A stretch of 45,862 bases of DNA from a bacterium. GTDB taxonomy: Bacteria > Patescibacteriota > Patescibacteriia > JAZDEU01. Positions 1 through 45,862 of this stretch are shown piece after piece. The translations under genes were made by a program, and so were the position numbers. Below the pieces are notes generated by a model. It was not told where the DNA came from. It saw only the letters and a list, made by a program, of their open reading frames with translations, and searched no databases. Numbering within the stretch: position 1 is the first letter of the stretch; every line of letters begins with the position of its first letter. The stretch covers positions 1 to 45,862 of the forward strand of contig JAZDEU010000020.1 in NCBI GenBank assembly GCA_043808545.1, given 5' to 3'.

Positions 1-84
1 TCGAATGACTTTCTTTTTAACACAGTTCTTGCGTCAGCAAACTTGAACAATTTCAAGATTTTGGTGAGGCAGGAACAGCGCTAA
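1..84 (+). CDS. 3' end of an ORF entering from upstream of the window; product unknown
   Basis: Frame 1 is open from base 1 to TAA at 82-84 (...NFKILVRQEQR*). No motif recognised. Confidence 0.15.
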   Translation, partial: SNDFLFNTVLASANLNNFKILVRQEQR

Positions 85-89
85 ACAGA

Positions 90-281
90 TTGGGTAAGGG
101 AGATTTTAATTTGTTGCTAATTGTGCATACAGGTCTAATAACTTCTCCTGGAGTAACCAAAAAAGATTTTTCCGCATGGGAGATGGCTTTCAATTATCCA
201 TTTAAACTTTTGCCAGCGTTGCCATTATATTTAGCCGTTGGTAGGGAGTGGCGGGAGGCAATGCAAGTAAAAGCAAAGTAA
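90..281 (+). CDS. hypothetical 63-aa ORF (TTG start); may be a frameshifted continuation of the preceding fragment
   Basis: ORF track only. Followed by the terminator at 310-342. No motif recognised. Confidence 0.2.
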   Translation: MGKGDFNLLLIVHTGLITSPGVTKKDFSAWEMAFNYPFKLLPALPLYLAVGREWREAMQVKAK

Positions 282-309
282 TTTAACAGCAGAATATACA
301 GCCTTTTAC

Positions 310-342
310 AGCCTTTTGATATTTATCAGAAGGCTTTTTTTA
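310..342. terminator. bidirectional rho-independent terminator between convergent genes
   Basis: Arms AGCCTTTTGATA / TATCAGAAGGCT (one G-U pair) followed by a T-run at 336-341. Confidence 0.6.
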
Positions 343-353
343 TCCTCAGTTTT

Positions 354-1346
354 TTAAAAAGGGAGAACTTTATCAATCGTCTTCACTCTTAATAATATCA
401 TCACTAGTCTATCAATTCCAAGCGCGTTGCCTCCTGCTTTACCGATAAAATTTAATTTTTCGCATAATTCATAATCAATCGGAAGTTCTGGTTTGCCAAA
501 TTTTTCGCGTTCGCGATTTTCGTGCTGGAACCGCGCGAGTTGTTCTTTGCCATCTGTTAATTCTGAAAAGCCATTGCATAGTTCTATTTCGTTTATGTAT
601 AACTCAAATCTTTCGGCTAATAGTGGATTATTTTTTTTCAGTTTTGCTAAACACGCGAGAGGAGCGGGGTAATCAATTAAGAAGAATGGTGTTTTGGGCA
701 ATTTAGGTTCTATCTCATTTAAGAATAGTAAATTAAAGCATTGCTCATAGTTTAAATTTCTATCTTTGCTGTATCCGCGCGAGTGAACAATTTTTGTGAA
801 CACTGGCAATTTTAATTCTTCTACTTTATCAATTTTTGAATATTTTTTAAAAAGAGCGGATATCTTTAAGCGGGGAAATGGCGTTGTATAGACAGGTTTA
901 AAAACTGTCTCTACATTTGCGGATAGAAAATCTATCAAATTTTCTGTATCTTTCATAACATCGTTATAATCAGCATTTTTGCGATACCATTCAAGCATTG
1001 TAAATTCTATGCTATGTATCCCAGTATATTCTTCTCCATCGCGAAATACTTTTGTGATAGTGAAAATATTATTCATTTCTTGAAGCGAGAGCAGTTTTTT
1101 CATTGAAAATTCAGGTGAGGTGATTAGGTATTTTTTTATTTTGCGATTTTGTAGAGACGCAAAATTTTGCGTCTCTACGGTCGCAGGGTGAATTTCAGTT
1201 TCTAAAATATTAAGATTTGGAGATAGATCAGGGCAATTAACTAAAATAGGAGTTTCAACTTCAAAAAAATCGTTTTTATTAAACCATTCTCTTATATTTG
1301 CTAATATTTTAGCGCGAGTTATTAGATTGGATGTTTTTTGTTGCAT
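354..1346 (-). CDS. epmA: EF-P--(R)-beta-lysine ligase (EpmA/GenX/PoxA, truncated class II LysRS paralog)
   Basis: 330 aa with a class II aaRS core and no anticodon domain. FEVETP, ITSPEFSMKKLL, EFTMLEWY, ERFELYINEIELCNGFSELTD and GNALGIDRLVM are collinear with E. coli EpmA. Confidence 0.7.
   Translation of the reverse strand: MQQKTSNLITRAKILANIREWFNKNDFFEVETPILVNCPDLSPNLNILETEIHPATVETQNFASLQNRKIKKYLITSPEFSMKKLLSLQEMNNIFTITKVFRDGEEYTGIHSIEFTMLEWYRKNADYNDVMKDTENLIDFLSANVETVFKPVYTTPFPRLKISALFKKYSKIDKVEELKLPVFTKIVHSRGYSKDRNLNYEQCFNLLFLNEIEPKLPKTPFFLIDYPAPLACLAKLKKNNPLLAERFELYINEIELCNGFSELTDGKEQLARFQHENREREKFGKPELPIDYELCEKLNFIGKAGGNALGIDRLVMILLRVKTIDKVLPF
1151..1178. repeat. 28-bp perfect palindrome GTAGAGACGCAAAATTTTGCGTCTCTAC embedded in frame in epmA
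   Basis: Read directly from the sequence. It is translated as VETQNFASL inside a variable loop of EpmA. A sister copy lies at 6430-6457. Confidence 0.9.
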
Positions 1347-1456
1347 AAAGATTGTTGTATGTGGTATAATATTAGTATAAAGTATTTAGTATAAAGTATC
1401 AAGGAGACTGAATCATGAATCAGAAATTATGAATTAAGAATTATGAATCAGGAATC

Positions 1457-1903
1457 ATGAATAAAGATATGAAAAAAATAATTTTGTGTATAATTGTTCT
1501 ATTTTTAGCTAGTTATTTTTGCGTTCGCGGAAATTATTTAAAGGCTGAGGAATCTGCGGAAACAACAAAAGGTCTTTTAGAGGAATATAATACGAAAAAA
1601 GTTTTGCAAGAAGGGATAGGAAGCAATTTCCCTACAAGCGAAACTGTTACAGAAGATTCTTTATATATAACAATAGGCAAAATGATAGATGTAATATTAG
1701 GGCTTGTTGGAGTCTTACTTATAATTTTAGTTATATATGGAGGATATTTATGGTTTTCCGCTGATGGGAATGAAGAGCAGATAGGTAAAGCGAAGGCGTA
1801 TATAATGAATGCAATTATAGGTCTTGCTATAGTTTTAATGGCATATATGTTTACTTCTTATGTTATGACTAGAATTAGCGGGGATATAGGGAAATTGACT
1901 TAA
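1457..1903 (+). CDS. TrbC/VirB2-like 'T4SS pilin' family small membrane protein
   Basis: N-terminal signal/TM segment, then a C-terminal helical hairpin (LVGVLLIILVIYGGYLWFSADGNEEQIGKAKAYIMNAIIGLAIVLMAY) typical of the CPR pilin-like family. Confidence 0.55.
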   Translation: MNKDMKKIILCIIVLFLASYFCVRGNYLKAEESAETTKGLLEEYNTKKVLQEGIGSNFPTSETVTEDSLYITIGKMIDVILGLVGVLLIILVIYGGYLWFSADGNEEQIGKAKAYIMNAIIGLAIVLMAYMFTSYVMTRISGDIGKLT

Positions 1904-1910
1904 TATTTTT

Positions 1911-2384
1911 ATGAAAAAAAATAATATTTTTAAAGAATTATCTATTTTTTTAATTATTTTTGTTTTATTTTTTGTTTCTTTTAATAATTTTTGCAAAGCA
2001 GAAGAAGAAAAAAAACAATGGGAAACTGCTTTGGAAACTGTTGTTGGACAAACAGAATATAAGCCAGTTGATAGTGAGACAAATTTAACAAAGCAAATTG
2101 CCAATATTATAAAAATTTTTCTTAGCTTGCTAGGAATAATTTTTGTTCTTTTCACGATTTACGCGGGTTTTTTATGGATGACTGCGGAAGGGAATGATGA
2201 GCAGGTAGCGAAATCAAAGATGATTATTAAGAATTGTATAAATTGTATAATAGGGTTGATGATAGCTTTATCCGCTTACGCGATTACTTATTATGTGACT
2301 GAAAATATAATACAAGTAACGAAGGAAGAGGGGGGGATAAAAAATAAAAATACTTGGTCGCCATTTAAAAAATATGAAAAGTAG
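1911..2384 (+). CDS. TrbC/VirB2-like 'T4SS pilin' family small membrane protein (tandem paralog)
   Basis: Same architecture as the previous gene: IFVLFTIYAGFLWMTAEGNDEQVAKSKMIIKNCINCIIGLMIALSAY. It lies 7 nt downstream of its paralog. Confidence 0.55.
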   Translation: MKKNNIFKELSIFLIIFVLFFVSFNNFCKAEEEKKQWETALETVVGQTEYKPVDSETNLTKQIANIIKIFLSLLGIIFVLFTIYAGFLWMTAEGNDEQVAKSKMIIKNCINCIIGLMIALSAYAITYYVTENIIQVTKEEGGIKNKNTWSPFKKYEK

Positions 2385-3435
2385 TGAAAAGTATTTGAAT
2401 AAAATAAATGATTTAGCTAAAAAGATAAAGCGTAACATAAAATTAATGGAAGTATGCGGAACTCATACGCAGGTTATAGCGCAATACGGGATTAAAAATG
2501 TTTTGCCTTCTAATATTAAATTAGTTTCAGGGCCTGGGTGTCCTGTTTGCGTAACTGCGAAATCTGACATTGATAATGTTGTTGCAATGGCGTTATCAGG
2601 AATTCCTATTTTCGCTTATGGCGATATCATCCGTGTGAGAGGAAACGGTTTTAGTCTGGCGGAGGCTAGAGAAATGGGAGCTAGTGTACGGGAAGTTTAT
2701 GGAGCAGAAGAAATTTTTAAATTAAATAAGAAAACAGTTTTTTTTGGCATCGGCTTTGAAACAACCGCTCCTATGACTGCATCTATTATAAAACGGGGCG
2801 CTATGGTTTATTCCGCGCATAAGGCGTTTATTCCCGCCATGAAAGCATTATTGCAAAGCGGGGAAATAAAAATAGACGGATTGATTTCTCCAGGGCATGT
2901 GGCGGCGATAGTTGGCGCGGATGTTTTCAAGGATTTTAAAACTGAAAATAATAAATATATTCCGCAAGTTATCGCTGGGTTTGAGATAGAAGATGTGTTT
3001 AAAGCGATTATACTGCTTTTAAAACAAATCGCGGATGGACGGGCGGAAACAGAGAATGCTTATACAAGAGTAGTTTTGCCAGAGGGAAATATTAAGGCGT
3101 TAAAATTGATAGATGAAGTTTTTGAGGTGGAAGATAGCGAGTGGCGTGGACTAGGAGTGATTCCAAATTCTGGATTTAAGTTGCGAAAAGAGTTTGAAGA
3201 CAGAGATGCGAAAATTATATACGGGGATATAATTACACAGATAGACGCAGATGTGAACACAGATAAACACAGACATGGATGTTTATGCGGTTCGGTGATA
3301 AAAGGTCTTAGTGAACCACAAAATTGTTCACTGTTCGGAAAGTTTTGTACTCCAGAAAATCCGCAAGGACCTTGTATGGTTTCTGTTGAAGGTTCTTGTT
3401 GTGTGGCGTATAAAAATAAGACAGAAAAACAGTGA
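2374..3435 (+). CDS. hypD: [NiFe]-hydrogenase maturation factor HypD
   Basis: MEVCGTHTQ, GPGCPVCVT, GFETTAP and PGHV motifs, plus the C-terminal Cys cluster CLCG...C...C..P.GPCMVSVEGSCC. It overlaps the pilin gene by 11 nt. Confidence 0.85.
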   Translation: MKSSEKYLNKINDLAKKIKRNIKLMEVCGTHTQVIAQYGIKNVLPSNIKLVSGPGCPVCVTAKSDIDNVVAMALSGIPIFAYGDIIRVRGNGFSLAEAREMGASVREVYGAEEIFKLNKKTVFFGIGFETTAPMTASIIKRGAMVYSAHKAFIPAMKALLQSGEIKIDGLISPGHVAAIVGADVFKDFKTENNKYIPQVIAGFEIEDVFKAIILLLKQIADGRAETENAYTRVVLPEGNIKALKLIDEVFEVEDSEWRGLGVIPNSGFKLRKEFEDRDAKIIYGDIITQIDADVNTDKHRHGCLCGSVIKGLSEPQNCSLFGKFCTPENPQGPCMVSVEGSCCVAYKNKTEKQ

Positions 3436-3529
3436 TATGAAATATTGTTTTTAAAAGTGAAAGATGTTAGAATTATAGTAAATTATCTTAAAAAATTAGT
3501 TTTTAAAATTATTAAAATTATTAAAAAAT

Positions 3530-4966
3530 ATGTTAGAAATAAATCCATATATTTTCAGAGGCTATGATCTGCGCGGGGTTGTAGATAAGGACTTAGATGT
3601 TGATGTAGTAGAGCTGATCGGGAAGGGCTATGGAACTTTTTTACGAAGAAGAAAAATATGTCATGCGGTTTTAGGTCGCGATTGCCGTTTGAGCGGGAAA
3701 AAGTTTTCTGAAGCGATGATCAAGGGAATGACGTCAATGGGCATAAATATTATTGATTTAGGAATGATTATGACGCAGATGATGTATTATGCTCAATATC
3801 GCTATCAGACAAATGGCGGTGTGATAATAACTGCTTCCCATAACCCAGCGAATTATAATGGGATGAAACTCGCAACTGGTTATTCGCAAACAACAGTACA
3901 AGAACAGATGGAAGAGATAAAAAATATAGTATTAATAAAGGATTTTTTTAATTCGGATGAGATTGGCGCAGTTGAGAAGAAAGATGTTACAGAAGATTAT
4001 TATAAAGATTTGCTAAAAAGAGTAAAAATAAAGCGAAATTTTAAAGTAGTTGTTGATTCTAGTTTTGGGACAACTGGAGTGTATATTCCTGAAATATTGA
4101 AGCGCGCGGGTTGCGAAGTGATCGGGAAAAATTTAGAAGTAGACGGAAATTTTCCATTAGGCACTCCTGATCCGACGGAAAAAAAAGTGGTTGACAGAGT
4201 AGCAAAGGCGGTTTTAAAAGAACATGCAGATATTGGGTTGGCTTTTGATGGCGACGGAGATCGCATAGGATTAGTTGATGAAAAAGGAAACATTTTATGG
4301 AATGATGTGTTAGTCGCTATTTTCGCTCAAGAAATTTTAGAAAGATTTCCATGCTCAAAGATTGTTTATAATAATTTATGTTCGCAAGTTGTTAGAGAAG
4401 TTATAAAAATGAATAATGGAATTCCTGTTATGTGGAGGACAGGGCATTCGTTTATGAAAGCGAAAATCGCAGAAGTAAAAGCCGTTTTCGGCGGTGAATT
4501 GTCAGGCCATTTCTTTTTTGCGGATAATTTTTACGGTCATGACGATGGAGCTTATGCCGCTTTAAGATTGCTTGAATATTTTTCAGAAAAGGATAAAACC
4601 GTGGGGCAAGTGTATGAGAATTTTCCAAAATATATTTCTTCTCCAGAAATAAAAATCGGATGCCCGGACGATAAGAAGGTCGCTGTTATAAAGAATTTAT
4701 CCATCAAATTTAAAGAAGATTTTCCAGATGCGAAAATTACGGATGATACGATTATTCCTAATGATGACGCGATAAGAGCGGATTTTGAAGATGGGATGAT
4801 GATATTCAGATATTCGCAGAATGGTCCGTATATAACTGTAAAATTTGAGGCAAAGGATGAAAAGATTTATGAGGAGAGGAAAAAATACGTGAGAGATATT
4901 TTAAAGAGTTATCCTGATATGATTTGGGAAGGTGAGCTTTGCGTTAATTTAGAATCATTGGAATAG
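3530..4966 (+). CDS. phosphomannomutase/phosphoglucomutase (alpha-D-phosphohexomutase family)
   Basis: Active-site TASHNPANYNGMK, metal loop FDGDGDRIGLVD, GELSGH sugar loop, 478 aa. Confidence 0.85.
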   Translation: MLEINPYIFRGYDLRGVVDKDLDVDVVELIGKGYGTFLRRRKICHAVLGRDCRLSGKKFSEAMIKGMTSMGINIIDLGMIMTQMMYYAQYRYQTNGGVIITASHNPANYNGMKLATGYSQTTVQEQMEEIKNIVLIKDFFNSDEIGAVEKKDVTEDYYKDLLKRVKIKRNFKVVVDSSFGTTGVYIPEILKRAGCEVIGKNLEVDGNFPLGTPDPTEKKVVDRVAKAVLKEHADIGLAFDGDGDRIGLVDEKGNILWNDVLVAIFAQEILERFPCSKIVYNNLCSQVVREVIKMNNGIPVMWRTGHSFMKAKIAEVKAVFGGELSGHFFFADNFYGHDDGAYAALRLLEYFSEKDKTVGQVYENFPKYISSPEIKIGCPDDKKVAVIKNLSIKFKEDFPDAKITDDTIIPNDDAIRADFEDGMMIFRYSQNGPYITVKFEAKDEKIYEERKKYVRDILKSYPDMIWEGELCVNLESLE

Positions 4967-4978
4967 TAAATTAGCATA

Positions 4979-5557
4979 TTATAATTTAGTGATAATTTTG
5001 TCTAACTGTTTGTATAATTCTTTTTCACTCCCGTTATTGTCTATAATAAAATCCGCGGTTTTTCCGATTTTTGGAATCTCGCTCTCTACTTTGCTTTTTT
5101 CGTCTCGCTTGAACTGGGCAAGAGTTTTTTTATTGTCATCGGAATTTTCTCTGCGTTTTTTTATCCTTTCAAGGCGGATATCAATATTAGCCGTTACATA
5201 AATTAGTTTGAAATTTTTTAGTTTTTTAAGATATAGAAGCTCGGGTGATCTTCTTATTCCGTCTATTATGATTAGATTGCGCCTATCTTTTTTTGCATCC
5301 TCGCATAAGACTTTTGAAAATAAATCATTACCAAAAGATTTTCTTAGAGCTTTGGATAAAGTTTGGATATTTTCTCTTGATTGCTCTATATATAATCGAT
5401 CTAAAATATCCCGTAACATTGTTGAAAATCGGTAATAACTCGCGTTATATTTTTTAATTAAGTATTTGCATGATGTCCCTTTGCCTCCAGCGAGTTCTCC
5501 GACGAAACCTAAGATTATTTTTTTATTTTGCATATAAATTTTATTATATCTTGACAT
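4979..5557 (-). CDS. P-loop nucleotide/nucleoside kinase-like protein (CoaE / dNMP-kinase-like)
   Basis: Walker-A-like GELAGGKGT at the N-terminus, IIIDGIR Walker-B-like strand, about 190 aa. Its context next to ndk/folA/thyA suggests a nucleotide kinase. Confidence 0.45.
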   Translation of the reverse strand: MSRYNKIYMQNKKIILGFVGELAGGKGTSCKYLIKKYNASYYRFSTMLRDILDRLYIEQSRENIQTLSKALRKSFGNDLFSKVLCEDAKKDRRNLIIIDGIRRSPELLYLKKLKNFKLIYVTANIDIRLERIKKRRENSDDNKKTLAQFKRDEKSKVESEIPKIGKTADFIIDNNGSEKELYKQLDKIITKL

Positions 5558-5649
5558 TTTTATGAAAATTTGGTTAGATTATAGGATATCTTGCTCTTTA
5601 CAGGGTTTTTCTCACATAACAGTAACCCTTTTTATAGGAGGATAAGGCA

Positions 5650-6093
5650 TTGGGAAAAGAAAGGACACTGGTAATTATTAAGCCCCATATTTTTTTGGAT
5701 AACGACGCGCAAAAAGTTAGTTTAATAATTGGGGATATTTTGCGCAGATATTTAGAACGTAGGTTGTCAGTTGTCGCCGTGAATTCGTTTTGTATGGATC
5801 GTGATGCAGTGGCAGGATTTTATCAAGAACACAATGGGCGGCCGTTCTTTAATGATTTAATAAATGCAATGATTGCAGCTCCAAGTTTTTTCATTGTTTT
5901 AGAAGGAGAATACGCTGTTCAGAAGGTGCGCAGTATCAACGGAGCAACAAATCCATTGGAAGCCGCGCAAGGGACATTGCGGCGGGATTATGGGCGGATG
6001 GAAAAGGGACCGAATAATGCAGTTCACGGATCCGATTCAGTAGAAAGCGCAGAAAGGGAAATAGCATGTTTTTTTCCTGAATTAGCTAGGTAA
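5650..6093 (+). CDS. ndk: nucleoside diphosphate kinase
   Basis: TLVIIKPH and NAVHGSDS (catalytic His) motifs. TTG start 8 nt after a rare perfect AGGAGG. Confidence 0.85.
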   Translation: MGKERTLVIIKPHIFLDNDAQKVSLIIGDILRRYLERRLSVVAVNSFCMDRDAVAGFYQEHNGRPFFNDLINAMIAAPSFFIVLEGEYAVQKVRSINGATNPLEAAQGTLRRDYGRMEKGPNNAVHGSDSVESAEREIACFFPELAR

Positions 6094-6116
6094 TTTTTCC
6101 TCACATTTTTTTATCC

Positions 6117-6155
6117 AAGGGGATTGCTTACAAAAAGCTTTCCCCTTATTTTTTT
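6117..6155 (+). terminator. rho-independent terminator after ndk
   Basis: AAGGGGA ... TCCCCTT stem followed by ATTTTTTT. Confidence 0.55.
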
Positions 6156-6171
6156 ATAATTACGTGTAAAA

Positions 6172-6212
6172 ATCCCCCTAACCCCCTTTTATAAAGGGGG
6201 AACTATGGGGAT
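6172..6212. repeat. nested GC-rich hairpin (ATCCCC..CCCCCTTT tat AAAGGGGG..GGGGAT) abutting the folA stop codon
   Basis: Read directly. Same C5/G5 hairpin style as the elements at 14683-14707 and 33106-33128. Probably a bidirectional terminator. Confidence 0.6.
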
Positions 6213-6713
6213 TTATCTCCCCAATTCCACAAATTTATATTTTAATCCATTATATTCGTGTTTTTCTTCGCTTAATATATTTTTAAATTCAGTGTAATCT
6301 GGGAAGAAAGTGTCTGCGTCTTTTGGGGAATCTTCAACAATCGTTAAATATAATTTATCCGCGCAGGGAATCGCTTGGCGGTAAATTTCCCCTCCTCCGA
6401 TTACGAAAATTTCTGGCGGCGCGCTGATTGTAGAGACGCATTGCAATGCGTCTCTACTAATCTGTATCGCCTCATCAAGCGAATTGCAAATATGGCATCC
6501 TTCGGCTTTATAATTTTTATCTCTTGTAATTATAATATTAACTCTATTTGGGAGCGATTTACCGATTGATTCAAAAGTTTTTCTGCCCATTATTACGGGA
6601 TGATTTTCTGTTATTTTTTTAAAATGCTTTAAATCATCTGGAATATTCCAGATTAGTTTATTATTTTTACCAATAGCATTATTTTCCCCTAAAATACAAA
6701 TAACATTTATCAT
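6213..6713 (-). CDS. folA: dihydrofolate reductase
   Basis: IGKNNKLIWNIPDDLKHFKKIT..PVIMGRKTFESIG and VIGGGEIY are collinear with E. coli FolA. It carries an extra ~10-aa loop (SRDALQCVST) encoded by the palindrome. Confidence 0.85.
   Translation of the reverse strand: MINVICILGENNAIGKNNKLIWNIPDDLKHFKKITENHPVIMGRKTFESIGKSLPNRVNIIITRDKNYKAEGCHICNSLDEAIQISRDALQCVSTISAPPEIFVIGGGEIYRQAIPCADKLYLTIVEDSPKDADTFFPDYTEFKNILSEEKHEYNGLKYKFVELGR
6430..6457. repeat. 28-bp perfect palindrome GTAGAGACGCATTGCAATGCGTCTCTAC embedded in frame in folA
   Basis: Read directly. It has the same 11-bp arms as 1151-1178 but a different 6-bp centre, and is read in a different frame (RDALQCVST). Confidence 0.9.
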
Positions 6714-6801
6714 ATTTTTGTAGAATAGGTATTTTTTAGAATTAGAAATTAAAAATTGTTTTAAAATTTAAAATTTAAAATTTAAAATTCCCCAAGGTGT
6801 T

Positions 6802-7791
6802 TTAGTATCCTCCGATATTTGCGATTTCAGCTTTTATTGCCGGATGCGGGTCATAGCCTTCAAGTGTAAAGTCTTCATAAGTAAAGTCATCAATATTTTT
6901 TATTTCAGGATTTAATTTCATCGTCGGGAACGGTTTAGGTTCGCGGCTTAATTGTTCGTTGATTTGATCAAAATGGTTGCTATAAATATGCACATCTCCG
7001 AATGTGTGGACAAATTCTCCTATTTCAAGCCCGGTGACTTGCGCTACCATCATAAGAAGTAATGCGTAGCTGGCAATATTAAATGGAACACCTAAGAATA
7101 AATCAGCGCTTCGTTGGTACAGACCTAAATTCAATTTTCCATCTGTGACAGCGAATTGATAAGTTGTATGGCAAAAAGGCGGAACTTCATTTTTATTTTT
7201 TTCTGAAGCCATCGCGTAAATAAAATCAGGATTCCACGCGGAAACGACATAAGATTTTCTATAAGGTTTTTCTTTCAATCCTTGAATTACCCATCCTAAT
7301 TGATCTATTTCTCGTCCGTCGCTTGCTGGCCATCTTCTCCACATTCTGCCATAAATCGTTATAAGATCGCCCCATTTTTTTACAAATTCACTGTCAGTCT
7401 GTTCTTCTTTAATCTTATTTATAAAATATTCCTGCGTCATATCTTTTTCAGGATCGTTTTTCACGCAATGTTTATGATATCTTTTCCATGCCCATTCATC
7501 CCATATATGAACATTCTTATCAACTAAATATTTTATATTAGAATCACCTTTTAAAAACCATAATAATTCTTCAATAATTCCTCGGATAAATACTTTTTTT
7601 GTCGTAAGTAAAGGAAATCCTTTTGTTAAATCAAATCTGATCTGTCGTCCGAAAACGCTTCTTATGAACGGCGGTTCTACGCCTCTCGTTGCATATTGTT
7701 TTAATACCTCAGGCGTGAAAAAAAGTTTTTTATCCGAGCCGTTGTCTTTTATGTCTTTTGCTAAGTTTAGATATTGGTATTCTGGGTGCAT
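6802..7791 (-). CDS. thyA: thymidylate synthase (ThyA type)
   Basis: [31 protein letters not shown] and DVHIY motifs. At 329 aa it carries a ~50-aa insert after IWDEWA, at the position of the L. casei-type small domain. Confidence 0.9.
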
Positions 7792-7876
7792 AGGGGGTGG
7801 GAGGTATCAAGTATAAAGTATAAAGTATTATGCTTCTAACCACATAATACATAATACTAAATACATAATACTAATT

Positions 7877-8425
7877 TTATACCTGCGTTTCTTTTCCATT
7901 AGTTGAAACTCTGCCGCCTTGCCATTGTCCGCGATATTGGTTTCCTTCTCCTAGTACTTCGTGAAAAGTTATATGAACAATCCGCGCGCCAAAAGAAATT
8001 TTAATAGGAGACGCGCCTAAATTGCATATACCAAAAGTAAGCTCGCCACAATATCCAGGCTGGACTATGCCGTTGAATAAGCCTAGTCCGGAACGGAACA
8101 TAGTTGTGCGAGGAAAAATAATCCCTGACAATGTAACTGGCAAATTTATTTTCTCAATAGTTTTTATGAGATAATATTTTTTTGATTCAAAAATAAAATA
8201 ATTTTCATTTTCTTTTTTATCTGGATCGTATTTCCCTTTTTGTATCGCAGTAGGAGTTGAACGGTCGTCTATCCCTAAAAATCCTTCGCCTGTTAATTCA
8301 AAAATTTCCCCGAGACGTAAGTCAAAACCAGCGCCTTCCGGATTATTTAGTTCTCTTTCACAGAGATTTTCCACAAGATTCATCTCTTGTACTAATTCGC
8401 GCAGTTTTTTTATTCCTAGTATCAT
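7877..8425 (-). CDS. dcd: dCTP deaminase / dUTPase-superfamily protein
   Basis: GAGFDLRLGEIF and VQPGYCGELTFGICNLG motifs, 182 aa. Confidence 0.7.
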   Translation of the reverse strand: MILGIKKLRELVQEMNLVENLCERELNNPEGAGFDLRLGEIFELTGEGFLGIDDRSTPTAIQKGKYDPDKKENENYFIFESKKYYLIKTIEKINLPVTLSGIIFPRTTMFRSGLGLFNGIVQPGYCGELTFGICNLGASPIKISFGARIVHITFHEVLGEGNQYRGQWQGGRVSTNGKETQV

Positions 8426-8467
8426 AAGGTTAAGTCAAAAGTCCATAAAGTCTAAAGACTTTTAATT

Positions 8468-9025
8468 TTAGATGCTTAAAGCAGAATGGTCAAGATTAAA
8501 AGTTATTTTATTTTCATATTTTCTTACTATAATATTTCTCTTGTTAGCAAGTTCTATAGATTCATTTTCTTCTTCAAATTTTTCTCCTCCGGTTTGAATT
8601 CTATGATATTCATCAAGATATACTATTTCCGCGATGCCTGTATTATTTAATATTTTCATACAGTCATAGCAGGGAAGCAAGACGCAGTAAAGAGTGGCGC
8701 CTCGTAATCTTTTTGTGTCTTGGCAGTTTATTATTCCATTTATTTCCGCGTGAGCTCCTCTGCATCTTTGGATTTTCCCCGTTTCGGAATCCCCGTCTAT
8801 TTTAGCGCATCCTTTTTCTACGCAATGTATATCTCCTGCGGTAGGTCCATTATATCCCATTGATATTATTCTTTTGTTTTCATCTACATAAACAGCTCCT
8901 GTCTCATGAAATTTGCATGCCGCTCTTTTTGAAACTAAAACTGCAAGGTTAATAAAAAATTCATCCCAGCTTAATCGGTTTGTTTTTGGGTTGTCCTTGC
9001 TAACTTTCGGTAAATTTAAAAGCAT
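8468..9025 (-). CDS. deoxycytidylate (dCMP) deaminase
   Basis: Zinc motifs HAEINGI and PCYDCMK; N-terminal WDEFFINLAVLVSKRAAC is typical of ComEB/dCMP deaminases. Confidence 0.8.
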   Translation of the reverse strand: MLLNLPKVSKDNPKTNRLSWDEFFINLAVLVSKRAACKFHETGAVYVDENKRIISMGYNGPTAGDIHCVEKGCAKIDGDSETGKIQRCRGAHAEINGIINCQDTKRLRGATLYCVLLPCYDCMKILNNTGIAEIVYLDEYHRIQTGGEKFEEENESIELANKRNIIVRKYENKITFNLDHSALSI

Positions 9026-9107
9026 AAGATTTTATTTTATAATTATTTTATTTATTTTATCAAATTACATCTGTTAGCGCAACCTTGACAAAAATGCGTA
9101 AAATCCA

Positions 9108-10175
9108 TTATCCGCCGCCGATAATAGCCACTGATCCTATTCGTCCGTCTTTGCCCAAACATTTTACCCGTCCGGCTCTTGAAAAAAAGTTTTCCAAACG
9201 GTGCGCATAATAGGATGATTTATTATCACAAAAACCAGCCAGTTCATTCAAATCTTTTTTCCATTCATTTATTGAATCTATAATAAAAAGGACATTATTT
9301 CCCATATCGCGGAAATATTCGGTGGCGGTGATTGCTTTATCCATAAATATATCGCGGGAAGCAGATAATTTTGCGCCATTAGTAAAAAAAATTGTTTTTT
9401 CAAGCAAAGATTTTTTTGATTTTAGATCTTTAAATTCAGTAAATTTATTTAAAAATTCAGGCTGGTTTTCTTTACGCAATACGGCAATTATTACATCTGC
9501 TTCTGTCCACTTTGCCAGCTGGCGCTGCATTATAGATTTTTCTATTTTATCTTCCTGATTAAATTTAGAGCAGAAAATGGAATCTAATATTTTTTGTTTG
9601 GAAATCAGTTCCTGCTCGGAAGAATTTTTTTCTTGATAAGGGCGCGGTATTCTAATCGGCCAATTTTGTCTCATAGAAATATCAATGAGTTTATTTCCGT
9701 CATAAATCTGAGCAATCGGTTCCTGAATTATAAAATTGCCGCTTTTGATGGATATTATTTCTCCGTTCATTTCATAAGGTGTTAGGATTTTATGGCTTAT
9801 GGAAGATGTTTCTTTTACTTCTCCTAAAAGATCTCCAGAATTTATTTTTTCGCCTTTAAACATCATAGGCAAGAAATTCCATTTTTCTGCAAGGTTTTGT
9901 TCTTTTTTGTAACGGCTGAAGATTCCGGGACCTAATTTGGTTAAAAAATAATGATTAGTGGAATAAACATTATCATTGGTGGTAAGTCCCGCCGTATTTT
10001 CATAAGCTTGAATATATATTTCGTCTGGAGTAATTTCTATAACTTCGCCGATCAATTTTCTATATCCCAGTTGTACTATTTCGTATAATTTCGCAGATTT
10101 TAAATTTTTCGTTGTTATAAAACTTTGATTGATAAAAGAAATTTTTCCAACATTTTGAGAATCGGCATAAGACAT
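9108..10175 (-). CDS. degenerate, truncated V/A-type ATPase catalytic (A) subunit homolog lacking Walker A
   Basis: Collinear with A subunits: GEVIEI..IQAYENTAGL, LGPG, the A-specific bulge with HKIL.P, WPIR.PRPY, QLAKW..ADV, ATEYFRDMG, FSRAGRV...GSVAIIGGG. GPFGSGKT is replaced by SKFNQEDK, and the protein stops about 200 aa early. Confidence 0.6.
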   Translation of the reverse strand: MSYADSQNVGKISFINQSFITTKNLKSAKLYEIVQLGYRKLIGEVIEITPDEIYIQAYENTAGLTTNDNVYSTNHYFLTKLGPGIFSRYKKEQNLAEKWNFLPMMFKGEKINSGDLLGEVKETSSISHKILTPYEMNGEIISIKSGNFIIQEPIAQIYDGNKLIDISMRQNWPIRIPRPYQEKNSSEQELISKQKILDSIFCSKFNQEDKIEKSIMQRQLAKWTEADVIIAVLRKENQPEFLNKFTEFKDLKSKKSLLEKTIFFTNGAKLSASRDIFMDKAITATEYFRDMGNNVLFIIDSINEWKKDLNELAGFCDNKSSYYAHRLENFFSRAGRVKCLGKDGRIGSVAIIGGG

Positions 10176-10686
10176 ATAGTTAAGAATATCATATACTGGT
10201 TTGGTGTCAATGAGGCGCGGCTGTTTTTTTGAAGGTTAAGTATTCTCTAATCGTAAGAAGATACTATAAATGGCAGTATGCTATCACGATAAATTTTTGA
10301 TTTATTTTTAAAAAATTTTCTATTTTTATTAAATTCAAATCGCTTTTTATTTTTACTTTTATCTTTTTAATCTCCTTTTAAATAATTTTACTTTTGCTTT
10401 TTGCATCTCTTCCGCAAATTCATTATCGCTTTTTTCTTTCGCTATTTTTTCCATTCCTTCAAAACTAAAATTTTCTAATTATGCTTCCATTTTTTGATTC
10501 CGCTAACGCGTTATCATTTGAATGCATTGATCTGGATTTCGGTAGAACCCGTTTCCTCGGATAGTATCATCTTGCATTAGAGAAGACTATCCCTTTACAA
10601 ATAGCCTGAATTTGATATAATATAAGCATACTCGTCATCCTGAACTTTGCGAAGGATCTCATAAATTATAATAAATTTACATCATT

Positions 10687-12636
10687 ATGAAAATCAAAAG
10701 ACATTATAAAATTTTAATAGCAGTTCTTATTCTTATTGCATCCGGGCTGATTTATTATAGCCGTTCAAAATCAAAAATTGACGCGTATCTTACCGCTAAA
10801 GTGGAAAAAGGAGATTTAGCGCAAATTGTATCAGCGACAGGCACAATTACTCCGCCTTCAGAAATAAATTTAGCCGCTCAAATTGCTGGGAAAATTGCGG
10901 AGATGGATGTTGCTATTGGAGATAAAGTTGTAAAAGATCAAGTTTACGCTAAATTGGAAGGAAAAGATTTAGAAATAAAAGTTCAGGAAGCAGAAGCTAA
11001 TTTAGCTGCCGCTCGCGCTGATTATAGTAAATTATTGGCGGGTTCTAAGGACGAAGATGTCGCTGTGAGCGCGGCGAATGTTACAAAAGCTGAGACAGAA
11101 TATAATAATTATTTAAAAACTTTGGAAGATACGAAAAAGCAATCCACTCAAGATGTAAAAGCCGCTGAAGATAATTTAGAAAATGTTAAAGCGCGTTCGG
11201 AGCGAGACATAGAAGTTGCTGATGAAACATTAGCTTCCGCGAAAGTAGCTCTTAGCGATAGTAAAAAATCTTTAGAAAATACTAAGTATATTAAACAGCA
11301 AGCTATTGTTAGCGCGAAAGAAGATGCTTTAACTGATCTAGACACAAAGATGTTTGTGGCGTCTGCTTCTTTAGGCGTTGTTAATGATATAATTTCAAAT
11401 AGCAATATAATGTATCTTTTGAGCATTAGAGATATTTCTTATCTTAGCGTAACAAAAAATTATTATGATTCTGCCATATTAAAGATTAAAGACGCGAGAA
11501 GTTATTTAGATACTGCGAAAGAAAGCAATAATATGGATGATATAAAATTAGCTTTAGATTACGCTAACAGCGCTTTGAATGAAACTTTTAATACGGTATT
11601 AAATTGTTATAATGTTTTAATAAATACAGTGAGCGGAACTAATTTAACAAGTACAGCTCTTGATGCTTATAAAACTAGCATAAAAACAGAGCAAACAAAC
11701 ACAAGCGCGGCAATGGCGGTTATCCAGTCTGACAAGCAAGGATTAGATGACGCGCTTTTAGATTATGATTCCAGTATTAACATTGCGGAAGCCGCAGTTA
11801 ATGCTAAAGAAAGTGCTTTGAATTCCGCGGAGATTAACTTATCGCTCGCTAAAACTAATAAAGATATACAAATAAAAGACGCGGAAAATAATTTATCGTC
11901 GGTTATGATTTCAAGTAAAAAGAAAATAAATGACGCGGAAAGCGCTCTCAATTCTTACGAGAATCAATGGAAATTGATGGATCGCCAGCTTGATCTTAAA
12001 AAATCTTCTCCAGTGTCGTCTGAGATAAACTTATATAGCGCCAGAGTAAAACAGGCGGAGGCGAGTTTAGCCGCGGCGCAGGAAAATTTTGATAAAACAA
12101 TATTAAAAGCTCCGATTGACGGAGTAATTACAAAAAAAGCTTATGAAATCGGGGAGCAGACGACTTCAAATACGGCGATTTATTCTATGATGGCGAGTGA
12201 TAATTACGAGGTTGAAGTGACGATCCCTGAATCTGATATTATAAAATTAAAAACAGGGCAAGAGGCAAGCGTGACATTAGATGCTTACAGCGATGATATT
12301 AAATTTACTGGGAGGGTAGTATTTATAGAGCCTGCGGAAACGATTATACAAGATGTTGTATATTATAAAGTAAAAATAGAACTTGATAAAAATTCTTATG
12401 AAGTAAAGTCTGGAATGACGGCGAATGTGGATATAAAAACAGCGGAAAGAAAGAATGTTTTAATGGTTCCGCAAAAAGCGGTTATATCTAATGGAGAAAA
12501 AAAGGTGAAAAAAATTGTAAATGGAAATATGGCGGAAGTTATAGTTGAAGCTGGTTTAAAGGGAGAGGATGGAATGGTTGAAATTTTGAGCGGTCTTCAG
12601 GAGGGAGATGATGTTGTTATTTATGAGAAAAAATGA
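10687..12636 (+). CDS. HlyD/MacA-family periplasmic adaptor (membrane fusion protein) with a greatly extended coiled coil
   Basis: N-terminal TM anchor. Split lipoyl/beta-barrel signatures (VEKGDL...ISATGTI; ILKAPIDGVITKKAYEIGEQ; AIYSMM) are separated by about 400 aa of helical repeats. Confidence 0.7.
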   Translation: MKIKRHYKILIAVLILIASGLIYYSRSKSKIDAYLTAKVEKGDLAQIVSATGTITPPSEINLAAQIAGKIAEMDVAIGDKVVKDQVYAKLEGKDLEIKVQEAEANLAAARADYSKLLAGSKDEDVAVSAANVTKAETEYNNYLKTLEDTKKQSTQDVKAAEDNLENVKARSERDIEVADETLASAKVALSDSKKSLENTKYIKQQAIVSAKEDALTDLDTKMFVASASLGVVNDIISNSNIMYLLSIRDISYLSVTKNYYDSAILKIKDARSYLDTAKESNNMDDIKLALDYANSALNETFNTVLNCYNVLINTVSGTNLTSTALDAYKTSIKTEQTNTSAAMAVIQSDKQGLDDALLDYDSSINIAEAAVNAKESALNSAEINLSLAKTNKDIQIKDAENNLSSVMISSKKKINDAESALNSYENQWKLMDRQLDLKKSSPVSSEINLYSARVKQAEASLAAAQENFDKTILKAPIDGVITKKAYEIGEQTTSNTAIYSMMASDNYEVEVTIPESDIIKLKTGQEASVTLDAYSDDIKFTGRVVFIEPAETIIQDVVYYKVKIELDKNSYEVKSGMTANVDIKTAERKNVLMVPQKAVISNGEKKVKKIVNGNMAEVIVEAGLKGEDGMVEILSGLQEGDDVVIYEKK

Positions 12637-12749
12637 AAGAATAAAGAATGATAAAAAATTAAAGATAGAGTGATATGGTGGGTATTGTTTCCCCTTCAGC
12701 GTCGATCAGAAAAAATTTGCGATAGCAGTTTAATAGGGGAGTTTCTTTG

Positions 12750-13019
12750 GGGTCATACAGAATATTGCCATAGCGAGCCTTAAAATATAGTAAAAAAAAG
12801 TTGCATAGTTCAGATCATACGCAATTTAGGGTTAGTGTTTTTGTCATTTCGACCGAACGAAAAAATATTTATGGAGTGAAACGCAGTAAATACTTTTTTC
12901 GTGAGTGGAGAAATCCCTTTTAAATAGGCTAAATAATAACAGATTCCTCCGCCCCCCCCACCCAGAGCTCTGGGTGGGGGTCGGAATGACATTCTACAAC
13001 CCTATATTCTGTATGACCC
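12750..13019. mobile_element. 270-bp MITE-like non-coding element with 16-bp perfect terminal inverted repeats (GGGTCATACAGAATAT)
   Basis: TIRs at 12750-12765 and 13004-13019. It contains inner inverted copies of GTCATT(T/C)CGACC and a 26-bp GC palindrome at 12955-12980. It has no coding capacity beyond a repeat-derived 60-aa ORF. Confidence 0.55.
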
Positions 13020-13208
13020 GATTTTTATCGACCTGCTCATTTTATTTATTTTGATTGCGTTTTAGAGGTTATTGGCGGAAAGCTAAAATTGCAGAAAGAT
13101 GAATTAAGCGAAGCAAAATGGTTTACTCCTCGCGAGGCATTGGATCTGGACTTAGCGGAAAGTTATAAGGAGAGCATAGAAAAATATATTGAGTTTTTAA
13201 AAGAGTAA
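13017..13208 (+). pseudogene. C-terminal fragment of a NUDIX hydrolase gene (N-terminus including the NUDIX box is missing)
   Basis: The open frame PDFYRPAHFIYFDCVLEVIGGKLKLQKDELSEAKWFTPREAL...* begins at the right TIR of the MITE-like element. There is no start codon and no GX5EX7REUXEEXGU box upstream. Confidence 0.45.
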
Positions 13209-13326
13209 CAGAAAACCCTGGCAAAAGCCGGGGTCAGAAAACTCGGTAGTCCTGTTAAGGGCTTTCCCACTGGGATTTGTCCCGAGCATCTAGTTTCTAA
13301 AAGAATAATATCATATATATAAATGT

Positions 13327-14295
13327 ATGTCAAGATTAAAAAATTTTATTAAAATCGTAATAACGCAAAATTTAGGATTGTCAAAAGAACATATTGAACG
13401 GTTGAAATGTTTAGGGAAAGTAAAAATTTATAATGATTTAGCTAAAAATGCGGAAGAATGGTTAAATCGTTGTAATGGATCGGATATAATATGCACAGGA
13501 AAATTCGGATTAAAAACGAAAATTTATGAGTTAAAAAATGTGTTTTTTGTTTTGCCTTTTGTCTGTGTCGGTTTTTTGGATACAGGAAAACTTAGAGAAA
13601 GAAATATAACAGTTTCATATTGCCCGGGATGCAATAAAGACGCGGTTTCAGAGTGGATAATAGGAATGATAATAAATTTATTAAGAGATTTGCCGCATTT
13701 GATAAATAATAAAACTTTATCAAAAGGAAAAATTCCAGAAGCAAATATCGGGCTTACAGAAAAGAGAGTGGTTATACTGGGGAAAGGAAATATCGGTTCG
13801 CGCGCAGGGAAAATTTGCAAGGCGCTTGATATGGATGTGAATTATTTTCAAAGAAGCGGCAATTTAGCAGAGTGTGTTAAAAGTGCGGATATAATAATTA
13901 ATGCGTTAAGTTTAAATCCATCTTCAGTCAGGTTATTAGATGGAAATTTTTTTAAGGCGCTTTAAAAAGGCTCTTTTTTTATTACAGTTACCAATCCTGA
14001 AATTTATGATACGGATGCGATGCTTGAGGCATTAGATAATGGCACATTAGCAGGGGTTGCGTGCGACGCTGGCGGAATACAAGTCGGGGATGTTTATGAT
14101 CCTTATTATAAAAAATTATTACGGCATCAGAAAATTTTAGCAACTCCGCATATAGCCTATAAAACGGATGCGACCAATAAAACAGGAAATGATATGATGA
14201 TAAATAATATAGAAGCGTGGATAAAAGGAAAACCGATAAATATATGTCAAGAACTCAAAAAGAAATTAAAAATTTTATTAAAAATTGGAAATTAG
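13327..14295 (+). pseudogene. D-isomer-specific 2-hydroxyacid dehydrogenase family gene interrupted by an in-frame TAA (13963-13965)
   Basis: ORFs 13327-13965 and 14020-14295 are in the same frame. NAD fold VVILGKGNIGSRAG; C-terminal TPHIAYKT. The expected catalytic Arg region reads VTNPEIYD. Confidence 0.6.
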
Positions 14296-16205
14296 AAATT
14301 AGAAATTATTGCTTATTAGTATTGTGCATTGCATTATTTTGTTTGTGCGGGCATTTTGTCATCGCCGCTGAGATGGCGAATCCCATTTATTCAATTCGCA
14401 TAGACGAGGAGACGATTAAGAAGGGATATGATATTAAGGGATTTGATGATAATTTTCAAGTCGCTGTTTTTCCGTTTGTTTTAAAAACTCCGACGAGGAT
14501 TGAATTAAAAAACAGAACGGAGATTGCGAAGAGTGAAAATGTGAATAAATTGGAGGCGGCTGGGAATGAAGATAACGCGGATGTGATAAATAATATTTCT
14601 ACAACTACGAATGATGTTATTTATTCTTCCAGTACTGATTTTATCGCATCATCTACGGAGCAACTGGAAGTTGAAAATAACACCCCCCTTGCCACCCTCA
14701 AGGGGGGGACAATTTTATTATTAGGCGAAAATCCAGACGGCTGGGAAATAAACAGCGATATTTATGAATTTGATGTCCGAGATAAAGATGCTTATGATGG
14801 TAAGAAACCTTTTATTGTGTCAATAAGATATGATGATAATGTTGATTTAAGTATTAACACCTCCCCTTCGGCAAGCTCCCGCCAAAAGGGCGGGCAGGCA
14901 GAGCAGGCTCTTGCCACCCTCAAGGGTGGATTTCATTTAAACAGAAAAAAAATATTTTATTTTGACAGCGGGAGGAATGAGTGGATTCCTTTGCCTTCAA
15001 CGATAATGTACGGAGATAATTTGGTGAGAGCTGTAATTCAGCTTTCTTATGCAAAACTTGCAGTGTTTGAAAATGATGGCATTCTTAGCATTGGCGAGGC
15101 GAGCTGGTATAAATATAAAGGGTGCAACTGCGCGGCAAGTCCTGATTATCCAAAGGGAACAAAGCTGAAAGTAACAAATCTTTATAATGATAAGTCCGTA
15201 ATTGCTGTAGTGAATGATTATGGACCAGAGAGGGATATATTTCCCGATCGCGTTGCTGATCTTGATCTTGAAGCGTTTTCTAAAATCGCAAAAAAGGGCG
15301 TGGGAGTGATTGATGTAAAAGTTGAGCCGTTAGATGAAATTTGTTCTTATGCTTTTGAAAAAGCGAAACATCCAGAAACGCCAGCTCCTGAAATTAGCGC
15401 GCCTTTTGCCATTGTGATAGATGAGCCGACTGGGGAGGTTCTTTATAAAAAAGGCGAAGATAAAAAAGTTCCGATTGCGAGCATTAGCAAATTGATGACT
15501 GCGAGTGTGTTCTTGAGTGTGATGCGTAATTCGTCAGGGTCCCTTTCAGGAGACTCTGACGGGACATCTCGCGCCACACTCAAGGGGGGAACTAATGTCC
15601 AGCTTAATGGATGGAATAAAATAATTACCTACAATAAAGCCGATGATTTAGACGGCGCGAAATTATATGTGAATGATGGTGAAACGATGACTATCAAAGA
15701 TATTTTTTATTCTATGCTTGTCGGTTCTGCAAATAATGCCGCGAAAACTTTGGTAAGGAATTCTGGAATTGGATATAATGATTTTGTGGAAGAGATGAAT
15801 AAAAAAGCTAAAGAGTGGAAATTAAATAATACAGAGTTTAAAGATCCGACAGGTCTTAACACAGAGAATGTCAGCACTGCGTTAGATGTTGCTAATATGG
15901 CGCGGCAGGCGTTAAAAGATTTTGAGATGTTAAAAGCCACAACTATATCTCAATATTCATTTAAAACGATAAATACAGGCAATGCGCATATTGTGAAAAA
16001 CACAGATAATCTTCTTCTTGATAAAGATTTATATATAACCGGAGCAAAAACTGGATTTTTGAATGAAGCGGGATATTGTCTTGTTTTAAAAGCAAAAAAT
16101 AAAAATGATGGCAGAGAAGTAATCGCTGTTGTTTTGGGAGAGTCCAGTTCTGAGGCGCGGTTTGATGATATAAAAAAATTGGCGCAGTGGGGATTGGGGG
16201 AGTAG
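14244..16205 (+). CDS. secreted fusion protein: RlpA-like DPBB domain + serine-type D-Ala-D-Ala carboxypeptidase (peptidase S11)
   Basis: TM/signal segment; GEASWYKYKGCNCAASPDYPKGTKLKVTNL..VIAVVNDYGPE (RlpA/DPBB); SxxK (ASISK), SxN (SANN), KTG (KTGF). The track start at 14217 overlaps the upstream pseudogene, so the ATG at 14244 is preferred. Confidence 0.75.
   Translation: MSRTQKEIKNFIKNWKLEIRNYCLLVLCIALFCLCGHFVIAAEMANPIYSIRIDEETIKKGYDIKGFDDNFQVAVFPFVLKTPTRIELKNRTEIAKSENVNKLEAAGNEDNADVINNISTTTNDVIYSSSTDFIASSTEQLEVENNTPLATLKGGTILLLGENPDGWEINSDIYEFDVRDKDAYDGKKPFIVSIRYDDNVDLSINTSPSASSRQKGGQAEQALATLKGGFHLNRKKIFYFDSGRNEWIPLPSTIMYGDNLVRAVIQLSYAKLAVFENDGILSIGEASWYKYKGCNCAASPDYPKGTKLKVTNLYNDKSVIAVVNDYGPERDIFPDRVADLDLEAFSKIAKKGVGVIDVKVEPLDEICSYAFEKAKHPETPAPEISAPFAIVIDEPTGEVLYKKGEDKKVPIASISKLMTASVFLSVMRNSSGSLSGDSDGTSRATLKGGTNVQLNGWNKIITYNKADDLDGAKLYVNDGETMTIKDIFYSMLVGSANNAAKTLVRNSGIGYNDFVEEMNKKAKEWKLNNTEFKDPTGLNTENVSTALDVANMARQALKDFEMLKATTISQYSFKTINTGNAHIVKNTDNLLLDKDLYITGAKTGFLNEAGYCLVLKAKNKNDGREVIAVVLGESSSEARFDDIKKLAQWGLGE
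14683..14707. repeat. GC-rich hairpin CCCCCCTTG-ccaccct-CAAGGGGGG inside the CDS (encodes PLATLKGG)
   Basis: Read directly. Decayed copies at about 14909-14927 and 15573-15589 also encode ATLKGG. Confidence 0.8.
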
Positions 16206-16300
16206 CATTTTGATTGCTGTTTAATTTTTTTTATTGTATAATTGTTTTAGAAGTTGTTTCTCAGTGCAGAGGGATTTATTTAAAAAATTAAAATTACATT

Positions 16301-17968
16301 ATGACTAAAAAATATGTTTTTGTCGTGGGAGGGGTTATGTCGTCGGTTGGCAAAGGTGTTGCAGCGGCCTCAATCGGAAAAATAATTCAATCAAAAGGGT
16401 ACAGTGTGGCGAATATAAAATGCGATATGTATGTAAATATAGACGCAGGCACTATTCGTCCGGCGGAACATGGAGAGGTTTTTGTCGGAGAAGACGGGGT
16501 TGAGGCGGATCAGGATTTAGGTAATTATGAAAGATTCACAGACCAAATTTGCGCTCGCGATAATTATATAACTACTGGGCAAGTTTATCAGGAAGTAATT
16601 AGAAGAGAAAGAAATTTAGAATATGAAGGAGAAGATGTAGAGGTTGTTCCAGATATCCCAAAGGAAATTATAAGAAGGATAAAGTTATGTCAGAAAAAAA
16701 ATAATTCAGAGGTTACTATTGTTGAGCTTGGGGGGACGGTTGGAGAATATCAAGTTTTATTGTTTTTAGAAGCGGCGCGTATGATGAAAATGGAAAAGCC
16801 GAAAGATGTTTATTTTATTTTAGTAAGTTATCTCCCGACCCCGGGTCTTTTAGGCGAACAAAAATCAAAACCGACGCAATATGCGATAAGAACTTTGAAT
16901 TCTGCTGGAATTATGCCAGATTTTATATTGTGCAGGGCGACGAAACCAGTTAGTGATTCAATTAAAAATACTATAAGCACAGTTTGCAGTTTGCCGAAAG
17001 CGCATATTATTTCCGCGCCTGATGTATATTCAATTTATGATATTCCTGTTAATTTTGAAAAAGAAAATTTTGGCGATGTGATTTTAAAAACAATGGGGTT
17101 AAAATCGCAAAAAAAGGATTTGCGCGATTGGACGAATTTTTCAAATAAAATAAAATTAATTAATAAGGAGATCGCGATAGGCATTGTAGGGAAATATTTT
17201 AATTTTAAATCATGCAGAGATACATATATTTCTGTGATTGAATCTATAAATCACGCTTGCTGGCATAATAATATTAAGGCTGAAATTTTATGGCTTGATT
17301 CGGAAAATTACGAAAAAGATAAGAAAAATTTAAAAGAATTAGATAAAGTTGACGGAATTATTGTTCCGGGAGGATTTGGAAAAAGGGGAACTGAAGGCAT
17401 GATTTTAGCGGCGCAGTATGCGATGGATAATAAAATTCCGTATTTTGGATTATGTTTAGGGATGCAAATTTTAAGCATAGCTTTTACTCGTAAAGCTTTG
17501 GGGTTAAAAGACGCTAATTCAACCGAATTAAATCCAGCCACAAAAAATCCTGTTATATCAACAATGGCTGAGCAAAAAAATAATATAGAAAATAAAAATT
17601 ATGGCGGTACGATGAGGCTAGGCGCGTATCCTGCAAAACTTAAAAAAGATTCTTTAAGCTATAAAGCTTACGGTAAAATAGATATTTCAGAGAGGCATCG
17701 CCATAGATATGAGTTTAATAATGTGTATCGCGAAAGACTAGAAAAAAAAGGATTGAAAATAGCTGGAGTTAATCCAGACAGGGATTTAGTTGAAATTGTT
17801 GAAGTTGAAAATCATCCTTGGATGGTTGGAGTTCAGTTTCATCCTGAATTTAAGTCTCGTCCATTAAATCCGCATCCGCTTTTTAGAGAGTTTATTAAAG
17901 CGGCTGTTAAAGAAAAAAAAGGGGGGAATAATTATGAAAAAAAATCTGCAAAAAATAAAAAGATGTAA
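16301..17968 (+). CDS. pyrG: CTP synthase
   Basis: N-terminal VVGGVMSSVGKGVAAASIG; glutaminase domain GLCLGMQ and HRHRYEFN. Confidence 0.9.
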   Translation: MTKKYVFVVGGVMSSVGKGVAAASIGKIIQSKGYSVANIKCDMYVNIDAGTIRPAEHGEVFVGEDGVEADQDLGNYERFTDQICARDNYITTGQVYQEVIRRERNLEYEGEDVEVVPDIPKEIIRRIKLCQKKNNSEVTIVELGGTVGEYQVLLFLEAARMMKMEKPKDVYFILVSYLPTPGLLGEQKSKPTQYAIRTLNSAGIMPDFILCRATKPVSDSIKNTISTVCSLPKAHIISAPDVYSIYDIPVNFEKENFGDVILKTMGLKSQKKDLRDWTNFSNKIKLINKEIAIGIVGKYFNFKSCRDTYISVIESINHACWHNNIKAEILWLDSENYEKDKKNLKELDKVDGIIVPGGFGKRGTEGMILAAQYAMDNKIPYFGLCLGMQILSIAFTRKALGLKDANSTELNPATKNPVISTMAEQKNNIENKNYGGTMRLGAYPAKLKKDSLSYKAYGKIDISERHRHRYEFNNVYRERLEKKGLKIAGVNPDRDLVEIVEVENHPWMVGVQFHPEFKSRPLNPHPLFREFIKAAVKEKKGGNNYEKKSAKNKKM

Positions 17969-18356
17969 TTCTTTTAAACGGCTTGGCAATAATAGAATTG
18001 TTTTGTTGTATCTTTTTGGATCAGTTGCGCGCGGGACGGCGCATAAAGAGAGCGACATTGATATAGGGGTTTTATTTGATAATAAAACTAAGAAAAGCGA
18101 ATATTTGCGTTTAGAAGGCAGGATAATAGAATTTTTTTCTAACTTGTATCATAGCAAGGAAATAAATGTGGTGAATTTTAATATTTCCAGTCCGCTTTTG
18201 AAGCAAGTGGCGATTTTGGAAGGAAAATTATTATACAAACGGAGCGATGAGGATAGAATATTTTTTGAGATTAACATACTAAGGGAATATGAGGAATATT
18301 CCCACTTGTCTAAAATATATAATAAGTTTTTAAATGTAAAATTAAAAGCATTATGA
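17934..18356 (+). CDS. mntA: MNT-type nucleotidyltransferase antitoxin (type VII TA)
   Basis: LFGSVARGTAHKESDIDIGVL (GSX10DXD). It overlaps hepT by 4 nt and pyrG by 35 nt. Confidence 0.75.
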   Translation: MKKNLQKIKRCNSFKRLGNNRIVLLYLFGSVARGTAHKESDIDIGVLFDNKTKKSEYLRLEGRIIEFFSNLYHSKEINVVNFNISSPLLKQVAILEGKLLYKRSDEDRIFFEINILREYEEYSHLSKIYNKFLNVKLKAL

Positions 18357-18775
18357 CAAAAATTATAAAAGAACAATTTGATGATAAAGTTGATAATTTG
18401 GTAAAAATCTATGGAGGATTAAAAAAACTCCAGAGGTTGAAATTAAAAGATTTTAAAGAGAATATAGAAAATGTTTGGGCAGTTGCTTTCGGCGTGGTCG
18501 CTGGGATTGAAGCAATGCTGGATATTAGCCAGTATATCCTTTCTAGCAAAGGAATAAAGGCGGAAAGTTATGGAAGTATTCCTGAAAAATTATTGGAAGC
18601 AAAAGTTATAAATAAGGTATTTTCAACGAAAATGCGCGATATGATTGGCTTTAGAAATCGCGCTATTCACAATTATCCTTCTTTAGATGAAACATTACTG
18701 TATAAGGTTTTGCAAAATGATGTTGAGGATTTTAAGAAATTTTTGAAGATTGCGGAGAAATATAGGGATATGTGA
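18353..18775 (+). CDS. hepT: HEPN-domain toxin HepT (DUF86)
   Basis: RNRAIHNY matches the RX4HXY HEPN motif. 140 aa, translationally coupled to mntA. Confidence 0.75.
   Translation: MTKIIKEQFDDKVDNLVKIYGGLKKLQRLKLKDFKENIENVWAVAFGVVAGIEAMLDISQYILSSKGIKAESYGSIPEKLLEAKVINKVFSTKMRDMIGFRNRAIHNYPSLDETLLYKVLQNDVEDFKKFLKIAEKYRDM
18725..18763 (+). repeat. 39-bp direct repeat, copy 1 (native hepT 3' end)
   Basis: GAGGATTTTAAGAAATTTTTGAAGATTGCGGAGAAATAT, identical to 21170-21208. Confidence 0.95.
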
Positions 18776-18835
18776 TATAATTATTTTTTATTTTAAATAT
18801 GTATTTATAATGAAGAAATTAAACAAATTCAATCT

Positions 18836-19795
18836 ATGCTAAAACAAATTCAACTAAAACTTTCTAAAATTAAATACACAGGAGATTCCGTCGGGGATGA
18901 TATACAGATTGAAATAGAAGCCTTGGATAAATTTTTAGGTTCAAACAAAAAATTAAAACGCGGGACAGAAAGAGAGCTTGACGAAGCTGTCGGAATATTT
19001 TTTGTCGATGGCGCGTCCTTCACATTGCCGGTAAATATTAAAATCATTGAGCGTGATTTGATTTTTAACGATGCTGGGAGCAAAAAAGTGAATTTAAAAG
19101 TTGATTTAAAAAGCGATTCTCCGCAAAGCAGTGTTTACAAAATTGAAGTTCAAGAACTGCGGAATTTTATTAACAAAAAGAAGGCTGTTTTTGAGGTGAC
19201 GGTGGAGGCGGTGGTGTCAAATGCGATTGTGTATGTTCATCGCGGTGGCACAGACAACTGGCTCAATGCTTCACCTGACAATTCCAAAGAAATAATCAAT
19301 TTACCATTATATTTAAAAGTGCAATTAGAGCGAACTGAAAATAAGCGGCAATATTTTAAAATTATGGAGGGCGTGTTACTGGGCGTTAGAGCTTCGGTAA
19401 AACTTGATAATGACGGAACATCATATTTCGGAAACGAAAATTCGCATACAGCGCCTGTGTCTATCACTTATTCCATATCCAAGAAAACTGCGCGGTTTAG
19501 AAATAAAGTTTATAAGACGATAGATTATCCAGACAGTCCATGGGAAAAAGGATTTTATGACATAGAAATTCCAGATCATTCTCATGAAGGCGGACATCAT
19601 TACCCAGAATCAAAGTTAGCCACAGTATGGTTTAGAATTGGTCACGATGGCAAGCGTTATTTTCATCCAGGAAAGTATTCGCTCGGATGCATGACTCTTA
19701 CAGAAATTCACCGTTGGGATGAATTATGCGCAATTTTAATAAAAGCGCGCAAGGGCGATGGCAGGAGTATTGGTACTTTAGAGGTGATTGATTAA
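18836..19795 (+). CDS. hypothetical protein with an L,D-transpeptidase-fold / Tlde1(DUF2778)-like C-terminal domain
   Basis: No signal peptide. The C-terminus GFYDIEIP...VWFRIGHDGKRYFHPGKYSLGCMTLTE...LCAIL...GTLEV resembles the His...SxGC catalytic core and the trailing pattern of Tlde1-type domains. By-eye call. Confidence 0.4.
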   Translation: MLKQIQLKLSKIKYTGDSVGDDIQIEIEALDKFLGSNKKLKRGTERELDEAVGIFFVDGASFTLPVNIKIIERDLIFNDAGSKKVNLKVDLKSDSPQSSVYKIEVQELRNFINKKKAVFEVTVEAVVSNAIVYVHRGGTDNWLNASPDNSKEIINLPLYLKVQLERTENKRQYFKIMEGVLLGVRASVKLDNDGTSYFGNENSHTAPVSITYSISKKTARFRNKVYKTIDYPDSPWEKGFYDIEIPDHSHEGGHHYPESKLATVWFRIGHDGKRYFHPGKYSLGCMTLTEIHRWDELCAILIKARKGDGRSIGTLEVID

Positions 19796-19819
19796 ATTAT
19801 TAAAAAATCAAAAATATTT

Positions 19820-21154
19820 ATGAATGAAATTTATAAGCTAATAGATTGGTTATTTGAATTTTATAAAAATAAAATAATTTTTTCTCGACAAATTACTTGT
19901 AGTCTTAGTAAAGAAAAATATGATGTGCGAGTTGAAAATAATAGAATTGTCCCATATTGTCCATATATTAGAGAAGGAGATAAATGTGAAGTGCCTATCA
20001 CAAGCGCCGATGGCGTGGATAAACAAAATAAGAAGAGAACATTACGAGGTAATAAGGGAAAATGCTATATTGCTAATAAAAAACATTATGGCGCTATTTG
20101 TTTTTTGTTAATAATATTATTTTTTGTAATTTTTTTATTATTTCTTGTGTTTATTAAAGAGCGAAAAGTTAAAAGTCCACAAGGTGATTCCGCCCATAAG
20201 GTTATTGGCAAAAGCGAAGAAATCATTCAAGGAGTTAGCTACTTCAATCGTCAAACAGAACCATTAAAACTTGGACAGCTTAAAATAGGCGGGGAAATGC
20301 CTGGCGGACCTGGCGATACTACATTCGCCCCCTACATGAAAATACCAATATCAAAATTTTATGTAAGCGTTATGGAACCGAATAGTTGGTGCATAAACGA
20401 GGATTGCAATCTTGATGGAGCATTTATTCAAACAATGGGAGGATGGCTTGAAGTAAACCATACTGGAGATCCGACTTTAGATGAATTTTATGGACTTGAT
20501 TTACCCGAAAATAAAAACATAAAATCACTTGTTTTAATAGGCGATAGGGACGGGAAAATCGTGGGAATTTATCCTAGCAGGGGATTAGATGATGTTATTC
20601 CTATTCTAAAACTGCATCCTGATTTGGCGGATTTTAATCTTTTGAAAGGGGTTGACGAATTTGGCTCGTTCAAAATCGGGGAACTCGCGCCATTAAAGCC
20701 TGGCGATTCTATTATTCATCTATCAGATAAATTGGTTAAATTTTCACCAAATATTCCAAAAGATAAAAAGTTTTACCTATATGCTTTGCAAAAAAGAAAA
20801 TATAAAGAAGTTGGAATGTATAATGGAATGTATGAAGCTTATGAAAATAAGTATATATGCTCGCTATCTGGTTGCCGATACCCAGAGCCAGATCCGCCAC
20901 ATGATTTTTTATATGCTGATATAGATGAACTTGGCGGTTGGTTTTTGAGCAATGATCAGAGTAATTCGGAAATGGTTAAATTATTTGGTCTTGACCAAGA
21001 AGAAGTGCTGGCAGGAAAATCCTCATTGGTTATTTTAACGGATTCAAAAGGCGTGATCCGAGCTATCCATCCGAATAAGACGATGAGCGATGCTTTAACA
21101 ATTTTAAGCCAGCATCCTGATTTGGCGGATGTTGTGGGATGGTATGGAAGATAA
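19820..21154 (+). CDS. single-pass membrane protein with two tandem homologous extracytoplasmic domains (thioredoxin-fold-like, Cx4C, HPDLAD)
   Basis: TM helix AICFLLIILFFVIFLLFLVFI. Repeat 1 (~aa 150-275) and repeat 2 (~aa 285-440) share KxGxL, KFY, Cx4C, GGW, (Y/F)GLD, SLV..D..G.I..I.P and HPDLAD. Confidence 0.4.
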   Translation: MNEIYKLIDWLFEFYKNKIIFSRQITCSLSKEKYDVRVENNRIVPYCPYIREGDKCEVPITSADGVDKQNKKRTLRGNKGKCYIANKKHYGAICFLLIILFFVIFLLFLVFIKERKVKSPQGDSAHKVIGKSEEIIQGVSYFNRQTEPLKLGQLKIGGEMPGGPGDTTFAPYMKIPISKFYVSVMEPNSWCINEDCNLDGAFIQTMGGWLEVNHTGDPTLDEFYGLDLPENKNIKSLVLIGDRDGKIVGIYPSRGLDDVIPILKLHPDLADFNLLKGVDEFGSFKIGELAPLKPGDSIIHLSDKLVKFSPNIPKDKKFYLYALQKRKYKEVGMYNGMYEAYENKYICSLSGCRYPEPDPPHDFLYADIDELGGWFLSNDQSNSEMVKLFGLDQEEVLAGKSSLVILTDSKGVIRAIHPNKTMSDALTILSQHPDLADVVGWYGR

Positions 21155-21169
21155 AATGACAGTAATGGC

Positions 21170-21208
21170 GAGGATTTTAAGAAATTTTTGAAGATTGCGG
21201 AGAAATAT
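21170..21208 (+). repeat. 39-bp direct repeat, copy 2 (hepT 3'-end remnant reading EDFKKFLKIAEKYEI*)
   Basis: Base-for-base identical to 18725-18763. Its end overlaps the ATG at 21207 of the next gene. Confidence 0.95.
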
Positions 21209-21587
21209 GAAATTTAAAATGCCTTTTATGATTTATCTTATCGGCGGTCCGCCGAGATGCGGAAAAACAACTTTAGCGAAAGAGATGTCTAAGAAGCTAA
21301 AAATTCCGTGGATTTCCTCGGATGCTTTGGAAGTGGTGAGCAGGGAGTATGTAAGCAAAGAGAAACGGATAAAATTATATCCTTATTCTTTTTTACGAAA
21401 AAAAGGTGTTAATAGAAATAATGATGAATTTTATAGTAAATACTCCGCGCGAGAAATTATAAATGTTTTAAAAAAGCAAGCAAAAACAAGTTTTAGAGCT
21501 ATTGATATGATGATTGCGAATGAGATTGATAATGGCAATGATTATATAATTGAAGGTTATCATATATTGCCAAGTTTGCGGAGCTGA
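21207..21587 (+). CDS. P-loop NTPase / kinase-like protein, apparently 3'-truncated
   Basis: Walker A GGPPRCGKTTLA; it ends at IIEGYHILPSLRS*, where related ~190-aa kinases continue. The track's TTG at 21195 lies inside the repeat, so the ATG at 21207 is preferred. Confidence 0.4.
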   Translation: MKFKMPFMIYLIGGPPRCGKTTLAKEMSKKLKIPWISSDALEVVSREYVSKEKRIKLYPYSFLRKKGVNRNNDEFYSKYSAREIINVLKKQAKTSFRAIDMMIANEIDNGNDYIIEGYHILPSLRS

Positions 21588-21658
21588 AAGTATATGAAGA
21601 AACTTGCAGGGAAAGTATGAAAAAAGTTACGGGATAAATTTATAAAAAATATTGCAGT

Positions 21659-22339
21659 ATGATTATTTTAAAAAATATATCAAAAATATATAATCCTAAT
21701 ATAACAGCCGTGAATTCGGTTAATTTGCATATAAGACCAAAAGAATTTGTTTCTATTGTAGGCCAATCTGGTACTGGAAAAACAACTCTTTTAAAGATGA
21801 TGATTGCGGAGGAGCGGCCGAGCAAGGGAAAAGTTATTGTCGGCGGATGGGATATAACAGATATAAAAAATAAAGAAATACCTGTATTACGCCGTCAGAT
21901 TGGCGTGGTTTTTCAAGATTTTAAATTACTTCAGTATAAGACAGTTTATGAAAATATAGCTTTTGCTATGCAAGTTTGCGGAACTCCTGCAAGCAAGATA
22001 AAATCAGTTTTGCCGCAAGTATTAAAAATCGTGGGTTTGAAAGAAAAATACAACCGCTATCCGCATCAAATTTCCGGCGGAGAACAGCAGAGAGTCGCAA
22101 TCGCGCGTTCGCTTGTGCATAAGCCGAAGATTTTAATAGCTGACGAACCTACTGGAAACTTAGATTCAATAAATAGCAGGGAAATAATTGATTTATTAAA
22201 AAAGATAAACGATTATGGAACCACTGTTATTTTAGTAACGCATAATAGGGAAGTCGTTAATCTTTTAAAACGGCGGGTTATAACAATGGATCAAGGGATG
22301 ATTATTTCAGATCAAGAACAAGGGAAATATATATTATAG
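21659..22339 (+). CDS. ftsE: cell-division ABC ATPase FtsE
   Basis: GQSGTGKTTLLK, LSGGEQQRVAIARS and ILIADEPTGNLD motifs. 226 aa, followed by ftsX. Confidence 0.85.
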   Translation: MIILKNISKIYNPNITAVNSVNLHIRPKEFVSIVGQSGTGKTTLLKMMIAEERPSKGKVIVGGWDITDIKNKEIPVLRRQIGVVFQDFKLLQYKTVYENIAFAMQVCGTPASKIKSVLPQVLKIVGLKEKYNRYPHQISGGEQQRVAIARSLVHKPKILIADEPTGNLDSINSREIIDLLKKINDYGTTVILVTHNREVVNLLKRRVITMDQGMIISDQEQGKYIL

Positions 22340-22340
22340 T

Positions 22341-22369
22341 GTAGGGTGCGTATTGCAATACGCCCGTAC
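22341..22369. repeat. imperfect palindrome GTAGGGTGCGTATTGCAATACGCCCGTAC between ftsE and ftsX
   Basis: 16-bp perfect core GCGTATTGCAATACGC, with the same TTGCAA centre as the folA palindrome; bulged outer arms. Confidence 0.75.
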
Positions 22370-22398
22370 CATAAAGTTATAAAATAACATTTTAATTT

Positions 22399-23316
22399 AT
22401 GCTTATCGCTACATATAGAGTTATAAAATTCGCTTTTCAAAATTTTTGGAGAAATATCTGGCTTTCTTTGGTTACTATAGTAATTTTAACCTTAACTTTT
22501 TGCACAATAAGTTTTTTGCTTATTTTTAATGTTGTCGCAAGGCAATCTATAAATTTAATACAGGATAAAATTGATATAAGCGTTTATTTTAAGCCGGAAC
22601 TTTCTGAAGATGTAGTCACTCAAAGCCAATTCAAGCTTTTAAGCCTTCCTTGGACAAGAAATATAAAATATATTTCCCGAGAACAATCTTTAGAAAATTT
22701 TAGAGTAAAACATTATGATAATCCGAAGCTTTTGAATATAATTGACAGCCTAGAAGAAAATCCTCTAGGCGGAATGTTAATAGTTACCGCGAAAAGCGTT
22801 GAAGGGTATGGAAAAATAATAGATGTTCTTAACAGCGATGAATTTAAAGACAAAATTCAAAACACGGAAACTGATTTTAATGATTATAAAAAAGCGATAG
22901 ATAGGATTATTTTAATAACTGATAAAGTTGAAAAAGTAGGAATAACCGCAAGCATTATTTTTGCGCTTATTACGATTTTAATAATTTTTTATACTATTAA
23001 AATCGCGATTTATACGCATAAAGACGAGATTGTTATAATGAAACTTGTAGGAGCTGGCAATTTTTTTGTGAAGGCGCCTTTTTTAATAGAAAGTGTTTTT
23101 TATGCAATATTCGCTTGTTTTTTTGCAATTTTAATTTTATATCCAATATTAAAATTTACTAATCCGCATTTAGAATTTTTTGTAGGAACTGAGTTTAGCC
23201 TTTTAGATTATTTAAAGAGTAATGCCTTTGCAATTATAGGATGGCAATTATTAGGAGCGATTATTTTAAATTTAATTGCTTCCAGCGCCGCGCTTGGGAA
23301 GTATTTGCGGGCGTAG
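22399..23316 (+). CDS. ftsX: cell-division permease FtsX
   Basis: TM1, a large extracytoplasmic loop, then three C-terminal TM helices. 305 aa, immediately downstream of ftsE. Confidence 0.8.
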   Translation: MLIATYRVIKFAFQNFWRNIWLSLVTIVILTLTFCTISFLLIFNVVARQSINLIQDKIDISVYFKPELSEDVVTQSQFKLLSLPWTRNIKYISREQSLENFRVKHYDNPKLLNIIDSLEENPLGGMLIVTAKSVEGYGKIIDVLNSDEFKDKIQNTETDFNDYKKAIDRIILITDKVEKVGITASIIFALITILIIFYTIKIAIYTHKDEIVIMKLVGAGNFFVKAPFLIESVFYAIFACFFAILILYPILKFTNPHLEFFVGTEFSLLDYLKSNAFAIIGWQLLGAIILNLIASSAALGKYLRA

Positions 23317-23365
23317 ATATTTATAAGTTCTCGCGCAGGAATTGAAATATTTTTTCCGCCACAGT

Positions 23366-23438
23366 CTCCGTTAGGGACTGCGGCGTTTCCTCGCACTCGT
23401 TGCAGTCCCCTTTGGGAGACTGCAACGGAGAATTTGAA
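23366..23438. repeat. nested GC-rich hairpin after ftsX (CAGTCTCC..GGGACTGC - loop - GCAGTCCC..GGAGACTG)
   Basis: Read directly: two 8-bp stems stacked around small internal loops. Possible terminator. The track's minus-strand ORFs here are repeat translations. Confidence 0.6.
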
Positions 23439-23477
23439 ATTTCATTAGAAATTAGGTGAATTAGAAATTTTAAAATT

Positions 23478-24362
23478 ATGTTATTTAATATTTTATTATC
23501 TTTATTATTTAAAATTAACAATATAACTTTAAAGAATTTTGATAGCGCCCAAAATTTTAGAGTGGAGCGATCAGAGGTTAAAAATATTGGTGTAAAAATT
23601 GATGCAAAAAGCGGAATAGTAATAGACGCGGATAATGGAGATATGATATTTGCGAAAAATGAAAATGAAGTATTGCCGATTGCGAGTATTTCAAAACTAA
23701 TAAGCGCATTAGTTTTTTTAGATTATAATCATGGATGGGATGAGAAAATAAAAATTATCGCGGATGATTATAGGATTGGAGGAAAACTTTATGTGGCTTC
23801 CGGAGAAGTTGTCACTGTCCGAGATTTATTCTATACGAGTTTGGTGGGATCTGCTAATAACACGACTGTTGCGCTCGCGCGTTCAACTGGTATGACTTTA
23901 GAAGAATTTACTGGTAAAATGAATGAAAAGGCAAAAGAACTTGGAATGGACAACGCATATTTTGAAGAGCCGACAGGATTAAGCGAAAAGAATGTTGCGA
24001 CTGCAAAAGAAGTCGCAATCTTAGCGCAAGCGGCATACAGCAACGAATATATAAAAAAAGCGCTTCAAACCGATGAACACATTTTTTATACAGTGGACAA
24101 GAAACGAATTCATAAAATAAAAAATACGGATAAGTTGCTTGGCAGTTTTTTGAATGAGAACGGTTATGAAATTGTCGGCGCAAAAACAGGATATACGGAA
24201 GAGGCGATGTATTGTCTCGCGCTAGGCGTGGAAAATGGATATGGACAGAGTGTCATTTCCGTGATTTTAGGAGCTGATACGGAAGCAAATCGTTTTCAAG
24301 AAGCAAAAAGTTTAGCGTGGTGGGGGCTCACTCAAGAAAACAAAAAAACAATAAAACAATAA
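23478..24362 (+). CDS. D-alanyl-D-alanine carboxypeptidase (peptidase S11)
   Basis: ASISK, SANN and KTGY motifs. Paralog of the C-terminal half of 14244-16205. Confidence 0.8.
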   Translation: MLFNILLSLLFKINNITLKNFDSAQNFRVERSEVKNIGVKIDAKSGIVIDADNGDMIFAKNENEVLPIASISKLISALVFLDYNHGWDEKIKIIADDYRIGGKLYVASGEVVTVRDLFYTSLVGSANNTTVALARSTGMTLEEFTGKMNEKAKELGMDNAYFEEPTGLSEKNVATAKEVAILAQAAYSNEYIKKALQTDEHIFYTVDKKRIHKIKNTDKLLGSFLNENGYEIVGAKTGYTEEAMYCLALGVENGYGQSVISVILGADTEANRFQEAKSLAWWGLTQENKKTIKQ

Positions 24363-24410
24363 AACAAAGAATTGTTTTATTGTTCTTGTGTTTTAATGTT
24401 TTATTGAAGA

Positions 24411-24917
24411 ATGTTTAATATAAACTACATCCAACTTTTTAAAAGCATCCCGCCGCAGATTGCGACAATGATTATTGCGATGTTGCCGATTGCGGAATTG
24501 CGCGTTTCTATTCCTGTTGCTTTAGCCGGATATAAATTATCTCTTGCGTCCGCGTTTTTTTGGTCTGTTTTAGGAAATATAATTCCAGCGCTTATTATTT
24601 TAAAATATATTGGTCCGATTTCGGAATGGTTAAGAAAAAAGTCAGCTGGATTTAATAAATTTTTTACATGGTGGTTTAAACGGACAGAAAGTAAATTTCA
24701 CGATAGTTTCTTAAAATACGGATCCGTCGCGTTAATTATTTTTGTGGCGATACCTTTGCCGATGACTGGAGCATGGTCTGGAGCGCTCGCCGCATTTTTA
24801 TTTAATATCCCGCCTCAAAAAGCATTTTGGCTAATAACATCTGGAGTTATACTGACCGGTATAATAATTACTATTGCAACTAAGTTGGGGATATTTGGAT
24901 TTGGGATGATGCGGTAG
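24411..24917 (+). CDS. small multidrug-export-like membrane protein (COG2426 / Sm_multidrug_ex-like)
   Basis: LPIAELRVSIPVAL motif, four to five TM helices, 168 aa. Confidence 0.5.
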   Translation: MFNINYIQLFKSIPPQIATMIIAMLPIAELRVSIPVALAGYKLSLASAFFWSVLGNIIPALIILKYIGPISEWLRKKSAGFNKFFTWWFKRTESKFHDSFLKYGSVALIIFVAIPLPMTGAWSGALAAFLFNIPPQKAFWLITSGVILTGIIITIATKLGIFGFGMMR

Positions 24918-24958
24918 CGGGGGTATTGTTTTTTATAAAAATATGATATTATATAAAT

Positions 24959-25261
24959 ATGATACCAATTCAAACAACTAAAGACATTTTATTTTTAGTG
25001 ATTGCTTTTTGCGTTTTGCTCCTTACTATTTTTTTAGCATGGCTTCTTTATTATTTTATCGCAATAATAAGAGATGTCCGCAAATTAACAAAAAGCATTG
25101 AAGATAAAGTTGAAAAAACAGGCGCAGTTATAGATTTAATAAAGAATAAAGTTGATAGTTCCGCAACGCATTTTATCCTTTTAGTTGAAGCGATAAAGCA
25201 AATAGTAAAATTTGCTATGGAAAGGCGGGAAGCGAAAAAGGCGGCGAAGAAGAAAAAATAA
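24959..25261 (+). CDS. small membrane-anchored protein with a coiled coil and a Lys-rich tail (DUF948-like)
   Basis: One N-terminal TM helix, then a helical region ending in EAKKAAKKKK. Confidence 0.3.
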   Translation: MIPIQTTKDILFLVIAFCVLLLTIFLAWLLYYFIAIIRDVRKLTKSIEDKVEKTGAVIDLIKNKVDSSATHFILLVEAIKQIVKFAMERREAKKAAKKKK

Positions 25262-25425
25262 AAATTGAGAAATAGAGAAATTAGCATTAATTCAAAGTTT
25301 AACACCCCCCTTTGGTGAAATATGTGATTTTTGTCAGTTATTTAACAGAAGTTTGTTTTTAGTTAAACTATGTGTCATTTGTAATCCTGACAGTACGGAA
25401 TAGCTTTTACATAGCTTTTTTTTAT

Positions 25426-25453
25426 TTGATTTATGCGTAGAATGTGCTATAAT
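25426..25453 (+). promoter_or_regulatory. sigma70-like promoter (TTGATT - 16 nt - TGcTATAAT) about 150 nt upstream of dnaE
   Basis: -35 at 25426-25431, extended -10 at 25445-25453. Sequence only. Confidence 0.4.
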
Positions 25454-25575
25454 AGTTTTAAACGCGCCACTACGAACATCAGTTTAGACGCCACACTACG
25501 AATGCGGCACATCCGAATAACGACACCCATCTGAATTTTTTTAAAGATTTAACATTCGGATTTTTCGGGGCATTT

Positions 25576-25603
25576 GGATAAAATTTGTAGGTTCGGATTA
25601 TAT
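25576..25603 (+). promoter_or_regulatory. 28-nt start-proximal element GGATAAAATTTGTAGGTTCGGATTATAT (copy 1, abuts the dnaE ATG)
   Basis: 26/28 identical to 40047-40074. Similarity extends upstream through ATTCGGA..GCATT. Confidence 0.5.
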
Positions 25604-25605
25604 TT

Positions 25606-28600
25606 ATGACTTTTACCCACTTACATACGCATAGCCATTATAGCTTATTAGACGGACTGGCAAAGATTGACGATCTTGTCGCGAAAGCTAAGGAATATAA
25701 GATGGATTCTTTAGCTTTAACAGATCATGGAGTAATGTATGGACTAGTTGAATTTTATCAAAAATGCAAGGCCGCGGGCATAAAGCCGATTTTAGGAGTG
25801 GAGGTATATCTTGCGCCCAATGGAATGGAAAATAAACGATCAAAAATAGATGAGGAAAGACCCCATCTTGTTTTATTAGCAAAAAATATTCAAGGTTATA
25901 AAAATTTAATAGAATTAACATCAAAAGCGCATTTAGATGGTTTTTATTATAAACCAAGAATAGACTTTGATTTATTAGAAAAAAATCACGAAGGCCTAAT
26001 TGCTTTAACTGCTTGTCTTGGGGGAGAAATTCCTTCATTGATTAAGAATGGCAATAGAGAGAGAGCAAAGCAACGAATAATTGAGTATAGTAAATTATTC
26101 GGGGAAGGGAATTTTTATTTAGAAATCCAACATCATAAGGATTGCAAAATTCAGGAATTTGTAAATAAAGAAATGATGAAATTATCTAAAGAAACGGGAG
26201 TGCCTCTTGTCGCGACTAATGATATTCATTATGTGGAAGCTGAAGATCGGCATGCTCATGATATTTTATTATGCTTGCAGACTAAAAAACAGCTTGCGGA
26301 CAAGAATAGGATGAATATGTTAGAGTTTGATGTTTCTTTTAGAAGTCCGGAGCAGATGATTAAAGATTTTTCGTATATTCCGGAAGCTATTGAAAATACG
26401 AAAATTATTGCGGATATTTGCAATGTTGAAATTGAGTTAGGAGAAATAAAGCTTCCATATTATGAAGTTCCTGAAGGAAATACAGAAAATAGTTATTTGA
26501 ACAAATTATGTGTTCAAGGGCTAAAATCAAGATACAATATTACAGAAGAGGAAATAATGGCAGTGAGAAATAAAAAAATATCAGACGAAGAATTAGAAAT
26601 TAGAAATTTGAAATTAGAAATTGGAGAAAAACCATCTAATGAGGATTTTATAAGGAATGTAATAGAACGTATGGATTATGAGCTTGGTGTTATAAATAAG
26701 ATGGGGTTTGCTTCATACTTTCTTATTGTGCAAGATTTTGTTAATTGGTCAAAGAATAATGGCGTAGTTGTCGGACCTGGAAGAGGCAGCGCGGCTGGCG
26801 CGATCGTGGCTTATTTATTGAATATTACTAATGTTGATCCTATAAAATACGATTTGCTTTTTGAAAGATTTTTAAATCCGGAAAGAATTTCTATGCCTGA
26901 TATAGATATTGATTTCGCGGATACGAAAAGAGAAGATGTGATAAGGTATGTAGAAAAAAAATATGGGACGGATCATGTTGCGCAGATTATAACTTTCGGG
27001 ACGATGGCGGCAAGAGCGGCGATTAGGGATGTCGGCAGAGTTTTGGCAATTCCTTATGATTATTGCGATAGAATAGCAAAAATGATACCGATGTTTTCTT
27101 CTTTGAATAAAGCTTTAGAAATTGTCCCGGATTTTAAAGCTATTTATAAAAGCGATAGTGATGCTAAAAAGTTAATAGATATGGCGAGGAAACTTGAAGG
27201 CGTCGCCAGGCATTCTTCCCGCCACGCTTGCGGAATAGTTATTTCTCAAAATAAATTAACGGATTATGTACCTTTGCAATATGCTTCTGGCGATGATAGG
27301 ACGATTGTTTCCCAATATTCGCTCCATCCGGTTGAAGATTTGGGATTGTTGAAAATGGATTTTTTAGGACTCAAAAATTTAACTATCATTGAACGGGCGA
27401 TAAAGATTATAAAAAGAATTTATAATGACGAAATAGATATTGATAATTTACCCATTGATGACGAGAAAACTTATGAATTATTCCAGCAAGGGAATACTAC
27501 TGGCGTATTTCAGTTTGAATCTTCAGGGATGAGACGATATTTAAAGGAATTAAAGCCTACGGATATTGAAGATCTTATCGCGATGACTTCTTTATACCGT
27601 CCGGGACCAATGGATCTTATTCCTGAATATATTGCTGTAAAACATGGCAGGAAAAAACCATCATATCTGCATCCGTTTTTAAAACCGATTCTAGACAAAA
27701 CTTACGGCATAGCGGTTTATCAAGAACAGCTTTTGCGGATAGCAAGAGATTTGGCTGGATTTACTTTAGGAGAAGCTGATGTTTTGCGCCGCGCTATTGG
27801 AAAAAAGATAATAAAACTTTTAAACGAACAAAAAATTAAATTCATAAAAGGATGCATTGCAAACGGCATAAAAGAAAAAACCGCGAGAGATATTTTTGCT
27901 TTTATGGAGCCTTTTGCGGGATATGGTTTTAATAGAAGCCATGCGGCTTGTTATGCGATCATTGCTTATCAAACAGCATATTTAAAAGCTAATTATCCAG
28001 CTGAGTTTATGGCGGCTTTAATGACTTCTGATAATGGCAATCTTGATAAAATTGCCGTAGAGATTGAAGAATCTGTCAGGATGGGGGTTGATATTTTGCC
28101 GCCTGATATAAATGAGAGTTATAAAACTTTTACTGTTGTTGACAGCGAGCAGAGGGGTAAGAAAAAAATAAGATTCGGGCTTTCAGCAGTTAAAAATTTA
28201 GGAGAGAACATCATTGAAAATATAAAAGATGAGAGGGAAAAAAATGGAAAATTTAAAGACACTGATGATTTTGTTAATAGGATGAATTGTAAGGATTTTA
28301 ATAAAAAATCTTTAGAAAGTTTAATAAAAAGCGGGTCATTAGATGGTTTTGGAGAAAGAGGAGATTTACTCGCGAGCGTAGATAAAATTTTAGCTTATTC
28401 TAAGAATGCTCAAAAAGCCAAAGACGGGGGGCAGGATAGTTTATTCGGGCAAGTTGAAACATTTCAATTAAAAATAGAAAAAGGCGATCCTGTTTCGGAA
28501 AAAGATAAATTATCTTGGGAAAAAGAATTTTTAGGTTTATATATTTCAGATCACCCATTTCGCAAGTTTTCTAAAATTTTACAGGATAATATTGTGAAAA

Positions 28601-29208
28601 TTTCTTATCTTGAGTATGCTAAAGATGGCTCAACAATAAGAGCGGGAGGGATAATCTCAACCATAAAAAAAATAATTACTAAAAAAAATGAGCAGATGAT
28701 GTTTATAAGATTGGAGGACGAGACTGGCGGAGGGGAAGTTATCGTATTCCCATCTATTCTAAAAGAATACGCAAATATTTTAAAAGAAGCAGAAACTGTT
28801 GTTATAACAGGAAAAGTTTCCGCGAAAGATTCAACAAATAAAATTATATGCAATGAAATTTTATCTATAAGAGAAGAAAACGCGCTTGACATAAATTCTC
28901 GCTTAGTAAAGATAGATTTTAAGTTAAGAAAGAAAGAAATTTTAGAGAAAGAAATTTTTGATAAAAACGAAGAGGATATTTATGCTGGAGAAATTGATAT
29001 TGGAAAAAAAATAAATATAAGGATAAATAATAAAAATGACATTTTGAAATTAAAGGACATTTTAATATCTGGGAAGGGCAATAATCTGGTATATTTAATT
29101 GTTGATAATAAAAAAATCAAGACTAAATTTAGCATTGATGATAGCGCGGAGATTAAACGTAAAATAGCTGAGATAGCGGGGGAGGGAAATGTGTTTGAGG
29201 AGATATAA
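25606..29208 (+). CDS. dnaE: DNA polymerase III alpha subunit
   Basis: PHP domain HLHTHSHYSLLDG; polymerase core GPGRGSAAGA..; FNRSHAACYA; 1200 aa. Confidence 0.9.
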   Translation: MTFTHLHTHSHYSLLDGLAKIDDLVAKAKEYKMDSLALTDHGVMYGLVEFYQKCKAAGIKPILGVEVYLAPNGMENKRSKIDEERPHLVLLAKNIQGYKNLIELTSKAHLDGFYYKPRIDFDLLEKNHEGLIALTACLGGEIPSLIKNGNRERAKQRIIEYSKLFGEGNFYLEIQHHKDCKIQEFVNKEMMKLSKETGVPLVATNDIHYVEAEDRHAHDILLCLQTKKQLADKNRMNMLEFDVSFRSPEQMIKDFSYIPEAIENTKIIADICNVEIELGEIKLPYYEVPEGNTENSYLNKLCVQGLKSRYNITEEEIMAVRNKKISDEELEIRNLKLEIGEKPSNEDFIRNVIERMDYELGVINKMGFASYFLIVQDFVNWSKNNGVVVGPGRGSAAGAIVAYLLNITNVDPIKYDLLFERFLNPERISMPDIDIDFADTKREDVIRYVEKKYGTDHVAQIITFGTMAARAAIRDVGRVLAIPYDYCDRIAKMIPMFSSLNKALEIVPDFKAIYKSDSDAKKLIDMARKLEGVARHSSRHACGIVISQNKLTDYVPLQYASGDDRTIVSQYSLHPVEDLGLLKMDFLGLKNLTIIERAIKIIKRIYNDEIDIDNLPIDDEKTYELFQQGNTTGVFQFESSGMRRYLKELKPTDIEDLIAMTSLYRPGPMDLIPEYIAVKHGRKKPSYLHPFLKPILDKTYGIAVYQEQLLRIARDLAGFTLGEADVLRRAIGKKIIKLLNEQKIKFIKGCIANGIKEKTARDIFAFMEPFAGYGFNRSHAACYAIIAYQTAYLKANYPAEFMAALMTSDNGNLDKIAVEIEESVRMGVDILPPDINESYKTFTVVDSEQRGKKKIRFGLSAVKNLGENIIENIKDEREKNGKFKDTDDFVNRMNCKDFNKKSLESLIKSGSLDGFGERGDLLASVDKILAYSKNAQKAKDGGQDSLFGQVETFQLKIEKGDPVSEKDKLSWEKEFLGLYISDHPFRKFSKILQDNIVKISYLEYAKDGSTIRAGGIISTIKKIITKKNEQMMFIRLEDETGGGEVIVFPSILKEYANILKEAETVVITGKVSAKDSTNKIICNEILSIREENALDINSRLVKIDFKLRKKEILEKEIFDKNEEDIYAGEIDIGKKINIRINNKNDILKLKDILISGKGNNLVYLIVDNKKIKTKFSIDDSAEIKRKIAEIAGEGNVFEEI

Positions 29209-29251
29209 AATCTGACTTTTTTATTTTTTTATATTATGGTAAAATAATATT

Positions 29252-29602
29252 ATGGATAAAGAAATAATGCTTAAATTTATAGATGAAGTTATTAGTAAGT
29301 CTGGACTTGAATTGCCAGATGATTTTAAGACCGATTATCAAGAGCGGATGCTTTCTAATCTGCAAAAAAAGATTTGGTTATTGATGATTTCTGAATTAGA
29401 TGATGCGAAATTAAAAAAGTTCGTTGAGTTGACTGATGGGATTAGTGATCCTGAAAATATCGGAGATAAAAAAAACATTGATATCTTAGAGTTTTTTAAA
29501 AATAATATAGAGGATTTTGAAATTAAGATTTTAAAAGCAATGGATGCTTTTGGAAATGATTTTATCAGTGATGTCGTAGCGCTTAAGGACAGTACGCTCT
29601 AA
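29252..29602 (+). CDS. hypothetical small acidic protein
   Basis: ORF track only. 116 aa, helical and acidic, co-directional with the 1078-aa gene. Confidence 0.35.
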   Translation: MDKEIMLKFIDEVISKSGLELPDDFKTDYQERMLSNLQKKIWLLMISELDDAKLKKFVELTDGISDPENIGDKKNIDILEFFKNNIEDFEIKILKAMDAFGNDFISDVVALKDSTL

Positions 29603-29703
29603 ATTAGCGCTGATTTTTTTTAAAACACACCCCTGTCACCTCTTGCTAGCGGGGAACTAATAGACTAAGTTTTTACCACATGAGTAGTTAAATATTTTTT
29701 AGT

Positions 29704-32700
29704 ATGTCTTTATTTAGAAAAACGAAAGAAATGGCGGTTCAAAAAGAAAAAGAATTTGAACCGCAAGAGCAAAAAGCTGATGAAGCTGTTGAGTTTTTAG
29801 ATCCAAGCGAGATAAGAAAGCAATATGACAGAGATATTGATCTTTTGATGTCAGCAAAAAACAAAGAATATATGGAGAGCATAAATGAAGATGAAGGAGC
29901 GCAGATAGATAAGAGGATTGCGAATATGGGAGAGCGTTTAGGATTTGGGGATGAGTTAGATAGAAAAAGAAATGGTGTTATGAATATATTCAGGAAAGTT
30001 TTTGGAGTTAAAGAGAAAAAAACAAAAGATGAGATAATTCTAGATAAGACGGGTAAAATAAGAGATGACGCGGAAGCATGGGTTAAGCGCGATTTGTATT
30101 TTGAGAAAGCGGAGAAAACGCGGCTAGAGCGGGAGAAAGAAGAATCTGCGTTAGCAACTAAAGGAAAAAATATTGCTAAAGTAATTGGTGGTTTAGGAAA
30201 GACAGTCGCAGAGGCTGGCGCGGCGTTTAAGGCAAGCCATATTTTAGTGTCATCCGGGTTAGCTATGGCTGGCGCGGGAGTTGCGGCAAGCGGAGCAGGG
30301 GCGGCAGTCGGATCTTTCGCGTTAGCTGGCGGAGCGCTTTATGGCGGAAAGAAAATGGCTAGTTGGGTAAAAGAGAAATGGAGAGAGCATAAGTATATGC
30401 AGGATGAGTTAGATTATGAGAATAAGTTTATTCAAGAAAGATTAAAACAAAGAACATCTGAACTAATGAGCATAGAATTGATGGATAAGCAGGACGCGGG
30501 AAGAGTGAAAGAAGATAAAAAATACGAGGGCATGAGAAAGCAATATATTACTGGGAAGATTGATGATAATGAATGGAATGAATTTTTAATGAATAGGGCA
30601 GGGGAATCAATAAAACAATGGGCAGAGGGAAAAGAAGGGATAGATGTAAAATACACGGAAAGAGAAATAAAGGATATGGGTGTTGCGGCGGCTGTTTTGG
30701 GGAAGACAGAGGAAAAATTAGATGGAAAAGTTGAGAGAAAATTATTTGACATAGCGAGAAGCAATCCGGCTTTGTTTAAAAAGATAAGCAATGAAAATAC
30801 ATTTAAAACAATGGGTAAAGAATATCTTAATGAATTAAAGGGTTTAGTTTTGTTTCAAATTCCGATTGTTCGTTTAGCTTTAACTGGCGCCGGCGGATGG
30901 GAGCTTGGAAATCAAGTAATAGACATAGCTTTTGAGGGCAATGAATGGTATGAACAAAATAAATATGGCTTGCGTACTTTAACGAAATCTATAGCAGGCA
31001 TTGGCGGAGTGGCGGCTTTGTTTTATGTTTTTTCGCAAGAAGTGGATGGGAGTAAAATTAAAGGGTTAGTTCAGGAGTTTAGGAATGATTGGGGGAAAGT
31101 CGGGAAAATAATAGAGACGCTTTCTCCGGGTAAAGCTGAGGCGGCGGAGATAGAATATCAGACGCCGCAAGTCAAAGATTCTAATGTTGTTAAGGCGCTT
31201 AGTAGTAAAGGGAAGTCAATAGAAGATTTTCATACAGAAGGAAAAATAAACATTGTAAAAGGAGATAATTTATGGAAAATTGCGCAAGAAATGCAACCGC
31301 CAGCGTCTAATAATATTAAAACGCTTCTTGGCGCAGAACTTGCGCCAAAAAACATTAAAGGCGTTGCTCCAAATGTTGCGTTAGATGCAGGGAAAAAGAT
31401 TCAAATAGACGCGATCAAGGATTTTTTAGTTAATAAATATAAACAGCAATATCCGGGAGCTAACCCTGATGTAATTAAACCGGGGCAGAAAATAGATTTT
31501 AGTCCAAAGGAATTAACAGAATATCTTACAAAAAAAGGCGGCGTTGTTGAGAAAGTGCAAAATTTAACTCCGAAGCAAGCTATGGAAGCCGCAGGCGGAA
31601 AATATGATGTTAAGCCTATTAAAAAAGCGGTGGCGGTTGAGAAAGTGAAGAATGTTAAAGAGGTAAAAAGTGCGGAGATTAAAGAGAAGGTGAAAATTGA
31701 AAAGAAGGCGGATGCGCAACAAAAGACAAAAGAAGGACAGGCGCAAGAAGTCAGTAAAGATTCTAAAATAGAAGATAATAGCGATATAAATAAGAGAATA
31801 GCTGATAATGATTATGTGAGTCAGGCAGAGTGGGAGCAAGCTCATACCATAGCTTCGCCGCAAGAATACGCGGATTATATGGAAAAGGTTCCTTTGGCGA
31901 AGAGAGTAGGAAAAGGGATGGAGAAATTAAAGTTGCCGCAAGATAAGATAGAGCTTGAATATGTAAAAAAGATTGAAGGTATAGCAGAAAAATTTACGAC
32001 GGAGCAAAGAAAATTAGGCGCGGTCAAAGAATTGGAAAACAGAATAAATAGATTAGATGGTAATGCGAATAAAGAGACTATTGAAGATCATATTTTATTT
32101 TTATCGCAGTCTGGCGCAGAAAGAGATGTTTTTAATTTAAAATTAAATAGCGCGATAGAGCTGAGAAGCGTTCTGCAGAAACGGCTTAATGTTTCGCCCG
32201 AAGCGATTGGCAGACTAGAAGCGATTTCATCCACAAAAGACGGAATGGTTTTAACGCCGGAAGGTATTTTGGGACATCCTAAAATATATTTATCTGAAAA
32301 TTATGAAATTACAAAAGTAGAAAATGCAGGATATGTTTATGAATCTTCGCGCGACCAATTGAGCAGTTTCAGAGATTGGAAAAAAAGAATCTTAAGACAG
32401 GATAATAGCGTGAAATGGAATCAGTTTCTAGACTATATAGTTATAAAGGGAAATGTTTCAGAAACGAATATGCGCTATGTAAATAGTCCGGAGAAGGTGA
32501 ATTTTGTAATATATTTAGTTGAGCATAATTCTTTTAATAATGTAGAAGCTAGTTCGCGTTTAGGAGATTGCTTAAAGTTGCTTGATAGCCGTCCGTCTTT
32601 AAACTTTTTGCAGAAATTTAATTTTGCGAGAATTATATTAAACCCGAAAAATGCGGAAGTGTCAAAAGATTTTATTACGAGTTTTGGGTTTAGTGAACCA

Positions 32701-32940
32701 AAAGATATAAAGATTAAAGTAAAAGGGGATAGGATTACAATACCGGGCGTGGAGCTTAATGGTAATAAATTTAATTTGCATTTTGATACAAAGACTGGGG
32801 AATTTATTGATCCATGGTTTTTTGGTTTAGGGGACAAAAGATTTAAAAATCCATCTGAATTTTTGAATTATTTAGGAGAGCATATTAAGCATAAGACAGG
32901 GCATTTTTCATATTTGAAAAAGCGGGGGCGGCGGGGGTAG
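29704..32940 (+). CDS. large hypothetical membrane-associated protein with a Gly/Ala-zipper segment and a LysM-like module
   Basis: GGLGKTVAEAGAAF...AMAGAGVAASGAGAAVGSFALAGGALYGG hydrophobic block; a second hydrophobic pair near aa 385-450; INIVKGDNLWKIAQEM...IKPGQKIDF is LysM-like. Confidence 0.5.
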   Translation: MSLFRKTKEMAVQKEKEFEPQEQKADEAVEFLDPSEIRKQYDRDIDLLMSAKNKEYMESINEDEGAQIDKRIANMGERLGFGDELDRKRNGVMNIFRKVFGVKEKKTKDEIILDKTGKIRDDAEAWVKRDLYFEKAEKTRLEREKEESALATKGKNIAKVIGGLGKTVAEAGAAFKASHILVSSGLAMAGAGVAASGAGAAVGSFALAGGALYGGKKMASWVKEKWREHKYMQDELDYENKFIQERLKQRTSELMSIELMDKQDAGRVKEDKKYEGMRKQYITGKIDDNEWNEFLMNRAGESIKQWAEGKEGIDVKYTEREIKDMGVAAAVLGKTEEKLDGKVERKLFDIARSNPALFKKISNENTFKTMGKEYLNELKGLVLFQIPIVRLALTGAGGWELGNQVIDIAFEGNEWYEQNKYGLRTLTKSIAGIGGVAALFYVFSQEVDGSKIKGLVQEFRNDWGKVGKIIETLSPGKAEAAEIEYQTPQVKDSNVVKALSSKGKSIEDFHTEGKINIVKGDNLWKIAQEMQPPASNNIKTLLGAELAPKNIKGVAPNVALDAGKKIQIDAIKDFLVNKYKQQYPGANPDVIKPGQKIDFSPKELTEYLTKKGGVVEKVQNLTPKQAMEAAGGKYDVKPIKKAVAVEKVKNVKEVKSAEIKEKVKIEKKADAQQKTKEGQAQEVSKDSKIEDNSDINKRIADNDYVSQAEWEQAHTIASPQEYADYMEKVPLAKRVGKGMEKLKLPQDKIELEYVKKIEGIAEKFTTEQRKLGAVKELENRINRLDGNANKETIEDHILFLSQSGAERDVFNLKLNSAIELRSVLQKRLNVSPEAIGRLEAISSTKDGMVLTPEGILGHPKIYLSENYEITKVENAGYVYESSRDQLSSFRDWKKRILRQDNSVKWNQFLDYIVIKGNVSETNMRYVNSPEKVNFVIYLVEHNSFNNVEASSRLGDCLKLLDSRPSLNFLQKFNFARIILNPKNAEVSKDFITSFGFSEPKDIKIKVKGDRITIPGVELNGNKFNLHFDTKTGEFIDPWFFGLGDKRFKNPSEFLNYLGEHIKHKTGHFSYLKKRGRRG

Positions 32941-33043
32941 CAGTATATAATTTTTTTTTAAAAAAAAAATAAGAACCATAGAGAGAAATAAGATGTTTGT
33001 GAGTTTTTTTGCTCGCATCAAATTTTTCAATATGGTTCTTTTT

Positions 33044-33080
33044 GGAGCGGAGCCGTGAACCAAACGGCTCCGCTTTTGTG
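33044..33080 (+). terminator. rho-independent terminator downstream of the 1078-aa gene
   Basis: AGCGGAGCCGT - gaaccaa - ACGGCTCCGCT (11-bp perfect stem) followed by TTTTGTG. Confidence 0.65.
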
Positions 33081-33255
33081 AACTATAATGTGCGTGTCAC
33101 CACATTTCCCCCTCTAAAGATGGGGGAATAGGGGAGTTGGGGCTATAATGGGCGTGTCGCCGAATGCGGTTTTTTACAAAATTATGAAAACTTTTAGGCT
33201 TTATTAAGCCAAAATTTTTTTCAAAAATCGTAAAATTTGCTATTCGGCGACAGTC

Positions 33256-34086
33256 TCATAATTTGCGGGCGTAAAATACCACCCGTTGGTTTTTTTTGCG
33301 ATCCGATGGTTCGTACTCCATCGTTTCGCCTCCGTACTCTATCCCTTCGACAGAGTACCCCTTCCCTTTAAAAAAGTCGGCAACTGCCTGCGCCCGGGCA
33401 GTACCGAGTTTTTCATTTAACTCCCCGCCAGCCTCTGTTAACGCTGGCGATGCCATGCCCTTCACGGAGTACACTTTATATAAAGGTGTAGTATTTGGGT
33501 CAGACATTTTGTCTGCCCATTCTTGAGTCTGCACAAGAGTGGCACCCTCTAGCGCCGACTTTCCCTCCCCAAAGCCGACGATATAGCCGACAATATAGTC
33601 GGCGTAATCACCGGCAGTAAGGTCGCGGGTTCGTAGGGCGGTCTTGCGGACGTCGCCAATTTGCTCCCCGAGACTTCGCGCTCGGGTGGCAATTTTTTTG
33701 ACGGTGGTGTCTAGGACTCTTAGGTTGTCCTTGACGGCTCCGACCTGCCCCTCGAGTACATCGTGGGCGGCTGTTACGACCGCGATGCGGACATCGTGGC
33801 TATCCAGCCGCTCCCCAAGAGCGGTTGCTTCTCCTTCTAGGCTGGTCGCCCGCTCCTCTATGGCGTCGGTCGCTTCCCCAAGAGCGGTTGCTTCTCCTTC
33901 TAGGCTGGTCGCCCGCTCCTCTATGGCATCGGTCGCTTCCCCGAGAGCCTCAAATGCCTCCCTAGAGGAGACCTGCCCCGCCTCCAGCGCATCCAGTCTC
34001 CCATTTATTACGGCTAATTTCCTTGGGATGCAACCGGAAACCGCCACCACCGCCACCAGCACTACAAAAAAATTTGCCTTTCTCAT
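33256..34086 (-). CDS. lipoprotein with a coiled-coil region and an OmpA_C-like peptidoglycan-binding domain; compositionally foreign (high GC)
   Basis: Lipobox VVAVSGC; duplicated 21-aa unit GEATDAIEERATSLEGEATAL; C-terminus ...ELNEKLGTARAQAVADFFKGKGY...GGE...KKNQRVVFY. GGAGGG lies 9 nt upstream of the ATG. Confidence 0.65.
   Translation of the reverse strand: MRKANFFVVLVAVVAVSGCIPRKLAVINGRLDALEAGQVSSREAFEALGEATDAIEERATSLEGEATALGEATDAIEERATSLEGEATALGERLDSHDVRIAVVTAAHDVLEGQVGAVKDNLRVLDTTVKKIATRARSLGEQIGDVRKTALRTRDLTAGDYADYIVGYIVGFGEGKSALEGATLVQTQEWADKMSDPNTTPLYKVYSVKGMASPALTEAGGELNEKLGTARAQAVADFFKGKGYSVEGIEYGGETMEYEPSDRKKNQRVVFYARKL
33813..33938. repeat. 63-bp tandem duplication (2 copies, 1 mismatch seen) inside the lipoprotein gene
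   Basis: CCCCAAGAGCGGTTGCTTCTCCTTCTAGGCTGGTCGCCCGCTCCTCTATGGC(G/A)TCGGTCGCTT starts at 33813 and again at 33876. Confidence 0.9.
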
Positions 34087-34625
34087 TTTTAAATCCCTCC
34101 GCCCAGTCCTATTCGCATAAGAGGGGCTGTCTTTTTGAAAATTTTTTAAAAAAAAATTAAAATTCCCTTAAGTCCTCTTTTAAAAAAAGAGGGAAATACT
34201 TATTAAGAAAATTTTTCGGCCTCCCCCCTTTCCTCGTTGGAAAGTTTTTTATGGTTTATCTTCTGATACTAATTTCTTTGTTTTAAAAATATCACCCTAA
34301 TTAGATAGGGAGAACAAAGAAAATAGCATATTTTTCAAGGTACTTAATAAAATAGCATATCACATATTTAATATTTTGTCAAGCATTTTAGTATGTTTTT
34401 GGCTAAAATAAGAGAAAAATAAGAGCTGAAAAAGTGATAGTTATGCTCTATTTAACATTTAGTAAAAAAAAATTAAAATATGGTAGAATTTAAGCGAGTG
34501 AAGAAAGAGGATTATGTTTAAGAACGAAACAAACCATAGGATTATTCGGTTGAATGTCTGTGTTGCCGCAGTTGTTGCCAGTATAGAATCTGTGTGATAA
34601 GCTTAATTTAGTAAGATTTTAAAAT

Positions 34626-36527
34626 ATGCGTGAAAAAATTATAAAAATAATAAAATCACCATTGCTATATCTTACGCTAATCGCGGCGGTTTTTTTTGTC
34701 GCATATTCCGCTCCAAGATTTAATACAACAATTATAAATTCTTCTCCTGATGAAAACGCTAATTACTATTTTTCACGCCTTGTCGCGGAAGAAAGTACTT
34801 TGAAAAAGTATGAGCCTTTGAATGAAAATATTGATGCGATAGTTCACCCGCGAAGCGTAAATGTTAATAGAGATAATTATTTAGTCCCCGGAAGCTTTTT
34901 AGGATTGCCTATTATTTATGGAATAATAGGCAAAATATTTACTCCAAATATAATAATTTTTTTGACTCCATTTTTCGCGGTAATCGCAAGTTTATTTTTC
35001 TATGGAATAATGAAAAATATTTTTTCACGCGAGGAGGCGTTTATAGCATCTATTTTAATGCTTGCTAACCCTGTTTTATGGTACTATTCAACTAGAAGTA
35101 TGTTTCATAATGTTCTTTTTTTGAGTTTACTTATAATTGGAACTTTTTTCTTAATTAATGCTGGATTATCAAGAGATGCGGGAGCATTAAATAGCAGTGA
35201 ACAGCAAAAAGATAAATTTCAAATTTCAAGCTTCAAATTTCAAAATAATATCAAATATCAAATATCAAATTTTAAAAAATATATATTTTTGTTTTTAGCT
35301 GGATTTTTTCTTGGGTTAGCGCTTATTACGAGAACTGCGGAGGCGCCGTGGGTAATATTAGTGTTATTGATATTATTAGTCATATATTGGAAAAAAATAA
35401 AAATTTTTGAAATTTTTATTGTAGTTGTAGCGATTATTTTAGTGAGTTTGCCTATATTATATTGCAACCAAATATTATACGGCAGTCCATTTTTAACGGG
35501 ATATTCTAATTTAAGAAAAAATGATTTAGCCGCAACCGAAGTTAATGACAGTAATGTAAATTCAGAAGATAAAAGCGATAAATGCTTAATAAATAATCTT
35601 AATGGCGGTGGTAATTTGGAGTTGTCGTGCGGCGCGAGCAATGTTTCTGTTCCTGCGGAGAATGCGCAAAATAATGATTTATATAATAAGATAAAAAAAT
35701 TAGTAAAAAATAATATTCCTGCCAATTTTGTATTGCATTTTAACATAAAAACAGTAGTTCTAAATTTTAAGAATTATTTTATTGATTTCTTTAAGCCATT
35801 AAGCTATTTATCTTTCGCAGGTATTATTTTCTTGATAATTTGGCTGGTTTTTTATAAAATAAAGAAAGGAGAAGATGACGAGAAAAGATTAAAAAGCAAG
35901 CTAGCGTATTTAATTATTTTTTGCATAGTTTCCGCCTATCTTATTATCTATTACGGAAGTTGGATTTTTTACGATACGCCCGATAAAACTTTGATTACTA
36001 TAGGTACATCTTATACAAGATATTGGCTCCCAGTATATATAATGAGCTTGCCATTTATTTCTTTCTTGATCGTAAAAATTTCAAAAATTTTTAAATTTTC
36101 TTTTCCGAAATTTATATTTATTTTTTTATGCGCGAGCGTAATTGTTTCATATTGCGGATGGCGGGTTTTATATGCGCCATACGAGGGTATAATTGAGCAA
36201 TTTAAGAATATGGGGGAATACCCGTATAAGAAAGAATTGGTTTTAAAGCTCACAGAGGAAGATGCGGTTATCGTTAATCAATATTATGATAAATTATTTT
36301 TTCCGCAAAGAAAAGTAGTAGCCAGCAAGATGCATGATGATGAAAATGTTATACTGGCTTTAGCGTCTATCGTTGATCGCGCGAGTGTTTATTATTATGC
36401 TTTTAACTTAAAGCAGGAAGATATTGATTATATAAACAGGGTTAAATTAGCTGATTACGGGCTTATGCTAACTGATGGGAATATAATTTTTAAGGATGAG
36501 GAATTATGGAGGGTAATTAGAAAATAA
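34626..36527 (+). CDS. polytopic membrane protein, GT-C fold glycosyltransferase-like (family 39 / ArnT-PMT-like)
   Basis: More than 10 predicted TM helices. The first extracytoplasmic loop carries an acidic motif (SSPDENANYYFS). 633 aa, with low-complexity inserts. Confidence 0.45.
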   Translation: MREKIIKIIKSPLLYLTLIAAVFFVAYSAPRFNTTIINSSPDENANYYFSRLVAEESTLKKYEPLNENIDAIVHPRSVNVNRDNYLVPGSFLGLPIIYGIIGKIFTPNIIIFLTPFFAVIASLFFYGIMKNIFSREEAFIASILMLANPVLWYYSTRSMFHNVLFLSLLIIGTFFLINAGLSRDAGALNSSEQQKDKFQISSFKFQNNIKYQISNFKKYIFLFLAGFFLGLALITRTAEAPWVILVLLILLVIYWKKIKIFEIFIVVVAIILVSLPILYCNQILYGSPFLTGYSNLRKNDLAATEVNDSNVNSEDKSDKCLINNLNGGGNLELSCGASNVSVPAENAQNNDLYNKIKKLVKNNIPANFVLHFNIKTVVLNFKNYFIDFFKPLSYLSFAGIIFLIIWLVFYKIKKGEDDEKRLKSKLAYLIIFCIVSAYLIIYYGSWIFYDTPDKTLITIGTSYTRYWLPVYIMSLPFISFLIVKISKIFKFSFPKFIFIFLCASVIVSYCGWRVLYAPYEGIIEQFKNMGEYPYKKELVLKLTEEDAVIVNQYYDKLFFPQRKVVASKMHDDENVILALASIVDRASVYYYAFNLKQEDIDYINRVKLADYGLMLTDGNIIFKDEELWRVIRK

Positions 36528-36601
36528 TTAGTAATTGTTTTTCCATGCTTGATGTGTCATTTGCGAATGACAGATTAAAAGTGGAATGACAAAAAAATAA
36601 T

Positions 36602-37405
36602 ATGAATAAAAATAAATTGATAATTTTTGAGAGCAGACAAATTCGCAGGACTTGGCATAATGAAAAATGGTTTTTTTCCGTGGTTGATGTTGTCGGAGTT
36701 TTAACGGAATCTGTAAATCCTACGGATTATCTTAAAAAAATTCGGAGAAGAGATAAAGAACTAGGTATCTACATAGGGACAAATTGTCCCCACATAGAAA
36801 TGACCACAGAAGCGGGGAAAAACAGAAAAACTCTCGCGGGAAATCCTGAAAATATTTTTAGAATTATCCAGTCTATCCCATCGTCCAAAGCAGAACCATT
36901 TAAAAGATGGTTGGCAAAAGTTGGTTACGAGAGAGTGCAGGAAATTGAAAATCCAGAATTAGCGCAAGAAAGAATGAAGGAAATTTATGAACAAAAAGGT
37001 TATTCAAAAAATTGGATTGATAAAAGGTTAAGAGGTATTGCGATTAGGCAGAATTTAACAGATGAATGGAAAGAACGAGGAATTGAAAATAAAAATGATT
37101 TTGCTATTTTAACAGCAGAAATTTCAAAAGCGACTTTTGGTATAACTCCGTCAGAATATAAAGAATTAAAAGGTCTGAATAGTAAAAATCAGAATTTATG
37201 GGATCATATGACGGATTTCGAATTAATTTTTAATATGCTTGGCGAAAAAGTAACAACGGAAATTTCTCAGAAAGAAAAACCGGATACTTTTACTAAAAAT
37301 AAAGAAGTTGCAAGAAGGGGCGGAGGAGTTGCTGGCAAGGCGAGGGAAGAAACAGAAAAAGAAATAGAACTCATTGCGACTTACCACAAAAGTATCTTAG
37401 GTTAA
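36602..37405 (+). CDS. Bro-N domain protein (phage antirepressor-like); 3' end replaced by the IS insertion
   Basis: IFESRQIRRTWHNEKWFFSVVDVVGVL and SIPSSKAEPFKRWLAKVGYERV motifs. The last 13 codons (ELIATYHKSILG*) are read from the IS left end. Confidence 0.55.
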   Translation: MNKNKLIIFESRQIRRTWHNEKWFFSVVDVVGVLTESVNPTDYLKKIRRRDKELGIYIGTNCPHIEMTTEAGKNRKTLAGNPENIFRIIQSIPSSKAEPFKRWLAKVGYERVQEIENPELAQERMKEIYEQKGYSKNWIDKRLRGIAIRQNLTDEWKERGIENKNDFAILTAEISKATFGITPSEYKELKGLNSKNQNLWDHMTDFELIFNMLGEKVTTEISQKEKPDTFTKNKEVARRGGGVAGKAREETEKEIELIATYHKSILG

Positions 37406-38312
37406 TTAAAGTATATGCTAAAAGCTTTTTTCCCTTATAATTACTGGACTTTCGGTCATATCTGATAACAAGAGAACGATATGCATCTTCCCATCCAAAT
37501 GTTCTTTCTATAGAAAAACGTTTCAGATAAATTTTTTTATTAAAGTATCGCGGTCTTCCTTTTTTCTTTTTATCTTTCTTTCTATTTCTTGGATTCTCTG
37601 GAATGTTGGGCTTCATACCGATATTCCAGATAATCTTGCGATTAGCTTTAGAATCAAATCCCATATCCAAATTAAAGACCTTGCCTTTTATATCAAGATT
37701 TATCGCTTTGACTATTTTTTGAAAATCCGCAATACTGCACTTTAATAAAGAAATGTCATTTAAGTTTACTTCTATGCATTCAACTGGGGAAATAATATTG
37801 CCGATACTGTCTGTAAGCCCGATAATTTTTTGACCTTTCTGATGTTTATGCCCTGAATAACCTATTTTATCGCCCCTTTTTTAGCCACGCTATTGTTGCC
37901 GTCGCCATGAATGCATTTGAATTTTAATTTGTTTTTGTCTTTTAAATAACGGACGCTTTCAATAAATATCTTTTCGAAACTCCCATCATTTGACCAACGA
38001 TTGAACCACTTCCAAACATTAACATGATGAATTTCTTTTTTGCCAGATTCATTTAGTTTGATTGGAATTTTTTCCCACTGGCATCCTGTGTCCAACTGAT
38101 AAAGGATGTAACTAAAAATTGAATGCAATTTTTCCGATGTTGGAATAATTCCCCGCTTTGGCAGAGATAGGTAGGGCAAAAAGAATTTTTCAAACTCTCT
38201 AAAAGTTAATTTTTTAGGAAGTTTGTTGAATTTTTTATTATGTGATTTTTTCATAGGTATTTTAGCTTACCTATGCATTATATCATTATTTATACTAAGT
38301 CGCAATGAGTTC
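37367..38312 (-). mobile_element. IS5-family insertion sequence (IS427-group-like), 946 bp, apparently intact
   Basis: 17-bp perfect terminal inverted repeats GAACTCATTGCGACTTA (37367-37383 / 38296-38312). 3-bp direct repeat ATA (37364-37366 / 38313-38315). Two-ORF transposase. Confidence 0.85.
37371..38254 (-). CDS. IS5-family DDE transposase, orfA-orfB joined by a -1 frameshift at A6G (minus-strand A-run = 37877-37882)
   Basis: orfA has ...YQLDTGCQWEKIP...WFNRW (DUF4096-like). The -1 frame continues GDKIGYSGHKHQKGQKIIGLTDS...FNLDMGFDS...SIERTFGW..IRYDRK with no stop. Confidence 0.75.
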
Positions 38313-38495
38313 ATAATATAAATAATGACGAATTTGGTTCAAAAACAAAGATATATCATTTGCCTATGGATCAACAATATGATAGAACAGTAATTGGGAA
38401 TCGTACAGGCGAATTTTATGCTTTCACGATAAAAGAAGCAGAAAACGCGGGGTTCAGAAGAGCGTTTAAACATAGGTATTAAAAAATAGGTATTT

Positions 38496-39935
38496 ATGAA
38501 CTACGATAAAATTCATAAAACAATAAGATGGTTGTTGGCAGGAACTGTTATTTTAGCCTTTCTTTTTCTAGTGAACGAAAAACTTGTTCTCTGGGGAAAT
38601 TTTGAAGTTGAATATAATTTTTCTAAAAAATTTCATCCATTTATTTCTTGTTTGCGTCCTGATGACAGGGTTGGAGAAAAATCCGATGGGACGGATGGAT
38701 TTTTTTACTATCATATAGAAGGGGAGCCGGTTTATTTTGATATTGAAGCGCCAAGTAATTTTAATAAAGTTAATTTAGAATTAGAATATAAAATCCCGTC
38801 TTCCAATGAAAATTTTAGTGATTTTAAGGCTGGAGTTCTTGTTGATAAAGCGATGTGGCAATATAAGTTAGAGCCGCTTGAAAATAGAAAATTAGATAAT
38901 CTTTCAAATGATTGGCATAGCATAAAAGAAGGGGATACTATCTTTTTACAAGGTATTAGAAAATATAATTCCATAGATGAATTTTTAAATAATCTCCCGC
39001 CAGTTAACGAATACGCGGTTTATAATTATAATTTAGATAATTATAATAATCTTTCATTTACTGGATATGAAAAAAATAATGAGTATAGAGAATTAGGTTT
39101 TTCCTTGCAAGGACGCCACCAGTTTTATACTTATATTGATAATGAACCGCTAGATTTTATATTTGATTTTTCTTTAAACGAGTCAAAAGATAAGGAAAAA
39201 ACATTAACAAATAAGGCGGAAATTAATGTATATTATAGAAATGAATTAGTGAGAAGGGAAGAAATAATTAAGGATGGAAATTTTTTAAATGAAATAAAAA
39301 TTTTAGAAAATGGTTTGCAAAAGGGAGTTTATAAGATAGAAATAGTTATTCCAGATGAGATAATAATAACAAAAATTAAAACAAAACAAAATTTTTTAAC
39401 ATTCATAAACAAAATTTATTTAGCGAATCTTGCTGGGAATTATAATAATGTTTCTTTATATACGAATAGTCCGTCTTTAAAAATATCCGCAAGCGAAGGA
39501 GATTCTTTACAGAATATAAAAATAGCAGACAAAGTTTATAAAATAAATGAGTTATATAAGGAATTTAACTTGAATGGATTTAGCTGTGTTGATTATAAAT
39601 ATTTAGGGCAAAGCAATTGTCTTTCTCGCGCGCAATTAGAAAAAGACAATTTGTTAGCGCAAGGCGCTGGTTTATTTTCTTTTTCGCAAGATGAATTTTT
39701 AGATCCGGAAATAAAATCATTAGATAAGATAGAAAATTTTAGCAATCTTTATTATGTTATTGCTAGCTATAGTTCGCCTGAAAAATTAGAGGCAGGATGG
39801 TTTAGAAATAATGTTTCTTTTAATATTTCTTCTGTGATAAGAGATAAAAGAAAATATAATTTTATTTTATCGGCGAAGGGAATAAATTCTAAATATCCTA
39901 TATACATAAGAAAAATAAAAGCTGTTTTTGAATAA
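38496..39935 (+). CDS. hypothetical N-terminally anchored extracytoplasmic protein
   Basis: ORF track. One N-terminal TM helix (WLLAGTVILAFLFLV). Asn/Tyr-rich, no motif recognised. Confidence 0.4.
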   Translation: MNYDKIHKTIRWLLAGTVILAFLFLVNEKLVLWGNFEVEYNFSKKFHPFISCLRPDDRVGEKSDGTDGFFYYHIEGEPVYFDIEAPSNFNKVNLELEYKIPSSNENFSDFKAGVLVDKAMWQYKLEPLENRKLDNLSNDWHSIKEGDTIFLQGIRKYNSIDEFLNNLPPVNEYAVYNYNLDNYNNLSFTGYEKNNEYRELGFSLQGRHQFYTYIDNEPLDFIFDFSLNESKDKEKTLTNKAEINVYYRNELVRREEIIKDGNFLNEIKILENGLQKGVYKIEIVIPDEIIITKIKTKQNFLTFINKIYLANLAGNYNNVSLYTNSPSLKISASEGDSLQNIKIADKVYKINELYKEFNLNGFSCVDYKYLGQSNCLSRAQLEKDNLLAQGAGLFSFSQDEFLDPEIKSLDKIENFSNLYYVIASYSSPEKLEAGWFRNNVSFNISSVIRDKRKYNFILSAKGINSKYPIYIRKIKAVFE

Positions 39936-39962
39936 CAATAATACAAATTTACAAATGGTATC

Positions 39963-39980
39963 CCTGCCTGCGCAGGCAGG
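39963..39980. repeat. 18-bp perfect GC-rich palindrome CCTGCCTGCGCAGGCAGG
   Basis: Read directly, 28 nt after the stop of the preceding gene. No T-run follows. Confidence 0.8.
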
Positions 39981-40046
39981 CGAATGATACGAAAAATCCG
40001 AATTATAATCCGAATAATTCGGATGAATTCGCAATTCGGAGCATTA

Positions 40047-40074
40047 GGATATAATTTGTAGATTCGGATTATAT
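40047..40074 (+). promoter_or_regulatory. 28-nt start-proximal element GGATATAATTTGTAGATTCGGATTATAT (copy 2)
   Basis: 26/28 identical to 25576-25603. It contains TATAAT and lies 14 nt upstream of a 58-codon ORF. Confidence 0.5.
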
Positions 40075-40088
40075 GCGGAGTTTAATTT

Positions 40089-40265
40089 ATGAAATTATTA
40101 CTAAAAAATATAATTGAAGATATATTTTACATCTCATCAATTTTTTTGATTATTCTTTGTTTTTGCGAGTTAATAAGCCCTAAATTCGCGACTCCTTATG
40201 TCAATCTTGATTTATTATTGATAATAAGCGTAATTAGTGGTATATTTATATTAGTTACTGCGTGA
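40089..40265 (+). CDS. possible 58-aa two-TM membrane mini-protein (not in the ORF track)
   Basis: Hand translation: MKLLLKNIIEDIFYISSIFLIILCFCELISPKFATPYVNLDLLLIISVISGIFILVTA*. It is preceded by the conserved 28-nt element. Confidence 0.3.
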   Translation: MKLLLKNIIEDIFYISSIFLIILCFCELISPKFATPYVNLDLLLIISVISGIFILVTA

Positions 40266-40326
40266 AAGTTTAGTTTAAAAGTTTTTTTACTTTTAACTTT
40301 AGATTTTAGACTTTTAACTTTTTTCT

Positions 40327-40752
40327 ATGAGTGAATGTATTTTTTGTAAAATTGTCAGAGGGGACATTCCTTCTTATAAAATTTATGAGGATGATAAAGT
40401 TTCCGCTTTTTTAGACATTATGCCTGCGAATAAAGGGCATGTTTTAGTCGTCCCTCGCGATCATTATGAAAATATGCTTGATGCTCCTGAAGAGGTTTTA
40501 TGTAATATTATGGCTGTTATTAAAAAGATTGTTCCGTCAATTCTTAAAAGCGTTAATGCTGAAGGGTTTAATTTAGGTCTTAATAATGGAGAAATAGCAG
40601 GGCAGGCTGTCTCGCATCTCCATTTTCATATAATGCCGAGATTTTCTAACGATGGACATCGCCTTTTTGAGCCTGGCGCTTATAATTCTGGAGAAGCTGA
40701 AGAAATACAGGAGGCTATAAAAACGAATCTTAAAGAAATGAAGAAAAAATAA
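40327..40752 (+). CDS. HIT-family (histidine triad) nucleotide hydrolase/transferase
   Basis: CIFCKI...; HLHFHIMPR histidine triad. Confidence 0.85.
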   Translation: MSECIFCKIVRGDIPSYKIYEDDKVSAFLDIMPANKGHVLVVPRDHYENMLDAPEEVLCNIMAVIKKIVPSILKSVNAEGFNLGLNNGEIAGQAVSHLHFHIMPRFSNDGHRLFEPGAYNSGEAEEIQEAIKTNLKEMKKK

Positions 40753-40760
40753 TAATTTCT

Positions 40761-41048
40761 ATGTCAGAGAAATTTAAAAAATGCAAAGAGGATTTTGTAT
40801 GTTTGAAATGCGGCAGAAAAGTGAAAGGCAATGGTTATACTAACCATTGTCCGAATTGCCTTTATAGTTTGCATGTTGATATAAATCCTGGCGATAGATT
40901 ATCAAAATGCGGCGGTTTAATGGAGCCTGTAAAAGTTGAAAGCATTGGCAAAGAATTTATTATTACGCAGAGATGCAAAAAATGCGGATATGAGAAACGG
41001 AATAAAACATCTCTTGATGATAATTTAGACGCGGCGCTGAGGAAGTAA
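40761..41048 (+). CDS. RNHCP-domain zinc-ribbon protein
   Basis: CLKCG...GYTNHCPNCLYSLHVD...CGG...CKKCG. Confidence 0.65.
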   Translation: MSEKFKKCKEDFVCLKCGRKVKGNGYTNHCPNCLYSLHVDINPGDRLSKCGGLMEPVKVESIGKEFIITQRCKKCGYEKRNKTSLDDNLDAALRK

Positions 41049-41060
41049 AATTTAATTACT

Positions 41061-41504
41061 ATGACATTAGCTAAAAAAAATATTTTTTTATTAGCAGTGG
41101 CTATTATAATAGTTATTTTTTTTATTGTTAAGAACGTTGTTGTTTCTAGAGAAAAATTTATTATAATAAATAACAAAGAAATAAAGGCGGAAATTGCGGA
41201 TACTCCCGAATTAAAATATAAAGGGCTTAGCAATAGGGATTATTTATGCGAATATTGCGGGATGCTTTTTCTTTTTAATGATATGGGCGAACGGATTTTT
41301 GTTATGCGGGAGATGAAATTTAATTTAGATATTATTTGGATAGAAGATGATAAAATAGTAAAGATTGATAAAGATTTGCATAAAGAAGGGATAAATCCTA
41401 AAGAAATATATAGTTCTGGACAAGCGGTTGATAAAGTCCTAGAAGTAAATGCTAATTTTTGTGATAAAAATAATATAAAATTTGGGGATAATATTATTTT
41501 TTAG
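41061..41504 (+). CDS. DUF192-domain protein
   Basis: N-terminal TM helix; EIADTPELKYKGLSNR...GMLFLF...FVMREMKFNLDIIWI. Confidence 0.6.
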   Translation: MTLAKKNIFLLAVAIIIVIFFIVKNVVVSREKFIIINNKEIKAEIADTPELKYKGLSNRDYLCEYCGMLFLFNDMGERIFVMREMKFNLDIIWIEDDKIVKIDKDLHKEGINPKEIYSSGQAVDKVLEVNANFCDKNNIKFGDNIIF

Positions 41505-42028
41505 ATTTTATATAAATAAATTGCCAAGTCTTTTTTATAAGGCTTGTCTTTTTTTATAAGTGTTAATCCTTCTATTGAGAAAACATAGGATATAATCCGC
41601 GTTCCCTTTTTACATTCTTTTTTGAGTTTTTCTTTTAGTCTGGAATTTATATTTTTCGGCATGCCAAAAAAGTAAATTACATCGGCTTGCGATAAATTTT
41701 CTTTAAATAAATTTTTCAATTTGAATTTTAAGTTTTTGTTTTTAGCTAGAAATTGTTTAATTTTGCATATTAAAAAAAGAATAAATGAAATTTCCACTCC
41801 TATCGCCTTTGCTTGAAAGTTTTGCGCGGCATAAATTACGGTTTTTCCAGTTCCGCATCCAAGATCATAAAATGTTTCTCCCGTTTTTAAATCTGCTAAC
41901 GCGAATATCCTTTTTAAGTCTTTTTTCCAGCACGGCACCCACGGCGCAAAAGATTTAGCTGTTATCGCTGTTGTTAGCGCCCAAAGCAATACTGCAAGTA
42001 ATATTAGCGGGAGAATAATATAAAACAT
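41501..42028 (-). CDS. class I SAM-dependent methyltransferase with an N-terminal TM helix
   Basis: Motif I FYDLGCGTGK. Its stop shares the tetranucleotide TTAG (41501-41504) with the convergent DUF192 gene. Confidence 0.65.
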   Translation of the reverse strand: MFYIILPLILLAVLLWALTTAITAKSFAPWVPCWKKDLKRIFALADLKTGETFYDLGCGTGKTVIYAAQNFQAKAIGVEISFILFLICKIKQFLAKNKNLKFKLKNLFKENLSQADVIYFFGMPKNINSRLKEKLKKECKKGTRIISYVFSIEGLTLIKKDKPYKKDLAIYLYKI

Positions 42029-42221
42029 ATAATTAAATTATAGCATAAATAAAAATAAACATATATAAATTATATGTTTATTTTTTGCAATAAGTAAAAT
42101 TTTTATAGCTCAATTAGAATCCGCTTAAATTTCCTTCGGGAATTTTAGAAAGATTTTCATCTGTAATTCCCAAAGATAATTTTTTCCTTGCTTTGCTTGA
42201 GAAGTAGATAGAGCGCTTTTT

Positions 42222-45146
42222 TTATTCGCAATCGCAATTTACCATAACACCGTTAGATATTACTATTCCATCCTCTGGCGCAACAGATACTTTTGAAATA
42301 GCTCCATATCCGCTCACTGCTTTAATCGCAATTTCTAATTTTTTTCCGTCGCAATCGCAGTTATTAGGAATGTCAACATAAATGTCAACTATTAAATCTT
42401 CGCCATTATTTATCGTGAGGTTCGTATTGAAAATATTAAATTCTGGGAATGGATTTTCTATCTTTCCTAATGTTTTTCCGCCTGAAACAAGTTTTAAATT
42501 TTTAAATCCGTTTAGATAGGAAATTCTGTTTGAATCGTCAGAAGTTGCAAGCGTTAATTGTGTTATTTTAACATTATCTTCTTTTGCTGAAAGTTTAAAA
42601 CTTCCTATCTTAGCATTATTCACAGGTTTTACTTCCCCGCCGTTAAAATTATTATTTTTTTCTATGTTAAATCCTAACTTTTTTATCTGAACTTCATTGC
42701 CGCTTGTTTGCAAACCTTCTACAAAAGGTTTTGCGTAGGAATTTCCTCCAAAAGCATCTATATTTGAAATAACCAGATTTGTTAAAGTTCCTTCAGCTGT
42801 CGGATATGTATCAGCATATAATTTTATTGTAAGTGAAGTTCCAGCTGGAATTTTGTAAGGTTTATTAAATGTAAATACTGACGGAATGTTTAAAGCATAG
42901 CTTACGCTGGTATTTCCTAAATTTAATCTTATGTTATAAAATCCATTTGTCGGATCAACAGCGTCATATCCTTCTTTCGGTTTTAGGCTTAAACTTTTTA
43001 TATACATATCTTCTGATTGATTAGCAATTATTTTAAAGGATGCTAAATTTATATCTTTTGCGCCCGCTATGTAATAACTGGAAGTATATAAAGGATCTAT
43101 GTAAAGCGCGGAATTTTTTATTGTAACAATATTGCTTCTTACGGTTTCAAATTTTATGTCATAGATATCGCTTTGCAAATCTTTAAATCCGAATTTATCT
43201 AAAGTAAATAGATATGTGGTATTTGCGGCGGCGGCATTTTTTATGTTGCCAGTTATATTTAATGTTAATACTTGCTGAGCTTTTATATTTATTTCAGGAG
43301 TAAAATATAGATCCATCTTTTTTTCTTTAGCAAGAATTCCCGCGTCTAATGTAAATAAAACCTCCCCGGAATAAGAGTTTATTATTTTCACATCTCCTTC
43401 TAACGGAGTTCCTGCATATTCAAAAGACAAGGACATCGTTTTTAAAGAAATATCAGCATTTATCCCTCGTATTTTAAATAACGCTAAAGATTTATTTTCC
43501 GCTCCAGCGACAGTTTCTTTTGTTGAATTTTCATCCAAATATATGAATAAAGCGGCTTTCTTTAAGCTTAATTTATTAACAAATTGCGTTGCAGAAGAAA
43601 TAATAGCAGAGTTTATTTCTACTTGAGAATTCGCTCCTTTTGTTATTACGAATGAAGAATCAGGTATGATAAATTCAAATTCTTTATTTCCTTTTCCAGC
43701 AATGTCTGCTCTTAAGGCGATCGCGCGCGAAGAACTCTTTTTTATTTTTAACGGATTATAGTTTAAATTAAATAAAACTGTCCCATCTTTTTGCATCCAG
43801 ACGGATGTCACTAATATTTTATTATTATCGTCTATTAAATCAAGATTGATTAAATCAGAATATAAAATATTGCCGCGCGCTTTAAATCCTATTTTAGTAA
43901 GAAGAATATCTTCATTTTTTGATGTTTCTTCTATTTTAAATGCCGCTAATGTTTGATCTTTTGCTCCTTGATTTATTTCATGATAGTTTAATGGAATTGC
44001 AGTTATCTTTCCAAATCCTAAAATTTTAGATCCATTGATCATCTGTTTGACTGTTCCAGAGATAGGGAAGGACGAAGAAATTAAAGAATCTGTTTTTATG
44101 TCGCTAGCTTCATTTATTCCAAAACCGATAGTCCTGTACTGCGCGTCTGCATTATTAGTTATGCTTGCTTTTATGGTTAATGTTTTACTTTCTCCTTCGG
44201 CTAAAATTATTGGCTCAGAAAAAAAGAATTCCGCTTTTTTATTGTAAGGAGTTGTTTTATAAGTGAAATAATTATTAGCGGTATCAATTAAATAGACGGA
44301 AGAAACATCTTCATTTGAGGATACGCCCAAAAATGCAATAATAAGTCTAGTGATTTTAGTTTCTCCTTTAGCAGAAGTTAATGTTATTTTTGTAAATTCT
44401 CCAGTAGAACCTGTCGGGATAACAGTATCTTTTGGCGAGTCATTTGATAAAGAAACATTTAATAAACCGTGTTCTTCATTTTTTGAAATAGAATTTTCAG
44501 AAAGATTTAAAACAGGATTATTTGTGGTTATTTTTAAGTCAGATACAGGTTCTGCCAATACATAACCTTCTAAGTCTTTTTTGCTCACCTCTAAAATATC
44601 TTCCCATTTATATCCTAAATTAGTAAATATTTCAGAAGAGGGAACTAATCTTCGCGCATTTTTTTCAATAATATAAACCGCAGAGTCATTTTGCGTTTTT
44701 ATTAAATCAGCGTTTTTATACGCGTCTAGATTTTTCTCGCTGATAATTCTAATATCTTCCCATTTATTGCCATAATCTAAAAATATTTCAGCGTTTAAAT
44801 ATGCCTTTTTTATTTTTTTATTAAAATTTATATAATAGACAGTATCATCATTTACTAATTTTACTGATTTTACATTATGATAAGAGTTTAATTCTTTTTC
44901 GGAAACGGTCTTTATGTCGCTCCATTTATAGCCATGGCTATTAAAAACATATTCATTAGGCATGAGATTTTTTTCACCGTCAAGAACAGAGTAAACAGCA
45001 TGATTATTAGCTGTCTTTATAAGTTTTTGGGCAGGAGTTATAGTTCCAGCAGCTAAAGCTATGCTGGAATTTGCAAATAATAAAATAATGCCGAACAGCG
45101 CGGCTATAAAAAAGATTGCTATAATTTTTCCTAAGTCTTCTAACAT
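42222..45146 (-). CDS. 974-aa secreted/surface protein with three N-terminal ~50-aa repeats and at least five ~100-aa beta-sandwich-like repeats
   Basis: Signal/TM segment IFFIAALFGIILLFA. The motif G(Y/N)KW(S/E)DI..(V/I)S(E/K)K.L..Y occurs three times. A periodic pattern ..(A/S)FK(I/L)...ED(I/V)..(K/S)(I/L)...L.(I/V)....G..L.I follows. Confidence 0.55.
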   Translation of the reverse strand: MLEDLGKIIAIFFIAALFGIILLFANSSIALAAGTITPAQKLIKTANNHAVYSVLDGEKNLMPNEYVFNSHGYKWSDIKTVSEKELNSYHNVKSVKLVNDDTVYYINFNKKIKKAYLNAEIFLDYGNKWEDIRIISEKNLDAYKNADLIKTQNDSAVYIIEKNARRLVPSSEIFTNLGYKWEDILEVSKKDLEGYVLAEPVSDLKITTNNPVLNLSENSISKNEEHGLLNVSLSNDSPKDTVIPTGSTGEFTKITLTSAKGETKITRLIIAFLGVSSNEDVSSVYLIDTANNYFTYKTTPYNKKAEFFFSEPIILAEGESKTLTIKASITNNADAQYRTIGFGINEASDIKTDSLISSSFPISGTVKQMINGSKILGFGKITAIPLNYHEINQGAKDQTLAAFKIEETSKNEDILLTKIGFKARGNILYSDLINLDLIDDNNKILVTSVWMQKDGTVLFNLNYNPLKIKKSSSRAIALRADIAGKGNKEFEFIIPDSSFVITKGANSQVEINSAIISSATQFVNKLSLKKAALFIYLDENSTKETVAGAENKSLALFKIRGINADISLKTMSLSFEYAGTPLEGDVKIINSYSGEVLFTLDAGILAKEKKMDLYFTPEINIKAQQVLTLNITGNIKNAAAANTTYLFTLDKFGFKDLQSDIYDIKFETVRSNIVTIKNSALYIDPLYTSSYYIAGAKDINLASFKIIANQSEDMYIKSLSLKPKEGYDAVDPTNGFYNIRLNLGNTSVSYALNIPSVFTFNKPYKIPAGTSLTIKLYADTYPTAEGTLTNLVISNIDAFGGNSYAKPFVEGLQTSGNEVQIKKLGFNIEKNNNFNGGEVKPVNNAKIGSFKLSAKEDNVKITQLTLATSDDSNRISYLNGFKNLKLVSGGKTLGKIENPFPEFNIFNTNLTINNGEDLIVDIYVDIPNNCDCDGKKLEIAIKAVSGYGAISKVSVAPEDGIVISNGVMVNCDCE

Positions 45147-45337
45147 ATATAATAAAAGTCAAAAGTCAAAAGTCAAAACTGCACACACTTAACTATTTAT
45201 TCCACCTTTGTTCGTAATACTAAATAATAGCACAATATAATAAAAGTGTCAAGTATTGAATCTGTTTTATGCTTAGATAAGCCAAAAACAAAAAAACATC
45301 CTATAATATTGGATGCTGTGTAAAAAGAAAGGAGGTG

Positions 45338-45625
45338 GAAAGGAGGCTAGCTTTATGGTTGCGTAGCCTCTCTTTCCGAATAGCGAGCAGAGGAATAGCT
45401 CGGCTTATTTTTTTAAGGGAGGAAGAAGGTTAACGAAAATATCTATAAATATTGTGGTATTAACCTTCTTCCTTTTGTTCCGGGAGGAGAAAAATTGAAT
45501 TTTAAGATTTGGGGGAGAGGTTGATATCCTAAAATTTTTCTCCTTCCTTTTCCCTAGGGAACAATGTACGATTTTAAAAGAGTAGCGGGGAGGTGCTAAA
45601 AAAGATGTTTATTTCCCCCGCTACT
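45338..45625 (+). other. stack of strong hairpins with GGAGG-containing 5' arms; candidate structured RNA, terminator stack or leader
   Basis: Stems: 45338-45349/45364-45376; 45421-45433/45460-45472 (13 bp perfect); 45482-45496/45533-45547; 45581-45590/45616-45625. Each 3' arm is followed by T-rich sequence. Confidence 0.4.
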
Positions 45626-45862
45626 TATTGCAGAAAAAGGAGCTTATCATGAAAACATATTTTACTTATAGCACAATAATTTTTTTTTTGCAAGAGGGGT
45701 ATTTTAGAACTATGATCTTACTGGGACTGTCGCCCAAATAAATTTTTGGTAAAAAACTAACAGCGCTTAACAAAATTATCTTAAATCTTGTTAACCTTTG
45801 TTAACTTTTTATCATTTTTACTCTTTTTTATCTCTTTTAAAACATAATAATCCCTTGACGGG

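Follow-up and report, generated by a model that had tools for sequence, protein, structure and literature searches.

Two unrelated genes of a patescibacterium, epmA and folA, carry the same small palindrome in frame, and the question is what this palindrome is and how it came to lie inside both. The window considered here is the whole of contig JAZDEU010000020.1 (45,862 nt), part of an assembly of 878 kb in 71 contigs that is 82% complete. The palindromes are very probably copies of a 'double-foot' GTAG REP, the repeat accompanying RAYT (TnpA-REP; HUH-Y1) transposases of subclass 2.4, and were probably spread by a RAYT.

Sequence and reading frames of the two palindromes

A perfect 28-bp palindrome, GTAGAGACGCAAAATTTTGCGTCTCTAC, is located at 1151-1178 inside epmA and another, GTAGAGACGCATTGCAATGCGTCTCTAC, at 6430-6457 inside folA; the chance expectation for the pattern is zero matches with three mismatches tolerated (100 dinucleotide-preserving shuffles). 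The epmA copy has the form GTAGAGACGCA-AAATTT-TGCGTCTCTAC and the folA copy GTAGAGACGCA-TTGCAA-TGCGTCTCTAC, each with a 5' GTAG and a 3' CTAC end and neither assigned to a strand. Read from the minus strand, the first gives VETQNFASL (EpmA translation ...PATVETQNFASLQNRK...) and the second (S)RDALQCVST (DHFR translation ...IQISRDALQCVSTISAPPEIFVIGGG...). A first-pass annotation had reported both palindromes, their identical 11-bp arms and the two peptides, all of which are reproduced at these coordinates and in the translations of the minus-strand ORFs; it had also assumed that both genes are essential. Its placing of the conservation at the DNA rather than the protein level is supported, since each copy is read in a frame of its own. 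With TAG in its third frame, the element is open only in the two frames observed.

As RNA, the 48 nt surrounding the epmA copy (1141-1188) fold at -25.3 kcal/mol (z = -7.9), with flanking bases extending the hairpin by a 5-bp outer stem, and the 48 nt surrounding the folA copy (6420-6467) fold at -22.5 kcal/mol (z = -6.3). The 28-bp length is no multiple of three; flank statistics give a hint that the inserted unit may be 30 nt, Y-GTAG...CTAC-A, and no clean pair of filled and empty orthologs at high identity was found among the homologs compared. Identity as a MITE was rejected, as no target-site direct repeat lies beside any copy examined; the flanks tend either to lengthen the palindrome or to have Y at -1 and A at +1.

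The EpmA insert

The epmA gene (354-1346, minus strand) encodes an EF-P lysine aminoacylase of 330 aa (TIGR00462, 296.5 bits with a cut-off of 286.9; PF00152). The insert occupies the loop that joins the ILETEI and KKYLITSPEF strands; in the AlphaFold model, residues 59-66, flanked by strands at 49-52 and 70-74, have pLDDT values below 50. The site is empty in G001, the nearest of the named relatives that have an EpmA gene, filled by other, unrelated palindromic inserts in G002 and G003, and occupied by the same REP, at the identical position and in the identical frame, in L017. The L017 ortholog is 80% identical and matches all 22 arm bases of the copy at 1151-1178, with 76.5% identity over the rest of the gene and 58.6% at third codon positions (arm identity, P about 0.003); the adjoining residues differ, being HPAT/QNRKI here and RTNS/QQTQ in L017. 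The EpmA of E. coli has a moderate-length loop at the insert site, and HMMER pairs the VET of the element with E. coli FET; this pairing was rejected as a misregistration, as alignment A2 places the conserved F-x-T strand at ILETEI, upstream of the insert.

The FolA insert

The folA gene (6213-6713, minus strand) encodes a dihydrofolate reductase of 166 aa (PF00186, 176 bits), with the insert separating the helix SLDEAIQ... from the strand EIFVIGGG. An extra loop of about ten residues had been proposed for this protein and is confirmed by comparison: 3tq8, the nearest DHFR of solved structure, leaves a 10-residue gap facing QISRDALQCV, and the loop-bearing segment has 37 residues here versus most often 28-29 in 107 close homologs. 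The AlphaFold model has a mean pLDDT of 93.3, and residues 91-100 are the sole block to drop, to 69. Many homologs of 156-158 aa in alignment A1 lack the insert, and further ones carry unrelated inserts of 5-45 aa in the same loop; the FolA of P0008 has the REP in this loop in the other frame, and the copy in the FolA of L018 is decaying at one arm. Insert-free orthologs, which the first-pass reading of an insertion leads one to expect, are thus present for both genes. In the models both inserts are low-confidence surface loops on otherwise confidently predicted structures, as that reading also held, and the EpmA and DHFR folds are predicted to be retained.

Other copies in the genome and beyond

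The exact arm pattern occurs at only two sites of the assembly, those in epmA and folA; the relaxed pattern AGAGAC..GTCTCT gives seven copies versus two for the reversed control pattern, and the family at large is widely dispersed elsewhere. One relaxed copy (C49:2952) lies in a UvrD-like gene (UvrD/PD-(D/E)XK helicase-nuclease), is read as VETHCNASL and is identical to the folA copy at 27 of 28 positions, its first G being lost; another lies within a 750-aa membrane ORF, and another at the N-terminus of a sigma-70 region 4 / HARE-HTH protein. The host genes of the copies are mutually unrelated.

The window also contains a decayed REP of a sister family, GTAGGG..TTGCAA..CCCGTAC, which is extragenic at 22342-22369, has no assigned strand and starts a short way past the stop codon of a 233-aa ORF. 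This is the classical position of a REP; of the seven GTAGGG-type copies examined, four, counting this one, follow the stop of a long ORF at a distance of 5-14 nt.

At least 120 DNA stretches contain the exact 28-mer pattern (outer 22 bases exact), in intergenic DNA as well as in unrelated genes; they represent more than ten phyla, among them Bacteroidota, Chloroflexota, Planctomycetota, Acidobacteriota, Cyanobacteria, Proteobacteria, Gracilibacteria, Parcubacteria and others. Nesting in longer perfect palindromes is seen for 14 of 128 copies from other phyla, versus about two expected. Within the class, GTAGAGAC-N10-14-GTCTCTAC is present in 67 of 401 genomes (reversed control 0-1), with up to 49 copies per genome compared with the two exact and seven relaxed copies here.

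Association with RAYT transposases

The epmA copy is identical over 28/28 bases to a REP inside the RAYT gene of G011 (L174:1711-1738), and the folA copy, likewise over 28/28, to REPs flanking the RAYT genes of G238 (L180, L186, L198); 28-mers identical to the two copies are thus located at RAYT genes belonging to two further families within the class. Ten Patescibacteria RAYT genes contain an internal GTAGAGAC palindrome (L174, L176, L177, L180, L185, L186, L187, L192, L198 and L200), most of them with a second palindrome beside the gene, and in RAYT-like ORFs from other phyla (L069, L113, L051, L084, L035 and L052) the palindrome lies in frame directly after the HUH motif. Against NF047646 (REP-associated tyrosine transposase) L069 scores 80.8 bits, with a cut-off of 80, and three others of these ORFs 58-64; the RAYT sequences show MPNH[IVLF]H, WQ(P/S)R(Y/F)(H/Y)D and YIxNNP.

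Among the 401 genomes, NF047646 is matched in 61 of 67 palindrome carriers versus 180 of 334 non-carriers (odds ratio 8.7, p = 1.4e-9); the association is statistical, not one-to-one, because more than half of the palindrome-free genomes also match. For PF01797, in which IS200-type genes dominate, it is much weaker (odds ratio 2.4). This genome-level sequence association suggests that the REP is mobilised by the transposase.

Six of the 67 carriers have no RAYT match, and the present genome is one of these: NF047646 has zero matches in the 82% complete assembly, and tblastn of five Patescibacteria RAYTs against it matched only the REP-encoded peptide in epmA. As the assembly has no RAYT gene, its seven copies may be immobile relics, unless a RAYT lies in the missing ~18%. 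The sole Y1 gene of the genome, at C67:361-717, is an IS200-type tnpA whose reading frame contains a TAG; the hairpins on either side of it are of the CCACCGAC...GTCGGTGG type and unrelated to GTAGAGAC, and an IS200/IS605-derived element was rejected on that ground.

Comparison with known elements

REPs of subclass 2.4 are hairpins with a 5' GT[AG]G foot and its 3' complement C[TC]AC, and the corresponding TnpA-REP (RAYT) subclass equals Bertels group 4 (Quentin, Siguier, Chandler & Fichant 2018, BMC Genomics 19:475, PMC6006769). The present system shares with that subclass the double-foot REPs, RAYTs of about 190-200 aa with NH[IFV]H, WQ and YIxNNP, REPs both beside the transposase gene and, in frame, within its stretch from the HUH to the Tyr motif, and a patchy distribution over Cyanobacteria, Bacteroidetes and various other phyla; the hosts listed for the subclass do not, however, include Patescibacteria/CPR (PMC6006769). 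It also differs from subclass 2.4 in that the assembly has no RAYT and the copies examined lie in housekeeping genes, away from a transposase. A search of one literature collection found no paper on RAYT and CPR together.

The first-pass annotation had compared the element to Rickettsia palindromic elements (RPEs), the original description of which is reportedly that of Ogata et al. 2000. As behaviour the analogy is apt, since both are selfish palindromic DNA lying in frame in working genes of a reduced genome and read as an extra surface peptide; as identity it fails, the element being a GTAG double-foot REP from a different lineage and without sequence relationship to RPEs. Membership in an RPE family was rejected on its 28-bp unit and GTAG feet, without the CGTC tag given for RPE-4 and RPE-6 in the survey of Di Nocera, De Gregorio & Rocco (2013, BMC Genomics 14:522, PMC3733652). 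That survey equates RPE-4 and RPE-6 with CGTC REPs, knows of no dedicated transposase for the CGTC tag, and gives RPE-1 as a longer palindromic insert than the element here.

Intragenic GTAG- and CGTC-tagged REPs are the subject of the same survey, and the present case joins this known class. As portrayed in PMC3733652, small GTAG-tagged palindromes lie in frame within genes of known proteins, many in replication and repair genes (one copy here is in the UvrD-like helicase), and are seen as insertions that loops or linkers can tolerate, the reading adopted for the present copies. In the survey the tag stays unpaired at a single end of the REP, whereas the copies here answer GTAG with CTAC at the opposite end; the survey covers the complete genomes that existed in 2013, CPR not among them. 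In the REPIN model of Pseudomonas and E. coli mobilisation occurs in trans. REPINs with RAYTs are said to have been treated by Bertels & Rainey in 2011. GTAG-footed hairpins and a single-copy domesticated Y1 transposase are features in common with the Pseudomonas and E. coli system as outlined by Nunvar et al. (2010, PMC2817692), where classical REPs and REPINs usually number more than 100 copies per genome and are extragenic; the copies here are a handful and mostly intragenic.

Proposed mechanism and alternatives

We infer RAYT catalysis, the timing and direction of insertion, and the translation of the insert; the mechanism by which TnpA-REP spreads REPs in E. coli is described in PMC8266576 as poorly understood. 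The repeat would fold as a hairpin on single-stranded DNA, and a RAYT would recognise the hairpin and its GTAG foot, cut the strand and rejoin it, spreading REP copies to new sites, genes included. The majority of intragenic insertions would be lost, and those surviving would add whole codons in a stop-free frame (VET..ASL or RDA..CVST) within a tolerant surface loop; the epmA and folA copies would accordingly be translated as roughly 9-10 additional loop residues. Spread by RAYT together with survival in tolerant loops would thereby account for the varied palindromic inserts in EpmA and FolA loops among Patescibacteria.

Spread without a RAYT, through recombination or gene conversion, template switching at hairpins, or an IS200-type TnpA acting in trans, is the least improbable alternative, though a distinctly unlikely one: this assembly and five further palindrome-bearing genomes lack a RAYT match, the only Y1 gene here is IS200-type, and the excess of nested copies could indicate hairpin-driven copying. 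That IS200 gene is interrupted by TAG and its hairpins are unrelated to the REP, whereas identical REPs lie in and beside RAYT genes of many genomes and the association with RAYT is far stronger than that with PF01797. Slightly less probable again is retention of the hairpins for a nucleic-acid role (translational pausing, mRNA stability or protein binding), with REP origin secondary. The very stable RNA hairpins and the 22/22 arm bases shared with L017, amid diverged neighbouring residues, would suit such a role; the arm identity would follow equally well if a conserved mobile sequence had inserted recently or repeatedly, and the empty and differently filled EpmA sites, the decaying L018 arm, the lost G of the C49 copy and the lack of any relationship among host genes speak against the role.

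An ancestral or convergent origin of the extra residues as part of the protein, with no insertion involved, has next to no probability and is already contradicted: the E. coli loop and the VET/FET pairing once spoke for it, but the pairing is misregistered, the same DNA yields different peptides in two frames, orthologs without the insert exist, and the 28-mer recurs in intergenic DNA and unrelated genes of many phyla. An artefact in this fragmented, incomplete metagenome-assembled genome is just as hard to credit, as long reading frames run intact across both copies and the independent assemblies L017 and L018 have the family at the same loops. Spread by a RAYT is the reading preferred here.

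Possible recurrent insertion in EpmA and FolA loops

Beyond passive tolerance, the EpmA and FolA loops could conceivably be sites where hairpin elements land repeatedly, with different elements succeeding each other across Patescibacteria, although this is rather doubtful. Several observations would fit: two EpmA orthologs share this REP at one and the same codon, its arms perfectly conserved; a second FolA carries it in another frame; sister genomes have no fewer than three unrelated palindromic inserts in the two loops; and identical 28-mers occur at RAYT genes of two other families, the arm pattern in more than ten phyla. If true, it would imply an ongoing horizontal flow of the subclass 2.4 RAYT-REP system into ultra-small episymbionts and site-directed insertion, for example into sequences already folded as hairpins on the lagging-strand template; REPs would then be a regular source of loop variation in the housekeeping proteins of Patescibacteria.

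The Palindromes in epmA and folA

Reading the epmA and folA palindromes as mobile-type DNA inserted in frame is supported, and the element can be defined more sharply, again with support, as a GTAG double-foot REP (a short hairpin repeat with 5' GTAG and 3' CTAC) of RAYT subclass 2.4, RAYT being the Y1/HUH transposase TnpA-REP. One copy, GTAGAGACGCAAAATTTTGCGTCTCTAC at 1151-1178, lies in the EpmA ORF (354..1346, minus strand), which matches TIGR00462 at 296.5 bits (cut-off 286.9) and PF00152; the other, GTAGAGACGCATTGCAATGCGTCTCTAC at 6430-6457, lies in folA, the dihydrofolate reductase (DHFR) ORF (6213..6713, minus strand; PF00186, 176 bits). A search of the window allowing three mismatches returned these two copies only, with 0 expected from 100 dinucleotide-preserving shuffles; the 11-mer arm occurs four times, as both arms of each copy. 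The translations around the copies are ...HPATVETQNFASLQNRK... in EpmA and ...AIQISRDALQCVSTISAPPEIFVIGGG... in FolA, and because these differ the two copies use different frames; the coordinates, ORFs and translations confirm the first-pass annotation, which had described perfect palindromes read in frame, and in different frames, in the two genes. The third frame of the element contains TAG, and as the element is palindromic the same two frames are open on either strand.

Insert Loops in Orthologs and Structural Models

An extra loop of about 10 residues had been proposed for FolA, and comparison with the solved DHFR 3tq8 bears this out, the window protein being 10 residues longer exactly at QISRDALQCV. 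Insert-free proteins exist among 25 aligned FolA homologs, several of 156-158 aa having nothing at the insert loop, and exactly this place is filled in others by unrelated inserts of about 5-45 residues; in 107 close homologs the segment with the loop has a mode of 28-29 residues, compared to 37 in the window protein, with a tail up to 73. The loop of one homolog (P0008, 64% identical) reads VETQNFAS; its DNA (locus L018), GTAGAGACGCAAAATTTTGCGTCTCcgc, is this REP again, read in the other frame and decaying at one arm.

The EpmA loop is a repeated insertion point. EpmA from a genome of the same family (G001) is free of the insert, reading ILSANITNLNKQKKYLITSPEF, while in the ortholog at locus L017 GTAGAGACGCATGGCAATGCGTCTCTAC shares both its codon position and its frame with the window copy. 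Two further genomes carry unrelated inserts at this loop; that of G002 (locus L203) is ~35 aa with TTCCCGC..GCGGGAA inverted repeats, and that of G003 (L205) is ~55 aa and consists of a longer palindromic element (GTCATCCTGAGGGAGCGACGAAGG...). The window and L017 genes are 80% identical in protein, 76.5% in DNA and 58.6% at third codon positions; 22/22 arm bases are nevertheless identical (P about 0.003), so that conservation is at the DNA rather than the protein level, as had been claimed. Among insert-free orthologs the nearest are 65-72% identical and have further indels in their loops, leaving no clean filled-versus-empty pair. A gapless HMMER alignment to E. coli GenX (3a5z), suggesting EpmA proteins of equal length, was rejected as a misregistration, as judged against the EpmA homolog alignment: it sets the VET of the element against a conserved FET.

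Both folds are kept in AlphaFold models, with low pLDDT at the inserts. The FolA model has a mean pLDDT of 93.3 and falls, to 69, only at residues 91-100, where the insert lengthens a helix and then forms a loop. The EpmA model has a mean of 79.8; two segments have values <50, residues 59-66, which lie between strands 49-52 and 70-74, and residues 105-112, which are away from the insert.

Palindrome Families of the Host Genome

The assembly comprises 878 kb in 71 contigs, with 34% G+C and 82% completeness; among the closest named homologs of its FolA and EpmA, several bear the label Candidatus Falkowbacteria or Patescibacteria. The exact arm pattern is confined to the window copies (n=2); the relaxed pattern AGAGAC..GTCTCT within 30 nt gives 7 copies, compared to 2 for the reversed control. 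Confinement to two sites, which the first-pass annotation held would speak against a mobile element, is thus literally true of the exact arms in this genome, but is overturned by related copies in it and hundreds elsewhere. Of the five other relaxed copies in this genome, one lies on contig C49 in a gene at about 1400-4700 encoding a 1047-aa UvrD / PD-(D/E)XK helicase-nuclease, where it reads VETHCNASL and is 27/28 identical to the folA copy; a second is in a membrane ORF of 750 aa that Pfam does not match, a third close to the N-terminus of a sigma-70 region 4 / HARE-HTH protein, and the remaining two are in short frames. Besides this REP, of the family named for its arm GTAGAGAC, the helicase-nuclease gene contains a second in-frame palindromic element, a CCTGCCTGCGCAGGCAGG-type insert (LRPACAGGRQALGMT).

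A sister family, GTAGGGGC...GCCCCTAC, follows the pattern of a classical REP; 4/7 of the GTAGGG-type copies examined lie downstream of a long ORF, 5-14 nt past its stop codon, namely a decayed copy at 22342-22369 of the window and those at C39:3918, C43:15435 and C5:3118 on other contigs. The GTAGAGAC family is, in contrast, mostly intragenic. Dispersed through the genome are at least six more families of small, GC-rich palindromes, including CCTGCCTGCGCAGGCAGG, CCCCYTT..AARGGGG, CGYCRSAGTC..GACTSYGRCG, GAAGGCGACAGCTCGAGCTGTCGCCTTC, CCCCCACCCAGAGCTCTGGGTGGGGG and AGCGCCAGTTGC..., with example sites on the window contig at C20:39964-39979, C20:14684-14706, C20:12955-12980 and C20:23357-23385. 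Large fractions of such copies are inside long open frames; those in frames of at least 150 aa number 10/19 for the CCTGCCTGCGCAGGCAGG family and 24/36 for CCCCYTT..AARGGGG, and recurrent peptides such as LPAQAG and SPLxKGG result.

Spread of the REP Family

A pattern search, as the first-pass annotation had advised, finds the family dispersed well beyond the window. The exact pattern GTAGAGACGCA-N6-TGCGTCTCTAC occurs in at least 120 DNA stretches; those listed carry 128 copies and come from Bacteroidota, Chloroflexota, Planctomycetota, Acidobacteriota, Cyanobacteria, Spirochaetales, Zixibacteria, Cloacimonadota, several proteobacterial classes, Gracilibacteria, Parcubacteria and others. Among the listed copies the central 6 bases are usually palindromic too (CGGCCG 24, AAATTT 20, ATGCAT 16), and 56/128 are in open frames of at least 150 aa. 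Within the class, GTAGAGAC-N10-14-GTCTCTAC is present in 67/401 genomes and reaches 49 copies in a ~1-Mb genome; the reversed control gives 0-1. Literature searches with the sequence of the element returned unrelated primer matches only.

Some REPs are nested in longer perfect palindromes, defined by at least 3 extra paired bases on each side; this holds for 14/128 listed copies (loci L019-L138, from other phyla; e.g. L075, L093, L099, L121), where about 2 are expected (p = 1.7e-8), and also at L185 and L176. The palindromes of one genome, G240, extend to 45-58 bp, and the flanks of both window copies contain short outer stems with interruptions.

Association with RAYT Genes

TnpA-REP proteins of subclass 2.4 are about 194 aa with the motifs NH[IFV]H, WQ and YIxNNP; their REPs have a double foot, 5' GT[AG]G and 3' C[TC]AC, and occur in frame within the transposase gene as well as flanking it, and the subclass is plentiful among Cyanobacteria and Bacteroidetes and scattered in other phyla (Quentin et al. 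2018, PMC6006769). The RAYTs found here share exactly these motifs and this architecture. When the palindrome-centred stretches (at least 120) were scanned with RAYT-like proteins, six RAYT-like ORFs had an in-frame palindrome directly past the HUH motif (loci L069, L113, L051, L084, L035 and L052); at L024, L040 and L108 the palindrome is in an open frame just past RAYT-like sequence or at its edge, with a second copy just beyond the 3' end of the gene at L024. NF047646, the NCBIfam model for REP-associated tyrosine transposases, was the sole model matched by the RAYT-like ORFs tested, at 80.8 bits (cut-off 80) and 58-64 bits. Some Bacteroidota RAYT genes combine an in-frame REP with long tandem peptide repeats (L052:4563-5768, L035:812-1600), such as DDGRGLHG x ~25, HDSHDS... 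and PHET...; at L052 the stretch from HUH motif to REP is swollen to about 180 residues.

High-copy Patescibacteria genomes have the GTAGAGAC palindrome inside the RAYT gene (L174, L176, L177, L180, L185, L186, L187, L192, L198 and L200) and, in most, another adjoining it. The internal REP at L174 (genome G011) is 28/28 identical to the epmA copy and encodes VETQNFASLQN; REPs flanking the genes at L180, L186 and L198 (genome G238) are 28/28 identical to the folA copy. NF047646 is matched in 61/67 palindrome-bearing genomes compared to 180/334 without the palindrome (odds ratio 8.7, p = 1.4e-9). PF01797 was dropped as a RAYT proxy, as it mostly detects IS200-type genes and scored the relevant clade at 21-31 bits; its association with the palindrome is much weaker (odds ratio 2.4).

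The link emerged only from palindrome-centred loci and high-copy genomes; a first sample of 10 Y1 loci from related genomes had GTAGAGAC copies neither within the Y1 gene nor next to it, and a single palindrome of this type about 2 kb off at L151. These loci show other REP types, including GTAGRCAAGGC... and AGCGGAGAG...; the class therefore has several RAYT-REP pairs side by side. Two GTAG-type hairpins lie inside the RAYT gene at L151:2527-2579, AGCGGAGAG..CTCTCCGCT hairpins lie either side of that at L155:2445-3203, a GTAGACAAGGC hairpin is within a second RAYT-like ORF (1-681) at L152:553-576, and the L153 hairpin at 2444-2467 (AGACAAGAGC...) is inside the RAYT ORF.

Proposed Source and Mechanism of Insertion

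The NF047646 profile has no match in the host assembly (82% complete), and tblastn with five Patescibacteria RAYTs recovers only the REP-encoded peptide in epmA; 3/3 genomes of the same family (G001, G002 and G003) have a RAYT match. The sole Y1 gene of the host, at C67:361-717, is an IS200-type tnpA (PF01797, 139.6 bits) that is probably a pseudogene; it has an in-frame TAG after about 40 codons, and its own flanking CCACCGAC...GTCGGTGG hairpins are unrelated to the window REP. Either the ~18% of the genome that is missing contains a RAYT gene or the 7 copies are relics, the latter option fitting their low number and decayed variants.

The observations to be explained are the anatomy of the element, its in-frame position, insert-free orthologs, loops shared by different elements, identical copies at RAYT genes and the statistical association. 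By the example of Y1/HUH enzymes, the hairpin would form on single-stranded DNA, and the RAYT would recognise the stem and GTAG foot, then cut and rejoin; insertions would presumably survive only in stop-free frames, where a whole number of codons is added, and in tolerant loops. The length of the 28-mer is not divisible by three; in pooled flanks a pyrimidine is at -1 in 73%, with Y at -1 and A at +1 together, in one orientation, in 49% of copies, and there is a weak hint in the sequence that the inserted unit may be 30 nt. A MITE with target-site duplication was rejected, as the copies examined have no flanking direct repeats. The epmA and folA loops may be targeted landing sites or simply places that tolerate insertion.

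Significance

REPs of the GTAG and CGTC types have been reported inside genes for known proteins, many in replication and repair, and Rickettsia RPE-4 and RPE-6 have been equated with CGTC REPs (Di Nocera et al. 2013, PMC3733652); the two elements in the C49 repair helicase echo this published enrichment. Nothing here is new in principle, as the literature already contains both intragenic REPs and REPs within RAYT genes; a literature search for RAYT together with CPR or Patescibacteria found no paper pairing them. RAYT-linked REPs, known mainly as intergenic elements of Proteobacteria, Cyanobacteria and Bacteroidetes, are here seen to reshape core enzymes as well (DHFR, EpmA and a UvrD-like helicase) in Patescibacteria, whose ultra-small genomes have little intergenic space. 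This accounts for unusual GC-rich peptide patches such as VET..ASL and RDA..CVST, and for length variation in CPR protein alignments; the patches should be masked before homology searches, phylogenies or structure predictions are run.

Follow-up and report, generated by a model that had tools for sequence, protein, structure and literature searches.

A truncated V/A-ATPase A subunit without a P-loop is maintained by selection in a patescibacterial order and probably serves a non-catalytic role

Members of one order of candidate-phyla-radiation bacteria carry a shortened homolog of the catalytic A subunit of V/A-type ATPases, here called A-like. We analysed it in a 45,862-nucleotide stretch of a patescibacterial genome (contig JAZDEU010000020.1; the window). 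Based on sequence comparisons and a predicted structure, A-like is probably a piece of a rotary-ATPase catalytic subunit that has been exapted and serves as a cytoplasmic, non-enzymatic pseudo-ATPase. Three folded modules remain in the protein, namely the beta-barrel at its N-terminus, the A-specific bulge and a Rossmann core of reduced length. Judged from its sequence, all elements for binding or splitting ATP, or for pushing a rotor, are missing. Since these elements are gone, A-like would, given the known mechanism of the rotary-ATPase family, be neither an ATPase nor a motor, and would have to act by binding something via its retained or remodelled surfaces. In the scenario we favour, an ancestor of the order lost its V/A-type ATPase, and only the 5' 60% of the A-subunit gene survived. 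The protein may have gone through a burst of change first and then settled under purifying selection.

Table 1. The A-like gene, its parts and the neighbouring genes in the window
Feature	Position	Strand	Evidence or remark
Sigma-70-type promoter-like site, TTGACA-16 nt-TATTCT, TG before second hexamer	10183..10210	(-)	ends 7 nt before ATG
A-like ORF (P0001), truncated P-loop-less V/A-ATPase subunit A homolog	9108..10175	(-)	ATG start, TAA stop, 355 codons
N-terminal beta-barrel, aa 9-81	9933..10151	(-)	PF02874 6.8e-7; model strands 9-81, pLDDT above 90
A-specific bulge / barrel-sandwich domain, aa 96-175	9651..9890	(-)	PF16886 4.5e-22; pLDDT 91-97
Truncated nucleotide-binding-domain core, aa 176-355	9111..9650	(-)	PF00006 26-168 of 213; ends at residue 391/588
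Walker A remnant, aa 202-214, CSKFNQEDKIEKS	9534..9572	(-)	alignment; acidic stretch replaces glycine-rich turn
GCGERGNEM remnant, aa 232-238, VLRKENQ	9462..9482	(-)	alignment
dCMP deaminase	8468..9025	(-)	PF00383 1.9e-19; phrog_174; next same-strand gene, 82 bp downstream of A-like
dCTP deaminase-like (DCD/dUTPase fold)	7877..8425	(-)	PF22769 2.7e-21
Thymidylate synthase ThyA	6802..7791	(-)	PF00303 8.9e-99
Dihydrofolate reductase (DHFR)	6213..6713	(-)	PF00186 4.9e-52
dNMP-kinase-like P-loop kinase	4979..5557	(-)	PF13207/PF13238; phrog_139 7.6e-20

The homology to subunit A had been proposed in an earlier note, made from the DNA letters alone, and it holds: profile, PDB-sequence and fold searches all point to this subunit. 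The motifs on which the proposal was built (GEVIEI, IQAYENTAGL, HKILTP, WPIRIPRPY, QLAKW..ADV, ATEYFRDMG and FSRAGRV..GSVAIIGGG) are all present in the translation. Among the Pfam domains, the bulge is matched best (E 4.5e-22, 78 bits, above the cut-off of 25), followed by the nucleotide-binding core (PF00006, E 6e-12, over profile positions 26-168 of 213 only) and the beta-barrel (E 7e-7, 30.1 bits, above the cut-off of 20.9). The bulge is also the best-conserved part of the protein relative to canonical A subunits. The whole-protein model TIGR01043 aligns with E 5.7e-74 over positions 113-387 of 580, and its score of 249.5 bits stays below the curated cut-off of 972; the same is true of NF003220 (246.8 bits, cut-off 470). 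In the PDB sequence search, the Pyrococcus horikoshii A subunit was matched with E 1e-62, and A-like reaches only as far as its residue 391 of 588 (1VDZ), which bears out the early end reported before. The AlphaFold model has a pLDDT of 85 and a pTM of 0.86. In Foldseek, the top matches of this model consist entirely of V/A A subunits (E 1e-33, TMq ~0.75), with that of Enterococcus hirae among them (E 1e-33). Identity to canonical A subunits is 33-41% over 355 aa. PADLOC and PHROG searches gave no match for the A-like protein, and a defence or phage origin was rejected. A riboswitch or other known RNA beside the gene or its orthologs was likewise rejected, as Rfam gave no match near the gene in the window at the gathering threshold, nor at L004, L007 and L032 with E up to 0.1.

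The core of A-like stops after the strand GSVAIIGG; the sheet lacks its final strands, and nothing of the C-terminal helical domain is left. A Pfam search found no match to the C-terminal domain PF22919 in A-like. Also missing are the loop of the adenine pocket and the aromatic residues of the C-terminus. In the Walker A region, about 6 aa are deleted and QEDKIEKS stands in place of GPFGSGKT, so that the GxxxxGK[ST] pattern is lost. All glycines are gone in each of the six family members; the Lys and Ser of GK[ST] are retained as K213 and S214. The earlier note was thus correct about the loss of Walker A but not about its register, as it had set SKFNQEDK against GPFGSGKT. The catalytic Glu of GERGNE is replaced by Leu, Met or Val (position 233) in all six members, although a HMMER alignment with P. 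horikoshii A instead places this Glu within the gap. Its loss had also been recognised before; the alignment adds that the adjoining GCG is a 3-residue deletion and that the following Arg (R234) is retained. The family-wide deletions total five. Of the remaining three, one removes ~23-30 aa behind the beta-barrel (the DGIQRPL...G segment), one a single residue and one 6 aa of the EMPGEEGYP loop, and all internal deletions are in frame and common to every copy. Within the covered region, 136 columns are conserved to at least 95% in canonical A subunits, and 60 of these are changed or deleted in all six members. They concentrate in Walker A, GERGNEM, STSRWAEALRE and the EMPGEEGYP loop. The framework motifs WPxRxPRP, QLAKW, AEYFRDMG, the Walker B Asp and RAGRV are retained.

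Five residues whose canonical counterparts touch phosphates (K213, S214, R234, R274 and D300) are invariant in the family, which would allow for a leftover phosphate or ligand site. This raises the question whether the remodelled pocket has become a new ligand site, making A-like a small-molecule sensor or a weak enzyme, for example for a deoxynucleotide or phosphate compound. The low dN/dS of the Walker A remnant, which at 0.07-0.11 in the closer pairs is among the lowest in the gene, would fit such a site, as would the new, family-conserved cysteines that line the former pocket (C202 in 5/6, C316 in 6/6) and the neighbouring genes, which make and interconvert dCMP, dUMP and dTMP. We nevertheless consider this reading unlikely. 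The glycine-rich turn is missing along with the adenine-pocket loop and the C-terminal aromatic residues, and the acidic QEDKxE stretch would repel phosphates. In the most divergent ortholog, P0007, the P-loop remnant is rewritten as SSNPAEKS. Furthermore, AlphaFold confidence is low exactly at this remnant, where aa 202-208 form the sole segment below a pLDDT of 50.

Five orthologs from independent assemblies share 60-79% identity and have the same deletions and the same end; all are intact and collinear. Counted from the conserved start, the six family members are 353-357 aa long, with one called as 374 aa from an upstream ATG. Two of the orthologs are labelled 'hypothetical protein' in the NCBI annotation. 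Across all 15 pairs, dN/dS is 0.11-0.23 at dS values of 0.37-2.2. All three modules are constrained, and the core has the lowest dN/dS (0.08-0.19). The neighbouring dCMP deaminase has a similar value of 0.135. The A-like family thus combines the hallmarks of a pseudoenzyme, namely lost catalytic residues, a kept fold and purifying selection.

These data bear directly on whether the gene is simply a pseudogene, left over from a deleted V/A-ATPase operon and still open by luck or because the loss was recent. The truncation, the five internal deletions and the loss of all catalytic motifs do resemble decay, and the very long stem branch, the 'hypothetical protein' labels and the absence of the gene from one genome of the order could be read in the same way. 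Decay would hardly leave six copies, diverged by dS of ~0.4 to above 2, all open and ending at the same final residue, with dN/dS values like those of a functional neighbour and a conserved promoter (see below). At a GC content of ~33-34%, a stop is expected about every 13 codons, and the base composition gives a chance of ~1e-12 for a 355-codon open frame, in agreement with the earlier argument that such a frame is unlikely to arise by chance. We thus regard a pseudogene as very improbable, and the earlier claim that the gene is not a dead relic is supported by the intact orthologs and their selection.

Still less probable, to the point of being negligible, is an artefact in which a full-length A subunit is masked by an error in sequencing or assembly, by a split of the gene or by the recoding of a stop. 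The source is a metagenome-assembled genome of 71 contigs, where errors of this kind could occur. However, the same architecture and truncation are found in six independent assemblies from different samples, and the internal deletions are in frame in all of them. The TAA stop is followed by the next gene after 82 bp, and the C-terminal half was not found elsewhere in four genomes of the order. The earlier note had named three findings that would speak against it: a lack of A-subunit homology, orthologs broken by stops or frameshifts, and a sequencing error concealing a full-length gene. All three were looked for and none was seen, which makes a retained, repurposed and non-catalytic role the best reading.

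The A-like gene occurs in three of the four species genomes of a single order-level lineage and is missing from the fourth (G003). An exhaustive phmmer search of 1.84e9 representative proteins recovered the family as a single 50%-identity cluster, and the existence of more distant truncated relatives was rejected on this basis. The family is accordingly rare, with six sequences among about 15 billion proteins. Outside the order we found full-length A subunits only, in 28 of 401 sampled genomes of the class (~7%), and full V/A operons likewise occur in about 7% of class genomes. Operons like these are the likely source of the A-like gene. The best tree found joins the truncated clade to the class's own A subunits (lnL +5.75, p-AU 0.70), with a stem of ~3.3 substitutions per site.

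Many of the top representative matches were A subunits that bear inteins, with alignments breaking at query positions 201/212, at the P-loop. The yeast-type intein position, which we take to be between VG and CGERGNE, also falls where the A-like family lacks GCG. An origin of the deletions as scars of imprecise intein removal was rejected: the K213-S214 junction is seamless in the family, and no intein was found in the 28 class A subunits (frames of 580-650 aa, plus one 390-aa fragment). The conserved loops targeted by inteins are also the ones that would disappear from any dead enzyme, so we treat the overlap as coincidence and give an intein scar only a very slim chance.

No B, D, E, I or K subunit gene had been noticed near the A-like gene, and in fact there is none anywhere in the assembly. 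Searches of the own genome (G000) by tblastn with the G, I, K, E, C, F, B and D subunits of a class relative found nothing. Across the four order genomes (G000-G003), there was no V-type B subunit among the PF00006 matches, and V_ATPase_I (PF01496) gave nothing above the cut-off, with sub-threshold noise in G003 alone. The A C-terminal half (residues 390-582 of the class relative) returned only noise in the same genomes, with E at least 0.03. On these searches, both a hidden V/A operon, of which all eight partner subunits went unfound, and a split gene with its C-terminal half elsewhere were rejected. As the four genomes are 77-88% complete, the case for missing partner genes is strong but falls short of certainty.

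The lineage does possess an F-type ATPase: the alpha subunit is present in G000, G001 and G002, and beta in G002. G003 has no F-type ATPase, just as it has no A-like gene. The F-type enzyme of this lineage is unusual in that its alpha subunit carries an N-terminal extension of about 115 aa. A-like could still be part of a rotary ATPase, either as a stator or crown piece on the F-type enzyme or together with V/A genes that lie in the unassembled 12-23% of the genomes. The bulge and the crown-forming beta-barrel are the modules best preserved with respect to canonical A subunits, the presence of A-like and of F-type alpha coincides in all four genomes, and the assemblies are incomplete. Yet not one V/A subunit was found in these genomes, and all eight are unlikely to be missing from three independent assemblies. 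Moreover, the A-like gene (contig C20) is never near the atp operon (contig C62), A-like has lost the domain that makes contact with the central stalk, and we know of no F-type complex that uses an A-type subunit. We therefore think it improbable that A-like works in a rotary ATPase.

The preferred reading, a non-enzymatic protein that acts by binding, requires a partner. As noted before, a dCMP deaminase gene lies downstream of the A-like gene and a divergent HlyD-like gene upstream. In the window, the order is A-like, dCMP deaminase, DCD, ThyA and DHFR (Table 1). G002 has the order A-like, dCMP deaminase, ThyX, dNMP kinase, dUTPase and Tmk. At L007, a 94-aa opposite-strand gene stands between A-like and the dCMP deaminase. 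In G001, A-like is followed by a 143-aa gene and a Tmk-like gene, and an 86%-identical contig continues with dCMP deaminase, ThyX and so on. An alignment to the L004 gene places the ortholog of the dNMP-kinase-like gene within the ThyX-type cluster of two sister genera. Thus, in all four assessable contexts the A-like gene sits just upstream of a dTMP gene cluster led by dCMP deaminase. The upstream side, in contrast, differs in every genome. The linkage persists even where the cluster is of a non-orthologous type, with deaminases that are 37% identical compared with 74% for the A-like proteins. G003 has neither A-like nor any dCMP deaminase.

This gene order suggests that A-like is linked to the dTMP pathway. 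The cluster for dUMP and dTMP is its sole constant genomic companion, and we tentatively name it as the partner, at clearly less than even confidence. The most likely specific guess would give A-like an accessory, scaffolding or regulatory part in supplying pyrimidine deoxynucleotides. A stricter version, which we regard as doubtful, is a dedicated accessory subunit of thymidylate supply, a scaffold or allosteric sensor that would have stayed attached when a non-orthologous cluster took the place of the original one (ThyA/DHFR/DCD versus ThyX/dUTPase/Tmk). With only six sequences from one narrow lineage, the conserved synteny may be inherited rather than selected. Since G003 lacks the F-type ATPase too, presence and absence cannot separate a dTMP link from a link to ATP synthase. 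A historical adjacency of V/A operon and dTMP genes found no support in the one full operon context examined (G117, L021), where the flanks encode a CDP-alcohol transferase, an exporter, OTCase and ThrRS, and no dTMP genes.

Transcription of the A-like gene also appears to start from a conserved promoter of its own. The TTGACA-16-TGnTATTCT element (TTGACA-16-TGATATTCT) is kept with identical spacing in five of six ortholog upstream regions, and in four of these five it lies 7-11 nt before the ATG. The mRNA would probably be leaderless or have a very short leader. At L007, the A-like gene is followed by a hairpin plus T-run and the opposite-strand gene, and the dCMP deaminase of G002 and G001 has a promoter-like element, 90% conserved, in front of it. 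On these signals, A-like seems to be a transcription unit of its own, which speaks against taking an operon with the dTMP genes for granted.

With the V/A catalytic subunit A (1VDZ, 3VR6), A-like shares the domain order of beta-barrel, bulge and nucleotide-binding core. It differs in lacking the C-terminal domain, the glycine-rich P-loop, the catalytic Glu and the adenine loop, and in having no partner subunits and a location outside any ATPase operon. The V/A complex itself contains a precedent for lost catalysis: in subunit B, the Walker A loop is truncated while the fold and Walker B are kept (bioRxiv 10.64898/2026.10.01.756066). The alignments indicate that an A subunit has here undergone such a P-loop truncation too, as a second and independent event. 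The two proteins differ otherwise, as subunit B keeps the full nucleotide-binding and C-terminal domains and lacks the bulge, whereas A-like has the bulge and no C-terminal domain. Subunit B, furthermore, works only within the A3B3 hexamer and beside operon partners, of which A-like has none. The match of the subunit B model NF003235 to A-like is weak (E 8e-6, 24.8 bits, below the cut-off of 349).

Repurposed F1-like subunits encoded off the atp operon are described as alpha and beta homologs in the gliding motor of Mycoplasma mobile (bioRxiv 10.1101/2021.04.06.438750). These proteins and the export ATPases FliI/SctN are, like A-like, homologs of rotary-ATPase catalytic subunits that were given another job. 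Unlike A-like, they keep Walker A and the C-terminal domain, hydrolyse ATP and form hexamers with partners. A-like matches models of the repurposed F1-like and FliI/SctN proteins only weakly, with E-values of 1e-5 to 1e-11 and far below the cut-offs.

Dead paralogs of P-loop ATPases can act as scaffolds or regulators, with a conserved fold, an ablated active site and maintenance by purifying selection. The A-like family shows the same three traits as these general pseudoenzymes. Our literature searches turned up no published pseudoenzyme that descends from the A subunit of a rotary ATPase.

Catalytic subunits of rotary ATPases are among the most conserved proteins and are normally found only inside their complexes. 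The A-like family amounts to a natural experiment: one subunit, cut to 60% and without catalytic elements or partners, is still kept by selection across an order. It shows that a beta-barrel, a bulge and a half-Rossmann core are capable of a life of their own, although the rarity of the family limits the reach of the finding. An expressible protein of 355 aa offers a concrete means to ask for the binding partners of a fragment like this. Should the dTMP link hold, A-like would point to an unrecognised layer of control over deoxynucleotide supply in candidate-phyla-radiation bacteria. Were the thymidylate-supply reading true, it would be the first V/A-ATPase A subunit exapted into nucleotide metabolism.

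The open reading frame singled out in the earlier note as a homologue of the V/A-ATPase A subunit (hereafter the A-like gene) is intact from ATG to TAA over 355 codons. The chance of such an open frame is ~1e-12 at 33-34% GC, and it is scarcely credible that it is an artefact. Pfam, NCBIfam, solved-structure and fold comparisons all uphold the assignment to subunit A. The subunit-A bulge, PF16886, is the strongest of three Pfam domains that score above their gathering thresholds (78 bits, E 4.5e-22); PF00006, the nucleotide-binding domain, reaches 46 bits but is matched over profile positions 26-168 of 213 only, and PF02874, the beta-barrel, reaches 30 bits. Both NCBIfam models of subunit A match with E values of 6e-74 and 4e-73, spanning model positions 113-388 of about 585, yet their scores of ~250 bits fall short of the cut-offs, 972 and 470. 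Among solved structures, that of the A subunit of Pyrococcus horikoshii is closest (E 1e-62); the A-like protein stops at residue 391 of 588 of that subunit, in agreement with the early C-terminal end described before. An AlphaFold model, for which 54 sequences were aligned, shows good confidence (pLDDT 85, pTM 0.86), with residues 202-208, the former P-loop, as the sole stretch of pLDDT <50. With this model, the top Foldseek matches are exclusively V/A A subunits (E 1e-33, TMq about 0.75).

To define lost and retained residues, six family members were aligned with 48 canonical A subunits, and the comparison was made at the 136 columns of the covered region whose conservation in the canonical set reaches 95% or more. 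All six A-like members keep 46 of these columns, some keep a further 30, and 60 are changed or deleted throughout. The losses cluster at few sites. The DGIQRPL...G segment after the barrel is deleted, SKQK stands in place of TGQR, SKFN------QEDKIEKS in place of Walker A KGGTACIPGPFGSGKT and ---LRKENQ in place of GCGERGNEM, further losses concentrate at STSRWAEALRE, and the EMPGEEGYP loop carries a 6-aa deletion; the reported loss of Walker A and GCGERGNE is thus borne out. Retained are the framework elements WPIRIPRPY, QLAKW, AEYFRDMG and the Walker B Asp (D300), as well as K213/S214, R234 and R274. Nothing follows strand GSVAIIGG, so that the last sheet strands and the C-terminal helical domain (PF22919), present in all full-length matches, are missing; a search for this C-terminal half elsewhere in the four genomes of the order found it nowhere. 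Because the established mechanism of the subunit A family needs the lost elements, the A-like protein would be incapable of ATP hydrolysis or central-stalk coupling. That the remodelled pocket has become a new ligand site, which would be compatible with a pseudo-ATPase, seems doubtful.

A subunits that carry an intein, about 1000-1130 aa long, make up many of the best representative matches (proteins P0122-P0148); their homology to the A-like query is interrupted precisely where the P-loop used to be (query residues 201/212). The A-like deletions therefore fall on classical intein insertion loops, an overlap that we judged coincidental, and a link to inteins was rejected.

A word-index search of 5.8e9 clusters recovered five further A-like proteins (353-374 aa, 60-79% identity), two of them in MAGs from NCBI and three in assemblies from Logan; two are annotated by NCBI as 'hypothetical protein'. 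All orthologues are intact, have indels in common and terminate in ...AIIGG(E)(E). Nei-Gojobori dN/dS lies between 0.11 and 0.23 in 15 of 15 pairs (dS 0.37 to >2), with module ranges of 0.13-0.37 for the barrel, 0.17-0.39 for the bulge and 0.08-0.19 for the nucleotide-binding core; the adjoining dCMP deaminase gives 0.135 in the closest pair. Identity between the same genomes is 82-87% for F1 alpha and 60-74% for the A-like protein, which means that the latter changes faster than a top-conserved housekeeping protein; judged by substitution rates, it is clearly under constraint nevertheless. A plain pseudogene, which the earlier note had argued against, is very improbable given the shared indels and end, the low dN/dS and a conserved promoter-like motif. 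On these comparisons the A-like gene is a selected gene and not a relic.

The motif, TTGACA and TGATATTCT separated by a 16-nt spacer, precedes five of the six A-like genes with identical spacing and lies 7-11 nt ahead of the ATG in four of these five. The exception is the order genome G002, where just a -10-like TATACT occurs at the corresponding distance, within a YkuD gene's 3' end; this gene stops 5 nt ahead of the A-like start. This arrangement points to a putative independent promoter and a leaderless or very-short-leader mRNA; the short distance to the ATG implies that such transcripts may occur in the lineage.

Coordinates and gene content of the features (G000, the window's own genome; G001 and G002, other species genomes of its order; C, contigs; L, loci)
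Feature	Location	Position	Details
A-like gene	window	9108-10175 (-)	
Promoter-like motif	window	10183-10210 (-)	TTGACA-16 nt-TGATATTCT; also upstream of orthologues at L005, L006, L007, L008
ThyA+DHFR+DCD cluster	window	4979-9025	downstream of A-like, same strand: dCMP deaminase, DCD-type dCTP deaminase, ThyA, DHFR; then NDK (other strand), dNMP-kinase-like gene
ThyX+dUTPase+Tmk cluster	G002, L004	7824-11377	A-like, dCMP deaminase, ThyX, dNMP kinase, dUTPase, Tmk
ThyX+dUTPase+Tmk cluster	G001 C24, L032	82-4523	after the copied end: dCMP deaminase, ThyX, 145-aa gene, dNMP kinase, dUTPase, Tmk
143-aa gene + Tmk-like gene	G001 C106, L006	1725-2756	A-like, 143-aa gene, Tmk-like gene, contig end
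86%-identical copy of this end	G001 C24, L032	4802-5842	
A-like orthologue	L007		A-like, opposite-strand 94-aa gene, dCMP deaminase (90% identical to window's)
94-nt element	G002, L004	7718-7810	TTGACG + short hairpin (AACCTT..AAGGTT), then T-run
94-nt element	G001, L032	4579-4670	as in L004
F-type operon	G000 C62, L029 (and L001)	5166-15252	a-, c-, b-like ORFs, YdjM-like insert, alpha, DUF3800 gene, four unrelated ORFs, contig end
F1 alpha	L001; also L023, L024	775-2562 (L001)	595-598 aa in the order
DUF3800-II RNA	window	13232-13297 (-)	

The dCMP deaminase and HlyD-like neighbours of the A-like gene were confirmed. Upstream neighbours differ between all contexts (HlyD-like, YkuD, HEPN/nucleotidyltransferase or small ORFs), and at L005 and L008 the contig ends straight after the gene. 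Behind the A-like gene, the window-type (185 aa) and G002-type (called at 173 aa) dCMP deaminases share just 37% identity, whereas the A-like proteins are 74% identical. The remainder of the dTMP cluster is non-orthologous, with the dNMP-kinase-like gene as the sole gene common to both types; this looks like in-situ replacement. The paired contig ends of G001 reflect a duplication or else a bin that mixes two related strains, and its gene order is therefore only partly readable. The fourth genome of the order, G003, has no A-like gene, dCMP deaminase or F1 subunit.

A promoter-like intergenic element of 94 nt lies just upstream of the dCMP deaminase in G002 and G001. It is 90% identical between genera, exceeding the adjoining coding DNA (79-87%), and an Rfam match was not found. 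Given the A-like gene's own putative promoter, a hairpin and T-run 3' of it at L007, and this deaminase-side element, co-transcription with the dTMP genes is not established. The linkage is the sole clue to function and suggestive only.

The window's genome (0.88 Mb, 71 contigs, 82% complete) is typical of a candidate-phyla-radiation (CPR) bacterium. Its GTDB family and order comprise four species genomes, three of which carry the A-like gene and none a full-length A subunit. When the class was sampled evenly (401 genomes), an A subunit was encoded in 28 others (35-41% identity to the A-like protein); 27 of these are open frames of 580-650 aa, and comparable truncation occurs in none of the 28. 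Exhaustive phmmer against 1.84e9 representatives returned one truncated cluster, followed by ordinary or intein-bearing A subunits. A tree of 67 sequences groups the truncated forms in one monophyletic clade (support 100), whose stem measures ~3.3 substitutions per site, and gives this clade no clear point of attachment. The tree constrained to join it with the class's own A subunits, which include its closest full-length matches (P0008 and P0009), is the likeliest one obtained (+5.75 lnL, p-AU 0.70). Such a placement fits, but does not prove, an origin in a V/A ATPase of the same class. CPR V/A complexes have been ascribed to horizontal acquisition (bioRxiv 10.1101/2023.04.11.536006).

The absence of partner subunits held across the whole assembly: when the G-I-K-E-C-F-A-B-D operon that a relative from the class carries (L021) served as tblastn query, only the A-like ORF and the F1 alpha gene matched. 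Among the four order genomes, PF00006 found F1 alpha in three and a second, 475-aa match in G002, and no V-type B subunit; PF01496 (subunit I) gave nothing above cut-off. The 475-aa match is read as F1 beta because its flanking ORFs are gamma-like and epsilon-like in size; an extra 176-aa ORF separates alpha from the gamma-like ORF. In the window's genome the F-type operon is broken up (its a-, c- and b-like ORFs called by eye, without a profile test), and gamma, beta and epsilon were not found in the assembly. From these genes, the lineage appears to rely on an F-type enzyme, and a rotary role for the A-like protein is improbable.

The F1 alpha of the order has a conserved N-terminal extension of ~115 aa before the beta-barrel, without a Pfam match, which could represent a short delta-like segment joined by fusion. 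A DUF3800 protein gene directly follows F1 alpha on contig C62, and the window of the same genome holds a full-length Rfam DUF3800-II RNA match (65 bits; gathering score 43).

Although homologous to subunit A, the A-like protein lacks five of the seven features by which membership of that family was tested, and the label of ATP synthase subunit is thus not appropriate. Its P-loop truncation recalls the way in which the B subunit lost catalysis (10.64898/2026.10.01.756066), but the A-like protein has the bulge, lacks the C-terminal domain and stands alone. Repurposed F1-like ATPases (the Mycoplasma gliding motor, FliI/SctN), in contrast, are still active ATPases. The literature searched yielded no account of an A subunit that is truncated and stands alone, and the significance of the A-like protein is bounded by its rarity. 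Taken together, the intact orthologues, dN/dS and lost motifs best support the retained, repurposed, non-catalytic role proposed earlier, in which an exapted pseudo-ATPase would act by binding. The likeliest specific guess, if a tentative one, places it beside the dUMP/dTMP enzymes.

Follow-up and report, generated by a model that had tools for sequence, protein, structure and literature searches.

A recombining 2.4-kb segment at the 3′ end of hepT is probably a mobile effector/immunity-type cassette with a divergent Tlde1 relative

Two genes bracketed by a duplicated hepT 3′ end

In the 45,862-nucleotide stretch of patescibacterial DNA analysed here (contig JAZDEU010000020.1; hereafter the window), two genes, ORF1 and ORF2, lie between hepT and a gene for a P-loop protein, and a piece of the hepT 3′ end is found on both sides of them. 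How did the two genes come to lie there, and what might their products do? The locus consists of the following features:

17934-18356, + strand: mntA, nucleotidyltransferase antitoxin of a type VII toxin-antitoxin pair, left flank (NF047752 MntA_antitoxin, E = 9e-23, score 80 against a cut-off of 60; PF18765, E = 3e-19)
18353-18775, + strand: hepT, HEPN RNase toxin, its 3′ end being the insertion target (NF047751, E = 5.6e-24, score 84 against a cut-off of 60; PF01934, E = 1.1e-22)
18725-18763, + strand: direct repeat copy 1, 39 bp, GAGGATTTTAAGAAATTTTTGAAGATTGCGGAGAAATAT, within hepT codons 125-137
18764-18835, + strand: hepT tail (AGGGATATGTGA) and AT-rich spacer ahead of ORF1
18836-19795, + strand: ORF1, 319 aa, 24 nt before ORF2
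19820-21154, + strand: ORF2, 444 aa, second gene of the cassette
21170-21208, + strand: direct repeat copy 2, 39 bp, GAGGATTTTAAGAAATTTTTGAAGATTGCGGAGAAATAT, reading ...EKYEI* and overlapping the ATG of the P-loop gene
21207-21587, + strand: P-loop kinase-like gene (2-phosphoglycerate-kinase-like), 3′-truncated, right flank (NF003259, E = 2.3e-13, covering only positions 93-204 of 306)

An earlier note on this sequence had described two co-directional genes, 24 nt apart, between perfect 39-bp duplicates, and both the gene coordinates and the duplication proved exact. The repeat copies are identical at 39/39 positions, have sharp borders and are the only two in the window, where no third copy was found with up to three mismatches allowed (100 shuffles give an expectation of 0). 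As far as is visible, the 39-mer shows no sign of being a dispersed repeat. The repeat stretches to 44 nt at 95% identity (18720-18763 and 21165-21208). Comparison of both copies revealed no convincing similarity 5′ of these 44 nt, and thus the upstream resemblance pointed out before ('AAAATGA plus indel') can be put down to chance in AT-rich sequence.

Copy 1 encodes HepT residues 125-137. Copy 2, as had been noticed, is still in frame: with the ORF2 stop codon setting the frame, it gives EDFKKFLKIAEKYEI*, and the final two bases of the copy overlap the ATG at 21207. Its ending, EKYEI*, is the C-terminus of P0244, a HepT relative at an empty site. The hepT gene of the window is intact, has the RNRAIH motif and ends in ...EKYRDM*, with the same RDM tail as P0242, a HepT relative also found at an empty site. 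Around the island, the window has wall and division genes, those for two S11 DD-carboxypeptidases and for FtsE/FtsX. It contains no secretion-system genes.

Empty, filled and reciprocal junctions

The empty site, with the P-loop gene directly after hepT and one repeat copy, is present in two relatives, as mntA-hepT(...KYEI*)-P-loop in locus L089 and as hepT(...KYRDM*)-P-loop in L091. The filled site is not an assembly artefact, because an independent assembly (L088) carries the same arrangement, with 99.87% identity over 11.9 kb. On another contig (L081) we found the reciprocal ORF2-39mer-ORF1 junction, which matches both window junctions over 327 bp with 100% identity; in the alignment, the 39-mer is followed there by the same hepT tail and spacer sequence as in the window. 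All four junction types were seen. Given the empty, independently assembled filled, and reciprocal junctions, the ~2.4-kb segment recombines at the 39-mer, in keeping with its original reading as an insertion. The cassette would have entered by recombination within the 39-bp sequence at the hepT 3′ end, leaving a copy at each end. It encodes no recombinase or integrase; simple homologous recombination over the 39 bp may account for its exchange, or else the reaction may be catalysed in trans.

Relationship of ORF1 to Tlde1 and YkuD domains

Tlde1 proteins (Tlde1a/b/c; PF10908, formerly DUF2778) are L,D-carboxypeptidase/transpeptidase effectors of type VI secretion, and their immunity protein is Tldi1. 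A resemblance of the ORF1 C-terminus to these and to YkuD enzymes had been noticed by eye. According to the AlphaFold2 model and sequence comparisons, ORF1 has three domains:

18836-19225, + strand: residues 1-130, N-terminal beta-sandwich, C2-like by fold (AlphaFold2 model, pLDDT 93.8; Foldseek C2 matches, E = 4e-5 to 1e-3)
19226-19480, + strand: residues 131-215, second small beta domain (AlphaFold2 model; relatives)
19481-19795, + strand: residues 216-319 and stop codon, Tlde1/YkuD-type Cys-His domain (hhalign; motif conservation)

The window ORF1 itself has no Tlde1/YkuD match at E ≤ 1 in Pfam, NCBIfam, PADLOC or PHROG, staying under every Pfam threshold, and a PDB sequence-profile search with it found nothing. 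The profile matches come from its homologs and relatives. Weak but specific Pfam matches of the homologs are to PF10908 Tlde1_dom (16/80) and PF03734 YkuD (5/80), the top two families by count, and relatives found by the family profile match Tlde1_dom at E = 1.3e-6. We also compared residues 215-319 of the ORF1 family with 16 Tlde1 sequences (Alignment S1 of PMC9638812) using hhalign. The two profiles align over 89 columns with a probability of 95.3, E = 2.1e-8 and a score of 51.8, against 20.05 for the best of 40 column shuffles and 9.9 for the reversed alignment. In this alignment H277, S282, G284 and C285 of ORF1 (the Cys285 codon being 19688-19690) pair with H121, S128, G130 and C131 of Salmonella Tlde1a. 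The H-x4-S-x-G-C motif is found in 63/63 full-length ORF1 homologs; among 80 sequences, H277, G279, G284 and C285 do not vary, and conservation of S282 is at least 90%. The His-Cys spacing is 8 in ORF1, 10 in Tlde1a and 14-17 in the canonical motif. Foldseek matches of the whole ORF1 model are mostly C2 domains, and those in the PDB include LdtMt2 (3vyn_B, E = 2.2e-4). Taken together, these comparisons support placing the ORF1 C-terminus in the Tlde1/YkuD superfamily, as a divergent relative of Tlde1.

As the earlier note had stated, ORF1 has no signal peptide: its N-terminus is not hydrophobic, and in the first 40 residues of 63 homologs the highest 15-aa Kyte-Doolittle value is 1.30. The second beta domain always accompanies the catalytic domain, both in stand-alone (~197 aa) and in fused relatives.

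ORF2 and other anchored partners

ORF2 is predicted to have an N-in, C-out topology, with the following parts:

19820-20092, + strand: residues 1-91, Cys-containing cytoplasmic head (low-confidence model, pLDDT below 50 for residues 19-88)
20093-20158, + strand: residues ~92-113, transmembrane anchor (model helix 90-117; hydropathy maximum of 3.61 starting at residue 93)
20267-20647, + strand: residues ~150-276, outward-facing repeat A with C191-x4-C196 (conservation, model, Foldseek, repeat comparison)
20648-21154, + strand: residues 277-444 and stop codon, outward-facing repeat B with C347-x4-C352 (conservation, model, repeat comparison)

Hydropathy and repeat alignment agree with the first description of ORF2 as one transmembrane helix followed by two homologous outward Cx4C repeats. 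There is one strongly hydrophobic segment, preceded by a Lys/Arg-rich stretch; the repeats are 39% identical over 72 aa (E = 3e-13), and C191/C196 and C347/C352 are invariant in 88 ORF2 homologs. The head is confined to the closest relatives (P0122, P0123 and L081); most homologs, ~335 aa or ~175 aa long, cover ~66% of the query. The modelled repeat fold is beta-alpha-beta-alpha-beta-beta-alpha, with C191-x4-C196 at the position of the thioredoxin CxxC. The case for a thioredoxin-like protein comes from this topology and from weak Foldseek matches (best E = 8e-3), and a redox role is argued against by the absence of Cx4C from the homologous partner in the lineage with HepT-fused ORF1. ORF2 showed no relationship to known immunity families.

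Expected co-occurrence of the two genes elsewhere proved widespread, with the qualification that the partner is not always ORF2-like. In all 72 loci of species-representative genomes, the downstream neighbour of the ORF1 family is a co-directional gene, often overlapping ORF1, for an N-terminally anchored protein. This partner is ORF2-like in 46/72 loci and replaced in 18/72 by two other unrelated anchored families (nine loci each), and the anchor is present in 62/62 partners of at least 150 aa. In Patescibacteria, the gene after ORF1 always encodes an anchored partner from one of three unrelated families.

Distribution and fusions of the ORF1 family

The ORF1 family comprises 752 representative clusters and is distributed sporadically, with two or three copies in several genomes and in variable contexts. 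The flanks are rich in toxin-antitoxin, restriction-modification and transposase genes, and neighbours of copies elsewhere include HigB/HigA, type I restriction-modification, AbiEii and NYN genes. The module of residues ~130-319 forms the C-terminus of eCIS_core/DUF4157 proteins in 6/57 relatives scanned, one of which is accompanied in its locus by genes for tube, spike, gp25 baseplate and AAA proteins. An N-terminal DUF4157 with a C-terminal toxin domain is a published pattern (Geller et al. 2021, PMC8213781). The putative toxin module is also fused to Amidase_3, Hydrolase_2 and Peptidase_C70, with SLT also among the fusion partners; among Patescibacteria-type proteins, the ORF1 N-terminal domain (query residues 1-148) is joined in P0485 to SH3 and an SLT lytic transglycosylase (PF01464, E = 4.6e-17). 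Downstream of a stand-alone relative of 194 aa comes a gene whose product has a signal peptide.

Fusions of HepT with ORF1 were unexpected. In three representative clusters (P0405, P0421 and P0437), the first of them found in two independent assemblies, a HepT-like domain stands N-terminal to full-length ORF1 homologs. L095 has an MntA-like nucleotidyltransferase gene directly upstream of such a fusion and a partner-like gene downstream, while the fusion in L092 occurs without any mntA. The earlier note had seen the cassette as parked in an MntA/HepT locus; because the fusions occur in other lineages, the link may be more than parking.

Proposed function and alternative explanations

The earlier interpretation is, as a whole, largely supported: the 2.4-kb segment is probably a mobile two-gene cassette of effector/immunity type, with a Tlde1-like ORF1 and an anchored ORF2. 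ORF1 would be made without a signal peptide, as a C2-like sandwich, a small beta domain and a catalytic Cys-His domain. By analogy with Tlde1, Cys285 would attack the bond between the L-centre and D-Ala4 in tetrapeptide stems of peptidoglycan, with His277 as the base and Ser282 holding His277. This would shorten the stems (L,D-carboxypeptidase) or put a wrong D-amino acid on them, and the wall would be weakened. ORF2 would confer immunity, its two domains outside the membrane, at the wall, binding and blocking ORF1 that arrives from outside. We infer the substrate, the toxicity, its neutralisation and the exit of ORF1 from the cell. As read from its genes, the cassette points to a putative, hitherto undescribed cell-wall weapon in a CPR-type bacterium, conceivably one of an episymbiont. 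Against such a weapon speak the missing signal peptide and the lack of a secretion system in the window.

Moreover, the HepT-ORF1 fusions and defence-island contexts would fit an intracellular role at least as naturally. ORF1 might work in the cytoplasm, as an enzyme or a sensor with its activity coupled to the HEPN RNase, with the anchored protein at the membrane side and all four genes forming one stress or anti-phage system. The gene order in L095, the absence of a signal peptide from every ORF1 homolog, the defence-type neighbours elsewhere and the hepT-ORF1 gap of the window, in which no terminator-like site was found, agree with this. We nevertheless consider it unlikely. The partner lies outside the membrane, most of its homologs leaving just 5-10 residues in the cytoplasm, and cannot neutralise or signal to a cytoplasmic protein. 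Furthermore, among the 80 species-representative loci no other one matches HepT or MntA, the 'c8' gene that precedes some ORF1 copies is not detectably HepT (hhalign probability 0.9), PADLOC gave no matches, and the L092 fusion does without mntA. Elsewhere the ORF1 module occurs in fusions with peptidoglycan hydrolases and as cargo of a contractile-injection locus.

It is quite unlikely that ORF1 is a non-toxic accessory L,D-transpeptidase or L,D-carboxypeptidase remodelling the cell's own wall, with ORF2 as anchored adaptor or regulator. Such a role is suggested by the LdtMt2-like layout, beta-sandwich domains preceding the catalytic domain, and by the carboxypeptidase and FtsE/FtsX genes nearby. 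However, this neighbourhood is an insertion accident, since in L073 pyrG directly adjoins ftsE, and in L089 and L091 the P-loop gene comes straight after hepT. ORF1 also lacks a signal peptide or anchor, its distribution is sporadic and multi-copy, the module serves as toxin cargo elsewhere, and a dedicated adaptor is hard to square with three unrelated partner families.

Very unlikely, too, is that the duplication marks no insertion but is what remains, as a relic, of another mntA-hepT paralogue, once located between ORF2 and the P-loop gene and since lost for the most part. These genomes are rich in HepT genes, with 99 close homologs identified, and in L090 another cargo, an AAA_14/DUF4143 gene, precedes an imperfect second hepT 3′ end resembling a decayed paralogue. 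Yet HepT paralogues differ by 12-20%, as opposed to the identical, sharply bordered repeat copies, and the single-copy junctions of L089 and L091 and the reciprocal junction of L081 also contradict a relic.

Finally, a phage-derived lysis pair, an endolysin-like wall enzyme with a releasing membrane protein, is extremely improbable: endolysins typically lack signal peptides and three uncharacterised phage proteins partly match the ORF1 model (E ~2e-4), but ORF1, ORF2 and the stand-alone relatives have no PHROG matches, none of the inspected loci has phage structural genes, and the partner, with one anchor and a large outside domain, is unlike holins.

Comparison with known systems

The probable effector/immunity cassette shares with integrative elements and gene cassettes residing in gene 3′ ends the exact direct repeat at both ends (attL/attR), the restored 3′ end of the target gene, here hepT, and the empty, filled and reciprocal (attP-like or tandem) junctions. 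Unlike them, it carries no integrase or other recombinase and is just 2.4 kb long. In eCIS toxins with an N-terminal DUF4157/eCIS_core (PMC8213781), the C-terminal domain can be a relative of ORF1 residues ~135-319, in one case in a contractile-injection locus, whereas the window ORF1 has a C2-like N-terminal module instead of eCIS_core and the window has no injection-system genes.

The YkuD-type LdtMt2 of M. tuberculosis resembles ORF1 in its predicted Cys-His chemistry, its fold as judged from the model, and the beta-sandwich domains before the catalytic domain. It differs in that ORF1 has neither signal peptide nor lipobox, lacks the arginine following the Cys in SHGC(I/V)R, and is accessory, mobile and multi-copy rather than housekeeping. 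The catalytic domain of ORF1 is homologous to Tlde1 by profile-profile comparison, with S-x-G-C, the upstream His and the G-x-Y-x-I, W-F and y-G-x-l-e-V blocks in common; like Tlde1b/c, ORF1 has no capping-subdomain insert, and here too the effector gene is followed by one for an extracytoplasmic protein. ORF1 differs from Tlde1 in that the Pfam model misses it, its His-Cys spacing is 8 rather than 10, and it occurs without a type VI secretion system, in a Patescibacteria-type host. It also has ~215 additional N-terminal residues forming two beta domains, and its partners, as distinct from Tldi1, are helix-anchored proteins of new families.

Organization of the cassette and its flanking repeat

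Two exact copies of a 39-bp sequence (39-mer) are present in the window, at 18725-18763 and 21170-21208, and no third copy was found there with up to three mismatches allowed, the number of matches expected by chance being none. The repeat reaches 44 nt at 95% identity. Its first copy encodes residues 125-137 of HepT and its second, read in frame, gives EDFKKFLKIAEKYEI*. Both the perfect duplication of the hepT 3' end and the presence between the copies of two co-directional genes 24 nt apart, proposed in an earlier note made by eye, were confirmed.

Main features of the locus and large ORFs of the window
17934-18356, mntA (NF047752, E 9e-23)
18353-18775, hepT (NF047751, E 5.6e-24)
18836-19795, ORF1, 319 aa
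19820-21154, ORF2, 444 aa, 24 nt beyond ORF1
21207-21587, truncated P-loop kinase-like gene, whose ATG overlaps the end of repeat copy 2
29704-32940, plus strand, ORF of 1078 aa
34626-36527, plus strand, ORF of 633 aa
38496-39935, plus strand, ORF of 479 aa
42222-45146, minus strand, ORF of 974 aa

The flanking pair is a type VII toxin-antitoxin system, MntA/HepT, as had been recognized: both proteins exceed the cut-offs of the equivalog models NF047752 and NF047751, and HepT has the Rx4H HEPN motif (RNRAIH). Base composition does not set the insert apart from its surroundings, and neither exact nor degenerate searches of JGI metagenome contigs with the 39-mer produced a match. The P-loop kinase-like gene is 3'-truncated, its 126-aa product covering only positions 93-204 of the 306-position 2-phosphoglycerate-kinase model. 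In addition, the stretch 21578-21645 (68 bp) shares 94% identity with positions 2211-2278 of L001, a related contig, where they form the 3' end of a 714-aa gene preceding an ORF1 homolog. Gene remnants thus seem to have been patched together in the P-loop region (21207-21645). Two paralogous S11 D-alanyl-D-alanine carboxypeptidase genes lie on either side of the region (14217-16205 and 23478-24362), the former with an additional DPBB (RlpA-like) domain and a long N-terminal extension. The four large ORFs have no Pfam match at E<=1e-5.

Insertion at the hepT 3' end

A HepT search retrieved close relatives of the window HepT, and two of them provide the empty site that would be expected if the ~2.4 kb between the repeats were an insertion. 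In contig L089, the hepT gene of P0244 (86% identity to the window HepT) runs directly into the P-loop gene with one repeat copy, and P0244 ends in ...KIAQKYEI, the C-terminus encoded by repeat copy 2. In L091, the hepT gene of P0242 (88% identity, ending in ...KKYRDM as does the window HepT) likewise abuts the P-loop gene. The filled site recurs in another assembly, where L088 carries the same insert and is 99.87% identical to the window across 11.9 kb. In L081, a reciprocal junction is found, in which the 3' end of the ORF2 gene is followed by the 39-mer, the hepT-tail sequence AGGGATATGTGA and ORF1. From 140 nt ahead of the ORF2 end, across the junction and into ORF1, as well as over most of ORF1, L081 and the window are 100% identical, whereas elsewhere they diverge by 9-15%; because of these identical stretches amid divergent sequence, L081 is taken to be a recombination mosaic. 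Within 1823-3859 of L081, the second ORF2 copy stops past the membrane helix and gives way to unrelated, GC-richer DNA with an ISL3-family transposase gene, which could be due to an IS insertion or to an assembly chimera.

When the repeat is searched in a degenerate form, each empty site and L081 have one copy, and the filled site has two. With L089 and L091 empty, the window and L088 filled, and L081 arranged as ORF2-core-ORF1, the four junction types of an integrating unit have thus all been observed, and these attB-, attL-, attR- and attP-type junctions share one common core, as in site-specific integrative elements. We infer a Campbell-type insertion of a circular or tandem cassette unit. 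The repeats enclose ORF1 and ORF2 alone, neither of them with an integrase or recombinase match; the exchange could have proceeded by homologous recombination across the 39 bp or through an enzyme acting in trans.

Viewed more broadly, the stretch 17934-21658, from mntA through hepT and the cassette to the P-loop fragment, constitutes an island between pyrG and ftsE. In L073 (JAZDNE010000135.1; 2327-2836), ftsE directly follows pyrG, with part of an ORF1 homolog on the upstream side of pyrG. L090 (531-2400) and L091 encode one and the same HepT protein; in L090 the cargo after hepT is another one, an AAA_14/DUF4143 ATPase gene, after which comes an imperfect second hepT 3' end (2321-2359) that is nearer to the window allele than to the hepT of L090 itself. 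Given this other cargo and the second 3' end, the hepT tail looks like a recurrent site of rearrangement.

The C-terminal domain of ORF1 is related to Tlde1

At 90% clustering, ORF1 has at least 320 homologs, and an exhaustive profile search collected 752 representative clusters at E<=1e-3, with 524 at <=1e-10 and 188 at <=1e-30. The AlphaFold2 model (pLDDT 93.8) has three parts, namely, a beta-sandwich (residues 1-130) matching C2 domains, a second beta domain and a C-terminal domain. Invariant positions are concentrated at the C-terminus (H250, W265, H270, Y275, H277, G279, G284, C285, W294, R305, K306 and D308). None of the 63 full-length homologs has a hydrophobic N-terminus.

The C-terminus had been compared by eye with Tlde1 and YkuD-fold enzymes. 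Profile comparison bore this out, but a direct Pfam match is missing: window ORF1 matched no curated family in Pfam, NCBIfam and PADLOC scans and neither PF10908 nor PF03734 at E<=1, so that the Pfam gathering score was not reached. PDB sequence-profile searches with the ORF1 and ORF2 family alignments gave chance matches only. Among 80 ORF1 homologs scanned with Pfam, the two commonest families were nevertheless Tlde1_dom (PF10908; 16/80, best E 0.0066) and YkuD (PF03734; 5/80). Moreover, four more distant relatives, themselves retrieved with the family profile at E<1e-35, match Tlde1_dom directly (best E 1.3e-6). We then aligned the ORF1 family with 16 Tlde1 sequences published with the Tlde1a structure (PMC9638812, Alignment S1). 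The hhalign probability was 95.3 (E 2.1e-8, score 51.8, 89 columns), against scores of at most 20.05 for 40 column shuffles and 9.9 for the reversed alignment. The alignment pairs ORF1 H277, S282, G284 and C285 with Tlde1a H121, S128, G130 and C131, which are residues of the LD-transpeptidase motif (PMC9638812), in its published form HXX14-17-(S/T)HGCh. In ORF1 the His-Cys spacing is 8 vs 10 in Tlde1a, and Leu, not His, precedes the motif Gly. The corresponding pattern, H-x-G-x2-[ST]-x-G-C, is found in 63/63 full-length homologs, in agreement with the expectation that the His and Cys would be conserved. Foldseek comparison of the whole model with the PDB gave a list dominated by C2 domains, with LdtMt2 at rank 13 (E 2.2e-4). 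Homology to Tlde1 is thus detectable both by profile methods and via intermediates, and the C-terminal domain of ORF1 very likely belongs to the Tlde1/YkuD superfamily.

ORF2 and other anchored partners

ORF2 consists of a low-confidence Cys-containing head, one helix (~92-113) and two homologous domains, each modelled with a beta-alpha-beta-alpha-beta-beta-alpha topology and each with an invariant Cx4C at the position of the thioredoxin CxxC. Pfam, NCBIfam and PADLOC scans of ORF2 gave no usable result. Thioredoxin likeness is suggested by the modelled topology and by Foldseek matches, which were weak (best E 8e-3) but all to thioredoxin-fold proteins; in Pfam, none of 88 ORF2 family members matched the thioredoxin clan. 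Since the Foldseek matches are weak and Pfam offers nothing relevant, the modelled repeats can be called thioredoxin-like only tentatively. A CBS identity was rejected, the 30 weak Pfam matches in the 88 homologs being attributable to a '(V/I)(V/I)xDxxGK(I/V)VGI' strand-turn motif.

To place the pair in context, we clustered the genes around 80 ORF1 loci from species-representative genomes, nearly all Patescibacteria and one deltaproteobacterium. The gene next after the ORF1 homolog is always co-directional, mostly overlapping or near-abutting, and in all loci where the contig continues downstream its product has an N-terminal hydrophobic anchor. As anticipated, the two genes co-occur elsewhere: the partner is ORF2-like in 46 loci (mostly single-domain, ~175 aa), two other families, of ~247 aa and ~216 aa, supply it in 9 loci each, and 2 loci fall outside these three. 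The alternative partner families c2 and c4 have no detectable relationship to ORF2; c2 (~247 aa; e.g. L016 3768-4508) has a weak PdaC-domain match (E 0.0033). Beyond the pair, the neighbours vary and include HigB/HigA, type I restriction-modification, AbiEii, NYN and IS200-like genes, and several genomes have two or three copies.

Adjacency and topology place the partner where an immunity protein would be expected, directly downstream and with its product in the presumed compartment of the toxin. A putative toxin and a conserved partner in separate compartments would point to an inter-cellular effector/immunity layout rather than an intracellular toxin-antitoxin system. Judging from sequence, ORF1 and ORF2 are somewhat more probably than otherwise a wall-directed effector and its immunity protein.

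Putatively exchangeable delivery parts

We surveyed the architecture of the best 150 of the 752 representatives, 57 of which were scanned for domains. Many of the 150 are ~197 aa long, equivalent to ORF1 residues ~130-319. In 6/57 the ORF1-type module stands at the C-terminus of eCIS_core/DUF4157 proteins (among them P0443, P0446 and P0471), and an N-terminal DUF4157 with a C-terminal toxin is the signature of extracellular contractile injection system cargo (PMC8213781). The locus of P0443 (L094, 124-14731) has AAA ATPase, tube, spike and gp25 baseplate genes and two eCIS_core proteins, one of which ends in an ORF1-type module; the gene after it overlaps it by 4 nt and encodes a multi-pass membrane protein that has an LGT-like domain. 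Window ORF1 has no eCIS_core/DUF4157 domain. Other fusions join Amidase_3, Hydrolase_2 and Peptidase_C70, and next to the stand-alone P0425 lies a gene for a signal-peptide protein. Conversely, P0485 (554 aa) joins the N-terminal domain of ORF1 (residues 1-148) to SH3 and SLT lytic transglycosylase domains; it further carries a hydrophobic segment and an extra C-terminal region and, like ORF1, has no signal peptide. These architectures support the view of the ORF1-type module as a putative wall-directed toxin domain with exchangeable delivery parts.

The link with HepT

The association with HepT is not unique to the window, as demonstrated by HepT-ORF1 fusion proteins in three representative clusters (P0405, P0421 and P0437), in which a full HepT-like domain with Rx4H kept precedes a full ORF1-like protein, and downstream of which lies an ORF2-like anchored partner without Cx4C. 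P0405 is present in two assemblies (fusion in L092, 5001-6913); its 172-aa anchored partner lacks the Cx4C cysteines and is a probable ORF2 homolog (hhalign probability 74, E 2.7e-5). Upstream of P0437 (L095, 763-3103) is an MntA-like nucleotidyltransferase gene. A tblastn search for HepT or MntA in the 80 ORF1 loci gave no match. These observations may mean that insertion favours hepT 3' ends and that one such event gave rise to an in-frame fusion. The main rival explanation is that the HEPN RNase and the wall enzyme may work jointly, in favour of which are the fusions themselves and the MntA-like gene upstream of P0437.

A block of four genes, with flanks that vary, recurs in several genomes (L041, L046, L051, L054, L057, L058 and L075; about 4950-7620 each). 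It encodes a wHTH-nucleotidyltransferase, a 159-aa protein (RNRIEYG) for which no relation to HepT could be detected, an ORF1 homolog and an anchored partner of 216 aa. The nucleotidyltransferase and c8, found upstream of ORF1 in seven ORF1-c4 loci, were considered as an MNT-HEPN pair and rejected: c8 compared with HepT gave an hhalign probability of 0.9, and showed no relation to PDB chains. The seven loci with this arrangement are near-identical copies and thus not independent evidence.

Implications and comparison with known systems

One joint reading, which we consider rather unlikely as a whole, would have Patescibacteria carry a Sec-independent family of wall weapons. The N-terminal beta-sandwich common to ORF1 and the SLT protein would serve as the address tag for a route of export or contact-dependent delivery not recognised so far. 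Peptidoglycan of the host or of a competitor would be edited by the Tlde1-like head, and the anchored partners would provide self-protection. The cassette would move among hepT 3' ends in circular or tandem form, and in some lineages HEPN RNase and wall enzyme would make a two-headed protein to which MntA and the anchored protein would be the two antidotes.

The findings bear on the ways in which ultra-small episymbiotic bacteria break through or remodel host and rival envelopes. To our knowledge, few candidate effectors are known for these bacteria, and we know of no type VI machinery, the usual deliverer of Tlde1-type enzymes, in them. The widespread candidate family described here offers a predicted chemistry, conserved putative catalytic residues, a partner gene as a built-in control and, in its N-terminal domain, a candidate for delivery. 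The junctions, empty, filled and reciprocal, form a natural series for gene-cassette movement at a toxin-antitoxin gene, and the HepT fusions suggest that a HEPN RNase toxin and a cell-wall enzyme might be linked, which can be tested. If ORF1 is inactive or cytoplasmic, the finding shrinks to an uncharacterised accessory gene pair.

We found no description of the ORF1 family in the literature, Patescibacteria included. Among known systems, the nearest is the Tlde1/Tldi1 pair of type VI secretion, with which the cassette shares a homologous catalytic domain, with a motif resembling that of Tlde1, and a predicted extracytoplasmic partner encoded downstream. Unlike Tlde1, ORF1 is outside the reach of the Pfam model, has the shorter His-Cys spacing and possesses two additional N-terminal domains. 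No type VI genes (VgrG, Hcp, PAAR, adaptors) are present in the window, as the earlier note had stated, or in the 80 clustered related loci. The cassette further differs from Tlde1/Tldi1 in its new partner families, its Patescibacteria-type host and its cassette-like mobility at a toxin-antitoxin gene.

Follow-up and report, generated by a model that had tools for sequence, protein, structure and literature searches.

Comparison with described membrane and cell-wall proteins

Pal, the lipoprotein of the Tol-Pal system, combines an N-terminal lipid anchor with a C-terminal OmpA-like domain through a short, flexible linker; it is encoded in the tol-pal operon and binds TolB. Lpp is a lipid-anchored, trimeric alpha-helical coiled coil of 58 aa that joins the membrane to peptidoglycan without any globular domain, being attached covalently via its C-terminal Lys. 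The length of Lpp is thought to set envelope spacing, and heptad insertions lengthen it. MotB/MotS and the coiled-coil 'peptidoglycan-binding protein' PRK09039 proceed from a transmembrane helix through a helical spacer to an OmpA-like wall-binding domain, MotB being in the stator with MotA. In OmpA-like domains a conserved Asp (in the motif GhtD) and a conserved Arg (LSxRRA) hold the diaminopimelate of peptidoglycan (D271 and R286 of Acinetobacter baumannii OmpA).

We analyzed a bacterial DNA stretch of 45,862 nt (the window) that contains a GC-rich island made of one gene, coding for a putative lipoprotein with the following features:

33256..34086, minus strand: lipoprotein coding sequence, equal to the GC island; 276 aa, ATG start (NCBI MFH1192167.1, locus tag V1655_01705)
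34030..34086, minus strand: signal peptide and lipobox (MRKANFFVVLVAVVAVSG followed by C), the Cys19 codon lying at 34030-34032
34040..34058, minus strand: micro-repeat ACCGCC/ACCGCCACC (TRF period 9), encoding the hydrophobic core of the signal peptide
33622..34020, minus strand: putative coiled-coil stalk, residues 23-155, 19 heptads in a single unbroken register
33812..33948, minus strand: tandem repeat of period 63 bp, 2.2 copies, 97% matches
33259..33609, minus strand: divergent OmpA-like domain, residues 160-276, predicted beta-alpha-beta-alpha-beta-beta

The island protein resembles Pal in its putative lipid anchor and C-terminal OmpA-like domain, in the motifs N..LG..RA..V and NxRV, in a profile match to Escherichia coli Pal (E 9e-3) and in Foldseek matches 9rle_P, 4b5c and 4pwt. 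It differs from Pal in having a 19-heptad coiled coil in place of the short linker and a Ser in place of the Asp of the GHAD motif. No tol genes lie near it, the tolQRAB-pal-cpoB context is absent from its neighbors, and the NCBIfam Pal models did not match it. The likeness to Lpp is one of functional analogy only: there is no sequence similarity, the Lpp family is absent from the Pfam and NCBIfam matches of the island protein, and this protein, with 276 aa and the ending ...ARKL, would presumably attach non-covalently via its OmpA-like domain. The best PDB sequence match was FopA1 of Francisella (PDB 6u83; E 7e-4), with VKGYAS...YNQKLSEKRAQAVADY aligned to VKGMAS...LNEKLGTARAQAVADF and a Ser likewise at the canonical Asp position. 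The full-length model predicts the FopA1/OmpA_C fold for the island protein, with a longer loop after GxAS, although FopA1 is an outer-membrane protein and not a coiled-coil lipoprotein. MotB structures were the top Foldseek matches, and PRK09039 (NCBIfam) gave a weak match restricted to the coil (E 0.016; 15 bits versus a cutoff of 305). Both are held by a transmembrane helix, unlike the predicted lipid anchor of the island protein, and no flagellar genes are present here.

Architecture of the predicted lipoprotein

A PROSITE-type rule (N-terminal K/R, hydrophobic core, lipobox [LVI..][ASTVI..][GAS]-C, Cys at position 15-35) classified as lipoproteins the window protein (P0001), two allelic forms (P0013 and P0014) and one distant homologue (P0002). 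The lipobox (VLVAVVAVSG-C19 in the window protein), already named in the original prediction, is present in all four known family proteins. Neither lgt nor lspA was found among the annotated ORFs of the 46-kb window.

The putative stalk keeps the same heptad phase in all five of its 28-residue windows; one heptad position is strongly hydrophobic in 16 of the 19 heptads, and the position three residues earlier in 15, counting Ala. AlphaFold2 (AF2) placed helices at residues 2-35, 41-93 and 97-155. The original prediction of a coiled coil with a duplicated 21-aa unit held on reanalysis: the two full 63-bp units differ at a single base, and each encodes 21 aa, i.e., exactly three heptads. Outside these units the heptads share at most 62% of their bases. 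Matches of the protein to DUF7310, Sec10_N, tape-measure proteins, SMC/Rad50, P22 gp26 and phrog_5553 were judged to reflect coiled-coil composition, not homology.

The assignment of the C-terminus to the OmpA_C/Pal type, also part of the original prediction, is supported by sub-threshold sequence evidence and by one model of moderate confidence. The full protein had no OmpA match in Pfam at E <= 0.01, nor did P0002 match that family; with the C-domain alone, OmpA (PF00691) was the sole match (E 0.013), its 16.3 bits falling short of the gathering score of 27.2. Two approaches detected remote homology to OmpA-like domains of known structure: the two-sequence profile against the PDB, which gave the FopA1 and Pal matches cited above, and hhalign against a Pal+OmpA profile built from hand-entered template sequences (probability 83%, E 8.5e-6; 69 columns aligned at 39% identity). 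The full-length AF2 model had the fold elements in the correct order, with C-domain blocks at pLDDT 72-91, and every one of its top 46 PDB matches in Foldseek was a domain of OmpA, MotB, Pal or YfiB (E as low as 1e-4, TMt as high as 0.69). The model of the domain by itself was poor (pLDDT 45.8) and retrieved no OmpA or otherwise meaningful match. A divergent OmpA-like domain is supported by the profile, hhalign and Foldseek results. Its putative diaminopimelate-binding pair is incomplete: the Arg is retained as R231 (33394-33396) in TARAQAV, while the canonical Asp is replaced by Ser213 (33448-33450), a substitution seen in both family members (GMAS and GLAS) and in FopA1 (GYAS).

Composition of the island gene

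The gene has a GC content of 55.6%, while no other 831-nt stretch of the window exceeds 43%. Its GC at third codon positions (GC3) is 0.576, as compared with 0.283±0.037 (maximum 0.347) in the other 37 ORFs of the window (z = 7.9), in agreement with the earlier remark that its third positions are unlike those of every other gene, and its tetranucleotide composition is the strongest outlier of the window; a comparison of codon usage and tetranucleotides had been proposed with the original prediction. The sequence elements named in that prediction all exist, with coordinates off by no more than 1 nt, and its hand counts of G+C were identical on recount (37/60 at 33721-33780, 12/60 at 34141-34200). 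The two long antisense ORFs that it ascribed to the high GC content lie at 33296-33526 and 33644-34120.

With the codon usage of the host, the amino acids of the island protein predict a GC3 of only 0.315; the GC excess is thus both synonymous and amino-acid driven. In its amino acids, too, the protein is of the GC-rich type (Ala 13.8%, Gly 9.8%). Third positions carry C at 0.29 and G at 0.29, versus 0.15 and 0.11 in strand-matched genes. Enriched codons are GGG (44% of Gly), CGG, CTA and GAG, and TTC is used in 0 of 7 cases; codons typically avoided by GC-rich genomes are also common (TTT 7/7, ATA 4/10, TTA 5/23, CTA 6/23). The part encoding the coil is the richest segment of the gene (60-67% GC), and its non-repeated heptads (residues 93-120) are equally GC-rich. 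Amplification of heptads was considered as the source of the coil GC and rejected, since near-identity is limited to the 63-bp units and does not cover the whole island. Minus-strand genes of the window are generally C-richer at third positions.

Expression signals and gene neighborhood

The region upstream of the gene contained these putative signals:

34095..34100, minus strand: Shine-Dalgarno (SD) motif GGAGGG, 8 nt upstream of the ATG
34121..34126, minus strand: leader element CCCCTC, complementary to the SD, conserved as CCCCTCC in the alignment with the second lineage (L001, see below)
34087..34347, minus strand: AT-rich 5' leader, in which the blocks GAAAGGGGG, GAAAATTTT and CCCCTC...GGAGG are shared with L001
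34354..34382, minus strand: sigma-70-type promoter predicted by scan, TTGACA-17-TATGCT with TG (extended -10), implying a leader of ~260 nt

The original prediction described the SD as rare in this window, and indeed only two of the 38 ORFs have GGAGG or GAGGG in the 25 nt that precede the start. The other one is Ndk, which has no GC-codon bias despite its SD. Hairpins adjoining or including the SD were predicted in both leaders, which as a whole fold at z = -2.85 in the window and -0.5 in L001; judging from these two sequences, it is possible that CCCCTC pairs with the SD in a hairpin that would sequester it. Rfam searches found no family in the leader and nothing credible in the island flanks.

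The neighboring genes code for DnaE, a PMT_2-like glycosyltransferase and a hypothetical protein convergent with the island gene:

29704..32940, plus strand: 1078-aa hypothetical protein, syntenic partner of the island gene, with a host-like GC content of 37%

This protein matched no Pfam or PHROG family. The nearest genes of mobile elements, a Bro-N gene and an IS4/5 fragment, are 2.5-4 kb away, and there are no tRNA genes in the window.

A homologous locus in a second lineage

A search of 1.84 billion representative proteins returned a sole other family member, P0002 (E 5e-39), and P0002 used as query returned only itself and the window protein. A 1544-aa RTX-like repeat protein (P0003, E 1e-6) was discounted as matching through repeats or composition. 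P0002 is encoded between AT-rich flanks in a divergent low-GC genome represented in an independent Logan assembly (SRR24302411); the orthology is read from a single 2-kb contig (L001). The C-domains of the two proteins are 51% identical, while their stalks could not be aligned. On L001 the gene is convergent with one whose product shares 37% identity (E 3e-33) with the C-terminus of the 1078-aa protein, i.e., the syntenic arrangement is shared. The promoter block (TTGACA-17-TGcTATACT) is also conserved, as is the SD (GGAGG) with an identical 8-nt spacing to the ATG.

The GC rise on L001 is milder: GC3 is 0.41 in the gene versus 0.29 in its neighbor, and the C-terminal half has 47-51% GC versus 25-30% in the flanks. 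The non-repetitive C-domain has ~50% GC in both lineages, and the orthologous leader directly upstream of the coding sequence is fully AT-rich (27-30% GC). Both orthologues prefer GCC, ACC, TAC and GAC. Synonymous sites are saturated between the two genes (pS 0.77): where the residue is conserved, the codon is identical in 27 cases, as compared with 24.3 expected by chance.

Allelic variation and integrity of the locus

The same locus was found in three further assemblies (GCA_041643235.1, GCA_041643215.1 and GCA_041643175.1) at 99-99.9% identity. One contig from a different assembly (L003) aligned to positions 29000-35021 of the window at 99.75%, continuously across both island junctions, and contigs of two further assemblies (L004 and L002) covered the locus in part. 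L004 lacks exactly 33812-33874, one 63-bp unit or three heptads, so that its product (P0013) has 257 aa and 16 heptads, versus 276 and 278 aa in the other alleles; one-unit and two-unit alleles coexist in the sampled population. Although a short-read assembler could in principle collapse such a repeat, the one-unit allele carries SNPs of its own. The signal-peptide micro-repeat is polymorphic too, with an extra ACCGCC (adding Ala-Val) inserted at 34039 in L003 and L004. Between L004 and the window there were three SNPs in the 831-nt coding sequence and three in ~930 nt of flanks. All three coding SNPs are nonsynonymous; diversifying selection was considered and rejected because this is not significant and the density equals that of the flanks.

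The original prediction had offered an assembly chimera as the alternative to a transferred gene; here, this would mean that a piece of some GC-rich genome was wrongly joined into an AT-rich contig. Nothing besides the compositional jump speaks for such an error, and we regard it as practically out of the question: the three further assemblies carry the locus, one of them across both junctions and with alleles showing their own differences, the independent Logan assembly holds a homologue in a matching context, and no repeat other than an 18-nt A/T tract flanks the island. We conclude that the gene is a real part of the chromosome and not an assembly artefact.

Origin of the high GC content

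The GC excess is old and has been inherited within this gene lineage. A second, deeply diverged low-GC genome shares the gene together with the promoter, the SD and the convergent neighbor. This does not fit the preferred reading of the original prediction, namely that the gene was acquired horizontally and very recently from a high-GC donor, which could be the host of an episymbiont. The extreme GC and GC3 values with a sharp boundary, the gene's own SD, the Bro-N gene and IS4/5 fragment some kilobases away and the OmpA-like domain, a type of domain typical of diderm bacteria, would agree with a recent arrival. Nevertheless, the conserved neighbor, promoter and SD spacing at the orthologous locus, the saturated synonymous divergence, the presence of the gene in every sampled allele and the frequent AT-type codons (TTT, ATA, TTA, CTA) make it very improbable. 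The homology search proposed to identify the donor clade found no donor-like homologue: there was none among the 1.84 billion representative proteins, GTDB species genomes, JGI metagenomes, IMG/VR, plasmids or phages. In GTDB species genomes neither the neighbor gene nor a family alignment found a match, and JGI metagenomes likewise yielded none for either query; a word-index search returned for the full protein only itself and for the C-domain nothing, and literature and accession searches yielded nothing specific to the gene. Conservation in related low-GC genomes, which would have argued against recent transfer, was found in one divergent genome, where the orthologous site is occupied, and not in many. 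The traits of a recent genomic island are missing here: the orthologous site is occupied in L001, no donor was found, the window has no tRNA gene, and mobility genes come no closer than 2.5 kb.

That the gene was foreign at a much earlier time is plausible. We lean slightly towards reading the locus as a genuine gene for a lineage-restricted envelope lipoprotein of the tether type, whose GC content derives from an acquisition older than the divergence of the two lineages and has not been fully ameliorated since; the donor would have been GC-rich, SD-using and probably diderm. As a back-of-envelope estimate, a GC3 starting at 0.9 or more and decaying toward 0.28 over ~0.6 and 1.2 substitutions per site in the respective lineages would give the present 0.57 and 0.41; this implies a pS of ~0.68, compatible with the observed saturation. 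The main competitor, clearly less probable although a serious one, is a native gene in which selection acting on codons, amino-acid usage or mRNA stability preserves the composition, the gene being among the most highly expressed of the cell, as are lpp, ompA and pal in E. coli. A near-consensus extended -10 promoter and a long leader, both conserved, a strong SD with conserved spacing in an almost SD-less genome, and a GC3 excess kept in both lineages despite saturated dS all agree with selection, as does the restriction of the GC rise to the coding sequence next to an AT-rich orthologous leader. In a co-transferred flank, neutral amelioration should lag as it does in GC3, so the sharp boundary at the coding sequence fits selection or a gene-sized insert better. 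The shared favoring of GCC, ACC, TAC and GAC at first resembled translational selection, but it was downgraded given the general C-richness of minus-strand genes and the equal rise of G-ending codons. Against strand-matched genes, G-ending codons are raised as much as C-ending ones; the enrichment of GGG, CGG, CTA and GAG with TTC at 0/7 is not a classical optimal-codon signature, and Ndk, the sole other SD-bearing ORF, lacks such a bias. The window contains no reference genes of high expression. The joint rise of G and C, the raised GGG, CGG and GAG, the GC-rich type of amino-acid composition and the presence of an SD where 36 of 38 ORFs have none favor the old transfer over selection.

GC-biased recombination, by gene conversion between alleles or coil repeat units or by recurrent allelic replacement, might also keep GC3 high. 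It would suit a coil that is the GC-richest segment, carries a recent 63-bp duplication polymorphic between alleles and has diverged beyond alignment between lineages while the C-domain has not, as well as the polymorphic 6-bp repeat of the signal peptide. We consider it unlikely, since the non-repeated heptads are as GC-rich as the others, the C-domain keeps its ~50% GC in both lineages without repeats, and the coding sequence is no denser in SNPs than its flanks, with the nonsynonymous excess (3/3) not significant.

A sharp single-gene GC island, then, need not mean recent transfer or chimera. The anomaly has outlasted synonymous saturation, which suggests either that this gene ameliorates much more slowly than is usually assumed or that its composition is maintained.

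Proposed function

From its anatomy, the protein is likely a membrane-to-peptidoglycan tether or spacer. Cys19 would be lipidated and anchor the protein in a membrane; residues 23-155 would form one continuous 19-heptad coiled coil of ~20 nm (a canonical coiled coil rises ~0.15 nm per residue); and the C-terminal OmpA-like domain may bind peptidoglycan non-covalently. By analogy, such a tether would hold membrane and wall at a set distance, combining a spacer of the Lpp type with wall binding of the Pal type, and the gain or loss of one 63-bp unit would change the stalk by ~3 nm without breaking the register.

A more far-reaching version, which we hold to be rather doubtful, makes it the main wall tether or ruler (Lpp and Pal in one polypeptide) of a small, AT-rich, almost SD-less cell, probably of the CPR/Patescibacteria type and thought to be without an outer membrane. 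In such a cell three-heptad slippage would tune the stalk, and the GC-rich coding sequence, SD and consensus promoter would be kept by selection for very high expression; or else the pocket with Asp replaced by Ser would recognize the wall of a partner cell in episymbiotic attachment. Tethering to the peptidoglycan of a host is speculation. This orphan family of two lineages, with its predicted lipid anchor, register-perfect coil of variable length and divergent OmpA-like head, is a candidate for a wall tether in a bacterial group about which little is understood, and its three-heptad length polymorphism could serve as a natural experiment on stalk length versus envelope spacing. Current knowledge is not overturned by these results, whose functional part we infer.

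Elements between the convergent genes

The 3' flank of the island gene contained three further elements:

33153..33254, strand not assigned: imperfect palindrome of ~100 nt directly 3' of the stop codon, with a GC-rich base and an AT-rich interior
33083..33161, plus strand: two 19-mers CTATAATG(T/G)GCGTGTC(A/G)CC, at 33083 and 33143, flanking a C5/G5 hairpin
33044..33082, plus strand: intrinsic-terminator-like hairpin of the convergent 1078-aa gene, predicted by folding, with a 13-bp GC-rich stem followed by TTTTGTG

The 11-bp inverted repeat previously noticed beside the stop codon (33155-33165 / 33242-33252) is present and forms the base of the ~100-nt hairpin. The 11-mer pair by itself was within chance (11 of 100 shuffles), whereas the larger hairpin had an MFE z of -5.8 / -6.9. 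The two 19-mers described at 33083 and 33143 also stood up to scrutiny (0 of 100 shuffles); they are absent from L001. The downstream flanks of the two lineages do not align, and L001 has at the equivalent relative place a 22-nt inverted repeat with arms 200 nt apart.

An 18-nt perfect A/T inverted repeat (32948-32965 / 34142-34159) was considered as the ends of a mobile element and rejected because it is a low-complexity tract of the T9A6 type that recurs nearby, and because the element would also enclose the terminator of the neighboring gene. Part of the elevated GC on the 3' side of the island gene comes from the terminator-like hairpin at 33044-33082.

Composition of the lipoprotein gene

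The window is one entire contig of a MAG. Its GC content was 33.8% over 45,862 nt, and that of the minus-strand gene at 33256-34086, which encodes a 276-aa lipoprotein (P0001), was 55.6%, with a GC3 of 0.576. The GC3 of the other 37 ORFs was 0.283 ± 0.037 (maximum 0.347), which places this gene at z = 7.9 and agrees with the original prediction of a GC island confined to a single ORF; the hand counts behind that prediction (37/60 and 12/60 G+C) were exactly reproduced, and the antisense ORFs described over the island were present in the ORF listing. Outside the island no 831-nt stretch of the window exceeded 43% GC, and the island was also the top tetranucleotide outlier. Host codon usage applied to the amino acids of P0001 gave an expected GC3 of 0.315 and an overall GC of 45%; the gene exceeds both values, so its amino-acid make-up and its synonymous sites are both anomalous. 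Third-position C and G (0.29 each) were about twice as frequent as in strand-matched genes (0.15 and 0.11). GGG, CGG and GAG were among the raised codons, and TTT, ATA, TTA and CTA were still common.

Third codon positions were asymmetric between strands over the whole window (plus-strand genes, C 0.09 and G 0.19; minus-strand genes, C 0.15 and G 0.11) and the cumulative GC skew climbed steadily from ~11 kb, both as would be expected under a strong mutational bias linked to the replication strand.

Domain organization of P0001

The N-terminus passed the lipoprotein rule with Cys19, as expected from the lipobox noticed earlier. Residues 23-155 followed a single unbroken heptad register, its phase constant in all 28-residue windows, with one heptad position strongly hydrophobic in 16/19 heptads and the position three residues before it hydrophobic in 15/19 (Ala included). 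The previously described 63-bp duplication was found as a tandem repeat at 33812-33948 (2.2 copies, one mismatch between full units), each unit encoding 21 aa, i.e., exactly three heptads.

An OmpA_C/Pal-like C-terminus had also been proposed. Pfam returned coil-type noise only for full-length P0001 and, for the isolated C-domain (residues 160-276), OmpA (PF00691) as sole match, below the gathering score (E 0.013; 16.3 against 27.2 bits). More sensitive comparisons agreed with the proposal: a two-sequence profile matched the FopA1 OmpA-like domain (E 7e-4) and Pal (E 9e-3) in PDB, and hhalign of the C-domain against a Pal+OmpA profile gave a probability of 83% (E 8.5e-6). The AF2 model of the full-length protein (mean pLDDT 62.5; C-domain blocks 72-91) had a beta-alpha-beta-alpha-beta-beta order, and its best 46 Foldseek matches in PDB were all OmpA, MotB, Pal or YfiB domains. 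The C-domain modelled by itself gave a poor result (pLDDT 45.8), with which Foldseek found nothing. The canonical pocket Arg is retained (R231); the Asp is replaced by Ser (Ser213) in P0001 and in its relative P0002 (see below), as it is in FopA1.

The protein would tether the membrane to peptidoglycan and act as a spacer between them, anchored by its lipid at one end, holding the wall non-covalently through its head at the other, and with ~20 nm of coiled-coil stalk in between. This length is based on the canonical coiled-coil rise of ~0.15 nm per residue.

Alleles in other assemblies

The 90% cluster of P0001 contained two further alleles. The locus in GCA_041643235.1 (L003) was 99.75% identical to window positions 29000-35021 and crossed both island junctions, and parts of the locus were covered in GCA_041643215.1 and GCA_041643175.1. 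One allele lacked precisely the 63 bp at 33812-33874 and encodes 257 aa, compared with 276 and 278 aa for the other two, so that stalk length would differ by three heptads, or ~3 nm. The alleles also differed by a 6-bp ACCGCC indel in the signal-peptide coding region and by three nonsynonymous SNPs; SNP density in the gene was the same as in the flanks, and the pattern was not statistically remarkable.

In L003 a 1-nt insertion at window position 29904 splits the convergent 1078-aa neighbour gene (29704-32940, plus strand) into ORFs of 69 and 1016 aa; it is a frameshift allele or else an error in a homopolymer. The 1078-aa protein matched no Pfam or PHROG family; by eye, hydrophobic segments rich in Gly and Ala and a motif resembling LysM (IVKGDNLWKIAQEM) suggest another envelope or wall-associated protein.

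A distant relative and the flanks of the two genes

Among 1.84 billion representative proteins, scanned exhaustively with HMMER, P0002 (280 aa, E 5e-39) was the single real relative; searches of GTDB genomes, JGI metagenomes, IMG/VR, plasmids and phages gave no relative. P0002, likewise a lipoprotein, shares 51% identity with P0001 over residues 135-276; its stalk lacks a continuous register and cannot be aligned to that of P0001. The P0002 gene is carried by a 2-kb Logan contig (L001). Its flanks are AT-rich (25-30% GC), and GC rises to 47-51% over the C-terminal half of the gene. The GC3 of the gene was 0.41, against 0.29 in its neighbour. This neighbour is convergent and homologous to the C-terminus of the 1078-aa protein (37% identity, E 3e-33). 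Upstream, the two loci have in common the promoter (TTGACA-17-TG-extended -10), blocks in the leader and a Shine-Dalgarno motif with identical spacing of 8 nt. The elements around the two genes were:

Window 34087-34347, minus strand: 5' leader of ~260 nt, conserved blocks shared with L001
L001 130-316: 5' leader of ~190 nt, conserved blocks shared with the window
Window 33153-33254, 3' of the island stop codon: hairpin of ~100 nt (z = -5.8 and -6.9)
Window 32948-32965 and 34142-34159: perfect 18-nt A/T-only inverted repeat TAATTTTTTTTTAAAAAA, bracketing the island and the neighbour gene terminator

The motif is GGAGGG, 8 nt upstream of the ATG. GGAGG or GAGGG occurred within 25 nt of the start in only 2/38 ORFs, this gene and ndk (5650-6093, TTG start), which bears out its predicted rarity in a genome almost devoid of Shine-Dalgarno motifs. 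Both leaders contain a C-rich element complementary to the motif; the leader matched no Rfam family, and may act in translational control or in stabilising the mRNA. An analogous long inverted repeat, unrelated in sequence to the window hairpin, is present in L001. The 11-bp inverted repeat and the 19-mers reported earlier were present, the latter, with a C5/G5 hairpin, between the ~100-nt hairpin and the terminator of the neighbour gene. The 18-nt repeat is low-complexity, and similar tracts occur at 32954, 34458 and 10298.

Origin of the GC-rich composition

The original prediction favoured very recent acquisition from a high-GC donor. Between the two genes synonymous sites have reached saturation (pS 0.77), with 27 identical codons at conserved residues against 24.3 expected, and this, together with the neighbour, promoter and Shine-Dalgarno spacing shared with L001, argues against recent transfer, which we rank fourth. 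The assembly chimera offered as its alternative is rejected and ranks last, given that the locus recurs in other assemblies and is continuous over both junctions in L003.

We prefer an old transfer. The codon usage of the gene resembles that of a GC-rich coding sequence in which amelioration is incomplete, and by simple decay arithmetic a GC3 that was 0.9 or higher when the gene was acquired could have fallen to the present 0.57 and 0.41, with pS near saturation. Selection maintaining the GC content ranks second: the orthologous leader is fully AT-rich, so the GC boundary is sharp at the coding sequence, which selection explains more naturally than old transfer does, but the raised GGG, CGG and GAG are unlike an optimal-codon signature. 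GC-biased recombination keeping the GC high ranks third, below selection and above recent transfer.

Other genes in the window

A Bro-N domain gene (36602-37405, plus strand; strong phrog_15286 match, E 1e-94) and an IS4/5-type transposase fragment (DUF4096; 37862-38254, minus strand) with deviant codon usage are remnants of mobile elements, at a distance of 2.5-4 kb from the island. A DUF3800-II RNA (Rfam; 13232-13297, minus strand; 65.3 bits, E 2e-11, above the gathering score) lies just upstream of an ORF (13327-13965) with a 2-hydroxyacid-dehydrogenase NAD-binding domain. Tandem plus-strand genes at 1457-1903 and 1911-2384 encode T4SS_pilin / TrbC-VirB2-like pilins, and an overlapping plus-strand pair (17934-18356 and 18353-18775) an MNT-like nucleotidyltransferase and a HepT-like RNase, of toxin-antitoxin type. 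HypD (hydrogenase maturation) and A/V-type ATPase alpha/beta-subunit domains, in the ORFs at 2374-3435 and 9108-10175, are worth noting with regard to the metabolism of this small-genome bacterium.
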